A stretch of DNA of 64,000 nucleotides. Origin: Carpediemonas membranifera BICM (Eukaryota; Protista; Fornicata). Numbering within the stretch: the first letter of the stretch is position 1; the number at the start of each line of letters is the position of its first letter. The translations under genes were made by a program, and so were the position numbers. The stretch covers positions 186,001 through 250,000 of the forward strand of contig JAHDYR010000002.1 of NCBI GenBank assembly GCA_019828565.1, read 5' to 3'. The notes under the pieces were generated by a model. That model ran no database searches, had not been told where the DNA came from, and saw only the letters and a program-made list of their open reading frames with translations. This document shows, in pieces, positions 1-64,000 of the stretch.

Positions 1-19
1 TGTCTTTTGTCCTCCGATC

Positions 20-914
20 ATGCACAACTCGCACCGCCTGCTCGAGCAAGTGGCACGGCTATGCGCCAGCTTCCCCGCTGATCGGAACGCAACTGCCGTA
101 GACAAGCGCAAGCTCCAGCGCATGTCATCCAACCGCAGTATTGACCGCACTGTCGGGTGCAACGAGCAGTCTGCTGCCAGAGTTCGCATGGCGAACACCA
201 CGAACGAGGATTACGAGGCTCTTCCTGAGTCCGTCCAAGATATTGTGCGACTCATTGGCTATCTCCAGGCTCTTTACTACTCAACCGAGCCTGTCACCGA
301 CAGCAAAGTCGCATTCCACTTCTTGGCCGCGTCCATGTGCCACCTGTTCCACGTCATGCTCAGTCTGCAGGCACACCAGACAAAGCTGGCGTTGCTCCCT
401 CCTGGGCAAGCAGACAAGGCGGAGAAGCCATGTGCCCAGACACTCTATGTCAACAGCAGGCTCACTGCCCAGCCTCTTCTTCACGATCATCTCCGCATTC
501 CTCTTTTTTTACCTCCTCGAGGAGTTCTTTGAGAGAGAGTTCATCAAGAACCAGGAGGTCCGAGCCGAGTTGCACAGGTCGGCCATGATCGAGAAGCTGT
601 GTTTGACCGAGCAGACCACCCTCATCTGCACGTTCTTAACGGGTATTCGCTCGTTCGGTCGCCAGGACTACTCAGTCCCCCCGCTGAACAGGCTTCGTCG
701 TGTCCGAGTCCACCAATGCTGCAGACAAGCTCGCTCATGGTTCGCCATTCGCAGCCACATGGAGGCAAGGCACCAATTCCATGCCACGGCGGCGGTGGTG
801 CGCCTCTTCCAGGAGCTCGTTGACGAGATGTGGCAGTACGTCAACGATTATACGGCTTTGGCATGGGACGAAGAGTCTGGGGGTGATGGTTTGCGAGTTG
901 GCAGACATGGGTGA
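20..914 (+). CDS. Hypothetical protein, probably 5'-truncated by the window; two overlapping ORFs (20-532, 141-914) suggest a frameshift or intron
   Basis: Consecutive long ORFs in different frames with protein-like composition; no recognised domain. Confidence 0.4.
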
Positions 915-1079
915 GGAGCTTGTTTGCTGCATTTGCGGTCATGCACGCGCTGAGTAGTGAGTAAAGGAGTTTTATTGGTCAGTACATCCCATTTGGTGTG
1001 TTTCCCCAACTACCAATTTTTTTTTTCAACATTGGTAGTTTCACAATTTTCACATTACGTCACTTGTTTGGTGAAAACA

Positions 1080-2005
1080 ATGGAAACGCCACTTCCGACA
1101 TGGCTGACGATGAATTTATCGCAACACAAGGCCTATATTCAATATGTCAAGCTTTCAGACAAGTCTGAGCTCTTGCCGTCTGTCAGGGCCTTCTTCAACA
1201 GAGATCTGGCGACTTCGAACCTCGACTGTCTGAACTACTCATTCGTCATGTATGTCAGACCCACTACACTTCTTGTTAACACAGTCTCATCGCAATTCGT
1301 GGGGTTGAGATGGACAACATCAAGGCTGCATGCCTTCTCTTCCGCGAGTCGTACAGGGAGGGGCAGACCCTGAGCGGACAACTGCACCAGGAGCGGTTTG
1401 TCATCGGCTTACGGACAGCCGTCTCCTGCAGAGGTCTTGGGTTCGCGAGGGTGCTTCTTAGCATAGCATCTGCCGAAGAACTCGTCCGACTGCAGTGCGA
1501 CAAGCGACTCCAGGACATGTATGCGTCCTTTGGCCTCAAGGAGTCATCGGACCCGTCGCAGGTCGAGCAGCTGGTGGACACGGGGGGCAACCCACTTGCC
1601 ATTGTCACGATGGAGGGCACGATGGGTCCCAACAAGTGGACCAACCTCGGCAAGAGCCTGACAGAGTGCTGTGGGATGATAATGCAAGGCTCTACGTTGA
1701 TCCGCGTGACCAACCATGGTAATAGACTTGATCAGCACGCTCATGGGATGCCTGCTTCCGACAAGAGGAGTGTTGACTCGTTCGTGGAACGCACCCGTGT
1801 GTCCGTGCGCCGTGAACGTGCGGCAAAACGGCCTAACGTCACCCGCATCAGGCAGAAGTTGATGATTATCCGCCATTACAACCTTCGTTCTTTCACGCTG
1901 GTCAAAGAGATCAAGGAAACGAGGACCGAGATGCGTAAGGAGAAGAAAGCCAACTTCTGGGACAGTGAATGGAATATTTCCGTTGAGGATGACGAAGAAG
2001 TGTAA
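1080..2005 (+). CDS. Hypothetical protein (~296 aa), two exons, intron 1250-1284
   Basis: ATG 1080; 35-nt GTATGT...ACAG intron joins ORF 957-1373 to ORF 1310-2005 in frame (FV-I-LIAIRGVEMD). Confidence 0.65.
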
Positions 2006-2029
2006 ATGAAATGAAAATAAAACAAGAAT

Positions 2030-2793
2030 TTATAGCTCCTGTGCCGAACACTCTAAGTAGTAATTCATGATGGCTTGGTATACCTTGCGACGCAGCACAT
2101 CACGCGATTCTGCCTCAGCACGTTCCGCATTCCGCTTGGCAATGACAGAAGTGAGCTGACTGAGTGTCTTAGCCTCCTTCTTCAGAACTCTGGTGGGTCT
2201 GGCGAAGATGAGATCCGCGTCGCGGTCACGGCAAGGCTTGCTCAGGACGAGCTTGACGTCATCGACCGTCACACCGCACGATGAAGCAGCGAAGGCATGG
2301 ACCTTAGCCCGGTAGGCGATGGGAATGCGGTGAAAGGCATCATCCATCTCGCGGACAGTCGCGATGAGTGGGTCGTCCGTGTCCAGCTCATCTGTCTGGG
2401 CGTCAAGACTGAGGAGAGCCTTGAAGCGGTGACACTTGTCCTCATCACCGCCTCCCTGCCACTTGCGGCTGATCTCTTCGACCGACTGGAGATTGCCGTA
2501 GAGCTTGTCCTTCTTCAAGGAGGCTACTTTCATTTTAGGGACCTCGGCGGCAAACTTCTGGCTGAAGTCGACAACCCATCCGTTTGCGCGGGTAATATCG
2601 TCATTATTAAGGAGGAAATTGCTGATAAAGGTCTGAACGATCTCGATGGGCGTCTTGTGAGCTTTTCGGGCTGTTTTCGTGGACTTGTTGGACTTGCTCT
2701 GGCTCTTTTTGCTGCGCTTTCTTGCCAAGAGCCATTCTCCTCTCCTTTTTGAGCTTCAGTGGCCTGTATATTGCCTTGTTTACTTCTTGCCAT
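2030..2793 (-). CDS. Hypothetical protein with basic N-terminus; 5' end uncertain (ATG 2793 is out of frame with the 232-aa ORF)
   Basis: ORF 2030-2728 plus upstream ATG ORF 2530-2793. Confidence 0.5.
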
Positions 2794-3119
2794 CGTTGTT
2801 TCCTTAAAATGCGTGTGAAAATGTGAAATGAACTGTGACTCTCGACATTGCTGCGCAGCTATGGTATTCCAACGGCACAGAACGGGTTTATAGCATGCAT
2901 ATGATCCATTCTGGTGCCTTTATCCTCTATAACCAACATCAGTCCATCAAAAATGAATCTTGCAACAGAATACTCATCCACACGCATCGAGAACGAAAAA
3001 GAAGCATATAACCAACATCAACAACCTAATAGAAGGCTGCATGCAAGCGTAGAGCTCTCCTAGTCAATTCTTCATTTTCACCACCATCGATCTCCACGTC
3101 AGGATGAAACCGTGCGCCC

Positions 3120-3170
3120 AAAAGCTCAGAGATGCCGTTATAGATGATATAACGACGTCTCTGAGCTTTT
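3120..3170. repeat. Near-perfect inverted repeat (hairpin, ~23-bp stem, 5-nt loop)
   Basis: AAAAGCTCAGAGA-TGCCGTTATA-gatga-TATAACGACG-TCTCTGAGCTTTT. Confidence 0.9.
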
Positions 3171-3210
3171 CAGCGATTTCAGTTTCTGGCCATGGATAAG
3201 CTACAAATCC

Positions 3211-3475
3211 TGTCAATGTTGTCCTCAGAGGACACTGAAAAATTTAATCTGTGTCCTCTGAGGACCAAATTGACAAAATCGAAAAATGGAGCGAGGAGAT
3301 GCCCATCGAAAAACGGCCAAAACAGCGCAGGTGCAGAATGAGCTGAAAATCGGCCAAGGGGTAGCTCTTGGGTCTTTATGGCTGATCGGAGGTATTTACA
3401 TGACAGCTGGCAATATTTATTGAGATAAAACGTATTTCATTTTTTCGAGAAAGTCTTCTGAGGACCAAATTGACA
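3211..3475. repeat. 25-bp inverted repeat (3211-3235 / 3251-3275) plus a third copy of the right arm at 3453-3475
   Basis: TGTCAATgttGTCCTCAGAGGACAC / GTGTCCTCTGAGGACcaaATTGACA; GTCTTCTGAGGACCAAATTGACA recurs 200 bp downstream, directly before ATG 3476. Confidence 0.9.
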
Positions 3476-5651
3476 ATGGTTAACGAAGACATCATCTATC
3501 TCGGCAAACTGAAGGAGACAATGCTTGCTCCTGACGATTCTGGTATGTCACTTTCATTTTCACGGTCCTATTTACACAGATGATTCATTCCGTGCATACG
3601 ACGCCCTTTCGTCCACAAAGAGCCGTATAACCTGGCTGCAAGATCACGGCATCGTCTCTGATGACCCTCTGTTCTTCGTTTGCGTCCGTCTGATCAGCAT
3701 TCGTACGATCAACGTTGTTTTCGGGTTCCCGTTGAAGCGCACTTTAAGCCAGCACGTTCACGACTATGGAGTTGCCAAACTACGCGCGATATGTGACGCA
3801 ACTAACCGCAACTACCTCTGCGAGGTCGACTTTGACTCTCCCGACACAATTGAGGCATTCCGACGGAAGTTTTGTGACCACTTCACCGCCAAATCTGTTC
3901 ATAAGGCTCTAGTCGGCGTCGACTCGCTCCCTGTTGAGAAGCAGGTTGAGATTTACCGCGCATTCCACCTTGTGTTGCGCCACAAGGACTCGAAGAAACT
4001 CGATTCTCGTGTTCCGGCAGGCCAATTTGGCCAGTTTATCGCCCACGCCCAGCTCAGCAAGAAGCTGTCCTTCGCTGGCTCAGAGAAGCTGGCCGAGGAG
4101 TTGGCTAAGATCGGTTCGCTCGATCCGTCAGCTCCTCTGAAGAGGAAGATCGCTCGTCTTGAGAAGGAGCTCGCCTCATCGACTGCTGCTCTGATGAAGG
4201 TCCAAGAGGAGTTAGTCCGGGCCCAGGACCACTCAGCAGCAGCCACCAAGCCTTCTGCCGTCGTTGCTGCCCCTCAGCCGCTTCCGGTTGTCGACGCAGA
4301 GTCCACGACACACGATGAATTTTCCGACACTGACGAGTCCGAGTCTGATGACCACTCTGAACCGGCCGCCATGCAGGGTGACGGCGTTCCTTTGCCCCAG
4401 ACTGATCAAGACATCGACGTAGAGTCTGATGTGGACGACACAGACACCGTTGATTCTCTCCTTCAGCAGCTAGACGACACCATTGCAGGCCTTGATGATG
4501 TCCCTGAGTCTGTGCGCTTGTTGGAGCAGTACGAGCCCTTGATAAAACGGCTTGCTGAGGAGAGGGAGGCGAGGGAGGCGCTTGAACAGGCTAACAGAGA
4601 GTCTGAGGAGTCCCAGAAGAGACTTGAAGCTGAGTTAGGTCAGCAGAAGGCCGAGGATCAGGCGATCCATCAGTTTACTCAAGCAGAGTTGGCACGCGCG
4701 AGTGAGGCTGGGCTTGAAGCGCTCGCCGATGAACTCGAGGACAACTGGGCTGAGCTTGTCAGGCGCGCCGAGGAGGCAACAGTGGAGCTTGACCGCTACG
4801 TTCCTCTCGCTGCCTTGATGGTACTGTTCCAGAGGAACAATGTGACTGGAGCCTTATGGACTCGGATCAATAGCACCATGATGAGGTACGGGGGCCAGAA
4901 GTTCATAACGGTCCCACCTCTCGACCTCGGTCTGTCGCCAGAGATGAAGGCTATCATCAAACAGCACTCTCCGACGCCTGCCAATGTTCCCCCTATGCAG
5001 ATATACTTACGGAGCGACGTTGATAGGCAGAAGTACATCGACGTGGAGTACGACAAGGTAGGCGAGCGAGTTCTCAAAGATCGTAAGAGTTGGCGGAAGA
5101 TTGCAGTCAACCCGGATGGATTGTGCATCGGCTACTGCCTGCAGAAGGTTGAGAATGGCGAGTTCGACAAGAAGTTTGCGGCAGAGGAAGTGGCAGCAGT
5201 GAGGGAGGAGGTGCGCGCCTGGGGATTCTCCGATGCTGGCGAGAGGCTGAGGCTTGAGACGTCTAACGTGTTCGTGCCCACCCTGATGTTCGACGATGCC
5301 ACTGATTGGTACAGCAACTTTGGTGTCATGGCCTGGTCAGCTCTGAAGAGCAAGACTGTAGTCGTTATCTGGGTCAAGATGTTGACGTACCATGACAAGT
5401 ATATTGTGCGGATGCATTTGACGGAAGTTTATGAGTCCGGCATGGTCCGGCGTGGATCTGATGAAGATGTGGCTGCGGCGCAAGCTATTGTGGTCGTCAA
5501 GGATGAGCATGCGACGCTATTTGTCCGCAAACGTTCAAAGGGTGGTAAGAGAAAGGCTCATACGACTTATATCAAGCGCAAGGCAGTCGATAAGGATCGC
5601 GAAAAGAGAGTTGTTGATGCCGAGGACGTTAAGCGTGGAGTTCCCGAGTAA
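3476..5651 (+). CDS. Coiled-coil/acidic protein with C-terminal OTU-like cysteine-protease motif; intron 3543-3579
   Basis: ATG 3476 and 37-nt GTATGT...ACAG intron restore the frame of the 708-aa ORF; 'VNPDGLCIGYCL' resembles the OTU DGxC motif and 'DEHATL' a candidate catalytic His. Confidence 0.6.
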
Positions 5652-5677
5652 AAAAAGAGATGTTTTGACATTTTCAT

Positions 5678-6567
5678 TCATTTCTTCCGCTTCTTGAGTG
5701 CCGGATACTGCTCCAGGAACCTTGTGAGATAGTTTGGATGAGAAATGGGCAGACTCGGGAACCTAGCAATGGTTAAGACCTCACCCGCATCAAAGAAGAT
5801 CTCGCCGTAACTGATACGAAGAAACTCTTCGGCCTGAATGACGTTCGTCGACTCAACCGCAAGGACTGGAAGGTCCTTGAGCAAACGGTTGGTGAACTGG
5901 CAGTTGGTGTCACTCTCACTGTGGTTGATGAGGTGTACACCAATGCCTTCACCTTCGCCGGCGTCGACGTGAATGTTGCTAGCGTCGAATGAAATGCTGT
6001 GTAAAGGCATAATGAACAATGAACAAACACCATGTTGCTGTTATTCGCGTGGTAGTCCTCGTCGGACACAATCCTACCGGCGTAAATGCCGAGGAGCTTT
6101 CCGGGCTCAATTGCGGCAGTTGCAATGAGGCCTCTACCCACGTCCGTGTGGTCGGGAGCCAGACAAGGCTGCACCTCAACGGCAATGGAGGGGTGGGTCA
6201 GCCGGGTGGATAACCAACTCGGGGGTTCGAGGGGAGGAAGGTCCTTCTCGGCCTCTTTAAGCTCCCTGATCGACTCCTCGGGAGTGTTTGGGTAGATCGC
6301 GGCGACCAGATCCGGATGCAGTGCCTGAGTATGCACAACGGATTCAATGATGGAATCTTCGCTTGAGGAATCCTCCTGAGAATCATTTGAAGGCGCAGAC
6401 GGCGGCGTCTTGCCCGCAGTGGACGTAATGGGTATTCTGATACCCCCCAGGCTGCGGCTTTGGTGGGAGCGCCTTTCTTCTCGCCATCTGATTTTTTTTG
6501 CAAACGGACACGCGGTATTTCTCGGGATTGATGGGGCCGTCTCACACCGTAAAGGACACACATACAA
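5678..6567 (-). CDS. SET-domain lysine methyltransferase-like protein; intron 5997-6028
   Basis: GRGLIA...IEPG..LGIYAG, LINHS..TNC and EFLRISYG SET motifs become contiguous after removing a 32-nt GTTTGT...ACAG intron; start uncertain. Confidence 0.8.
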
Positions 6568-6672
6568 TATCTTATCTGTAACACCAGAATGCTTGCTTAT
6601 TGTGGTCCATATCCTTCCCTATAGCTGGTTCGGCCAACTACCAGTGTTGGAAAAAAAAGTGGTAGTTGCCAA

Positions 6673-7698
6673 ATGGAGAGGAAATTTGGCAAATTCGGTA
6701 CCAGACGCATCAGCGACCATCCTCTCACGTATGAATGCGTCTGTGGAATCACTAGGCCGCGTTCTGACCTTCGCAACCAGGGCCTGAAGGAATATGACGG
6801 AATCAGGTACACGCATGACTGCCCCTTCACCCTGAGCAAGCTTGTGAACCGCCGCATCGTTATCCTGCTCGAGCCAGTCCATGGCTTCGAAGCACCTACT
6901 TGTGCGAACCCGGTCTTCACTGTCACCGGGCTTGCTGGCTCCGAGGGGTACCACAAGCGCATGAAGGCCATCCTCGATCTCGTCAGCGACGAGTGGCTCA
7001 CCACGGTTGCCGTCAGTTTCGTCTCGACGACCCACCTCGGCTCCATACTGCAACAGTTGGCTGCAGAATTCGCCAATTTCGAGACATTCTGGGTTGTTTC
7101 TGGCCACAGCGAGACCACAACGTCGAGAATGATCGTTAATGCGAGCGCTAACGAGTTCCTGTACCTTCACGATATCGTACAGATGATCCTCTTCGCTTTC
7201 CGTGAGCCATCCCTCGTCACCACCAGCCGGGTTCGGCTCATCTACTTCGCCACCTGTACCGGAGCGGACAATAGCGAGTTCTCTCTGCTTAAGCAGTCCA
7301 TTTCGACCCAGGCATACGAGCATACGTGCATCATTCTCACTCCGGAGAAAATGCTTGCCAACGAACTCGTCCTGCAGGACTGCTTTTGGCTCTACCGCAC
7401 TACATGCATGGACAACCCGCTCCACTTCGTCTCGCGTTACTTCTCCGGCTATGGGCTCGCACCTGGCACAGCAGGGAGACGGGTTATCGCGAATGGATCA
7501 ATGTCCATAACCCCGGGCGCGATTGAGATCCTCACAGCCACTCAGTTCCGCACGCCAATCCCTCTTCCCGAGATGGTCGACCTTGTTTCTGAGGTACTTG
7601 CATATAGACCACTGCAGAGATCTCCGGCGGATGTTATGGCCTCGCGCTACATTACTGAGATGACAGTTGCGCACAGAGCGGCACTGGAAGACACTTAA
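6673..7698 (+). CDS. Hypothetical protein, possible CHAT/caspase-fold peptidase
   Basis: 341-aa ORF; hydrophobic strand+SGHS and hydrophobic strand+ATC motifs, spaced like the CHAT His/Cys dyad. Confidence 0.45.
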   Translation: MERKFGKFGTRRISDHPLTYECVCGITRPRSDLRNQGLKEYDGIRYTHDCPFTLSKLVNRRIVILLEPVHGFEAPTCANPVFTVTGLAGSEGYHKRMKAILDLVSDEWLTTVAVSFVSTTHLGSILQQLAAEFANFETFWVVSGHSETTTSRMIVNASANEFLYLHDIVQMILFAFREPSLVTTSRVRLIYFATCTGADNSEFSLLKQSISTQAYEHTCIILTPEKMLANELVLQDCFWLYRTTCMDNPLHFVSRYFSGYGLAPGTAGRRVIANGSMSITPGAIEILTATQFRTPIPLPEMVDLVSEVLAYRPLQRSPADVMASRYITEMTVAHRAALEDT

Positions 7699-7722
7699 AG
7701 TTCAAAAATCTCCCTATTTAAC

Positions 7723-8943
7723 TTACTCAATTGGCTTCATATCCGCCACCTTCTGGTAGACAGTCATACACTGGTCGCAGAACCTGACACGATAGTCCTG
7801 GCCGTCGAGATGGAACTCAGCATAGCTGAAGTGTTTCTCTTCGCAGAACCAGTTTAGGCACGCCCGGCAGACGCCAGTGTCCTTTGTCGACTTGTCTCCG
7901 TCCTTGATACACGCGTGACATCTGTTAGACCTTCCTGCCAGACTGCAAGCTGCGCAAACCTTTCTGTTCTTACCATCAATCCTCTTCTCTCTGACACACT
8001 GAAGATGCATGAACTGATGGCAGAGATAGCACGTTTCATACTCGTTTCTTTTCATGTTTGGGTTGAAGTACCATTCAGGTGAGGCACAAACAGCGCATGC
8101 GAACAGTAACTTACGCTGATATAGCTTCAGAAACGTCGCTTGCTTGAGGGCGGGGACCTTATCGTTCATTTCAACGGCCTTGGGTGACTGCTTGAGGAGA
8201 TCAGTGACAGTTGTGGAGAGTGAAGCCGTCACCATCGCGGCAACCTCCTTCAAGTCAGCCTCTTCGAGCCTCGATCGCTTCTGAGCAGGCTCATGCATCT
8301 GCGCATCAAAATTAAGCTTCTTGACGGGGGAATCAGGCTTGATGGTAGCCAAGTCAGCTCTTTTTCTGAGCTTTGGTACCAATGTTGTCACTGGAGTCTT
8401 TGTGGGTGTCTCTGCGGGTGTTTCTGCTGGGGTACGTGGCTCAGGCTGGAGCTTGCGATGCTTGATCCTGATTACAACGGCTGGAGGCCATTGAATGCCG
8501 GTGCAAGTGATCAGACTGGAGACATCGTGGAGTCCAAGTCCCCGAAACAGCACAGACATCCTGTTTCTAAACTCCTGCAAGTGTTCAGCTGCATTTGCTC
8601 TGTCTCTGACAACCAGGTAGGGTATCTTTGTGCCAATGAGCTCTGTGCCACCCTTTCTACTTGCCACAAATGCCTGAATGGGCTCAGTAGTCGTGCGCCT
8701 GACGGAGTTTGCAATAGCAATCTTGCGAAAGCCGTTGCAGAGGCCCGATATCACATCCTGCATGCCAAGGAGAGCGCGATGAACGTCAGAGGTCGTCAGA
8801 CCGATAGTTGGGATGTCCGCGACGTCGAAAAAGCATTCCAGGAAGCTAGTCACGAACAGCCGGCGGTACTCTGTTCTCTTATCCGATCCGCAAGACGTGC
8901 CCTGCGAAATCTCAGCTTTCTTCGCAGTTTCACTGGTCGTCAT
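7723..8943 (-). CDS. PHD/RING-type Zn-finger protein
   Basis: C-terminal CAVC...CYLC..FMHLQC...CAAC followed by a second Cys cluster (CHAC, CRAC..FC..H, CDQC). Confidence 0.75.
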   Translation of the reverse strand: MTTSETAKKAEISQGTSCGSDKRTEYRRLFVTSFLECFFDVADIPTIGLTTSDVHRALLGMQDVISGLCNGFRKIAIANSVRRTTTEPIQAFVASRKGGTELIGTKIPYLVVRDRANAAEHLQEFRNRMSVLFRGLGLHDVSSLITCTGIQWPPAVVIRIKHRKLQPEPRTPAETPAETPTKTPVTTLVPKLRKRADLATIKPDSPVKKLNFDAQMHEPAQKRSRLEEADLKEVAAMVTASLSTTVTDLLKQSPKAVEMNDKVPALKQATFLKLYQRKLLFACAVCASPEWYFNPNMKRNEYETCYLCHQFMHLQCVREKRIDGKNRKVCAACSLAGRSNRCHACIKDGDKSTKDTGVCRACLNWFCEEKHFSYAEFHLDGQDYRVRFCDQCMTVYQKVADMKPIE

Positions 8944-9454
8944 ATTCTCATCTTAAACTGCGCAGGTGTTGACGACAATGTTACGGTTATCCACGAACGA
9001 AAGGCTTAATCATATGACCAGTTGCATCCATGAAGTCGGCAAGATACAAGATTCTGTTCGAGAAATACGAAATCACATCACTGGGCTGAATTGCGAGGGG
9101 TTGGTGAATGAGAGGCTGAATGACACACAACACGTTCTGGAAGAGATAGGAGATATGTTTATAGATGTAATACAGCAACTTAAAGACCACTAGCACGTTA
9201 TTATCACTTTGAATAAGCAATGAATGGTTATGCAACATCAGCACCTACCTACGAATCACAAGAATGCCCCTAGCACGTCGTATGCAAGCAAAAATGAGAC
9301 TTACCCGTACCTTCCGCACGTTTCTCTACGTTTCACAAACGTTGGTGAAACGTGTGAAATAGTGAAAAAGATACGGGTGAATCTCATTTTTTCTTGCAGT
9401 TTCTTGTGCAAAAGGGTGTTTATCCTCCGTATATCCCCGGATTAACTGGCCATT

Positions 9455-9904
9455 CTAACAGTATGTCATGTCGCCTCGTTGGCGGTCGTCGAGGGCAGGA
9501 TCGCCACCGGTCAGAAGGTCGGTGACGAACCTTGTGTTAGCGGTACTGAGAGCGCCTCTGGGGATGGGGCGCATCTTTTGTACCTTCACGAACCTGTCCT
9601 GCACGCTAAGAGCTCTCGAGCGACTGATATTGTTAACGACATTCTCAAATAGGTCAGAGATGTCGTTCATCAGGCCAGCGGCTCTGAGGCTTATCAGCGC
9701 TTTGTCGGTGAAGTTTCGTAGGGCATCAGCTGGCGGGTTGGAGAAGTACCGGCGCCTAGCGAGGAATATCTCAAGCTTGTCCGGTGAATAATCGTCACAC
9801 GGGGCCCATCCTTCGGGAAGCGGTGCTGCTTCGGATACTGGCCTGCTGTCGTTGGCATTCGTCTCGCCTTGCCCTCGCTGTGGTGAGTTTTCAATTCCAC
9901 TCAT
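9455..9904 (-). CDS. Hypothetical protein directly abutting the non-LTR element tail
   Basis: 149-aa ATG ORF; no domain recognised; true 5' end may have been disrupted. Confidence 0.35.
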   Translation of the reverse strand: MSGIENSPQRGQGETNANDSRPVSEAAPLPEGWAPCDDYSPDKLEIFLARRRYFSNPPADALRNFTDKALISLRAAGLMNDISDLFENVVNNISRSRALSVQDRFVKVQKMRPIPRGALSTANTRFVTDLLTGGDPALDDRQRGDMTYC

Positions 9905-10076
9905 TTATTTATATTTATTTATTATTATTTATTTATGTGGAGGATTCATGTAAAGGTGACTTAGGCTGTCGACCCCCCTGGGATGAACTCCAGAGGACTG
10001 AACAGGTTCAGTCTGACGGCCCACCTGTCGTACACCAGAAGGGTAGCGGACATGAGGGCGTCGGCGATGGTAAGAG

Positions 10077-10186
10077 TGTTGTAACGATGCGCTAATTTTT
10101 ATTTCGACACACTGGTGTCGTCTAGGACCAAGTAGGACCAAGACGACACCCATAAAATATATAAATATTAATACGGTATTGCGACA
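10077..10186 (-). repeat. Element A 3' LTR (110 bp)
   Basis: Same sequence as 32140-32249; contains TATATA, GGTGTCGTCT/AGACGACACC hairpin and AATAAA on the minus strand. Confidence 0.97.
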
Positions 10187-10203
10187 CTACCCCTCCCCCC
10201 ACC
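10187..10203 (-). promoter_or_regulatory. Polypurine tract of element A
   Basis: GGTGGGGGGAGGGGTAG immediately before the 3' LTR. Confidence 0.9.
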
Positions 10204-10243
10204 GAGAGTATTAAAGCCACTTTGCAAATTGTGTCAGAAACCC

Positions 10244-10309
10244 ATCCGATGGTCGAGGATCTTCCTTCAGGGTGGAACCGGGTTCGACCCCCGGAGTCAC
10301 CATATTTTT
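10244..10309 (+). other. Degenerate tRNA-like sequence in the 3' UTR of element A (antisense to the element)
   Basis: ATCC/GGAT D-like stem, perfect T-arm CCGGG-TTCGACC-CCCGG, then AGTCACCA and a T5 run; acceptor and anticodon arms do not fold. Confidence 0.5.
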
Positions 10310-10776
10310 CATTGAATGGGTCTTAACCTGCACGACCCAGCGATGAGTCGAAAAGAAGGAGGAGGCGAAGGACGGAAAAAAATGGAAAGGGTGTACTCGA
10401 TATGCCCTTGCAGCGGCCTACCTCCACCTCCTGTCTGAGGTCTGAGTACCTCGTGTGGTGGCCGAAACACGAGTCGATGGCGAAAGAGTGAACGGGGAAG
10501 ATGATCGCAACGAGAGCTGAACCCGAGGGAAATGGGGAGATATATAAAGGTGATTGTACTGCTGTAGCACTAGGTTCTCACGGGCATTGGTTCCCCCGCA
10601 ATGCGCAAAAATTTGGAATCAATCGACTATCGATTAACTGGGGAGGTTTGGACCGAAATTCCCCGCAAAAGAGGTGTAACAAGCATGTGTAGAGCGATAT
10701 TGGGCGGAAGAATTACTTCCTGGGGGGTAATTGAGCATAATTGGCTGCTCGCCGATTGAGTTGCCTAATACTGCGG

Positions 10777-13056
10777 CTAGGACCGGGCCCGCCACCTGCG
10801 ACGAATACGAGCCAGAGTCGGCTCTAGTGTAGGGTTCTCGCGCAAATATTGGTCTAGGGCCTCCAGCTGGTCGGTGTCTCTGGTAAAACTAATCCAAGAG
10901 TCTTCGCTCGGCTCGTAGCCCAGCCAGTGGACTTTGAATTCGACCTTGGACCCCTTGTTTGAGACCCTGTGCTTGTAGACATTGTCGACCACGTACTCAC
11001 CGCACTCGGCGGCAAGTCTAGCGATCAGGGCTTGCTCGTCCTCTGGCGTCTCGACAGGAATGAGTCGCTCATCGCTGACCAGGACCTCTGCCAGCGACAC
11101 TAAGTCGCGAACCACGTGCGTAGCGGGCGATTCGCCGGCTCGTACAACCTTCATCGGGCCCCGGAGGCTGGTGAGCAGCTTGGGAGCTCTGCCAACGTAG
11201 CGGAGGAGTGCGAAGGAGCCATCCGGGAAGCTCGGAGGTGTGTCGCTGTCCTCGCCGCTCTTGTTTCGTTCGCTATACCGTTGGAGATGAGCCTTGGCTT
11301 GCAGACGGCGGGTATTAAGGGCGTCGCGGAACGCCTTCAGGCAATCGGCTTGGCCCGCCGACATTTCCTTAAATAGGGCCCACGCCCGCTCGTATTGCGC
11401 GACTGAAAACTGCTCGGAGTCGGATCCCGAATTGCCTGTCACTAGGCGTAAGGGGGCTTGCCCCGTGGCCCGTGTTGGCCGTGTATTAATGATGTACTGC
11501 ACTAAAGGGAGGAAAGGAACCCAGTCATAGTCCTGGCTGTCAAATAGTAAACCCCGCAACAGACGAAGGACTTTTCCATTCGTGCGTTCAACAATTCCGT
11601 TGGAGGCTGGGTGATGTGGGGTCGAGTAACGATGCTTGAGGGAGAGGATCCGGTTGACTTCAGCGTCCACTTGGTTCCTAAATTCCGGTCCGCCATCAGT
11701 TTGAAGTAGCGCTGGTTTCCCAAATAGGGCCCAGACTTCTAGCATTGCTTGGGCTGTCTCGGCGGCCGTGGTTGATCTCACCGGCTTCAGTACCACGTAT
11801 TTCGTGAAGACATCTGTGAAGACCAAGACGCCCTTGTACTCACCGCTAGCCCCCAGGGAGAGAGTGTCGACTTGGACGCATTCAAAGGGCGTGTACCGGT
11901 GTGTGCTGTTCTTCGCCGGGGGCGTTCGCTTGTGTGCGCGCAACTTCTGGCATGTCAAGCACTGCTTGACTACCCGCTTGGCGAGTGCCGAGACGTCGGG
12001 CCAAACATGACCCGCCTCCATCGCAAGAGTCGTAAGGCGTACTGCCTTGGGGTGGCCATTGGCGCCCTCATGCAGATCTTGAAGTATGCGCAGCTTCTCC
12101 TCCTCCGATGGTACGATCTCGGCACTGTTCACAGTCTTAGTCGACGATTCTAGCCGTGAAAGAGCGTCGGCGACCACATTATGCTCGCCTGATATGTGGG
12201 CAATGTTGAAATTGAATTCTTGCAAAGCAATCCGCCAGCGCATCACCTTGGGGGATACGAGGGAGCGGCGCATGAGGTACACAATATTCCGGTGGTCTGT
12301 GTGGATAGTGAGCGAGTTAACCATCTTGAGTAGAGGACTCAAGTCAGGCCGGGTGAGGGTATGAAGGATTGCGTACAGCTCCTTGTCGTAGGTGGCCCAG
12401 CGCCTCTGCGTCGCGTTAAATAATTTCGAAACGAAGGCGACCAGGCGGCGATTCGCGCCCTCTCCCTGGGTGATTACGGCCCCAAGCCCCCGGTCGCTTG
12501 CGTCAGTGTAAACGTCCCATGGCAGGCTGGGATCAGGCTGAGCCAGGACGGTCTCTTGGGCTACCGCCTCTCTCAGGGCCACGAGGGCTTCCTCTTGGCG
12601 TGGTCCCCATACGAATGGCTCACCGGCGTTCCTGATCAGCTCATAGAGGGGGTCCACAAGGTCCGCCGCGGCTGGGATGAAGTCGATCACGTAATTAAAC
12701 ATCCCTAAGAGTGTTCTGACCCCTGAAACATTGCTCGGAGCCTCTATCGACGTGAGTGCTTCAATCCGTCGCTTGTCGATGCTCTTCCCCTCGCGGGAAA
12801 GGTGGAAGCCCACGATGTCTAACTCCTCCGCGCCGATCACACATTTTGCCGGGCTAAGCCGAAGGTCATACTTTGTCAGCAACTGGAAGGTTTGCTCTAA
12901 GCGTGCTATAAGTTCCTCCTCAGATTGGGCGTAGATTAAGATGTCGTCAATATAGACCAGCACCCCCCGGTGGAGTACCGGGGCGAGGATGGATTGCATG
13001 GTACGCTGGAAATAACTCGGAGCGTTAGTCAGCCCGAATGGGACTCGGTTGAACTC
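10777..13056 (-). CDS. pol: Element A pol, 3' part: RT (YIDD), RNase H, integrase (HHCC, DDE, GPY/F-like), chromodomain
   Basis: VPFGLTNAPSYFQ, YIDD, TDAS, TDH, CLTC, QTDGG..F, SNGIVER, YVVDNV...VHWLGY. Confidence 0.95.
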   Translation of the reverse strand, partial: EFNRVPFGLTNAPSYFQRTMQSILAPVLHRGVLVYIDDILIYAQSEEELIARLEQTFQLLTKYDLRLSPAKCVIGAEELDIVGFHLSREGKSIDKRRIEALTSIEAPSNVSGVRTLLGMFNYVIDFIPAAADLVDPLYELIRNAGEPFVWGPRQEEALVALREAVAQETVLAQPDPSLPWDVYTDASDRGLGAVITQGEGANRRLVAFVSKLFNATQRRWATYDKELYAILHTLTRPDLSPLLKMVNSLTIHTDHRNIVYLMRRSLVSPKVMRWRIALQEFNFNIAHISGEHNVVADALSRLESSTKTVNSAEIVPSEEEKLRILQDLHEGANGHPKAVRLTTLAMEAGHVWPDVSALAKRVVKQCLTCQKLRAHKRTPPAKNSTHRYTPFECVQVDTLSLGASGEYKGVLVFTDVFTKYVVLKPVRSTTAAETAQAMLEVWALFGKPALLQTDGGPEFRNQVDAEVNRILSLKHRYSTPHHPASNGIVERTNGKVLRLLRGLLFDSQDYDWVPFLPLVQYIINTRPTRATGQAPLRLVTGNSGSDSEQFSVAQYERAWALFKEMSAGQADCLKAFRDALNTRRLQAKAHLQRYSERNKSGEDSDTPPSFPDGSFALLRYVGRAPKLLTSLRGPMKVVRAGESPATHVVRDLVSLAEVLVSDERLIPVETPEDEQALIARLAAECGEYVVDNVYKHRVSNKGSKVEFKVHWLGYEPSEDSWISFTRDTDQLEALDQYLRENPTLEPTLARIRRRWRARS

Positions 13057-13178
13057 TGTTGTGGGTCCTACCCAAAGTTACACAGATTTACGTTATATTT
13101 AATAGTCAAGGAGTTTCTCCTCGACACCCTTGTGTCGAGTCTTCTCCTCAGTAAAAGTTCAACACCCATTGAACCACA
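13057..13178 (+). repeat. Element B LTR (other copies 18389-18510, 23723-23846, 29550-29671, 30167-30288)
   Basis: Five near-identical copies; TATA-like TTATATTTAA, CTCGACAC/GTGTCGAG hairpin, AGTAAA, terminal GTTCAA/TTGAAC hairpin. Confidence 0.97.
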
Positions 13179-13199
13179 GTACTAGTACTACCAAAACAT

Positions 13200-16100
13200 A
13201 TGGGTACGGAAACTTACAGAAGCCTGAAGAAGAATCCGCCTCTCCTGAAGAAGTCCTCCATGGACGCTCTTTTGGACTTTGCGGATAACCTCCACGATCA
13301 TCGCGCCTTAGGCGGCCGCGATGATGTTATTGACCTCATCGAGCCTAGCATAGCAGAGCTAGCAGGCCTTAACGACGACGAAGAGGTTGAAGACACTCCT
13401 CTCCTGCTCTCCGCGAAGCTCCGTAAGAAACGTCGTGTCGCAGCCCAAGATGAACGAGTCCTCAAGCGCCTCGGTGCTGCCCTTCGACCTTCTCGCCCGA
13501 GCATGCGTCTACAGCTCTTCCGAGTCCCCGCCAAGTCCTTCGAGCCTGATGAGGTTGCTCGAGTGAACCGCCGATTCAATCTGCTCTTGAAGCTCGTTCA
13601 ACCCGAAGATCCCGAGGACGTCTTGAAGGAGACGTACAGCCGCTGCTTCAAGTTCCCCAACAACAGTCGCATCATGTATCGAGTCAGAGAATCAACGGAG
13701 CGCAAGGATCTCAAGGACGCAATGGCTGATGTCCTCGTCATGTCACGCGACCTCAAGGAGTCCAAGGAGATGATCGCTTCCTTCGGCGCTGCGGGGGTCT
13801 CCGACTCACAGCGTACCAACACCACGCCCTCCCATACACGGCACACGGGGAGCGGTCCGAAGAACCCTCATCGACGCGAGCCTGACCGCACGAACGTAGC
13901 CCCCTCAAAAGGCAAGCCGATCGACAAGCCCAAGCACGAGAAGAAGCCATTCGTGTGCTTCAACTGCGGTAAGGTCGGTCACTCCGCTCGCCGATGCCCT
14001 GCTCCGAAGACAACCTGTTCCAAGTGCCAGAAGCCGGGCCACCGAGCTGAATTCTGCCGTTCTGAGGTAAATTCAGCTCGTTGTGTGTTTTCTCTCGGTT
14101 CCCGTCAGAGTGTCCTTCCCACCGTCAAGGCTAGCATTCTTAAGCAAGTCGTGTCCGTCCTGTTCGACTCGGGCGCTGACTGCGCAACCATTGACCCCAA
14201 GCTCTGCTACGGCAAGGCAGTGAAGTGGATCTCACACGAGAAGACACTTATCGAGACAGTGGGCGGCGTCAGAGAGGCCGAGGGTCAGGTATCCTTCCGC
14301 CTCGTCTTAGCGCCCTCGCCATTCACTCCGCGCGGATGCTCTATCACTATTAAGGCCTACGTCCTGTCGACCGCTTTCGATGTATGCCTGGGTTACCCTC
14401 AGATGGTGGAGATCGGCCTTCTCCCTTCGTTGTCTGAGCCTACCAGCGAGCTCGCAGCCAGCGACGAACCACCTACATTCGAGAAGTACGTCGCGCAAGC
14501 CAGAGCCATGTCCTCTTCCTTTTCTCAGAGGCAGGCCGACATCCTCAAGCGTTACGCCCGGACATTCGTGGACCGTACCGAGCCAAGCCGGCTCGAACCG
14601 TATGATTTGGTCCTCAAGGGCGACAGAGTCGTACACATTCGGCCGTACTATGTTCCCCCGCCGAAAGTCCCGATCATTCAAGAGCACATTAATACGCTCC
14701 TGGCAAAGCGCTACATCGAGGCATGCCAGTCTCAATACGCGAGCCCTACCATCATAGTTCCAAAGAAGGGGGGAAAGACGCGTTTTGTCGTCGACTTCCG
14801 CGAGATCAATCAACTAACGGAACCATTCGACTACCCCATCCCTCGCATAGACGAAGTTCTCACTCAACTGTCCGGAAAGTCTGTGTTCGCTACCCTAGAC
14901 TTGTCAGCAGGATACCATCAGATCCCTCTTACTGAACGGTGCCGTCACCTAACCGCCTTCCGTACTGTTTTTGGTCAATACCAATATACACGGATGCCCT
15001 TCGGCTTACGTAACGCCGGAGCGTACTTCCAGAGGGCGATGGAAGACGGGTTCAAGGGTCTGGTGGGCTCCGCCTGTGTCATATACATTGATGACATCAT
15101 CGTCATGGGTGCGGATGAGGACGAGTACCTGGGAAACCTCGAAAAAGTCATGCAACGCGTTGACAAGCTTAACCTTCAGCTCGGCCGAGATAAGTGCCAG
15201 TTCGGTCGGCAAGAGGTCGAGTTCCTCGGGTGGATCATATCCCAAGGCAGCGTGAAGATCTCACCCCAGCGGACCGAAGATATCGCGAACCTCAAGCTGT
15301 CTTCATCCACGAAGGGCATGCAGGGTCTCAACGGATTCCTCAACTATTTCCGCGATTACATACCCAACTTCGCGGTCCGAGCTAAGCCTCTGCTAGACGC
15401 CATGTCCGGTCGGCAGACCCCCCTCGAGACGTTCTTCAGAAGTCGCTGGACGATCTGAAACAAGCTTTATGTTCGGCCGACGCTCTAGCCATGTTCGACG
15501 CGACTAAGCCTCACACCGTCATGACTGACGCATCCGATGTCGGGTACGGAGCAGTCTTACTCCAAGAGGGCCGACCAGTTTGCTATATGTCGCGTGCGTT
15601 CAACGACGTCCAGTCACGCTGGTGTACCGGTGAGAAAGAAGCCTACGCTATCGTGGCAGCGTTACAACGATGGCGCAAGTTCCTGTGCTGGGAGAGCTTT
15701 ACTATTCTCACGGATCACCGGAACCTACTCTATATGTACCGGTCCACCAACGCCAAGGTCCGCCGGTGGGCTGATTCGATCGCCGATTTAGATTTCACCC
15801 TACAGCACATCGCCGGTCTGGACAACGGTGGAGCCGACGGTCTCTCGAGAGTATTCTCCATGCAACAGGCGTCGAGGGATCAGGTATCCCGCGCTCATCT
15901 CACAGCAGGAGCTCATCTGTCTCGCCGGATGACAACCGAGCAACTTAGGGCCGACGGTTTGTCTGTCTCCCGTCAAGTCGTAGACGACGTGATTACCGCG
16001 TGTCCAGAGTGCCAAGTCTTGGCCCGCCCTCCTGTTGATACACCCGACGGCCTGCATACAGCTGTAGACCTCCCGTTCCGGCGTGTGGCCATTGACACCA

Positions 16101-17137
16101 TGGGTCCGCTACCGACGGTCAACGGCCTGTCCTACGTGACAGTAATGATCGACATGTGCTCCCGCTGGACAGAGCTAGTCCCGGTCAACAGCACCTCAGC
16201 CAAAGACGCAGCCAACGCATTGGTCAACACCTGGATTCTACGATACGGATGCCCCGAAGTCGTCCAATCGGATGGGGGCTCAGAGTTCAAAAACGCTCTG
16301 TTCAAACGCCTCTCCGAAGAGATGGGGTTCGACGTCCACATAACGACAGCATACCATCCCCAGAGCAACGGTGTCGTCGAACGCGCGAACAAGGAGGTCG
16401 AACGCATCCTCAGAGCCAGGAAGCTGGAGTTAAGGAATAACGATTGGGTAGCACACCTACCAGTCGCCCAATTCTTGGTCAACTCAATGCCCAGGATCCC
16501 GACCCGGTTGACTCCGGCCGAGATCATGTTTGGCGCCAATTTATCAATACCGTCATCGATCTATATCACGGATGCCGCCTCGGCTGGTCCGCCACAGTCG
16601 AAGCTAGCCGCAGCCGATGCCGCCATCCAACTCGCCAAAGCAAGGATTAGAGCCATGCGCGAAGACGCTCTCGCAAAGGCAACCTCATCGAGAAGCGAGA
16701 TATTGAGCCGTTTCGTGCTGGTCAAATACTACCCAAGACCACCGAGCAAGCTAGCCCCGGGCTGGCGCGGCCCCATGAGGCGTGTCGCAGCCGTCAAACG
16801 TGATGGTGTTGTCGTCGCATATGAGGTACAAGACCTCAGTCAGTCAGCGGACGGTCCAACTATCAAGGTAGACGCGGCACGTGTGCGAAGATTTGACCCA
16901 GGCAAGCTCTCGGAGCAACAGATCTATGACCTCGCAGCCGCTTCCGTCGATGAGTGGCATGTCGAGCGCATCTCACGCTCTAGAGGCTCGGGCCCCAAGT
17001 CAAGGCGCGAGTACCTCGTACACTGGGTCGGATTCGAGGATTCAGAGGCTTCATTCGAACCTTATTCGCACGTCAAAGATTTGGAAGCCCTCGATACATA
17101 TTTGAAGTCTGACCAAGCCAAGCGTGACGGTCTGTAA
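13200..17137 (+). CDS. gag-pol: Element B gag-pol copy 1 (2 CCHC knuckles, protease, RT, RNase H, integrase, chromodomain); frameshift at C-run 15418-15423
   Basis: CFNCGKVGH...C, LFDSGA, YIDD, TDAS, CPEC, QSDGG, SNGVVER, WHVERI...YLVHWVGF. Confidence 0.93.
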
Positions 17138-17179
17138 AACTTCTCAACATCGAAGCTGTATCCTCGAGGAACAAACGAT

Positions 17180-18016
17180 TTATTCAGAGCTAGATTCCTC
17201 GTCTTCCGTCTCCTCCGTGTCCGTCAGCTCGACCAACCAAGTCGGGTCAGCGTGGCGCTCAAGGGCGTTCTCAGCCAAGTACTCTCGCACACACCGGACA
17301 AGGCAGAGATCAGCGTTGAGGGACACGATGCTGAGTCCCGAGTATCCGTCATACTGCAGGATCAACACAAAAGACCCGGGACCACAAGTCGTCTTCAGAT
17401 ACTCGTGACGGACTACGCACGTGACAGTGTAGTAGCGGTCCGGATCAGAGACCTGAAGCGGCTCCCAGTGAGCCTCATCGCCAATGGCGGGCAGGTAGCC
17501 GTCGTGGCACAAGCGGCTGACCAGGGTTGCCCAGAAGTCGTTGGGAGCCGGGATGCGCCGGCTGATGCCGTAGACAGCGACACGGAAGTAGTCCGGTGCG
17601 AGGACGAGGACCAACAGGCGGTTAAGATATCCGCGCGCTGTAGTGTCCGACTTGACCCCGCCGGCAGTCCGCACAGCCGCCACGAGAGCTGCAGAGTAGT
17701 GACCATTACCGGGTGAAGATCCACCCAGCGTGATGTCGCGGCCCCGGATCGCGGCCGACACGATGTCGCCATCGGACAAGCGCTTCCTGCCGAGCTTGAG
17801 GTGGGCCCTCACACCGGCAAGCGCGACCTGGCAATGAGCCACGAGAGCCAAGACCTGCTGGGTCAGCTTCACGTCCTGCACTACGGCTGCGTCGTTCAGA
17901 CGACCTTGCTCAATAGCGTCAAAGATTCGCTGGAGCGGCAGCTCGATGGAGTTGGTGTAACCTTCCAGGCGTCGGGCAACCTCGGCCTTGATGTCGTGGG
18001 GCATCAGAGTCGTCAT
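17180..18016 (-). CDS. Element B antisense accessory protein (278 aa) with C-terminal chromodomain-like segment and acidic tail; other copies 22512-23349 (1-nt indel) and 27849-28685
   Basis: Non-overlapping ORF convergent with pol, TTATATA ~45 nt upstream of the ATG, open in copies 1 and 3. Confidence 0.8.
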   Translation of the reverse strand: MTTLMPHDIKAEVARRLEGYTNSIELPLQRIFDAIEQGRLNDAAVVQDVKLTQQVLALVAHCQVALAGVRAHLKLGRKRLSDGDIVSAAIRGRDITLGGSSPGNGHYSAALVAAVRTAGGVKSDTTARGYLNRLLVLVLAPDYFRVAVYGISRRIPAPNDFWATLVSRLCHDGYLPAIGDEAHWEPLQVSDPDRYYTVTCVVRHEYLKTTCGPGSFVLILQYDGYSGLSIVSLNADLCLVRCVREYLAENALERHADPTWLVELTDTEETEDEESSSE

Positions 18017-18089
18017 CGTCAGGGTGCGAGTGATGCGTTCTGAGGCTTGCACGCGGTGACTATATAACCTCACGGTTGATGTTTGTTAC

Positions 18090-18320
18090 TTACAGATTGT
18101 CGGTGACCATGCGCTTGCGTCCACGATACTTCTGAGCGCGAAGGGAACGACAAACGGACGTATGGGCAACAATAAGTGGCCTAGCCAGATCGTCATCACC
18201 AAGTTCGGTGATTTTGGCACGAATTTCCTTCAGAACGGCCTCTACGGCTGTGTTGTCCGACATCAAATGAGTTGACGGCGACATATCCTGCACATTTCTC
18301 GGAAACGGTCGAAGGAACAA
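18090..18320 (-). CDS. Small antisense ORF of element B (helical, basic C-terminus); shifted at a T-run in copies 2/3
   Basis: MSDNTAVEAVLKEIRAKITELG...RGRKR; fills the gap upstream of the 278-aa ORF. Confidence 0.4.
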   Translation of the reverse strand: MFLRPFPRNVQDMSPSTHLMSDNTAVEAVLKEIRAKITELGDDDLARPLIVAHTSVCRSLRAQKYRGRKRMVTDNL

Positions 18321-18531
18321 CTAACAAGGTCATCTTAGTCTTCAAGCATGCATTTATTGTCGGTAATAAGGCATTAGGAGCTTCCTAGTGTTGTGGGTCC
18401 TACCCAAAGTTACACAGATTTACGTTATATTTAATAGTCAAGGAGTTTCTCCTCGACACCCTTGTGTCGAGTCTTCTCCTCAGTAAAAGTTCAACACCCA
18501 TTGAACCACAGTACTAGTACTACCAAAACAT

Positions 18532-21500
18532 ATGGGTACGGAAACTTACAGAAGCCTGAAGAAGAATCCGCCTCTCCTGAAGAAGTCCTCCATGGACGCT
18601 CTTTTGGACTTTGCGGATAACCTCCACGATCATCGCGCCTTAGGCGGCCGCGATGATGTTATTGACCTCATCGAGCCTAGCATAGCAGAGCTAGCAGGCC
18701 TTAACGACGACGAAGAGGTTGAAGACACTCCTCTCCTGCTCTCCGCGAAGCTCCGTAAGAAACGTCGTGTCGCAGCCCAAGATGAACGAGTCCTCAAGCG
18801 CCTCGGTGCTGCCCTTCGACCTTCTCGCCCGAGCATGCGTCTACAGCTCTTCCGAGTCCCCGCCAAGTCCTTCGAGCCTGATGAGGTTGCTCGAGTGAAC
18901 CGCCGATTCAATCTGCTCTTGAAGCTCGTTCAACCCGAAGATCCCGAGGACGTCTTGAAGGAGACGTACAGCCGCTGCTTCAAGTTCCCCAACAACAGTC
19001 GCATCATGTATCGAGTCAGAGAATCAACGGAGCGCAAGGATCTCAAGGACGCAATGGCTGATGTCCTCGTCATGTCACGCGACCTCAAGGAGTCCAAGGA
19101 GATGATCGCTTCCTTCGGCGCTGCGGGGGTCTCCGACTCACAGCGTACCAACACCACGCCCTCCCATACACGGCACACGGGGAGCGGTCCGAAGAACCCT
19201 CATCGACGCGAGCCTGACCGCACGAACGTAGCCCCCTCAAAAGGCAAGCCGATCGACAAGCCCAAGCACGAGAAGAAGCCATTCGTGTGCTTCAACTGCG
19301 GTAAGGTCGGTCACTCCGCTCGCCGATGCCCTGCTCCGAAGACAACCTGTTCCAAGTGCCAGAAGCCGGGCCACCGAGCTGAATTCTGCCGTTCTGAGGT
19401 AAATTCAGCTCGTTGTGTGTTTTCTCTCGGTTCCCGTCAGAGTGTCCTCCCCTCCGTCAAGGCTAGCATTCTTAAGCAAGTCGTGTCCGTCCTGTTCGAC
19501 TCGGGCGCTGACTGCGCAACCATTGACCCCAAGCTCTGCCACGGCAAGGCAGTGAAGTGGATCTCACACGAGAAGACACTTATCGAGACAGTGGGCGGCG
19601 TCAGAGAGGCCGATGGTCAGGTATCCTTCCGCCTCGTCTTAGCGCCCTCGCCATTCACTCCGCGCGGATGCTCTATCACTATTAAGGCCTACGTCCTGTC
19701 GACCGCTTTCGATGTATGCCTGGGTTACCCTCAGATGGTGGAGATCGGCCTTCTCCCTTCGTTGTCTGAGCCTACCAGCGAGCTCGCAGCCAGCGACGAA
19801 CCACCTACATTCGAGAAGTACGTCGCGCAAGCCAGAGCCATGTCCTCTTCCTTTTCTCAGAGGCAGGCCGACATCCTCAAGCGTTACGCCCGGACATTCG
19901 TGGACCGTACCGAGCCAAGCCGGCTCGAACCGTATGATTTGGTCCTCAAGGGCGACAGAGTCGTACACATTCGGCCGTACTATGTTCCCCCGCCGAAAGT
20001 CCCGATCATTCAAGAGCACATTAATACGCTCCTGGCAAAGCGCTACATCGAGGCATGCCAGTCTCAATACGCGAGCCCTACCATCATAGTTCCAAAGAAG
20101 GGGGGAAAGACGCGTTTTGTCGTCGACTTCCGCGAGATCAATCAACTAACGGAACCATTCGACTACCCCATCCCTCGCATAGACGAAGTTCTCACTCAAC
20201 TGTCCGGAAAGTCTGTGTTCGCTACCCTAGACTTGTCAGCAGGATACCATCAGATCCCTCTTTCTGAACGGTGCCGTCACCTAACCGCCTTCCGTACTGT
20301 TTTTGGTCAATACCAATATACACGGATGCCCTTCGGCTTACGTAACGCCGGAGCGTACTTCCAGAGGGCGATGGAAGACGGGTTCAAGGGTCTGGTGGGC
20401 TCCGCCTGTGTCATATACATTGATGACATCATCGTCATGGGTGCGGATGAGGACGAGTACCTGGGAAACCTCGAAAAAGTCATGCAACGCGTTGACAAGC
20501 TTAACCTTCAGCTCGGCCGAGATAAGTGCCAGTTCGGTCGGCAAGAGGTCGAGTTCCTCGGGTGGATCATATCCCAAGGCAGCGTGAAGATCTCACCCCA
20601 GCGGACCGAAGATATCGCGAACCTCAAGCTGTCTTCATCCACGAAGGGCATGCAGGGTCTCAACGGATTCCTCAACTATTTCCGCGATTACATACCCAAC
20701 TTCGCGGTCCGAGCTAAGCCTCTGCTAGACGCCATGTCCGGTCGGCAGACCCCCTCGAGACGTTCTTCAGAAGTCGCTGGACGATCTGAAACAAGCTTTA
20801 TGTTCGGCCGACGCTCTAGCCATGTTCGACGCGACTAAGCCTCACACTGTCATGACTGACGCATCCGATGTCGGGTACGGAGCAGTCTTACTCCAAGAGG
20901 GCCGACCAGTTTGCTATATGTCGCGTGCGTTCAACGACGTCCAGTCACGCTGGTGTACCGGTGAGAAAGAAGCCTACGCTATCGTCGCAGCGTTACAACG
21001 ATGGCGCAAGTTCCTGTGCTGGGAGAGCTTTACTATTCTCACGGATCACCGGAACCTACTCTATATGTACCGGTCCACCAACGCCAAGGTCCGCCGGTGG
21101 GCTGATTCGATCGCCGATTTAGATTTCACCCTACAGCACATCGCCGGTCTGGACAACGGTGGAGCCGACGGTCTCTCGAGAGTATTCTCCATGCAACAGG
21201 CGTCGAGGGATCAGGTATCCCGCGCTCATCTCACAGCAGGAGCTCATCTGTCTCGCCGGATGACAACCGAGCAACTTAGGGCCGACGGTTTGTCTGTCTC
21301 CCCGTCAAGTCGTAGACGACGTGATTACCGCGTGTCCAGAGTGCCAAGTCTTGGCCCGCCCTCCTGTTGATACGCCCGACGGCCTGCATACAGCTGTAGA
21401 CCTCCCGTTCCGGCGTGTGGCCATTGACACCATGGGTCCGCTACCGACGGTCAACGGCCTGTCCTACGTGACAGTAATGATCGACATGTGCTCCCGCTGG

Positions 21501-22469
21501 ACAGAGCTAGTCCCGGTCAACAGCACCTCAGCCAAAGACGCAGCCAACGCATTGGTCAACACCTGGATTCTACGATACGGATGCCCCGAAGTCGTCCAAT
21601 CGGATGGGGGCTCAGAGTTCAAAAACGCTCTGTTCAAACGCCTCTCCGAAGAGATGGGGTTCGACGTCCACATAACGACAGCATACCATCCCCAGAGCAA
21701 CGGTGTCGTCGAACGCGCGAACAAGGAGGTCGAACGCATCCTCAGAGCCAGGAAGCTGGAGTTAAGGAATAACGATTGGGTAGCACACCTACCAGTCGCC
21801 CAATTCTTGGTCAACTCAATGCCCAGGATCCCGACCCGGTTGACTCCGGCCGAGATCATGTTTGGCGCCAATTTATCAATACCGTCATCGATCTATATCA
21901 CGGATGCCGCCTCGGCTGGTCCGCCACAGTCGAAGCTAGCCGCAGCCGATGCCGCCATCCAACTCGCCAAAGCAAGGATTAGAGCCATGCGCGAAGACGC
22001 TCTCGCAAAGGCAACCTCATCGAGAAGCGAGATATTGAGCCGTTTCGTGCTGGTCAAATACTACCCAAGACCACCGAGCAAGCTAGCCCCGGGCTGGCGC
22101 GGCCCCATGAGGCGTGTCGCAGCCGTCAAACGTGATGGTGTTGTCGTCGCATATGAGGTCCAAGACCTCAGTCAGTCAGCGGACGGTCCAACTATCAAGG
22201 TAGACGCGGCACGTGTGCGAAGATTTGACCCAGGCAAGCTCTCGGAGCAACAGATCTATGACCTCGCAGCCGCTTCCGTCGATGAGTGGCATGTCGAGCG
22301 CATCTCACGCTCTAGAGGCTCGGGCCCCAAGTCAAGGCGCGAGTACCTCGTACACTGGGTCGGATTCGAGGATTCAGAGGCTTCATTCGAACCTTATTCG
22401 CACGTCAAAGATTTGGAAGCCCTCGATACATATTTGAAGTCTGACCAAGCCAAGCGTGACGGTCTGTAA
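18532..22469 (+). CDS. gag-pol: Element B gag-pol copy 2; frameshifts at ~20752 and ~21301
   Basis: Near-identical to copy 1. Confidence 0.9.
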
Positions 22470-23867
22470 AACTTCTCAACATCGAAGCTGTATCCTCGAG
22501 GAACAAACGATTTATTCAGAGCTAGATTCCTCGTCTTCCGTCTCCTCCGTGTCCGTCAGCTCGACCAACCAAGTCGGGTCAGCGTGGCGCTCAAGGGCGT
22601 TCTCAGCCAAGTACTCTCGCACACACCGGACAAGGCAGAGATCAGCGTTGAGGGACACGATGCTGAGTCCCGAGTATCCGTCATACTGCAGGATCAACAC
22701 AAAAGACCCGGGACCACAAGTCGTCTTCAGATACTCGTGACGGACTACGCACGTGACAGTGTAGTAGCGGTCCGGATCAGAGACCTGAAGCGGCTCCCCA
22801 GTGAGCCTCATCGCCAATGGCGGGCAGGTAGCCGTCGTGGCACAAGCGGCTGACCAGGGTTGCCCAGAAGTCGTTGGGAGCCGGGATGCGCCGGCTGATG
22901 CCGTAGACAGCGACACGGAAGTAGTCCGGTGCGAGGACGAGGACCAACAGGCGGTTAAGATATCCGCGCGCTGTAGTGTCCGACTTGACCCCGCCGGCAG
23001 TCCGCACAGCCGCCACGAGAGCTGCAGAGTAGTGACCATTACCGGGTGAAGACCCACCCAGCGTGATGTCGCGGCCCCGGATCGCGGCCGACACGATGTC
23101 GCCATCGGTCAAGCGCTTCTTGCCGAGCTTGAGGTGGGCCCTCACACCGGCAAGCGCGACCTGGCAGTGAGCCACGAGAGCCAAGACCTGCTGGGTCAGC
23201 TTCACGTCCTGCACTACGGCTGCGTCGTTCAGACGACCTTGCTCAATAGCGTCAAAGATTCGCTGGAGCGGCAGCTCGATGGAGTTGGTGTAACCTTCCA
23301 GGCGTCGGGCAACCTCGGCCTTGATGTCGTGGGGCATCAGAGTCGTCATCGTCAGGGTGCGAGTGATGCGTTCTGAGGCTTGCACGCGGTGACTATATAA
23401 CCTCACGGTTGATGTTTGTTACTTACAGATTGTCGGTGACCATGCGCTTGCGTCCACGATACTTCTGAGCGCGAAGGGAACGACAAACGGACGTATGGGC
23501 AACAATAAGTGGCCTAGCCAGATCGTCATCACCAAGTTCGGTGATTTTTGGCACGAATTTCCTTCAGAACGGCCTCTACGGCTGTGTTGTCCGACATCAA
23601 ATGAGTTGACGGCGACATATCCTGCACATTTCTCGGAAACGGTCGAAGGAACAACTAACAAGGTCATCTTAGTCTTCAAGCATGCATTTATTGTCGGTAA
23701 TAAGGCATTAGGAGCTTCCTAGTGTTGTGGGTCCTACCCAAAGTTACACAGATTTACGTTATATTTAATAGTCAAGGAGTTTCTCCTCGACACCCTTGTG
23801 TCGAGTCTTCTCCCTCAGTAAAAAGTTCAACACCCATTGAACCACAGTACTAGTACTACCAAAACAT

Positions 23868-26800
23868 ATGGGTACGGAAACTTACAGAAGCCTGAAGAAG
23901 AATCCGCCTCTCCTGAAGAAGTCCTCCATGGACGCTCTTTTTGGACTTTGCGGATAACCTCCACGATCATCGCGCCTTAGGCGGCCGCGATGATGTTATT
24001 GACCTCATCGAGCCTAGCATAGCAGAGCTAGCAGGCCTTAACGACGACGAAGAGGTTGAAGACACTCCTCTCCTGCTCTCCGCGAAGCTCCGTAAGAAAC
24101 GTCGTGTCGCAGCCCAAGATGAACGAGTCCTCAAGCGCCTCGGTGCTGCCCTTCGACCTTCTCGCCCGAGCATGCGTCTACAGCTCTTCCGAGTCCCCGC
24201 CAAGTCCTTCGAGCCTGATGAGGTTGCTCGAGTGAACCGCCGATTCAATCTGCTCTTGAAGCTCGTTCAACCCGAAGATCCCGAGGACGTCTTGAAGGAG
24301 ACGTACAGCCGCTGCTTCAAGTTCCCCAACAACAGTCGCATCATGTATCGAGTCAGAGAATCAACGGAGCGCAAGGATCTCAAGGACGCAATGGCTGATG
24401 TCCTCGTCATGTCACGCGACCTCAAGGAGTCCAAGGAGATGATCGCTTCCTTCGGCGCTGCGGGGGTCTCCGACTCACAGCGTACCAACACCACGCCCTC
24501 CCATACACGGCACACGGGGAGCGGTCCGAAGAACCCTCATCGACGCGAGCCTGACCGCACGAACGTAGCCCCCTCAAAAGGCAAGCCGATCGACAAGCCC
24601 AAGCACGAGAAGAAGCCATTCGTGTGCTTCAACTGCGGTAAGGTCGGTCACTCCGCTCGCCGATGCCCTGCTCCGAAGACAACCTGTTCCAAGTGCCAGA
24701 AGCCGGGCCACCGAGCTGAATTCTGCCGTTCTGAGGTAAATTCAGCTCGTTGTGTGTTTTCTCTCGGTTCCCGTCAGAGTGTCCTCCCCTCCGTCAAGGC
24801 TAGCATTCTTAAGCAAGTCGTGTCCGTCCTGTTCGACTCGGGCGCTGACTGCGCAACCATTGACCCCAAGCTCTGCCACGGCAAGGCAGTGAAGTGGATC
24901 TCACACGAGAAGACACTTATCGAGACAGTGGGCGGCGTCAGAGAGGCCGATGGTCAGGTATCCTTCCGCCTCGTCTTAGCGCCCTCGCCATTCACTCCGC
25001 GCGGATGCTCTATCACTATTAAGGCCTACGTCCTGTCGACCGCTTTCGATGTATGCCTGGGTTACCCTCAGATGGTGGAGATCGGCCTTCTCCCTTCGTT
25101 GTCTGAGCCTACCAGCGAGCTCGCAGCCAGCGACGAACCACCTACATTCGAGAAGTACGTCGCGCAAGCCAGAGCCATGTCCTCTTCCTTTTCTCAGAGG
25201 CAGGCCGACATCCTCAAGCGTTACGCCCGGACATTCGTGGACCGTACCGAGCCAAGCCGGCTCGAACCGTATGATTTGGTCCTCAAGGGCGACAGAGTCG
25301 TACACATTCGGCCGTACTATGTTCCCCCGCCGAAAGTCCCGATCATTCAAGAGCACATTAATACGCTCCTGGCAAAGCGCTACATCGAGGCATGCCAGTC
25401 TCAATACGCGAGCCCTACCATCATAGTTCCAAAGAAGGGGGGGAAAGACGCGTTTTGTCGTCGACTTCCGCGAGATCAATCAACTAACGGAACCATTCGA
25501 CTACCCCATCCCTCGCATAGACGAAGTTCTCACTCAACTGTCCGGAAAGTCTGTGTTCGCTACCCTAGACTTGTCAGCAGGATACCATCAGATCCCTCTT
25601 TCTGAACGGTGCCGTCACCTAACCGCCTTCCGTACTGTTTTTGGTCAATACCAATATACACGGATGCCCTTCGGCTTACGTAACGCCGGAGCGTACTTCC
25701 AGAGGGCGATGGAAGACGGGTTCAAGGGTCTGGTGGGCTCCGCCTGTGTCATATACATTGATGACATCATCGTCATGGGTGCGGATGAGGACGAGTACCT
25801 GGGAAACCTCGAAAAAGTCATGCAACGCGTTGACAAGCTTAACCTTCAGCTCGGCCGAGATAAGTGCCAGTTCGGTCGGCAAGAGGTCGAGTTCCTCGGG
25901 TGGATCATATCCCAAGGCAGCGTGAAGATCTCACCCCAGCGGACCGAAGATATCGCGAACCTCAAGCTGTCTTCATCCACGAAGGGCATGCAGGGTCTCA
26001 ACGGATTCCTCAACTATTTCCGCGATTACATACCCAACTTCGCGGTCCGAGCTAAGCCTCTGCTAGACGCCATGTCCGGTCGGCAGACCCCCTCGAGACG
26101 TTCTTCAGAAGTCGCTGGACGATCTGAAACAAGCTTTATGTTCGGCCGACGCTCTAGCCATGTTCGACGCGACTAAGCCTCACACTGTCATGACTGACGC
26201 ATCCGATGTCGGGTACGGAGCAGTCTTACTCCAAGAGGGCCGACCAGTTTGCTATATGTCGCGTGCGTTCAACGACGTCCAGTCACGCTGGTGTACCGGT
26301 GAGAAAGAAGCCTACGCTATCGTCGCAGCGTTACAACGATGGCGCAAGTTCCTGTGCTGGGAGAGCTTTACTATTCTCACGGATCACCGGAACCTACTCT
26401 ATATGTACCGGTCCACCAACGCCAAGGTCCGCCGGTGGGCTGATTCGATCGCCGATTTAGATTTCACCCTACAGCACATCGCCGGTCTGGACAACGGTGG
26501 AGCCGACGGTCTCTCGAGAGTATTCTCCATGCAACAGGCGTCGAGGGATCAGGTATCCCGCGCTCATCTCACAGCAGGAGCTCATCTGTCTCGCCGGATG
26601 ACAACCGAGCAACTTAGGGCCGACGGTTTGTCTGTCTCCCGTCAAGTCGTAGACGACGTGATTACCGCGTGTCCAGAGTGCCAAGTCTTGGCCCGCCCTC
26701 CTGTTGATACGCCCGACGGCCTGCATACAGCTGTAGACCTCCCGTTCCGGCGTGTGGCCATTGACACCATGGGTCCGCTACCGACGGTCAACGGCCTGTC

Positions 26801-27806
26801 CTACGTGACAGTAATGATCGACATGTGCTCCCGCTGGACAGAGCTAGTCCCGGTCAACAGCACCTCAGCCAAAGACGCAGCCAACGCATTGGTCAACACC
26901 TGGATTCTACGATACGGATGCCCCGAAGTCGTCCAATCGGATGGGGGCTCAGAGTTCAAAAACGCTCTGTTCAAACGCCTCTCCGAAGAGATGGGGTTCG
27001 ACGTCCACATAACGACAGCATACCATCCCCAGAGCAACGGTGTCGTCGAACGCGCGAACAAGGAGGTCGAACGCATCCTCAGAGCCAGGAAGCTGGAGTT
27101 AAGGAATAACGATTGGGTAGCACACCTACCAGTCGCCCAATTCTTGGTCAACTCAATGCCCAGGATCCCGACCCGGTTGACTCCGGCCGAGATCATGTTT
27201 GGCGCCAATTTATCAATACCGTCATCGATCTATATCACGGATGCCGCCTCGGCTGGTCCGCCACAGTCGAAGCTAGCCGCAGCCGATGCCGCCATCCAAC
27301 TCGCCAAAGCAAGGATTAGAGCCATGCGCGAAGACGCTCTCGCAAAGGCAACCTCATCGAGAAGCGAGATATTGAGCCGTTTCGTGCTGGTCAAATACTA
27401 CCCAAGACCACCGAGCAAGCTAGCCCCGGGCTGGCGCGGCCCCATGAGGCGTGTCGCAGCCGTCAAACGTGATGGTGTTGTCGTCGCATATGAGGTCCAA
27501 GACCTCAGTCAGTCAGCGGACGGTCCAACTATCAAGGTAGACGCGGCACGTGTGCGAAGATTTGACCCAGGCAAGCTCTCGGAGCAACAGATCTATGACC
27601 TCGCAGCCGCTTCCGTCGATGAGTGGCATGTCGAGCGCATCTCACGCTCTAGAGGCTCGGGCCCCAAGTCAAGGCGCGAGTACCTCGTACACTGGGTCGG
27701 ATTCGAGGATTCAGAGGCTTCATTCGAACCTTATTCGCACGTCAAAGATTTGGAAGCCCTCGATACATATTTGAAGTCTGACCAAGCCAAGCGTGACGGT
27801 CTGTAA
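23868..27806 (+). CDS. gag-pol: Element B gag-pol copy 3; frameshifts at ~23940, ~25440, ~26090
   Basis: Near-identical to copy 2. Confidence 0.9.
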
Positions 27807-30292
27807 AACTTCTCAACATCGAAGCTGTATCCTCGAGGAACAAACGATTTATTCAGAGCTAGATTCCTCGTCTTCCGTCTCCTCCGTGTCCGTCAGCTCG
27901 ACCAACCAAGTCGGGTCAGCGTGGCGCTCAAGGGCGTTCTCAGCCAAGTACTCTCGCACACACCGGACAAGGCAGAGATCAGCGTTGAGGGACACGATGC
28001 TGAGTCCCGAGTATCCGTCATACTGCAGGATCAACACAAAAGACCCGGGACCACAAGTCGTCTTCAGATACTCGTGACGGACTACGCACGTGACAGTGTA
28101 GTAGCGGTCCGGATCAGAGACCTGAAGCGGCTCCCAGTGAGCCTCATCGCCAATGGCGGGCAGGTAGCCGTCGTGGCACAAGCGGCTGACCAGGGTTGCC
28201 CAGAAGTCGTTGGGAGCCGGGATGCGCCGGCTGATGCCGTAGACAGCGACACGGAAGTAGTCCGGTGCGAGGACGAGGACCAACAGGCGGTTAAGATATC
28301 CGCGCGCTGTAGTGTCCGACTTGACCCCGCCGGCAGTCCGCACAGCCGCCACGAGAGCTGCAGAGTAGTGACCATTACCGGGTGAAGACCCACCCAGCGT
28401 GATGTCGCGGCCCCGGATCGCGGCCGACACGATGTCGCCATCGGTCAAGCGCTTCTTGCCGAGCTTGAGGTGGGCCCTCACACCGGCAAGCGCGACCTGG
28501 CAGTGAGCCACGAGAGCCAAGACCTGCTGGGTCAGCTTCACGTCCTGCACTACGGCTGCGTCGTTCAGACGACCTTGCTCAATAGCGTCAAAGATTCGCT
28601 GGAGCGGCAGCTCGATGGAGTTGGTGTAACCTTCCAGGCGTCGGGCAACCTCGGCCTTGATGTCGTGGGGCATCAGAGTCGTCATCGTCAGGGTGCGAGT
28701 GATGCGTTCTGAGGCTTGCACGCGGTGACTATATAACCTCACGGTTGATGTTTGTTACTTACAGATTGTCGGTGACCATGCGCTTGCGTCCACGATACTT
28801 CTGAGCGCGAAGGGAACGACAAACGGACGTATGGGCAACAATAAGTGGCCTAGCCAGATCGTCATCACCAAGTTCGGTGATTTTTGGCACGAATTTCCTT
28901 CAGAACGGCCTCTACGGCTGTGTTGTCCGACATCAAATGAGTTGACGGCGACATATCCTGCACATTTCTCGGAAACGGTCGAAGGAACAACTAACAAGGT
29001 CATCTTAGTCTTCAAGCATGCATTTATTGTCGGTAATAAGGCATTAGGAGCTTCCTAGTGCTCCTTCCGGTCAGTTTGATGTTGTTATTCAAGTACAGTT
29101 GGACGCAGAAAATTAGAAGCCTCAGAACTCCTCAACGGAGCCGAATTGGAGCTTCTAAGTACGTTTTTCGGCGTCTGTGTGATTATGAGCGATAAGGGCT
29201 CAGCATTGGCAGTGTTTGCTAGAGCAATCGTTCTTGGCCTTCGAATTACATGGAATGGCATATAACACGTATAAGGTTTGTGAAGACGGCCTAGGAAGGC
29301 CGTGGAGGGGCAGTGGTAAGCCTCTCCGTCACGTTTCACCATTTTTGAAACAGAGCTCACATAGCGGTACCGCAGTTAGATCATGATACCATCATTTTGA
29401 TTTCGTTCAGCTAGATGCGAAAGCACTCAGGCCATGGGGTTGCCAGCCCTATGAGTCACCGTTGGCGGTCGGGTGGCACCGTCCAGGCCTTTGGTGAAAT
29501 GCTGACGTCAAGTCTCTCTGTCATGCCTATACCAGGCATGGAGGGGCAGTGTTGTGGGTCCTACCCAAAGTTACACAGATTTACGTTATATTTAATAGTC
29601 AAGGAGTTTCTCCTCGACACCCTTGTGTCGAGTCTTCTCCTCAGTAAAAGTTCAACACCCATTGAACCACACTAGTGCTCCTTCCGGTCAGTTTGATGTT
29701 GTTATTCAAGTACAGTTGGACGCAGAAAATTAGAAGCCTCAGAACTCCTCAACGGAGCCGAATTGGAGCTTCTAAGTACGTTTTTCGGCGTCTGTGTGAT
29801 TATGAGCGATAAGGGCTCAGCATTGGCAGTGTTTGCTAGAGCAATCGTTCTTGGCCTTCGAATTACATGGAATGGCATATAACACGTATAAGGTTTGTGA
29901 AGACGGCCTAGGAAGGCCGTGGAGGGGCAGTGGTAAGCCTTTCCGTCACGTTTCACCATTTTTGAAACAGAGCTCACATAGCGGTACCGCAGTTAGATCA
30001 TGATACCATCATTTTGATTTCGTTCAGCTAGATGCGAAAGCACTCAGGCCATGGGGTTGCCAGCCCTATGAGTCACCGTTGGCGGTCGGGTGGCACCGTC
30101 CAGGCCTTTGGTGAAATGCTGACGTCAAGTCTCTCTGTCATGCCTATACCAGGCATGGAGGGGCAGTGTTGTGGGTCCTACCCAAAGTTACACAGATTTA
30201 CGTTATATTTAATAGTCAAGGAGTTTCTCCTCGACACCCTTGTGTCGAGTCTTCTCCTCAGTAAAAGTTCAACACCCATTGAACCACAACTC

Positions 30293-32119
30293 CTCGTAGT
30301 CGTCAGGTGTTACAAACGCCGTCATAGCTCTGTCTTCCTCGTGGAGGGGCATCTGATGGTACCCGGACGTCAAGTCCAAGCTGGCGAAGAATTGAGCCCC
30401 CGCCGCCTCCTGCACGAAGGTTTTCAAGTCGGGAAGGGGAAAATGGTCACGAATGGTGAGAATGTTGAGCTTTGTGTAGTCCACACAGAGGCGTATGGCG
30501 CCGTTCTTCTTATCCACTACCACGATCGGGGAGGAGAACGGTCCGACGCTGTTCCTGGTGATGCCAAGGTGGCGTAGGCGGGTTACTTCTTCCCGCACCT
30601 GAAGGCGTCGTTCCCCTGATAGTCTCCGGGCTCGTTCCTGGACCAGGGCGTCCGGGTCATTCAATCGGATCCGCATAGGTTCAACCTTGGCTCCTTGAGC
30701 CGGAATGGGGCCGAACAACGTGGAATACTCAGCAAGTAGCGCTCGTACCTCGCTTCGGAGCGTGGCGCTCGCGGATTCGGGAATTTCAACAGCACCAACG
30801 TCCTCCGAGACGTCTAACTGGTTCAAACTCAGCGGAATGTCGTCCCCGTCCTCCTTGCTCAGATTTTCGGCTACGAGCTGGAGGAATAAGGAATCCTTCG
30901 TAAGAAGCCCGAGTACACGAAGAATGTCGGTGCCAATAAGGATTTTCTCGCGGTCCCCACTGAGGATTGCGAACTTCGCCTTAAACCGCGTTGGGGCTCC
31001 CGCCAGCGTGAGGTGTAACCAAGCCTCAGTATAGTGGTTAGTTGTCGAAATGGAACCGTTCGCCATTCTGAAGCGGAGGGTCGGGCCGGTCACTGTCTGT
31101 AGGCCAAGGGCCTCTGCTGACGCAGCGGAGATGATAGATTTTGGTGCTCCAGTGTCAATAATAAAGGAATACTCTTGGTCGTTTATACGACCAGACACTT
31201 TGAGTGGCTCATCGGGGTCCGTGTCCAGGAGATTAGCCTCGATTGGCTCCTTCTTCTTCGGGTTGGACCGGAGGCCGCCTCCTTCTTGGCGAGAGCGCAT
31301 TGGGGCCCCATTGGGGCACTGATTATCCCAATGCCATCCGCCGCACTTGCCACAGGCACGATGGGGAGGTTTCAAAGCTGGGTTGACGTCGTTCGGCTTG
31401 AGAGTGGAAGACTTCTCCGGGGCCCCTGAGGCAACTGCGCCCGGGACCGGGAGGCGAGGCGGTTGGCCTCCTGCGGCCGTTCCTTTCTTTCGGGTGGAGG
31501 ACTTTCCGGCCTGGTAGTGACCAAAGCGAATGGCCTTAGCCCGAGCGTCGTCATCTTCTTGAGCGAGGGCAATGCTCAGCTCGTATGCATCGGCAAGTGA
31601 CTTCCTCTTAGGATGCTCCTTGAGTTCAAAGTCCAGGACCTTGCGGAAAGTGGATGGGCGGATCCCCTGAAGGAAGATCTTACGCGCGTTCTTCTCAAAG
31701 GGGGAAATGTCTTCTTCGTCCTCTTCTTGTTCCTCTTCGTCCTCGTCCGAGTCGGACTCTTCGATGTCTTCGGCCTTAGAGAAAACTGCTGAGAACGCGC
31801 TGACGTACGCGCGAATGGAGGTGATTCTTTTTTCAGATACCTGGCAGGTGACGGCCTCGAGCTCTTTGACAAGGGACAATTTGTCCACCGGAGCAAGGAA
31901 CTTGCTGACGTATTCGTCAATCTTGTCGTCATTTGCCTTCGCCAGGTCTACGTTGAGAGTGTCCTCGATGATGTCCTGCAGGTCATTGGGGAGGAGGACA
32001 GCCAGCTTGGCGGCGGGATACAACGCCTTGATTCGGGCGGCATCCCTCTTAAATGAGCGCCAGGTTTCGCTAGTCAATGTCTCAACGCTCAGAGTCGGCA
32101 GAGAAATATTACCGAACAT
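30293..32119 (-). CDS. gag-pol: Element A gag-protease-RT N-terminal part (joins 13056-10777 to give one 1368-aa ORF)
   Basis: CGKCGGWHWDNQC knuckle, IIDTGA protease, RLCVDY, LDLTSGYHQ; removing B and one TSD restores DDYEE-FNRVPFGL. Confidence 0.95.
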
Positions 32120-32139
32120 GTAGCCACTAGTGAATTCAC

Positions 32140-32249
32140 TGTTGTAACGATGCGCTAATTTTTATTTCGACACACTGGTGTCGTCTAGGACCAAGTAGGA
32201 CCAAGACGACACCCATAAAATATATAAATATTAATACGGTATTGCGACA
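32140..32249 (-). repeat. Element A 5' LTR (110 bp)
   Basis: Direct repeat of 10077-10186. Confidence 0.97.
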
Positions 32250-33165
32250 AGAGCGACGGTTCTGGGCGGCATCTTGGTTCTCGCTCCAGCAGAAACTAGG
32301 AATGCGGCAGCTTTGGACGCGCACATTGGGATGTTGGAGCCATCCGGCCGCGGATTGATCACAGTTGGTTTGACGCGGTAGTGCTTGTACTGTTCCTCCT
32401 TGAACTTGACTTCCTTGTCCACCGGCATGGTGTTACCGACCGTGACATCGATCACCAGTGGGTATCCGCGTTCGGGTCCAGGACGAATAGGTCCGCTGTT
32501 CTCCGGGTGAGCTTCTTGGGCGCCGGGGCGTTAAAGTGCACTGCAGGTTCGGTGTTGTCGTTTGTTGTTCTCTGCAGGGCCATTGTTCCCGTGCGGCCGG
32601 TTTGGACACTTTCCTCGAATGCTCGTCGTCGTTCAACTAGCTCTTTCCCTGATTGTGTGAGGAGGGAATCCGGGAGCCGTACCTCCTTGTCGGACGGTGT
32701 GATCAGTCCTGGGCGGAGCAGGGCCGTTGTGGAGTCGAGGACCTTGTTGTGCACGAACGTCATCCTGTTCCCCGGGCCTTTGTTGCATGATCTGAGGTGG
32801 TCCAACAGGCTTTGTTGCGTCTCGCCGACAGTTCTGTCACAGAGGGGGCACTTGCCGTCTGGGATGGTATGGCCAATGTCTAGGCCAGCTGCGATTCTTA
32901 GTCCAGCCCATGCGCTTCTCGCCGATACTATGCTGAGGTCAGGCGTACCGATCAACAGGCTGGTCCAGGTTGCCGTGTGTGGGGTTGTGTGGTTGTGGGT
33001 GGCGTATAGTTCCTTCATCCCGTTCGCCTGTCTCTTGCTTCTGTCTGGTTCCGCCCAGTTGTTCCCTATGGTGTCCTCCTTGGGGTGAGGGCTGTGGGGC
33101 CTCGATGCCGGGGCGTTGATGCCGGTCGCCAACAGGGAATCTCGGGCCCCCAGGTATGCAGCTGT

Positions 33166-35055
33166 TCACTGGTCCACAGGGTCTTGGAAGCCGAGGCCGC
33201 CATCCGATATCTTAGAGAAGATGCGGCTGGTTTCAACCCCTTGTCCGAGGGTCGCACCCACGAATGTGATGTAAGCGTCCCTGATCCGTGCTGCTGCGCT
33301 GGCCATTGGCGGGGTCGTGCGGAATGCGAAGTTCAGCGTCGGGGCTGTGCATGTACGCACGAGAGTCTGCGCCGCCCACACTGCTTCATATAGGTCGGTC
33401 CCACTGGGCATGAGTGCGTTGGCTATGCCCCTCAGTTCGCTCTCGAAGGTTGTGGCGATGTTCGCAGCGTGGTTGGCAAGGAAGGCGGGGGGGCCTACCG
33501 GCACGCCCACCACAACCGCCTGGTGAATGCAGCGTGGGTCCGACTTGTGCAGTATCTTGGTCTTCCTCGGTTGGAGCTTGAGGTTAATACTCACTCCGAC
33601 CTCCTCGTCTCGCTTAATCTCCATGATGGCGTCGTCGTGTGAGGTCCACGCTGACACAAGGTCGTCCAGCAAGGCAACTCTTTCGCCCGGCGCTCTCTCT
33701 TCTAGCTCGTCCATGGCAGAGCGCATCGCCAGGGAGAAGAGGACTGGCCCCATTGGGTCTCCCTGCTGGACTCCTTCCTGGCAGCTCACCGTCTGGTCAC
33801 CCGTCGCCGTGTGGTAAGTCATTGTAGTCGGAGTGCCGTATGCGATGTCGAAGTAAGGCAACGCAGACGGGGCGTATAGCGAGACCATAGTGCGGATGAC
33901 CCTCCTGTCTACGGTGTTGAAGGCGTTAGTGTAGTCCGTTAGCACCACGTACTTCCCGGCGTTGTACGCCTTCCAGACGAAGTCCCCTACCGACTCAGCC
34001 GAGCAAGGGTCTCCGATGCCGCATTGGTTCGGCAGGCGGTCGTATTCGCCCTTCTTGAGGTCCTTAGCTAAGGCAGTCGCGAGGCATGACCCTGCCAGTC
34101 GGCGGAAGGTCTCCCCCAGGCCGATGGGTCGGAGCTTCTCGCCACTCGGTATCAGCTCAAGGATTGCATCGCTCATGAAGGCGGTCGCTCTGTGACCCTC
34201 GAGGAAGAGGTTGCAGATTCTCAAAACGCCGTATGTGAAGGGTCGTCCCAGGGTCGTCTTCAGCTCCTTGACGAGCTTGGGCGACCAGCCGGAAGGGCCG
34301 CCAGCTGACGAGATGTCGAGGCGGTCAATCGCCTTTTCGAGGTCGGTTATCCCCATCTGGAAGCAGAGCAGGGGGCGTGGTTGGCCTGTTGTGACTCGCG
34401 CCGATGTGGTGCTAGGCACGGCTGGTGTATCGCGAGTGGCCGGTGCTGGGTACAATCTCTCAGCTTGGGAGATGAGGTCCTCTGGGGCGGTGTGTCTAGG
34501 TTCACTCCGCAGCTTCTGGCGGGCCTTGCCAGCGAGACCCGAGACCGCCAGTTCGACCGCCTTTGCTGCCTTGCCCTGCTCAGGTGCCGTGCCTGCTGTG
34601 AGGAGTAGTTGGCTTGTGGGGTCAATCTCGCCCCTCGCTACCTCCCCCATCAGGTCCCTCATAGGCTTAGTGATAGCCAGTGGTACGAGGGCGCGGGGCA
34701 ATGCAAGCATCCCCCTCATGGCTTGCTCGGCGACGGCTGCGTCGATGTTCGCCAGGGCCGTTTTAAGCATGAGGTCCAGGTTGCACCACTGTGTTAGGAA
34801 GGCCCTCGCGCCTGCCGGGGAGACAGTCTGTCTGCTGATGACCTTAGCTGCGACGACGCCCCCTCCCGGGAGCAGGTCCGGGGCTGGCAGGGGGTCGAGG
34901 GTCAGTGGGTTCAGTGTTGCTACGGGTGGGGCAAGTGGGGCAGGTGGTGGGGGTGGTAGGCTTTGGGTTATCGCAGCTGCTGGGGCTGGGGCGCGTTGTT
35001 CCGCTTCCACAGTGCGGGCTCTTTTTGACTCGGTCGCCCGACTGACTTGGACCAT
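33166..35055 (-). pseudogene. Reverse transcriptase portion of the non-LTR ORF, ending at a premature in-frame TGA
   Basis: 629-aa ORF; the same frame continues after TGA 33166-33168 into ORF 32452-33132; further 1-nt frameshift at ~32455. Confidence 0.85.
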
Positions 35056-35234
35056 TGCGACACCCAGCCAGCCTGCAGTACAGTTTATGTGACAGAAAGA
35101 CTTGATTGCAGAGAAAATTAGGCAAATCCATCGTTGTTTGGCTGGTAATTCGGTCAGCGTATGTCACAGTGGTAAGACAAGTGCAGCCCCATCCATCGCC
35201 TCCAAAGCTTAAAGTTTAAGTAAATCAAAACAGC

Positions 35235-36377
35235 TCACACCGAAGAAACCTCCGGCGGAACAATGACGAGCCCCACCCCGCCCACTGGGGGGGACTGCGT
35301 CGAAACTCTCTCCCCCTCAACTGTACCAGGCGGCGTGCTTACCCCCGCCTCTTCACAACCGCTGCTCGCTGAGTACTCAGAGTACTCGACCGATGGGTAG
35401 GCCTGGTTTCCGACCTCACTGTCGCCCTCTGCACGTGTGGTCTCAACAATGTCCAACGAGGTGCCAATAGGACCGTCCTCACAGCCAGTGGCGGTGAGCT
35501 CGGTCTGGCGCGTGTTTGGGCGATCATCAGTCGATTTCTCGATGAGCAGTTCACTTGTAGCTGGGGTATTAAGTCGAGATCCGATTTCAGTAAATACCTC
35601 TACAACTGTAGCAATGGTCGGCTTCTCGGTCGCCCAGGTCGATATATCGTCCTCGGTGAACCTCTTAGCGTCCAGTTGCTTGCCGAGTCGGCTCAAAGCA
35701 TGCTTGACTTGACGGAGCTCATTGTTCGCCTTGATCGCGACTGGATCCTTCTTCTCGCGTACTTTCTTTCGAGCTGGAGGTACGAGGAGTTCAAAAACGA
35801 GGCATACAACAACGCCGATGACCGTGCCGAGGAGACAAGACTCATGGGCAATGGGATCTTGAAACACAGCGATGTGAATGATTGTGAGGATGATCGCCTG
35901 GGCTCCAAAGACTCGAATTGGGTGTGCGTTGAGTTCCTTGAACGCTAGCATGGCTACAAAACAAGCGAGGAGGTCTGCTACGTAATGCCAGAGGAGAGAC
36001 CAAATTCTTGAGCTGCCATGTGTGTCAATGACCCAGAAAGAGCCCCGGCCGACAGCGACACAGGAGATATAGGCGAGCGCACGAATGGGATTGTGTATGA
36101 CGTATCGGTAAACGATTCCTGGGATCTCAAAAGGCTTCCACTGGTGGCGGTGGATGTTGTTGGTGCGCCAGTAGATGAACTTGACAATGAAGATGCCGAG
36201 CACGGCTGACCATATATCGCCAACAGTGGAGTCTGCAAGCTCCTCAAGGGCCACAGAACTGTCGAACTCTTTGGCAATGCTGAATGAAAAAGCCTCAAGT
36301 GACTCCCACATGTAGGCTAAGAGAAGAACGAGGACCCAGGAGTTCGTGAAGTACATGAGAACGACGTTGTTCCACAA
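35235..36377 (-). CDS. Multi-pass membrane protein with low-complexity C-terminal tail; 5' end uncertain
   Basis: Five to six hydrophobic segments in the first 200 aa. Confidence 0.7.
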   Translation of the reverse strand: MWNNVVLMYFTNSWVLVLLLAYMWESLEAFSFSIAKEFDSSVALEELADSTVGDIWSAVLGIFIVKFIYWRTNNIHRHQWKPFEIPGIVYRYVIHNPIRALAYISCVAVGRGSFWVIDTHGSSRIWSLLWHYVADLLACFVAMLAFKELNAHPIRVFGAQAIILTIIHIAVFQDPIAHESCLLGTVIGVVVCLVFELLVPPARKKVREKKDPVAIKANNELRQVKHALSRLGKQLDAKRFTEDDISTWATEKPTIATVVEVFTEIGSRLNTPATSELLIEKSTDDRPNTRQTELTATGCEDGPIGTSLDIVETTRAEGDSEVGNQAYPSVEYSEYSASSGCEEAGVSTPPGTVEGERVSTQSPPVGGVGLVIVPPEVSSV

Positions 36378-37095
36378 GTGTTCTGGATAAGTGATGAATG
36401 GTCGATTACTGCCAGTCAGAAGGGAGATGCTGGTAGATAATCGGACGTGGACAAACCAAGAGGCCAGGCGCTCACTTCGAAAAAGAAAGAAAACGAACCG
36501 AAATCAAGGTAGTTCTGAGCAGCCATGGAGGTCTGGAAACTACCCTTTTGATGGCAAAACTAACACGGTTTGCTCTGCAAAAGACTCAGTGAAAGTCGAT
36601 CACAAATATCGAGTTGGACACGTATGGTTGGTGATGAAAGCGTGGGCTAGGAGACTTGGGAGATGGAGTGGGTGCCAACTGACCTGCTTTCAATTTTCCG
36701 ATTATGTCAGATTGTAAGACGATCATGATTGTATCCAGGATTTCGACTCAAACATGTGGAGGCTATGCTAAGTCAAGCGCGGTTACGTATATAGAAGGCT
36801 GATGTCAGTTCTGCCTTTCCGCGATTTGCAGGTGGCGATCGATATTCAAATTGATTTGTGGATTTGGATGATCCCATGCGATTTTGTACAAATCATTGGG
36901 CGCTACGTGCGACTATTCGTTAGCCGTATGTCACCTGGCGCCAATATTACCACAGCTGCTGTGCTCGAGAGACACGGTCACCGGGAATAAATAAATCGTC
37001 ACGAATCATCCTTTTAAAGTGCTGCCTTCATACAAAATCTCCGAGAACAACACGAGTCTCTCAGAACAACCACTACAAACACCGTCACACCACTC

Positions 37096-38368
37096 TCAAT
37101 GCGGCAACAGGCGCCCCACAAAGCCCCTGACCATAACCCCGAGCCCCTCGTCCAGCCCCTCTGCCATCTGAACCAGCGCCTGCTCATCCATACTAGCACT
37201 GTATCGCCCAGTCGCGTGTCGATCAACCATCCCTCTAGACACCAAGCTCTCGAGCACTTGGCCCAGTGAGGAGGCGCTGAATAGGGGGACGACTGCAATA
37301 CCAGGGTCGGCGACCTGGGTGCCGAGGTGGAGGAAGATGTTGTAGAGCCGATCAATTGATGAATGAATTACTCGGCGGTGGGTGTTGATAGATATTTGGA
37401 CTGCTTTGCGCTTACCGACGTTTTGGTTGACAAAAAGCTTGGAATCGTTTCCTTCCATGCATATGGTAGCTACTGCTACTGTAACAAGCGCTAGCTTCTC
37501 AAACGGCTTAAGGAACCCTGCTGGTGAAACATCAGCTTCAAAGGGAAGATCACGAATAATCAGACTGCCGCCTGCAAACATAATCGAGTAGAGCAACACA
37601 CCCTTGTCGTGGCTAGACATAGACGGAAGGATTGACTGGATAGCAAGGTCAGACACAGCCACGGGCGTGTGATGTGCCGTGACATAAACTGCGATGTCAC
37701 GTGTGAGTCGCATGAGCGGTCCGAAGTCAAACGTACCTCCGAGCCAGCGAACCATCGTTGAGGCAAACTCTGAAACAACCGGGAGGGTCCATTCCTTGGT
37801 CGCCGGTTCACAATTCAGCAGAGTATGTTGTATCATGAGTCGGAGAGATTCCACAGACCTAGATGGGATGGTGACAACCTGCTCATACGGCAGGGTGTCT
37901 GCCTTGTAGTTTGTGATGTGAACAATCTTTGATTTGGTCGATTTTCTGAGGAGGCGCGAGATCATGAGCGCTTCTTCATCTGGCACGTCATCGTCCAGGA
38001 TAAACACAAATGGTAGACTGTACGGGTTGCCTTCTAGCAGGTCAAAGAGTCTCCCCAGGCAAGACACAGTGGATGAGCGAACTCGGTAGATCGGGGGGGT
38101 GCGTACCAGGACAAGACGACGAAGACGCTTGGCAAGAGAGACTACGGTGCTGGGGGTGTCATCTAAGCAGAGAAGAGACCTGTTCACGTGAACAGTGGGG
38201 TAGCGAAGGCGCTCAAGAGCCTGGTTCACGAGTGTCTTCCTTCCAGACAGCCTCTGGCCAGCAACAGCACAAACTGAGCAATCCTATGTGAAATAGCTGA
38301 CATGTACATACCCTTAGTGCATCTATGAGATCAGAGAGCTGGGAATCGTAGATTACTGGCCAAGACAT
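37096..38368 (-). CDS. ORC5: Divergent AAA+/winged-helix protein, Orc5-like (414 aa); intron 38284-38311
   Basis: Spliced N-terminus MSWPVIYDSQLSDLIDALR-DCSVCAVAGQRLSGRKTLVNQALERLRYPTVHVN; Walker-B-like FVFILDD; C-terminal K(LALV)...D..LF...IDRLYNIF...LESLV...RY pattern typical of Orc5. Confidence 0.7.
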
Positions 38369-38562
38369 GCTTTGGCTTGCTGAAATACGCATAGCGGGCA
38401 ACGACCAAGAATAAGAGCTGAAAAACTGCGAAACTTTGTTGAAGTGCTGCATATGCCGCAGACACGCCCATTAGCCTAACAACCCGGCCGATAAAGAGTC
38501 TTATGTTCCATGGGTCGGTCCTTAAATCGCAAAATTCACCAAAAATCTCAACCACCGACCAA

Positions 38563-40167
38563 ATGGAAGAAGGAAACACTTTAGACGAGTCCATGTCCTT
38601 TATTCCCACAGGAGGTGCGGTGGAAATCTCCTTTGAGCCGCAAGATGGCGAGACGCACCCAGAAACGGACGAACAATCTCCTTCAGAGGCCGATACCCCC
38701 CCTGGCGGTGATTCCTCAGCCCCTAATGAGAACAAGCCCGTTCAAAAGCCTGAACAAGTGGCGAAGAAGCCGGCAGGTACCGCATCCAAGCCTGTTTCCA
38801 AGACGAGAACAACTGCGCGCCCATCTGCCTCCAAGACCTCTGCCCAGCCTACAGACCGGAAACCAGCCCCCTCCAAACCAACCAAACCGCGTCTCACGAA
38901 GAAAACAGCCCCTTCTTCCGAGAAAAAGACAGGCCTGACGAAGTACCTATACACGGTGCTCTCTGGCAACAACAGCGCCCTCGTCAAGCGGGTGGTCAGA
39001 TCCAGACCATGGTGGGAGCCCCAAGAGGATGAGACGTCGGCCAACTATCATTTACGGTGGAAGCAATCCGGCGGAGGCATTCAGTACGGATCTCTGCTCA
39101 ATCGGGCAGACCATCGTCAAGCAGTCAACCACCTGCCGAACAACCGCGAGATGTGCACTAAGACTGGCCTTGTACGGAATCTCCGGATGATGCTTGACCG
39201 CAAATCTTCTGCCTCAGTCGCCCTCGCAGACATTGTCCCAGATACGTACGAGTTTCACTCGTACACTGACAACTCCTTCTTACGCTGGAAGAAGAAGTTC
39301 CAGGACAACGCCAAGCGTGCTGCGGCAGGCACTGCGCCTCCGGGTTGGGAAAAAAACTTATGGATCGCCAAGCCAGAGAGCCTGAACCGTGGGCGTGGTA
39401 TTTCTGTTGTGAGAACGCTGGAAGAGCTGGAGAACGTTACTAAGCTGTCCAAAGCGACCAACCAGCAGACATGGATTATTCAAAAGTACCTTGAGAAACC
39501 CATGCTCATCGACGGTCGCAAGTTCGACATCAGGCAATATGTCCTTGTGACGAACACCATGGACGTCTACTTCTACAAGCACGGCTACCTCCGCCTCACG
39601 TCCGTGCCCTACGACGACGCCTCGACAGATCCCGCCGTTCATCTAACCAACAACGCAGTGCAATGCAAACTAGATCACTACGGCGAGCACGAGGAGGGGA
39701 ATATGATGACTTACTATCAGCTAGATGAGGCAATCAAGGCCCAGGGCGGGGCTGGTCTTGACCCAGTTGTTGAGCAGATGAAGGCGCAGGTCAAGCTTGT
39801 GATTCAAAGCGTGGCGAAGAAGATGAACGCTGAGCGGTACAAGTCCCCGTTCTTTGAGGTCTTCGGTTTTGATTTCATGGTTATGGCTGAATCTTTTAAG
39901 GTCTTAACGATCGAAGTCAACACAAATCCCGCAATCTCAACATGCTCGTCCATACTTAAGAAGCTCTTGCCAGAGATGCTTGACGATGCTTTCTCACTCA
40001 CCCTTGACAAGTCACACCCACCCCCAAGAGGAACATCGAAGTCTAGTATTGTTGTGGCCGGAGGCAGCACCGAACTTGAGGTGGGGGATCCACCCCTTCT
40101 CAAATGGGGTGATGAGTGCGGTATTACTAGGGGTAACAGGTGGGAAAAGCTCGGATCATTTTTGTAA
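38563..40167 (+). CDS. Tubulin-tyrosine-ligase-like protein, glycylase-like (TTLL3/8/10 group)
   Basis: WIAKP..LNRGRGI, IQKYLEKP.LIDGRKFDIR, HLTNNAVQ, FGFDF, IEVNTNP. Confidence 0.92.
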   Translation: MEEGNTLDESMSFIPTGGAVEISFEPQDGETHPETDEQSPSEADTPPGGDSSAPNENKPVQKPEQVAKKPAGTASKPVSKTRTTARPSASKTSAQPTDRKPAPSKPTKPRLTKKTAPSSEKKTGLTKYLYTVLSGNNSALVKRVVRSRPWWEPQEDETSANYHLRWKQSGGGIQYGSLLNRADHRQAVNHLPNNREMCTKTGLVRNLRMMLDRKSSASVALADIVPDTYEFHSYTDNSFLRWKKKFQDNAKRAAAGTAPPGWEKNLWIAKPESLNRGRGISVVRTLEELENVTKLSKATNQQTWIIQKYLEKPMLIDGRKFDIRQYVLVTNTMDVYFYKHGYLRLTSVPYDDASTDPAVHLTNNAVQCKLDHYGEHEEGNMMTYYQLDEAIKAQGGAGLDPVVEQMKAQVKLVIQSVAKKMNAERYKSPFFEVFGFDFMVMAESFKVLTIEVNTNPAISTCSSILKKLLPEMLDDAFSLTLDKSHPPPRGTSKSSIVVAGGSTELEVGDPPLLKWGDECGITRGNRWEKLGSFL

Positions 40168-40386
40168 ATAGTCACTTTATGGATTGTAGGGGTCATGTTT
40201 ACGAGGTCGAGGTTGAGTGGAAAGGAGGATGGACTAACTTGGGGAAACCAGTGATGTGTCAATGTCTAAACAGCGAGCCAAGTGATCTAGAGACACAGTA
40301 TTAGACATTGGGCATGATTGTGGAGTCTGAGCCAAGTTTAAACGGTCGGACAACTTGACAAGGAGTCGCCGAAGACAAGGAGGCAA

Positions 40387-41268
40387 ATGGGGGTCCAAAT
40401 CAATAATGGGCGGAATAGAACGATCGTTATTGCCAGTACAAGTGTACTAGCGGTACTCCTTGCCCTGTTGATCGCTTCGACGCTGTACTACTCTGCCACA
40501 CTCCTTTACCGCCATGCAACGGGATCCGAGGGTTCTGGAAGCTGGATACCTGGTTTTATCGGGCTAGTTCTCGACTTGTCCATGATAATCGGTGCAACTG
40601 TCGGCTACATCGCCCAATGCCGCTCTATCATCGTCCTTCGATCCTCCCAGGGCTTTTCCTTGCTCATACCAGCCATACTTCTCTCCTCAAACACTCTCCG
40701 CTGCCTATGGTGGTTTGGGAACCACTATAGCACCGCCCTATTGATTCAAGCCGTCATCCAGATCGGCGTGCAGCTTGTGCTTCTATACCTTGCAGTGAAG
40801 TACCGATCAAAGACAGGCGGAGAGGGTAAGAAGCCGACAGAATCTGTGTGGATGTACAAGCTGAGGCATTTTTGGGCATGGGACTCTTTTTCTGACTTTT
40901 TCTACGTCTACGCTGTCTTTGCTGCATTCTTTTTCGTTCTCACAGTCAGCATCACAGGTACCAGGCTACCGTTCGCCCCAGCATACATAGCCTGGCTCGG
41001 CTACTCCTCTATGCTCATCGAAGCAACCATCGCTATGCCGCAGATCTTCAGAAACTTCCGTAAGAAGTCCACGCGCGGCCTTAGTGCAATCATGATAGGG
41101 GCTTGGCTCTTTGGAGATACATACAAGCTGTTCTACTACATCATTGCTGCCCAGCCGGCGCCCTTTATCGTGTGCGCGGTGATTCAACTCGTGGATGATC
41201 TGATCGTGGTTTACCAGATGAGAGCATATAAGACTGTGATGAGCCCAGTCGTTGAGAGCAAGGTGTGA
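40387..41268 (+). CDS. PQ-loop repeat membrane protein (PQLC1/SLC66A2-like)
   Basis: YIAQ...SSQGFS and MPQIFRNFRKKSTRGLS...W.FGD.YK repeats. Confidence 0.88.
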   Translation: MGVQINNGRNRTIVIASTSVLAVLLALLIASTLYYSATLLYRHATGSEGSGSWIPGFIGLVLDLSMIIGATVGYIAQCRSIIVLRSSQGFSLLIPAILLSSNTLRCLWWFGNHYSTALLIQAVIQIGVQLVLLYLAVKYRSKTGGEGKKPTESVWMYKLRHFWAWDSFSDFFYVYAVFAAFFFVLTVSITGTRLPFAPAYIAWLGYSSMLIEATIAMPQIFRNFRKKSTRGLSAIMIGAWLFGDTYKLFYYIIAAQPAPFIVCAVIQLVDDLIVVYQMRAYKTVMSPVVESKV

Positions 41269-41519
41269 GTATACGGGTGTTATGTGTCCATATGTAAATC
41301 TCGCGGCTGTCTGACTCTCGCACCATGCTGATATATCCTTTTTTATTCCCTCACGCTTGTTAACCACCCGAGCAACAGGCTAACTGACCACATCTACATA
41401 CACCGCTGCTGATATATATATTTGGCGGTCTGAGTATTACTTTACACATTCGACTCCAAACCACACCACATAAACGTAAAGCTGGTATTTTATCCTATCT
41501 CATCGCGCTTGTCGTGCGC

Positions 41520-43439
41520 TCAAAGCTCGTCGTGCGTGTAATCATCGCCGCCCTGCTCGGCGTAGACCTTGGCGACAATGGGGTTCGTCACCTTCTCGAG
41601 CTCGGCCGTCTTCTCCTGGTACTCCTCAGCGGAGGCCTCGGGGTTGCTGTCGAGCCAGGCGAGGGTCTCCTTGACGGCCTCAAGGATGGTCTCCTTGTCA
41701 TCCTCGGCAAGCTTGTCGCCAAGCTTGTCGTCGTCGGTAACCTGCTGCTTATACTGGTACGCGAGGCCCTCGAGGTTGTTCCTGGCCTGGACGCGCTCCC
41801 TGATGACCTTATCCTCCTCCTCGTGTGCCTGCGCCTCCTCTACAAGGCGGTCGATCTCGTCCTTCGAAAGACGGCCGGCCTCGTGCTTGATGACGACGTG
41901 GTTAGTGTTGCCAGTGCCCTTGTCGAGGGCCGAGACGGTAAGGATGCCGTCGCTGTCAATCTCGAACGTTACTTCAATCTGGGGGACGCCGCGCTGAGCC
42001 GGGGGAATTCCGGTCAGGTCGAACTCCCCGAGCTCGTGGTTGTCCGCAGTCATTGCCCGCTCGCCCTCAAAGACCTGGATGCGGACAGAGGGCTGGTTAT
42101 CGGCCGCCGTGGTGAAGATCTGCTCGCGCTTGCACGGGATTGAGGTGCCGCGCTCGACGATCTTGGTCATGACGCCGCCGGTGGTCTCGATGCCGAGCGT
42201 GAGGGGGTTAATGTCGATGAGGAGGGCGCGCTTCTCGTCGCCAGAGAGGATGGCACCCTGGACGGCAGCACCATAGGCGACGGCCTCGTCGGGGTTGATG
42301 GACTTGTGGAGCTCCTTGCCGTTGAAGAAGTCAGACAGCATCTGCTGCACCTTGGGGATGCGGGTCGACCCGCCGACGAGTACAACCTCGTCAATCTCGG
42401 ACTTGCGGAGGCCAGAGTCCTTGAGAACCTGCTTCACAGGCTCAAGGGTCTTCTTAAAGAGATCAGCGTTGAGGTCCTCGAACTTGGCGCGGGTGAGGGT
42501 CTCAGAGAAGTCGATGCCAGCCATGATGGACTCAATCTCGATGGTGGTACGCATCTGGGTTGACAGAGTGCGCTTGGCCTTCTCAATCTCGCGGCGGAGG
42601 CGCTGGATGGCGCGGGGGGAGGCGCGGAGGTCCTTGTCGTGCTTAGCCTTAAACTGCCCGACCATGTAGTCCATAACGCGCTGGTCGAAGTCCTCACCGC
42701 CGAGGTGAGTGTCGCCAGAGGTGGCGATGGCCTCGAAGACGCCGTCGATGATGTTGAGGACGGAGACATCGAAGGTTCCGCCACCGAGATCAAAGACGAG
42801 GATGTTGCGCTCGTCCTCCTTGTTGAGGCCGTATGCGATGGCAGCGGCAGTGGGCTCGTTGATCATGCGGACGACGTCCAGACCGGCGATGCGGCCGGCG
42901 TCCTTGGTGGCTGAGCGCTGGGCGTTGTTGAAGTAGGCGGGCACGGTAACAACGGCCTTCTCGACGGGCTCGCCAAGGTAGTCTTCGGCGATCTGCTTCA
43001 TCTTTGTGAGGACGATGGCAGAGATCTCCTCGGGGGACATGAGCTTGTCCTCGCCCTTGACCTGAGCCTTGATGTAGGGCTTGCTGTCGTGCTCGACAAT
43101 CTTGAAGGGGAGGAGCTTCTTGTCGCGCTGGACCTCGGGGTCGGAGAACTCGCGACCGATGAGGCGCTTGACGTCAAAGATGGTGTTGAGGGGGTTGGAG
43201 GCGGACATGGTCTTGGCAGCGTCGCCAGCAACACGCTCAGTCTCCGTAAAGGAGACGAAGGATGGAGTAATACGGTTGCCAAGGTCATTGGCAATGATTT
43301 CAACATGGCCGTCCTTCTGGACGGCAACACAGGAGTATGTCGTGCCAAGATCGATGCCAATGATCGTCTCAGCGGCCACAAGGGCAAGGATGGAAGAAAT
43401 AATAAGTAATCTCGTCAAAGGAGAGGAAGGGAGAACCAT
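41520..43439 (-). CDS. BiP: ER Hsp70 chaperone BiP/GRP78
   Basis: Signal peptide, [18 protein letters not shown]-terminal HDEL. Confidence 0.98.
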
Positions 43440-44361
43440 TACGATGATTCGCTTATCTGTCGGATGACTGAAACAACATGCTTACGGCTGATGACGTGTG
43501 CAAGAAAATTTAACGATCGTTAAATTCATGAAGCCCTGGTGACGAGGACTCTATTCGAAGGCTGCTTGGGGGTTGACGGACTCTCGTGGCGCCCGCAGTT
43601 TACCATGGCGGTGTTGGCAAGAATCACTCATGACAATTTTCCTAACATTTCGTCGGCAGGAGTCGGGCAACCAACCAATCATGGCATCAGTTCGGTTTAA
43701 AACCCATAGTGTGTGTTTTCCCATCATTACCGCCAATCATTGCCTCCTTCCTTCCTTGCTACGTCTAGATTATTTGATTCTGACCGAATCAACGTTCACC
43801 AAGCCGCATCTACCGTTTCTCATGAGAAACGGGAAATGACCAGTCGATCACACCTTTATCTTGTCAGAAGTATGTCCGGCATCAGCTTGACAGGGAGCTA
43901 TTGACGAAGTGAGACTGAGTCAATCATTTTGATCCGCACAAAATCGAGATCATATTTCCGATGTCGGTTTATACTGGGATATGATGTCTCGGGGAATGAT
44001 AAAGAAGCCATTAATGCCCAAGTTGCCAAGGTCTGTTTGGTGGTCAGTGTGACATTGGACCGGAGAATCAAAGAATCTGGTCGCGGCAGTGAGTGTTTAA
44101 AAGTCGTTTCAAGATGGGCATACGTTATTATAGGCACATGAGTTGCAAATAGGGCAGGCTGACATTTCACGCGGGGAAATAGGCCTGGTCAAGGTTAGTA
44201 GCGCAGACCACCTGGAATCTCGGAGTTGAGCCCACAACATACTTTGTAGTGAATTGGTTCGTGAGCCTCGGCGAGGTGGGCGCATGACTGCGAATCAGGT
44301 AGATCTTTCTTGCGAGATTACAGGAAATAGATCCCGCATAATTTCGAGTGCGATATTGCTG

Positions 44362-44988
44362 ATGGCGGAAGCAAACGCTTTAGCAGCGAATGCCGCGCCT
44401 TCTGCCACGAGCCTAGATGTACCAGCTATCGCTATGCAACCTAGCGCGGTTTCCGCAGTACCGATGCCTGCGCCAGCAGTTTCAGCCCCCGTCATTGCGC
44501 AATCAACCGTTACTGCAGCTATTCCACCGCCCATTCAGCCTAAAGACGAACTTGATAGCCAAGACGCCCCAATCAAGAAGGGGAAACATCGGCGTCCACG
44601 GATTCGCTGGTCTCCGCAACTCCACGATGCATTTGAGAAGGCAGTGCTCAAGCTAGGCGTGAAATCTGCCCAGCCCCGGTACATACAAGCAGAAATGGAG
44701 GCGATGGGCGTTGAAGGCCTCTCTCGCGAATCGATTGCATCGCATTTGCAAAAGTTCCGCCAAAACATTGTCCAAATGCACGGGCTTTCCAACACGGAGC
44801 AGCTCACAGATCAGCACGGGGCCGTCCTTGGCGGTACCGTTCCTGCTGCCACAACTCATACGGCGCCCGTGCCTGAGCGGGCCTCGTTCCAAACGGCCGA
44901 GGTTGACGGGTGGTTGAGGTCCCGACTTGGTAAGATTAAGGAGCCGAACGCTGTCGTTAGAGACCCGGATAGAGATGAGCGTTCTTGA
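44362..44988 (+). CDS. GARP/SHAQKYF-class Myb-like DNA-binding protein (start uncertain)
   Basis: RPRIRWSPQLHDAFEKAV..LG...A.P..I...M.VEGLSRESIASHLQKFR. Confidence 0.92.
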   Translation: MAEANALAANAAPSATSLDVPAIAMQPSAVSAVPMPAPAVSAPVIAQSTVTAAIPPPIQPKDELDSQDAPIKKGKHRRPRIRWSPQLHDAFEKAVLKLGVKSAQPRYIQAEMEAMGVEGLSRESIASHLQKFRQNIVQMHGLSNTEQLTDQHGAVLGGTVPAATTHTAPVPERASFQTAEVDGWLRSRLGKIKEPNAVVRDPDRDERS

Positions 44989-45894
44989 TTGATTCTTGCG
45001 GTTTGCTTTGCTAAATTTGTATTTCTAGGTAAAGTTGGTTGGGTGAATGGCTGTCACGAGCTGGGATGAAGATTTGGATGATGTCAATCAGATCTCCGGA
45101 GGATACCCAGTAAAATGCTCGCTAGAGGGTCAGGTGACCTTCTCGGGATCTTTTGATTTGTTCGGGACCGATTATCGAGTCAATCTCAGTCGGATGACCC
45201 AATAATCGGATATCCATCAAGATCACTCGATTGTGCGACCGGATGAGACAGAATCAGACCCAACCTTGGGTTATTTGGTGAAGATTTGAGTGATTCAGCA
45301 CAAAGCTCTCGTAATCGAACTCAATAATCATCGATGCGGTTGGAGAAAGCGGATACGTGAATGGTATGATAGTTTAGAGTTGTAATAATGTCCAGTAATA
45401 CTGGGTTTGTGCATATTATTGTGTAGTAAGGCTCTGTATGCTTCCATGGCGCTGAAGCAGCCCCTTTCTCGCTCAGCTTGAGAATCATGACAAAGAAAAT
45501 GACAGTAGGAGTTACAATCAGCATGCCCCGCTCATATGTGTGCTCTGAGAGCATGCCTGAACTTCTATACATTCATGGCGTTCTCACTCGGAGCTGAGCA
45601 CGGCCCAGCGCAGCCACACAACGCTTGCTGAACGGCCAAAGACTTGGACGATAGCCCCAAGCAGTAGCGTCACGACGTTCTAAGCCTCAGAGGTGGCCCA
45701 AGACTGTTGTGCCCGAAACCTCGATCGGATAGTCACTTGGGTATCTCCGCTTAGTGCTGGCAGTGAAATTGATACTGTACGGTTGCAGAGCTTCGTGGCT
45801 TCGTGGCACGTTTGTGCCAGCTCGTTACTCTGCGCAGTGTTCGTTGTTTTATATTGTCAGTTTTAACCAGACGACGAAACAGGCCCCTTTTTCG

Positions 45895-46887
45895 ATGGTG
45901 GAGCAAGTTACGATCGTTCGGTTAGCGTTTATTATCGTATTCTCAGTCTTTGTTCAGTCTGCATGCTCCATTCTTTCCAAAATGAGCCAGGTTAACGGCA
46001 ACTATGAGTATAGCGTACCAGTGAGCAATTTCGCCATCGAAGTAGTCAAATTCGCGGTTGCATCCACACTATTCTACACACGAACGCCATCTCCTGCCCG
46101 GCAACAGCAACTCTCGACCTTTTTTCACTGTCGTCGTGACATTGTCTTCTTTGCCATCCCCTCGCTCATCTACGTCTGCGTCAACATTACGTACATGATT
46201 ATGTTCATATTCACTGACCCTGGTACCGCTCAGATGCTCGTCAACTTCAAGCTGATCACGACTGCCATCCTCTCTGAGATTGTGTTTGCCAAGCTTCTTT
46301 CCAGACCACAGTGGCTTTCACTCATCATGACGTTCGTAGGCCTTGCTCTAACATCATGGCCGATGTCTGGCAAGTCGTTTGAGTCTGACATTGTCATTTC
46401 ATTCGCCCTGGCCTTCGCGTTCTCCGTCTTTAGCGCCTGTGCTGGTGTCTCATGCGAGTACGTGTTCAAGCGCACAGACTATAGCCTGCACATGCAGAAC
46501 AGCGTGATGTACTTCTACGGCGCCGTGATTAGCCTCATCACCGCCGCTGTCGCCGACCCGTCCGTTGTACTCAACCCGTTCGCCGGATTCAACACGTACG
46601 CTATTCTGCTCGTTTTGATGAGGGCCGTCTCGGGACTTCTCATCTCGGCCGTAATGAAGTATGCAGACACGATTACGAAGAACTTCTGCAGTGCCGCCTC
46701 GTTGTGTGCAACTGTGATCTTGTCCAAGCTCATTTTCGACGTTCCCATCATTGCCCAAAAGAGCTTTGCTATCATCATCATATTCAACGCGATGCTTTTG
46801 TACGGCATTCCAGAGTCCAAGGCGCCCGCTCCTGCTGTCGAACACCGCAAGGTCGAACTGTCGGATGGTGAGGAGGGGGACGTTTGA
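45895..46887 (+). CDS. Nucleotide-sugar transporter (SLC35A-like)
   Basis: EVVKF, IPSLIY, DPGTAQML.NFKLITTA, AGVSCE...K, GLLISAVMKYADTITKNF. Confidence 0.93.
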   Translation: MVEQVTIVRLAFIIVFSVFVQSACSILSKMSQVNGNYEYSVPVSNFAIEVVKFAVASTLFYTRTPSPARQQQLSTFFHCRRDIVFFAIPSLIYVCVNITYMIMFIFTDPGTAQMLVNFKLITTAILSEIVFAKLLSRPQWLSLIMTFVGLALTSWPMSGKSFESDIVISFALAFAFSVFSACAGVSCEYVFKRTDYSLHMQNSVMYFYGAVISLITAAVADPSVVLNPFAGFNTYAILLVLMRAVSGLLISAVMKYADTITKNFCSAASLCATVILSKLIFDVPIIAQKSFAIIIIFNAMLLYGIPESKAPAPAVEHRKVELSDGEEGDV

Positions 46888-47582
46888 GGGTATTGTATCG
46901 GATATTATAAATGGTCGGGTCGAGGGTGGGTCGATGGAATCGGTCTGCTGTGTTGGAGGGTCCTAGAGTGTTCCAGAACGACAGGCAGATGAATGTGAAC
47001 GTGCATTTTGTTGCTACAATGAAGGAGGAGTTTGAGATACTGGAGGGCATGGCTTCAAGACGGTTGCCGCCCCCTTTAGCTGGTGAGAGCTTCAGCACAC
47101 CTACGCTGAACGACCAAAGTTGATGTTGCCCGTCCTTCAATCATAAGAGTCGCCGTCGTCATCATCTGGAGAAATATCTGTTGCTGTTCAGAGGCGAATA
47201 CATTACACCATATACATGTGACACACACCATGGTGGACACATGCAAAAGTGTCGAGACCCGGCCTGTTGGTGCATTGGTTGCTCGGCCTGTGTCTGGGTC
47301 TGCCCGACCAACGTCAGTCTCACCAGCGACGTCGCAGCTGACCTGGAGATGGTTGGAAAGGGGCTTCTAAAGATGTGTGGTCCACGCATATAACAGTTTC
47401 CACGGCCGTTTCCCCCATTAATTCAAACCCCAGAGCGCTGTCACCTTCTCCGGCAGAATAAACCAAATAGTCTTGCCCAAGCCCCCATGTGCCAACATGC
47501 TCATACTCACCAAATTTTTAGATACGGTGGATATATATAATATGTCGATATCTGCTGCCCAAAACATATACACATCAAACAC

Positions 47583-49784
47583 TCAGCCAGTAGGCTTCAT
47601 CAACTTCACCAAATCTCCATGCCTCGATATAACTTGCATTGCCCTCCGCTGAGCTTCTTGTTGCTTCTGTCTTCCCATCAACAATTCGCCATGAACAGCA
47701 TTAGTCGTCTCAACGAAAGAATCATTGTGCTGCATCTCGAACCGAGTCACATGCTGCTGTTCTAGCGGCTTACGAGCCCTTCTGACAGCGTCGTCCACAT
47801 TGGTCTTAAACTGCGTTTTTGTCTTGACTTTGAGAGTATAGACGTCTGCTTCAGCGACAGACCAATAGTCATGATTAGCCTGCAGGTTCTCGAACACCTG
47901 TTCCAGAGCCGACGGATCTGGCGCAATATCTCTGAGAAGTCCGAAAAGAGGCTTGGTTACGAAGGCCATGAACCCTCTCTGCGACTCGGCCATCACTAGC
48001 GTATCCCTGTCATTATTCTGACCCACAGCATGATTCAGCTGCTTCTCCGCGTCACCCTGTACGAAGAACTCTGTCACAACACGCTCAGTCCAGGCGAGGT
48101 AGACGGGGCGAGGGCGGGCAGGGTTCGAGACGTCGGCGGCCTTCATGATGAGATTCATGAGCAGCAGGCGGTCCTCGGCCTCGGTGATGGGGGCAGTGAA
48201 GGCGCCAGAGGCAAGCTTCTCCTTGAAATTGGTCACCTCGATGTTGTGTCGCGCCATATCGGTCGCCATAACAATGCTGATCACCATCTGCCGGAACGCC
48301 ATGCGGGTCGCCTTGTCCTCTATGAGCTGATACTCGGGCTGGGCCATGATCTGGAACACACACGCGATAGAAAAGGCCTCTAGGTTCGAGCGGTCGCTGT
48401 ATCTGATAGATAGCGGGCCCTCGCAGTTAGATATGAAGGCGTTATTGACCCCGATATGGCCGTAATCGTGGATCGCCGCAGAGAATATCAGTGCGAACTT
48501 CTCCAAGTCTGTCAACAACTCACCAAACTTCCCGCCGTTGTCAGAGAGCAGCCAATACACGCCCTGGACCACGTCCGTGGCGTGGGTGGCGCTGTGGTAC
48601 TCGTTGTCGTAGTATCCAGCCTCTATCGCCAACAAGAGGGAGTTGAGCCGGACGTGATCAATACCAAACTCGCCCATCAGGCCCAGAGCTTGTATGCTGC
48701 GGTAGGCCATACCCACGAGCATGAATCTAGGGTGTCTGGCCTCCAGGTCGAAAGCGTCGAAGTCCCAGCTGTCACCCCGAGCGCCTATGGCTGAGACAAT
48801 GTTTCCATACGAGGTTCTAAAGCCCGCCGAGTTCATGCTTCTTGCCGTAGTCAGGTTAGTTGGAGTTTTGTGGAGTTGGGAGATGTCTCCGTGTCCGCCG
48901 CTGCCCGGTGCGAAAGAGGTGTGCTTGCCAAGGGTATCTAGGAACCGAAGAGTCTCGTGAGACACTTTTCGCATTTCTTTCAATGGCACGACCATATTAT
49001 GGCCACTAAGTCCTTTCACTGCATCCTTGAGCGCGTTCTTCACCTGTACGTCCCCTACTGTATGCTGGAGCCTCTGCAAGTAACCAATCAATTGATCACG
49101 GGAGGGCTTTGCGAATCGGGCGGCAGAGGCAATCTTATCAGCGAGCAGGGTCTCAAGCCCATCGTACATGGGGGTTTTCATCTGGGAATTGCGGAGGCTG
49201 AGGTTGGGTAGGACGAGAGCCAAGGCATTGAACGCGCAAAATAAGACGATGAAAAGCGAAAGAAAGAAGTAGGGTAGGACTTGGCCAATGGAGCCAGTAA
49301 GGAACACAGCGAAGCCGAATGCCACTGTAGTCTCAACTACACTCCAGCCTAGTGAGAGGAACGGGCATGGCGAGGTTTGAAGCACGGTAACCTGGCAAAG
49401 CGTCATCAGCACCATGAGAATGGGAGCAATATGAGTGTTCTCAGAGACGTAGAGGATGAGAAGAGAGCCCACGGCCAATGGGATGGTTATGAGGTGGAAC
49501 AGAGCGGTAATGCGGAACAGACGAAGGAGCATGACTAGTAGTTGTAAGAGGATGATGGTGATTGGGATAATGAGAACTAAGAGAGAGTTGCTCGCTATAA
49601 TGGCCATGGAGATGTAGGATAGCGCGAAGATGAAGGTCAGAAGCTGAACATGGAGCCCAGCAAGCCAAGATCGGTTGGAACGAACGATATTGGAGTATTC
49701 GAGACTCCGAATGGAGAGAATATCCGTCATCTTACCCCGTGCAAACGGGTCCTTAGGTGGACGAAGAACGGAACGGAAAAACAT
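47583..49784 (-). CDS. Class I 3',5'-cyclic nucleotide phosphodiesterase with N-terminal TM helices (start uncertain)
   Basis: YHSATHATDV, IHDYGH.G..N, LE, ATDM..H, ADVSNP, EFF.QGD.E. Confidence 0.95.
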   Translation of the reverse strand: MFFRSVLRPPKDPFARGKMTDILSIRSLEYSNIVRSNRSWLAGLHVQLLTFIFALSYISMAIIASNSLLVLIIPITIILLQLLVMLLRLFRITALFHLITIPLAVGSLLILYVSENTHIAPILMVLMTLCQVTVLQTSPCPFLSLGWSVVETTVAFGFAVFLTGSIGQVLPYFFLSLFIVLFCAFNALALVLPNLSLRNSQMKTPMYDGLETLLADKIASAARFAKPSRDQLIGYLQRLQHTVGDVQVKNALKDAVKGLSGHNMVVPLKEMRKVSHETLRFLDTLGKHTSFAPGSGGHGDISQLHKTPTNLTTARSMNSAGFRTSYGNIVSAIGARGDSWDFDAFDLEARHPRFMLVGMAYRSIQALGLMGEFGIDHVRLNSLLLAIEAGYYDNEYHSATHATDVVQGVYWLLSDNGGKFGELLTDLEKFALIFSAAIHDYGHIGVNNAFISNCEGPLSIRYSDRSNLEAFSIACVFQIMAQPEYQLIEDKATRMAFRQMVISIVMATDMARHNIEVTNFKEKLASGAFTAPITEAEDRLLLMNLIMKAADVSNPARPRPVYLAWTERVVTEFFVQGDAEKQLNHAVGQNNDRDTLVMAESQRGFMAFVTKPLFGLLRDIAPDPSALEQVFENLQANHDYWSVAEADVYTLKVKTKTQFKTNVDDAVRRARKPLEQQHVTRFEMQHNDSFVETTNAVHGELLMGRQKQQEAQRRAMQVISRHGDLVKLMKPTG

Positions 49785-50038
49785 GACGTTCGTCCGCGGC
49801 GTTTCGTTTGAACGCAGGATAACCGCGAAAATCTGGAACGACATAAGAGCACTGAATCAAGCCTGGCTACGAGGTGCTGGACTATGAGCGCGAGCAGCAG
49901 CCCCGGTTTTTATTCTCACTCGGCCCGAGGCGTCAGGTTTCCAGGAAAACATAAGAATAGCATGCGAGAAAATCTCGTGAATCTGAACACGTTGCCGCAT
50001 AAACAGATTCTACGTTCACTAAGCTGCCCAACACACCA

Positions 50039-51076
50039 CTACACGCCCCCTCTAGACTCAACCTCAGTCGGGTTCATCACCAGCTTCACAACTCGTCGCC
50101 CAACGTCTCCAATCCTCCCTCGAGCTGTCCGAAACTGCCCCAGCCTCTCAGCCACAGCATCCTGCCCATCGCGGTCACAGGCCCGCACAAGATCCATGAG
50201 GGTTGGGTAGACATCGACCACGGCAGCTGCGACAGAGGGGCCGGCGCCTGGGACAACGGTGAGCATACGGGACCAGAGTGCGGTGGGTGTGTTAAGTGTA
50301 TCGCGTGGTCGAGTTAGTGTGGGTGTGGTACAGAATGTGAGTAGTTCTGAATCAGATTTCTTCTCCAGTTTCCTATATATAGCGGCATATAGAGCTGCGG
50401 TTGACTCCGCATCTGGTGTCTGCACCACAGCGATGCCTCTATCAACGGTCCCTGCGAGCGCGGTGTTGAGGGCAGCCACCGTGGGCTGGCAGGCGTGTCT
50501 TGGCATGTAAGAGTGCATTCCTTCGCACACGACGGCACAAGAGACACCTGCGGCGAGCATCCTGGTCTGTTGTTCTCTGTAGTGCCCGCTCACGATGCTT
50601 GCGGCGAGGTCGGTGGCGTTTTTTCGTTCGAGGATTGGAGGGATGGTATGGCCGGACGGATAGTGGATAAAGGAGACGTCACCGACTGCAAGGTTCGCTT
50701 GGATGGCTGGTACGTGCCGCTTTTGGAGTGATTCGAGGAAATTGAAGCGTTTTGACGAGCGTTTCGAATTGAATTCGCGAAAATCGACCTTCACGAGAAT
50801 ACGAAGAGGTGAAAGGGTAGGGCCAGTGTACTCTTTCTGTGTATATACCAAATCGCCTTCATACATGGCACGAAAGACAACTCCCTTCTCAACCAATGTA
50901 TAGAGCTCCTTACGGATCTGAGAAACAGTGGCATCATGCTCCAACTCCATAGAACATATGATATCTTCCTCTGTAAGCGGAACCTGGCCCGAATCAGCGA
51001 AGAGAACCTCCAGCGCGTATCGAAGCACTGTCGGTTTCATCGCTGACTCAACCGACTCGACTTGCCTTCGAGTCAT
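50039..51076 (-). CDS. MUS81: Mus81-like ERCC4 structure-specific endonuclease
   Basis: VDFRE, GDV, ERK...DLAASI..G.Y.EQ, C-terminal HhH (VPGAG, RIG). Confidence 0.88.
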   Translation of the reverse strand: MTRRQVESVESAMKPTVLRYALEVLFADSGQVPLTEEDIICSMELEHDATVSQIRKELYTLVEKGVVFRAMYEGDLVYTQKEYTGPTLSPLRILVKVDFREFNSKRSSKRFNFLESLQKRHVPAIQANLAVGDVSFIHYPSGHTIPPILERKNATDLAASIVSGHYREQQTRMLAAGVSCAVVCEGMHSYMPRHACQPTVAALNTALAGTVDRGIAVVQTPDAESTAALYAAIYRKLEKKSDSELLTFCTTPTLTRPRDTLNTPTALWSRMLTVVPGAGPSVAAAVVDVYPTLMDLVRACDRDGQDAVAERLGQFRTARGRIGDVGRRVVKLVMNPTEVESRGGV

Positions 51077-51603
51077 GCGTTGGCCGGATCACCGACCCTC
51101 TCCGCCCAAGCCGAGCTATCTTTATGGTGGATGGCATAACCTTCGGGCAGGCCTTGGGCGCTGTTGCCTGAAGCCATGAGGAAGTGCCTCTGACGAGGGC
51201 AAGGGATGAACTAAGTGATATGACTGGATATGCTGGGTAGATCTTGTCCGTAAACTGCAACTCACGAGCAGTGAGACTCACGCCTTGACTCACGCATTAA
51301 ACTGAGGGAGAATGAATGAGGGCGTCTTCCAGCATTTGGGGCGAAACGCCAGCTAATTTCACTTGAACCGGCCCATGAATCAGTGACTCAATCACGATCC
51401 CATCCAATCTCGAGATCTATATCCAAGATTGTACCCAACCGCCTCTTCTGGATTAATGAAAAACGCATTCTCCAGCCTGCTTCACCAACCCACAGCATCT
51501 CCTCACCGCGTCCCTTCCCAGTTTCATTGCGTGTTCCTGTTTATTTGGCGGCCGCGCTCCAATCAGCACGGCACGTCTAAATATACATGCATATGTTACA
51601 ACA

Positions 51604-52236
51604 TCAAGTTTCCTGCTTCTTCGGGTGTCTCGGGGTAGTACTTTTCGAGGAATCTCTGGACGAGTCGCTTTGTTCCTGCCTCCTTTGTACTAAATCATCT
51701 AGGGCTGAGAGATACTTGGCATGGCGCTCTGGGGCGATGGTAAGCTTGAATTGGCAGATTCGCAGGAAGTCCATCTCGTACTTATTGAGAAGGGACAGAG
51801 GGATGTTGCCTATCCAGGCCCAACTCTTGTTATCAAGAGGGGTGTCGACGTAGTACTTCTGAGCAAGCATCATAGACGTCAAGGTGATGGTATTGACGTT
51901 GTTCTTGGTGAGGAAGAACTTCTGTCGTCCTCGGCTAGGCTCAGTGAGGACCTTATCGATGTATAAGATGCCGATGACGAAGACGTCCTTGGGGATTTCG
52001 GAGTACTTGGCAATTCGCCTCACGATGTCGTATAGAGAGAGTGAGGAACTACGCAATGGTACATATTCGAACAAATCCATGGAACTTCCTTGTATTGCTG
52101 CCCGCTCTTCACGTTTCAGACTCTCTTTCAGAAGATACCAGATACAATTGACCGTCGAACGGACAACTGCTTCTCCAACTACTCCAAAGCTCTTAAATTG
52201 GTTAACAACAACCTTCTTTCGCACACTTGCGGGCAT
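51604..52236 (-). CDS. Pho80/P-type (cyclin U-like) cyclin
   Basis: RIAKYS...FVIGILYIDK...NV..ITLTSMMLAQKYYVD...NKSWAWIG.....LNKYEMDFL. Confidence 0.9.
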   Translation of the reverse strand: MPASVRKKVVVNQFKSFGVVGEAVVRSTVNCIWYLLKESLKREERAAIQGSSMDLFEYVPLRSSSLSLYDIVRRIAKYSEIPKDVFVIGILYIDKVLTEPSRGRQKFFLTKNNVNTITLTSMMLAQKYYVDTPLDNKSWAWIGNIPLSLLNKYEMDFLRICQFKLTIAPERHAKYLSALDDLVQRRQEQSDSSRDSSKSTTPRHPKKQET

Positions 52237-52661
52237 GTTGCTTGCAAGCCCAAGGTCGTCAATTTCACGCAGTTTAGCCCGAGACCGATCGGTCGAAATA
52301 GATAGAGTCAGCAGCGCACAATGAGAGACTGGCCCACAGAAGGCGGATAAGACTCAACCGCCAGCGTATAATTCCATTTTTAGATTTTTCATTGGCGATA
52401 CGGCAACAACGCGACGGTACGTAGTACTGGTTCCAATTATACGAATGAACTAGACATGTTGAGAGGCGTGTTTTGCTCAATCCAGCGCACTGACTTCATT
52501 TTTTCATTCTTTGGTCATCTTGAAAAAAGTCTGCCCTCGCCATGACAAGGTGCCGCCGGAAGACCACTCAAGACCAAAAAAAGCTGCGCTCAATACGGAC
52601 TCAGAACAACACCTATAGTGCTTCTAAGGCGGCTAAGAGTCTCATGCCAATCGTCCCAAAG

Positions 52662-53763
52662 TTAGAAGTTTAGCCTGCTGATAATAGCCGCCCCGTCATC
52701 GCCAACGGTGACTACTACCACACCTCCGTCTACTGCGCGGACTGCCATGTTGTTGACTTCGCCGTCATGCTCGGTTGTATACGTCGCGACGAGTCCGAAG
52801 CCTGCCTCCGACTCGCCCAGCACAGTGCATCCGCCGGCCGGGGCTCCACGCTTGAAGACAAAGACCTTGGACTCCGCTCCGGTCACAAACACGCGATCGC
52901 CCAGCCACACAACCCTGATTGGTACGAACTTCGTAAATCCCACAATGGTCTGGACCACCTCGTAGCCCTCGCCTGCAGGCCGCCACAGCTTCATGGAGAG
53001 ATCAGACGATACTGTAACAAACTCTTTGCCTTGGGGGGCCCACGCAACGTCCCACACCGTTGCTCTGTGGGCCTCGGTGCCATGGGCATCCGTGGGGTGG
53101 ACCTCGGCTGTCTCAGGAGGCACAGGGGACTTGGAGCCCCACACGTGCTCCCATTCCATGCCCTCCTGGCCGTCGTAGACCTGTACGGTGTTGTCGTAAG
53201 AGGCAGAGGCGAGAATATCCTCTGTCGGATGGAACGAGACAACCTTGACGTCCTGAACGTGCTTGCCCTCGATAACATCCATGCACTCGTAGTCGCCCAT
53301 CTCATTGTCCTGCCAAACAACAACCTTCCTGTCTCTGGCGGTGGAGGCGAGCAGCAGGCCGTCGTGGGACCAAGAGACGCTCTTCACCTCGTTAGAGTGG
53401 CCATCCAGAGGGTCAACGGCCTTCATACGAGGCTCTTCAGACTCCTCCTCGGCACTCCCAGGCAGGATTGACCATATGTGGACCTTGGCGTCGAAACAGG
53501 CTGCGGCAACGCGCTTCGAGTCCGGGCTGAAGCGAACGGAACGCACTGTGGTGGGCCCCTGCGGAGTGCGGATGTCCTGCTTGGACACCTGTACGTATTT
53601 CCCTTCTGTATTGCGCTGGTACAAGAACAGGAGGCCGTCACTGCCGCCAGTCACCATGCACTCGCCGTTGGGGGAGATATCCACGGCCCAAACGGGACTA
53701 AGATGATCTGCGTCATCGAAACTATGCTGTAAACGAACCCTTGTACACTGCTAGCTTCTCCAT
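52662..53763 (-). CDS. CIA1: WD40 protein Cia1/CIAO1 (cytosolic Fe-S assembly); intron 53708-53738
   Basis: FDA, GHSNEVKSVSWS, RDRKV.VW, H.QDVK.V.FHP...LASASYDNT; 31-nt intron supplies the MEKLAVYK-DHLSPVWAV start. Confidence 0.9.
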
Positions 53764-53993
53764 GCGTCGTTGTCCAATTATCGATTTTCCTTCCAAGGGC
53801 GCTCGACAACATGCCATGCCAAATGATGAGCGACCTGAGCAGCTGGGAAGCCGCTGAGGCCCAACCAGGCTTGCCTTCACTCGCATTGCCGGCCGTTTAC
53901 ATAAATATCCACACAGGCCGACCCCCAACCTAGCTTTATCTACGGAAATCACCCAGCCCACCAAAACCACAAACTCCAAGGCATACCGATCAC

Positions 53994-54944
53994 CTACACA
54001 TACGACCCTCGCGAGACTTCAAGATACGACCGACCGCTGTATAGGAAGGGATGTTCCATCACTTGTACTGCTGTGAGACGACGCTTTGGATCTCCCACTA
54101 AAAGTCGTCCGGCTAAGTCGGCCAAATCTGGATCTGTATCCGGAATCAATCTCGAGATTGACTGCGGTTCACTCTGATCAAAACAAATCTTCTCATAATC
54201 CGGCAATCCCCTTGCATCCGGCCAATTATCGTCCGACGGCGTTCCAACGAATCTAAGCACTGTTCCAAGCTGTGGTATGTCTCCATCCTCCATAAACGGC
54301 GGTCGACCCGTCGACATTTCCACAATTATAATACCCAGCGCCCACATATCAGCTGGAGTTCCATATTCTGTATCTCCAAACAAGATCTCGGGCGGTCTAT
54401 ACCATCGAGACCCCGGTTGGGGGGTGAGTGGCCTCCCGTCAAGGGCGCACGTGTGACCGAAGTCTGTGATTACAGCGTTTCCATTCGCGTCTACAAGGAT
54501 GTTTCCAGGTTTGAGGTCACGATGAACGAAACTTCGGGAGTGAAGATACGCAAGACCGGCTGATACGTGGCGGATGACGTGGCGTATGGCTGGAAGAGGG
54601 AGCGGGCGGGCCTTTTGCAAGTTGTGCAGGTCCGTATGGAAGAAGGGAAGCACGAGGCAGACGGCCATTTCATCAGCGAATACGTCGAGGAGCTCAATGA
54701 TGTTGGGATGGTCAAGAACGCGGAGAATAGCAATCTCTCGGAATACTGCGAGGCTATTGCGCTTCTGGATGGCTTGAGGGCCCATATTGGTGTTCGACGG
54801 TGGAGACGCAGCATCCTCAATGCGAAGACTGGTCCCAGAAAGCTTCTTGATCACAATAGCCAGCGAATCCATCCGTCTAATTCCTTTGTAGATGCTTCCG
54901 AAGCCTCCCTCCGTCAGGTATTGCACATGCGTGTACTTTTCCAT
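53994..54944 (-). CDS. Cyclin-dependent kinase family protein (CDK20/CDK7-like)
   Basis: HRDLKPGN, DFG, SRWYRPPEILFG, GTP....WP....LPDY.KI.F. Confidence 0.88.
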   Translation of the reverse strand: MEKYTHVQYLTEGGFGSIYKGIRRMDSLAIVIKKLSGTSLRIEDAASPPSNTNMGPQAIQKRNSLAVFREIAILRVLDHPNIIELLDVFADEMAVCLVLPFFHTDLHNLQKARPLPLPAIRHVIRHVSAGLAYLHSRSFVHRDLKPGNILVDANGNAVITDFGHTCALDGRPLTPQPGSRWYRPPEILFGDTEYGTPADMWALGIIIVEMSTGRPPFMEDGDIPQLGTVLRFVGTPSDDNWPDARGLPDYEKICFDQSEPQSISRLIPDTDPDLADLAGRLLVGDPKRRLTAVQVMEHPFLYSGRSYLEVSRGSYV

Positions 54945-55242
54945 CGGTGCTTGGCCAGAGAAATTATTCGAGTCGCAACTGAAGTCGTATGGTGGCGAGT
55001 TGGCCGAGTAAATGCGTTGGCAGGGCTGGGTTGATGTCCTGTGGTTCTAGGTTGATCTGACTCCTCGCAACAGGCGCAGATTAGACGCTTGAAGTGTCCA
55101 GTGGTTTTTGGGTCAGTAAGATGCTCCGTTGTGGGCATATATGACGCTAAATGCGCTACCTTGCGCTGCGTTGGCCGAAACTCCCGAGTATTTTTGGCGC
55201 ACTTTTGGGCACATCTTGCGCGGCAAGCATCAACGCCAAGTG

Positions 55243-58200
55243 ATGCCGAGCCAACAGCTACCAAACTTCACATTTGACGACGATGAAGGCTATGATGACG
55301 AGACTCTCTATCTGCTGATCGCTGACGCATGCACTGAGCTGAAATCCCATTTCATTGCCATTCAGACGTCCTCGGACACTGAAGAGGACGAAAAGACCGC
55401 AGTTCTCCAATCAATTCATGATTTGAACTCCTATTGCAAGCGTATTCCTCCTCAGCAGATTGATATTGCCATTCCCCCCATCGCTGACCTTCTCAAGACG
55501 TTCCATGCCACCGTAAGCGATATACACACGGTGATGCCCCACAAGATCGCCACAGAAGCGTTCAATAGCCTGGTTAAAGCCGCTTCCACGGCCACTGAGC
55601 CCCTCTCTGGCTCGTCCCAGCGCGCTCTTCTTCAAACCCTCGTCCCCCTCATCTCTCTCGCAGGTGCTGTCGACGCAGGCATCTCGTTCTCAGCAAAGGT
55701 CCTCCGCTGGCCCGCCATGGCCGCAGAGATGGCCCAGAGCGTCCTCCCACTCTTGTCTTCGCCAGCAAGACTCTTGCTAACATTTATACAGCACGCAGCC
55801 GTCGCCGCGGTAGACAAGGCCGACGCCCGTGCAGCTACAGTCGATGCTATCCTTAAACTGCTCGACTCAACAGCCTCAGAGGACATTATCGCGCCCCTCG
55901 CCGAGTTCCTCAACCGCCTCTCTGCGTCAACCCACACCGCTCACAGGGTCACCGCAGGCAGACTCGCAGCAGGCGTCCTGACCCGATTGGTCCCCACCGA
56001 CGCGCCTGTAGAGATAACTGAGGCAGATACCCCATCCAGCAAGCTGTACCAGTGTCTCCTCCGCCTATGCGACGATACTACTGCCAAGGCAAGCATCGCC
56101 GGCCTCTCTGGCCTGGGCGATGTCTGCTCCTCCGCCTACCTCGCGCCCAAGGCCGTCCTCACTGCCGATGTCTCCTGCCTCCTCACCCACACCGCCACAC
56201 GCCTCAGTGACCCAGCCCCACTGGTCCGTAGAGCTGCGCTCATTGCCACCCATCGCATACTGACTCTCCTATGCCCTAGCTCTGCTGAGGACGGAAGAGT
56301 GGTCGACTCTGGCGTTCGCCTGGCCATGTCGCGGTCTATGGCACGTGGGTCGTGGCTGTTCTTCGCTGAGGCAGCCGCACTACGCTGTCTTGACTCCTCA
56401 ACGGCAGTGTCGAAGGCGGCAATCGTCGGGCTCAGCGGACTCATCACTGCTGTCATCACGGACCCACTTCCTGACACCCCCCATGCCAGAGCAACAGTCC
56501 AAGCCAGGGCTGCAGCACTGGGCGCCATGAGTGTGCGTTATCTACTCTCGCTGGCGCCATCCACCACTTGCCCCGAAGTTTCAGTACATGTGTGCGCCAC
56601 AGATTTACTAGGCGCCATGTTTTGTGGAACCGACACTGCAAACTCGTTCTTACAAGGCATGCTTGGCCCTAACGCGGTCACTCCAGCCATCCTCTCCTCA
56701 TACGTCGCCCTCATTGCAGCCAGGGCTGAGTTCACTGGCGCTGAGGCTGCCCTGGACGCCGTACTCGACCATGACCAGACTGGAGAGACTGAGGTCGTCT
56801 CCTGGGCTGTATTATCGGCCCTGGCACATAAGGCAACCACCCGCCAGGCGGCCAGGATAGTTGACCGAGCACACACGCTGGTCACAGGTTCACCCGCGGC
56901 CCCGGCCACACCCTATGCCATCAGCGCAGTCGAAGCTCTGTTCCTTGCCCCACACGTCCGCCTCTCCACGGAAACTCTCAAACCATTCGTAGCATCAATG
57001 CTCGGGGCAATACCCGCGGCAAACTCTTTTGCACTCACGAGAGCAGCTCTAAGGTTCGTCGGACAAGTGTGGACGGATGCTCAGTTCGACGTGTTTGAGG
57101 CAAGGAGGGACATGAGTCGACTTCTCGGTACTATTCTTGGAACTGTGTCGACAGCACTGGCTGATGCCGCTGATCACACAGAGCATGCGATGAGGGGACT
57201 ATACACCTTGCTGGAGATCCTCCTTGTGGTTGACAAGACCTCTGTCGCATGCGTTGCCGATAAGATCGAGGCTGAGCTCGTCTCCACCCTCCAGTCGAAC
57301 CCAACCCCGCCCCTCAGGTCCATATCCCTGGGTGTGCTCGGCGCTATGTGCCTATCCCAACCAGACCGTGCGCCACGCCACTTGCCACTGTTTAATATGG
57401 AGCGGCAGACCAGCAGGAGTCCCATAGTGAGAGCAACAGCAACTGTTGCCTTGGCTGATATGTGTCTGCTTGACCCGGGCCAATCTGAACCGTACATACT
57501 GGCGATCACACACGCACTGGCTGACCCAAGCACTCTCGTAAGAACACAGGCAATCGCACTTTTAGGTCGGCTTATTCTCTCTGAATATGTGAAGGTAAGG
57601 ACGCCCGTGTTCTTCCATATTGTCAGAGCACTCGCAGATAAGGACGATGAGGCGAGAAACCTGGCAAGGTTCGTCATGGACGCGATCATCCGAGCAAAGG
57701 ATAGTGGTAGAATGGTCGTTCTCGTCACCGAGGCGGCATTTGTCCTCACAGGAACGAAAGCAGGACCGTTCAACGCTTTTTCAGCATCTAGAGCAGATAG
57801 GGAAGCTCTCAAGCTGACATCGGACCCTGATCGGCGATACATCCTCCGTACACTCGCTGGCTTTGTCGCTGAAGACCGGCGTCGTCTAGTTGCTGCCAAG
57901 ATTGTGGTAGACATTCTCAAACCAGTGGCTTTTGAAGAATACCCCTTCGAAGAAGTCGGGCCCGCGGTGAAGGATGTCCTGCTGCTCATCCAGGACAAGG
58001 ACGTGATCGGGGGCGGCGGGTGTTCGCTCGAGGCTCTGGTTGAACTCGCGGTGCCCATTGTGTTGGATACTTATCGTATGCTGAAGGAAAAGTCGCCGAG
58101 AGATGCTAAGCTCGCGCTCCAGGTGCTACAGGCGCTCGAGGAGGAATGCGCTGGTAACGCAGCCGAGGGAGCTTTCAAGGCGGCCTTTGCTAAGCAGTCG

Positions 58201-58404
58201 AAGCAGTTCCAAGCTGAGTACGCCGGGCTGGCGGAGGATGAGGCTGAGGCAGAGGAGGCGCCCACCCTCAAGACCCCCGGCGTCAGATTTATCGCGAATA
58301 GGACACCAGACATGGCAATGCTGGCGACACCATTTACTGTGAGGCCGGCAGCCGTCACGCCAAGCCAAGCGGTGCTGCTGAGGACGCCTGTGTTGAGGGA
58401 ATGA
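55243..58404 (+). CDS. Condensin HEAT-repeat subunit, CAP-D3-like
   Basis: HEAT repeats; Cnd1-type region ALADMC...LADP..LVR...L..LI..EYVKVR..FF....LAD; C-terminal TP sites. Confidence 0.78.
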   Translation: MPSQQLPNFTFDDDEGYDDETLYLLIADACTELKSHFIAIQTSSDTEEDEKTAVLQSIHDLNSYCKRIPPQQIDIAIPPIADLLKTFHATVSDIHTVMPHKIATEAFNSLVKAASTATEPLSGSSQRALLQTLVPLISLAGAVDAGISFSAKVLRWPAMAAEMAQSVLPLLSSPARLLLTFIQHAAVAAVDKADARAATVDAILKLLDSTASEDIIAPLAEFLNRLSASTHTAHRVTAGRLAAGVLTRLVPTDAPVEITEADTPSSKLYQCLLRLCDDTTAKASIAGLSGLGDVCSSAYLAPKAVLTADVSCLLTHTATRLSDPAPLVRRAALIATHRILTLLCPSSAEDGRVVDSGVRLAMSRSMARGSWLFFAEAAALRCLDSSTAVSKAAIVGLSGLITAVITDPLPDTPHARATVQARAAALGAMSVRYLLSLAPSTTCPEVSVHVCATDLLGAMFCGTDTANSFLQGMLGPNAVTPAILSSYVALIAARAEFTGAEAALDAVLDHDQTGETEVVSWAVLSALAHKATTRQAARIVDRAHTLVTGSPAAPATPYAISAVEALFLAPHVRLSTETLKPFVASMLGAIPAANSFALTRAALRFVGQVWTDAQFDVFEARRDMSRLLGTILGTVSTALADAADHTEHAMRGLYTLLEILLVVDKTSVACVADKIEAELVSTLQSNPTPPLRSISLGVLGAMCLSQPDRAPRHLPLFNMERQTSRSPIVRATATVALADMCLLDPGQSEPYILAITHALADPSTLVRTQAIALLGRLILSEYVKVRTPVFFHIVRALADKDDEARNLARFVMDAIIRAKDSGRMVVLVTEAAFVLTGTKAGPFNAFSASRADREALKLTSDPDRRYILRTLAGFVAEDRRRLVAAKIVVDILKPVAFEEYPFEEVGPAVKDVLLLIQDKDVIGGGGCSLEALVELAVPIVLDTYRMLKEKSPRDAKLALQVLQALEEECAGNAAEGAFKAAFAKQSKQFQAEYAGLAEDEAEAEEAPTLKTPGVRFIANRTPDMAMLATPFTVRPAAVTPSQAVLLRTPVLRE

Positions 58405-58669
58405 GTGTCGTGATTTATGTAGTAGTCGATTAAACACGTAAACAGTGAAGGTGCCAGTTGTAGAGTGAGGAGCTTGGTGGTCAAGGGCTGTTGACTCATT
58501 TTCCGCTTGATCCGGCCGGACAAGAGCAAATAATACTGCTTTAATCAGGCGGGCGACTCAGCCACCCCCTCTCGATCCATGCTCCAGATTATGTCAGCTG
58601 TAGATCGACTGAGATCGCGGCAGTCGAGTCGAATCATCGAATCATTCTCTCCATATCAGAAGAAGGACC

Positions 58670-59455
58670 ATGTCAAAAGCGTGCAAACAGTGCGATCCTG
58701 TAAGCAACGAGGAGAGGCCGTTTGAACCACCTGTAATGCCATTCCGAAGTGGCCTCGCAGCCGGCAGAATATGCCCTCGCTGCATTCTATACGACATTCG
58801 AGCAATACGAAAGTATGATCCCGCATGCAGGAGTATCTGGGAAGTTATCTTCTGCTACCCCGGGTTCCACGCAGTCTGCGCTCATCGTGTGATCCATAAG
58901 TTCTACAACATGAGGCTTTTCCTAATTGCCCGTCTTCTTTCGCAAATTGTCCGCTTTCTCACGGGAGTAGAGATCCATCCTGGCGCCACACTGGGCAACG
59001 GGGTGTTCATTGACCACGCCCACGGCGTTGTTATCGGAGAAACGGCGATCATCGGAGACCACTGCATCATTTACCAGGGTGTGACACTCGGAGGAACGGG
59101 CAAGGCAGCGGGAAAACGACACCCCACTCTCGAGCCGCACGTAACAATCGGCGCGGGTGCCAAGATCTTGGGTAACATCACCATCGGCTCATACAGCCGC
59201 GTAGGAGCAGGCTCGGTCGTCGTCCACGACGTACCAGAACACGCTACAGTCGTCGGCATCCCCGGCAAGGTAGTCCGACTTAGGAAGGTACCAAGCGCTC
59301 AGTGCCTCGACCACGGCGACCTGGAGCCCGAGACTGTGCCAGACCGAGTCGCCCGACTTGATGAACTTGACGATGAAGCCTTGGCGCAGTATATGCCGGC
59401 ACTGAGGAATAGACTTCATAGGAACATGGCGGAGGGGTTTCCGTTGAGTGACTAG
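58670..59455 (+). CDS. cysE: Serine O-acetyltransferase
   Basis: DPA....E...YPG.HA...HR..H, TGVEIHPGA..G.GVFIDH..GVVIGETA, GVTLGGTGK..GKRHP, VGIPGK. Confidence 0.96.
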   Translation: MSKACKQCDPVSNEERPFEPPVMPFRSGLAAGRICPRCILYDIRAIRKYDPACRSIWEVIFCYPGFHAVCAHRVIHKFYNMRLFLIARLLSQIVRFLTGVEIHPGATLGNGVFIDHAHGVVIGETAIIGDHCIIYQGVTLGGTGKAAGKRHPTLEPHVTIGAGAKILGNITIGSYSRVGAGSVVVHDVPEHATVVGIPGKVVRLRKVPSAQCLDHGDLEPETVPDRVARLDELDDEALAQYMPALRNRLHRNMAEGFPLSD

Positions 59456-59582
59456 AGCTTACATGGTTGACATGTGTGGGATGAATCATTAGGATTAGCA
59501 TCGTAAAGGGGCAATTCAAGCGGTGGTGTGAGACGTAGGTTTGGCTTTGCTCTTATTAGAGGCTGGCTTGAACACTGGCCTG

Positions 59583-60068
59583 GTACACCCAGGAGCAAGA
59601 GCGGCATCAGTGTATAGATCAGGGAGATGCAATATTCACGACACGGCGGCGTCCATTCTAGGCCCTGGCGGCTCGGTAGGTACTGTCTTTGCCCCCTACA
59701 AGCGCGACCGCGAGATCGAACAGGCTTCGCGACTGGCGAGTCGCAGTCAGTCAACAAATCTTAGCCTGCGATTTGATGACTTCAGAGATTGCTCGGGGTG
59801 ATTTATCGGAGATGGTGGAAGGCAGCCGCGCCACAGGGGACCCCAGGTCTCCCCCGGACCCGGGTATGTGCAGCGACCCAACCCTCGCAAAGAAAGAAGC
59901 GCTGAGACTCCCCGACGGCAGGGGATTCTGATGACTTGATCCTCTGGGATAAATCTGCGCGCGAATTCTTCGTCAGTCAAATCCTCGACTGTTCCATCCC
60001 ACCCAGCACCCTGGGTGTGGGCGCGGCACGGACCCTGGTGTCAAGCGGGATGTACACCCAGGAGCAAG
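59583..60068 (+). repeat. 17-bp direct repeat GTACACCCAGGAGCAAG (59583-59599, 60052-60068) with ~25 bp of weaker downstream similarity
   Basis: Seen directly. Confidence 0.8.
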
Positions 60069-60606
60069 GGAGGCATTAGATATATCAGCGAGGGCTAGCC
60101 CTGCTACTCAACCTGCGTGGGGCAAAACTGCGGTGGGTTAAGAGATCTGGGAGATGCGAAACAGACGACGGCTGCCATACTCAGTCCTAGCGGCGCGGAA
60201 GGCTATGCCGTTGCCCTGTCCGTTTCCAGTTCCATTCGAGGCTTCTGCTGTGAGTCGGGACTTCAAGTTATTTCGCAGGGTTGACCGGTGGCTTGAGGTG
60301 CATGTCGGATGGAGTGGCATTGATGATGGCGTGCGAGGCACCTCCGCCGGCCTCACTATGGGAAGAGATCGTTCGAGTCGACGTCGACGCGTGGACCCCG
60401 GGCGCCGAGTGATAAAGACTGTTGTGAACATCTTGAGACACCCGCTGGGCAGAGTGAAGCGAGCCCTCCATCGGCTGCTTGGGGAGACAGCTCCGGCTGG
60501 TATCGCAGCTGTGAGCGTGTATCGCGGCGCCACGTCGGCTTCACGGCTGGCGGTCGGCGAGTCGGCAGTCAGAATTTGACATCCGCTGAACTGAGCGCCG
60601 GGAGCG

Positions 60607-62145
60607 ATGAGCAGCGCTGATTCCACGCATGTTGCTGCTAGAGAGGCGCTTATCTCCGCATTCCGTCTTTCAGTCGCCATCACCGCCTCGATCCCCGGGG
60701 ACATCCCCACATTGCTCAAAGAGGCCTTCTCCAGGCACTTCAACGAGCAGATGCCGGCCATCCACGACGCAGAGACCACAACTACACCGACCAGCGCCGA
60801 ATCGCTCTATTCCCTCACCGCCATGCTCTCCGAGACCCCCCTCTCGAGCCAGCCGCGCAAGTCCTCCTCGATCGCGCCCGCTCGATCCTCACCAACGGCC
60901 CCCGCTGTCCATGAACGTTGAGCTCGCGGCGGGGCAGGAGCTCCCGGCCGCCCTGCACACGCTCAACCAGGGCGCTTACCTTACCAAGATGTATGACAAG
61001 ATCTACAAGGCTCTCACGCCCGAGGCCAAGTGCCTCTGGTTCCTCTGCCGCAAGTTCTTCTTCACCTGGAACGTCGCCGAGAAGGACGGCGAGAGCTGTC
61101 AGTGGAATGCATTCGGGAGATGCTACCACCACCGCATGTACATGGGCCGACTCTTCATGCTCTGCATTGATGATTACGACACCTCTTTCACTAGGGCCAG
61201 AATGCCCAGGGCCCTCGAAGTCTATATCGAATGGTCAACCTACATCGACAGAACGCCCAAGGGCCTGTGGGGCTGGGGGCATAACGATGTGGCTCACCTG
61301 GGGTTCAAGACATCTGGCTTCGTCGACCCGACCCGCCTCACCTTCCCAGCTGCCCGAAGGTCGCCGAGCTCGAGGCCAGCCAGCCCCCCTGGGAGAAGCA
61401 CATGATGGTGACTGATGTGTCGATGAAGGGATATCGGACGTTCATCCTCACCCCAGTCGGCACTGTCATGGCCGGCTTCAATGCTCAGAGATATGTCGGC
61501 CCAGTCGACCGGGCGATCAGGAATCACTTCCACCCAGTCGCTGTGCCACCTGGCTTTGTCCCAGATCACATCATGCAGGGTAGCAGAGTTGCCATCCTCT
61601 CCATGGGCGATCGGCAGATGATCAGCGGGAGCAACTGGGATGGCCGCCTGGGACTCGGGCACGAGAATTGGGTGACCGGCTTCGTCGACCTGCCCTTCAG
61701 GGTTGACCGGGTCATGTCCGAATGGTTCTTCAACATATTCCTCAGCGGCCGCCAGCCGCTCTTCGCTGGGATGGTTCTCAAGCATATTGTCCAGTCGGGC
61801 CTGCTTCCTGGATACAATAAGGACGACATCTGCCTCACACCCACCCCGCTCCGGTTCCCTGAGAGGGTCAAGGGGTTCTTCGCATCAAACTTCGACCTGA
61901 TCTGGGTCACCGAGGGCAAGAGCCATTATTGTAAGCATCATGAAGAACCCATCATTCTCCCCTTCGAAGCGACAAGTTTCTGTAAGGGCTCCTTCTGCAA
62001 CCTGGCCGGCCAGTGGTTCGAGGCGTCACATGGCTCGGGCGAAGTGGCTGAGATGAAGGAGTGCGAGGCGCCGGCTCGTTCATATTTGCATACAATCGTC
62101 ACTGTCGACGTCGACGCGTGGATCCCGGGCGAGACGGGCATCTGA
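60607..62145 (+). pseudogene. RCC1/BLIP-II-like repeat protein, frameshifted across three ORFs
   Basis: LWGWGHN...HLGF...FVDPTRL and SGSNWDGRLGLG...FVDLP resemble RCC1 repeats; ORFs 60607-60921, 60629-61405, 61402-62145 abut in different frames. Confidence 0.55.
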
Positions 62146-63279
62146 AAAAAATCGTCGCCTTGATCACAGATCGCTATCCTGCCGTTTATTAATACGACCA
62201 ACCATGCCCTGTCTCAGCTGGACAGGGCGTTCAGATCCTTCACAAAGCCGGCTACATCGTGCATCTCGCCAAGAATATCCCCTGATTTGATTGTCTCAAG
62301 AATTTTGGGCCAGACCTCCGTCATCCCCGCAGATTGGATCAGATGGGTCTGCCGATGCAGCGGCAGGTCGGGCAGTATCGACTCGAGCTCACGCACGCCG
62401 CTCAGCGCAAACACATGAGCTTGAAGCTTGTCCTAGCGAACGCATGAGCAAGTGAGTTGCACAAACCATTGGCATGAGCGAGGGCTAGCTCTGCCGCTCC
62501 ACCGTGTTCTGCGTCGGCCAAAACATTTGGCGGCCCAATCACAGGATCGCGTGCGGATCGGGTGGAGTCAAGCGGAGTCGTCAGCATTTAGCGAGCCCCG
62601 GTCGAGGTTGTTCTTGAGGAGGAGTTGAGGCTGTCCCGGCACCCGAGATAAACGCTGACCCGCGGTGATTGACATTTCGCAGTTTATACGAGCGTCGAAC
62701 GAAATGGGCAAGGAATCGCTCTTTCTGCCAATCACAAGAACAGACAACATATTGAAGTCTGATCCGGACTTTCCGCCTGCGTCGAGGGACACGATTGCCC
62801 TGATCACGCGCGCAACGGTTTGTTTTCGCCGAATAACCACATCTAACGCAGGAACTCTTTGTCCAGGAACTTTCGAAGTCTGCAGGGAAGAACACGAAGG
62901 CTCGCGGCGCCAAGACCCTTTCTTATGATGATGTCGCCAATGTAGTTGCAAACGACTCCCGGTTTGCCTTCCTCAACGACGAGATCCCGCGGACACAGCC
63001 CTACAAGGGCCCCGCTGGCGCTCCTGAGCACACCAGCTCGGATAAGAAGTGAACATACAACTCTTGTGCTTTTTAAACGCAGGCTCCAGTGTGACATTTC
63101 GTCATTCCCTCGAATCGTTGTGGGAAAAGAAGCAAGTATCAAGCAGTTACAGCACATCCATACAACATGCAAGAGCATGACATGGGGCTAAATGGCCGTC
63201 AAAACTTCGCGGCAGCACACGCAGCTTAAGGTATGCGCGGTTCGAGTTTCGTCCTTCCAACGCCTCTTAATCACTCACA

Positions 63280-63922
63280 ATGGGCATAAGCACCTCAAAG
63301 GTCTCCAAAAACACGTTGCGGGAGCTAGTGAAGAAGACTAACTTCGAAATGGATGAGGTGAAGGCTCTTCAGGAACATTTCTCTGCGATTAGCAGCTCAG
63401 AGGTTGACGACGGGCTTATCGACCAGTCGGAGATGAAGCGTGCACTTGGACTTCGCGGAGACCTCTTTGCGGAACGGTTATTCGGCCTCTTTGACGAGAA
63501 CCATGATGGAGTGATCAATTTTTCCGAATTTGTTCAGGGTCTCTCGATCTTTGCACCCCAGGCCTCCATAGACCAGAAGTTGAAGCTCAGTACGTCACTC
63601 ATGCGCTACATGAAATACCGTGGCGCATTTTTCGACCCACTTTTACCCAGGTTTCCGAATCTACGACTTTGACGGTGATGGGTACATCGACCGCCGCGAG
63701 CTCTACGATTGCCTAAAAGCCTCTCTCCAAGAGAACTCAATGGGGCTTAATGATGACCAAATCCGCTCGCTTGTTGACAAGACTTTCGAGGAGGCTGATA
63801 TGAATGGGGATGGTCTCATCGACTACAATGAGTATAAGGCGCTAGTACTCAAACACCCCGTGATGATCAAGCACATGACTCTGTCAAACCCGGTTGAATC
63901 GGTGAGGAAGATCCGGAGGTAG
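63280..63922 (+). CDS. Calcineurin-B-like EF-hand Ca2+ sensor; intron 63590-63650
   Basis: MG..xS myristoylation-type start; EF loops DENHDGVINFSE, DFDGDGYIDRRE, DMNGDGLIDYNE; 61-nt intron restores KLKLS-FRIYD. Confidence 0.93.
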
Positions 63923-64000
63923 ATCTTTCACATATTAGACGATGCGCAGGTGAATGGTAAATAGTTTTCTCCATTTTCTCCATTAGGAGGGTAAGGATGG

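Follow-up and report, generated by a model that had tools for sequence, protein, structure and literature searches.

In the human ORC, Orc5 is placed between Orc4 and Orc3, binds ATP without a partner arginine finger and donates R143 to the Orc4 site, with ATP hydrolysis confined to the Orc1/Orc4 site (PMC5291709). Hydrolysis does not depend on the ATP site of Orc5, and yeast Orc5 Walker A mutants proliferate (PMC5291709). In Trypanosoma brucei, Tb7980 is a putative Orc5 that was recognised through structural modelling only (PMC4889932). Among metamonads, the PMC8516963 supplements list Orc5 in Kipferlia (g11559), Trichomonas (TVAG_080150/399280) and Monocercomonoides (MONOS_4655), and give Kipferlia, a relative of Carpediemonas, both Orc5 and Orc4. 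Carpediemonas membranifera itself was published without any ORC subunit or Cdc6 (Salas-Leiva et al., PMC8516963), and has become the standard example of a eukaryote lacking both. A model of recombination-driven, origin-independent replication rests on this loss (PMC8516963). The original prediction had stated that Carpediemonas was reported to lack recognisable ORC subunits and had guessed, correctly, at such a host; that claim is indeed in the literature, and in 2025 it was still being cited for undiscovered MCM-loading mechanisms (PMC12440816, PMC12759066). All six MCM genes are reported in the organism (PMC12440816).

A stretch of 64,000 nucleotides of C. membranifera contig JAHDYR010000002.1, positions 186,001-250,000 (the window), carries an Orc5-like gene on its minus strand at 37096-38368, with the ATG at 38368 and the TGA at 37096. 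Exon 1 has 57 nt, and the intron at 38311-38284 begins with GTATGT, ends with CATAG and is of the GT..AG type. Read without splicing, the frame meets a stop after 51 codons. The gene is laid out as follows.

38312..38368, minus strand: exon 1, 19 codons; the public J8273_0875 has the same N-terminus
38284..38311, minus strand: spliceosomal intron, phase 0, 28 nt, absent from the contigs of two runs
37096..38283, minus strand: exon 2, 395 codons and stop; Orc5-like, with a predicted AAA+-like domain, lid and winged-helix region at the C-terminus
37004..38367, minus strand: longest spliced transcript contig

Removal of the intron had been predicted to give a 414-aa protein, and the sequence and the transcript contigs agree: contigs from two runs of one sample lack exactly 28 letters at 38283, the outcome that an RNA-seq check of the intron should give. 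The spliced contigs cover 37004-38367 and 37150-38358, and depth is zero at 36755-36905. That the two runs are RNA is our guess, but contigs that are spliced and confined to the gene, together with depth dropping to zero, are the pattern expected of RNA. An identical 414-aa spliced protein is already in the public annotation as hypothetical protein J8273_0875. It begins with MSWP, four residues before the start that had been quoted. A search of the assembly finds the gene once. The J8273_0875 gene is thus intact, single-copy, spliced and transcribed, and its host-gene neighbours (for example BiP), together with the splicing, transcription and intact frame, rule out a contaminant or a pseudogene. 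Judged from its position, exon 1 would form the helix that precedes the P-loop strand.

The surroundings of the gene hold several further features. It stands head to head, with about 200 bp between (38369-38562), with a tubulin-tyrosine-ligase-like gene (PF03133, 38503-40167, plus strand). Transcript contigs of this gene start at 38541 and 38574, which makes the ATG at 38563 a possible start codon in place of that at 38503. A transcript contig reveals a 74-nt GT..AG intron at 36383-36456 on the minus strand, linking the membrane-protein ORF 35235-36377 to an exon upstream of it. The minus-strand region 32452-35055 encodes a reverse transcriptase (RVT_1, E 4.8e-10, ORF 33166-35055), and after it comes a second ORF in which a Cys/His finger stands alongside a motif reminiscent of restriction-type endonucleases; the two ORFs probably make up a single split non-LTR retroelement of the CRE/R2 type. 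A truncated LTR retrotransposon ORF (30269-32119, minus strand; Gag-like, aspartic protease and the start of an RT) adjoins 5.3-kb tandem repeats at about 13000-29000. An intronless BiP/Hsp70 gene with a signal peptide and a C-terminal HDEL lies at 41520-43439 on the minus strand. A Myb-like protein is encoded at 44254-44988 on the plus strand; its PF00249 match is weak, and with its SHLQKF motif it resembles GARP/SHAQKYF-class factors, a class best known from plants and Dictyostelium.

Conventional searches do not recognise the protein. Exon 2, with 395 of the 414 residues, was the query for all homology, profile and fold work, and the genome searched was the C. membranifera assembly (24.2 Mb, 69 contigs). 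Pfam assigns exon 2 to no family at E values up to 5, its scores for ORC5_C, ORC5_lid and AAA_16 are below the curated cut-offs, and a search of the whole genome with the PF14630 (ORC5_C) profile matches nothing, J8273_0875 included. No match was found in a sequence search of the PDB. Across 1.84 billion representative proteins phmmer matched J8273_0875 to itself only, and neither a word-index homologue search with the whole of exon 2 or its C-terminal part nor a metagenome scan with exon 2 found anything beyond it. Since the searches return J8273_0875 itself or nothing, it has no close orthologue among the sequences covered and offers no natural alignment. Against Orc5, hhalign gives a probability of 2.8% and an E value of 0.016, and identity to the Orc5 consensus is 16%. 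The failure of such searches accounts for the published absence of ORC. It had been proposed that the gene is missed unless the intron is spliced, but this did not hold: the public annotation already contains the spliced protein, and exon 2 by itself is an open frame with the Walker A and everything downstream, so the intron was rejected as what hid the gene. It is sequence divergence below HMM thresholds that hid it.

Language-model features place exon 2 among Orc5 proteins. In the ESM Atlas its recognition value is 2905 (threshold 2300), and it matches ORC5_C clusters best (0.96; 222-228 of 256 features in common), in a calibration in which about one in 100 shuffled proteins attains 0.95. 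Among the 30 matches listed, the first family other than Orc5 is Orc4 (0.91) at rank 19, followed by Cdc6 (0.90) at rank 24. Residues 1-240 of exon 2, which leave out the C-terminal domain and are part of a protein where the calibration covers whole proteins, again match Orc5 best (0.92, 187 features); Cdc6/Orc1-type AAA+ clusters come next, none of them above 0.90 or 160 features. Its motifs being in register as well, this half appears to comprise an AAA+ domain of the initiator clade and a lid.

Profile comparison gave a second view. The reference set of 46 Orc5 sequences was assembled without J8273_0875 and is mostly animal and fungal, with a few other eukaryotes. It was drawn from metagenome loci found with a short degenerate pattern, which we take to be an Orc5 motif, and verified with Pfam, and then from named homologues; the vertebrate-like loci L032, L047 and L082, unnamed Logan proteins and a primate entry were kept out of the profile. 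In one metagenome contig (L061:61-1836, minus strand), the Orc5 ORF continues in frame into a Rab GTPase; this fusion is likely an assembly chimera, and its Rab part was excluded from the profile. In local mode the Orc5 HMM gives exon 2 3.1 bits, above 300 shuffles and below several P-loop proteins. End to end, exon 2 reaches -67.0 bits where shuffles (n=200) give -121.7 +/- 9.1, a z of 6.0, or 5.7 with shuffles in 10-residue windows, where z-values in these tests are not probabilities; the reversed sequence scores -94.9. Exon 2 also outscores all 58 real ORFs of the genome on this profile, RFC, proteasome and Cdc48-type ATPases included. Fourth by score among the decoys on the Orc5 profile is a 708-aa ORF (L009, G000:C23:163929-167102) that matches AAA_16 and has a P-loop whose context is NB-ARC/STAND-like.

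The alignment of exon 2 to the profile is colinear from the Walker A to the wing strand, and hydrophobic core columns are retained at 76%, against 61 +/- 5% in shuffles. By domain, the C-terminal part, whose boundary was set after the alignment had been inspected, reaches z 5.35, with Orc5-type motifs in order and spacing, while neither the AAA core (z 1.3) nor the lid (z -0.2) is significant when scored alone. Scored on the C-terminal profile, exon 2 (-7.2) leads the best of 1,085 real decoy ORF windows (-19.3) by 12 bits; true Orc5 proteins reach 210-275, the difference being a measure of how far J8273_0875 has drifted. Archaeal Orc1/Cdc6 proteins, which served as the control, reach z 3-7 on the whole Orc5 profile, but eight of them give only -0.7 to 0.8 on its C-terminal part, and exon 2 gives 1.8 on the archaeal Orc1/Cdc6 profile. 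This control agrees with the Atlas in setting exon 2 closer to Orc5, while the ranking among eukaryotic paralogues comes from the ESM features. The ESM features support the N-terminal half of the putative Orc5 and the profile its C-terminal half.

Every motif that had been quoted in support of an Orc5 call was found in J8273_0875. With residue numbers referring to the 414-aa protein, the motifs map as follows.

38233..38259, minus strand: non-canonical Walker A, GQRLSGRKT, residues 28-36 (profile alignment)
residues 49-53: HVN strand (profile alignment)
37990..38010, minus strand: Walker B strand FVFILDD, residues 111-117 (profile alignment; a strand in the single-sequence model too)
37942..37959, minus strand: residues 128-133, with Arg132 in the Orc5 arginine-finger column (one alignment)
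37831..37875, minus strand: strand-Pro-helix into the lid, residues 156-170, against Orc5 'hfpdYskdel' (profile alignment)
37465..37512, minus strand: first helix of the ORC5_C region, residues 277-292, against Orc5 'LPyyskyLLIAAYLAS'
37402..37446, minus strand: DSKLF and basic GKRKA, residues 299-313, against Orc5 'DkrfF' and basic loop
37333..37356, minus strand: IDRLYNIF, residues 329-336, against Orc5 'ldRllAIF'
37195..37209, minus strand: GRYSA, residues 378-382, against the Orc5 wing strand 'pkykc'

The Walker A is degenerate, as had been seen at the outset: R and K occupy the places of K and S/T/N, all 35 reference Orc5 Walker A motifs matched by the pattern are GK[S/T/N], and a canonical GxxxxGK[S/T] is absent from J8273_0875. 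Given that yeast growth tolerates loss of this motif, its degeneration lowers the prospect of ATP binding more than that of Orc5 membership. Arg132 falls in the column of human R143 in the profile alignment; MAFFT aligns the region differently. The D and F of the DSKLF segment are invariant columns (alignment A3).

Structure prediction had been proposed as a check, with Orc5 expected as the top hit. The single-sequence AlphaFold model has a pLDDT of 39.8. Shape searches with this low-confidence model by Foldseek, VIA-align and the Atlas gave no useful match; RFC and CTF18 rows were present but weak, at E values of about 0.02-0.04. Supplied with Orc5 sequences as the alignment, AlphaFold reached a pLDDT of 57 overall and of 76-90 around the Walker A and in the C-terminal helices. 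Foldseek then placed human ORC5 first (7jpo_E, E 1.7e-6, TM 0.22), a circular result, with ORC4 chains interleaved with ORC5 chains; the near-full-length rows in VIA-align were ORC5 and Cdc6/Orc1 chains. As this model is circular and its alignment misregistered (MAFFT misplaced the Walker B region in the AAA part), it speaks for compatibility and was not counted as support.

Based on the ESM features and the end-to-end profile, which held against shuffles, real decoys and the archaeal control, the original call of Orc5 stands, and J8273_0875 is very probably the C. membranifera Orc5 orthologue. Two other identities have to be weighed against it. A chance likeness to Orc5, in an unrelated orphan or in an AAA+-fold protein of another kind (an RFC/Rad17 relative, for example), is scarcely credible. 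Such a reading could draw on the complete lack of significant matches in conventional searches and on the RFC and CTF18 rows of the low-confidence model, yet two different methods agree on Orc5 for different halves of the protein, RFC families are absent among the Atlas matches listed for exon 2 and for residues 1-240, and the RFC-type ORFs of the genome fall below exon 2 on the Orc5 profile. Neither an RFC best match nor an intact Walker A is present to place the protein with RFC/Rad17. It is also very unlikely that J8273_0875 is a different paralogue of the ORC/Cdc6 clade, be it Orc4, an Orc1/Cdc6-like protein or a lineage-specific derivative. Orc4 and Cdc6 do come after Orc5 in the Atlas list, and ORC4 chains interleave with ORC5 even when the model is guided by Orc5; against this, Orc5 clusters hold all ranks above 19 of the 30 listed and come first for the N-terminal half, and both the order and the spacing of its C-terminal motifs agree with the Orc5 profile, which is not so for archaeal Orc1/Cdc6 proteins. 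Exon 2 is not matched by TIGR02928 and stays low on the archaeal profile, so neither test places it in Orc1/Cdc6. Even if another paralogue were at hand, the published total loss of ORC would be contradicted all the same.

If J8273_0875 is Orc5, it may nonetheless belong to a lineage that truly lost the Orc1/Cdc6 ATPase, in which case it would survive as part of a reduced sub-complex that serves something other than licensing (chromatin, centromere or segregation) and replication would start otherwise, for instance by the recombination route proposed in PMC8516963; we regard this as unlikely but far from negligible. The taxon-enriched HMMs of the 2021 study found no Orc1/Cdc6 (PMC8516963). Our own searches of the genome with PF14629, PF04084, PF07034, TIGR02928, AAA_16 and AAA_22 found no Orc1/Cdc6, Orc2, Orc3 or Orc4, and a codon-pattern search for the Orc4 motif GP[R/S]GxGK found no Orc4. 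Orc1/Cdc6 is usually the easiest ORC subunit to detect. The matches inspected with TIGR02928, AAA_16 and AAA_22 are RuvBL, proteasome, Cdc48, RFC and other ATPases, and the best TIGR02928 matches (E 1.6e-7), considered as Orc1/Cdc6, were rejected as RuvBL2 and RuvBL1. Several of these ATPases occur as near-identical pairs on different contigs (RuvBL2 L106/L107, RuvBL1 L108/L109, Cdc48 L118/L119, proteasome ATPase L007/L008), unlike the single-copy Orc5-like gene. The degenerate Walker A of J8273_0875 would also suit a complex that has lost its ATPase. Genome searches miss J8273_0875 too, however, so blanks for the other subunits carry little weight, and a full-length protein with a likely arginine finger points to an adjacent ATP-binding subunit. 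It is plausible that further ORC subunits are likewise hidden in Carpediemonas. An ORC of degenerate scaffold subunits only (Orc5, perhaps Orc3 and Orc4), with the Orc1/Cdc6 ATPase lost, that still loads MCM2-7 seems to us quite unlikely; if true, it would be a licensing machine minus its presumed core ATPase.

Most likely, Carpediemonas retains a very divergent ORC rather than none, and we consider it reasonably probable that the Orc5 orthologue is a working subunit of that complex. By comparison with other Orc5 proteins, it would sit between Orc4 and Orc3 in the ORC ring and have a structural role, hydrolysing no ATP itself, its AAA+-like and winged-helix domains packing onto the neighbouring subunits. 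Arg132 may serve to complete the nucleotide site of Orc4. The ATP site of J8273_0875 itself is probably inactive or altered. A drifting yet working Orc5 could combine, as here, a degenerate P-loop (GRK for GK[S/T]) with an apparently kept arginine finger. In the yeast structure a basic Orc5 loop contacts DNA, and the basic loop of J8273_0875 may do so as well. A ring containing J8273_0875 would help load MCM2-7.

The reported loss of ORC is therefore probably, at least in part, a failure of detection, as a single expressed Orc5 orthologue breaks the claim that all subunits are absent. J8273_0875 does not appear in the portion of the PMC8516963 supplements available to us, and our literature search, with most subscription journals outside its coverage, found no paper that calls it Orc5 or corrects the total loss. 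The gene now offers a named bait that makes testable whether Carpediemonas has a divergent canonical ORC or an ORC without Orc1/Cdc6. The doubt extends to other losses reported from this genome, such as that of the Ndc80 complex.

Compared with described systems, J8273_0875 would be a new, extremely divergent member of the known Orc5 family. Orc5 of human, fly and yeast combines AAA_16, ORC5_lid (PF21639) and ORC5_C (PF14630), and most references have about 435-460 residues against 414 here. Shared with them are the colinear Walker A, Walker B, putative arginine finger and lid entry, then the helix, the basic loop and the 'DRL..IF' motif of the C-terminal part, and the top ESM match. Unlike them, J8273_0875 is only about 16% identical and falls under every Pfam cut-off, has GRK instead of GK[S/T] in its Walker A, has the hallmark 'AAYLASYNP' eroded to 'VTVAVATIC', and has a lid without confident alignment. 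Archaeal Orc1/Cdc6 (TIGR02928) belongs to the same AAA+ initiator clade and also has a lid and winged helix, but with intact Walker motifs and no fit to the Orc5 C-terminal profile, and exon 2 in turn barely rises on theirs. Tb7980 provides the precedent for an Orc5 without ORC orthology in sequence searches (PMC4889932); it is, however, an Orc1/Cdc6 interactor with AAA+ homology in such searches, whereas J8273_0875 shows no such homology and no such partner is known in Carpediemonas. The Orc5 proteins of Kipferlia, Trichomonas and Monocercomonoides still match ORC5_C by HMM, which J8273_0875 does not. Given that Orc5 has been retained in these related lineages, vertical retention would be the simple history for the Carpediemonas gene.
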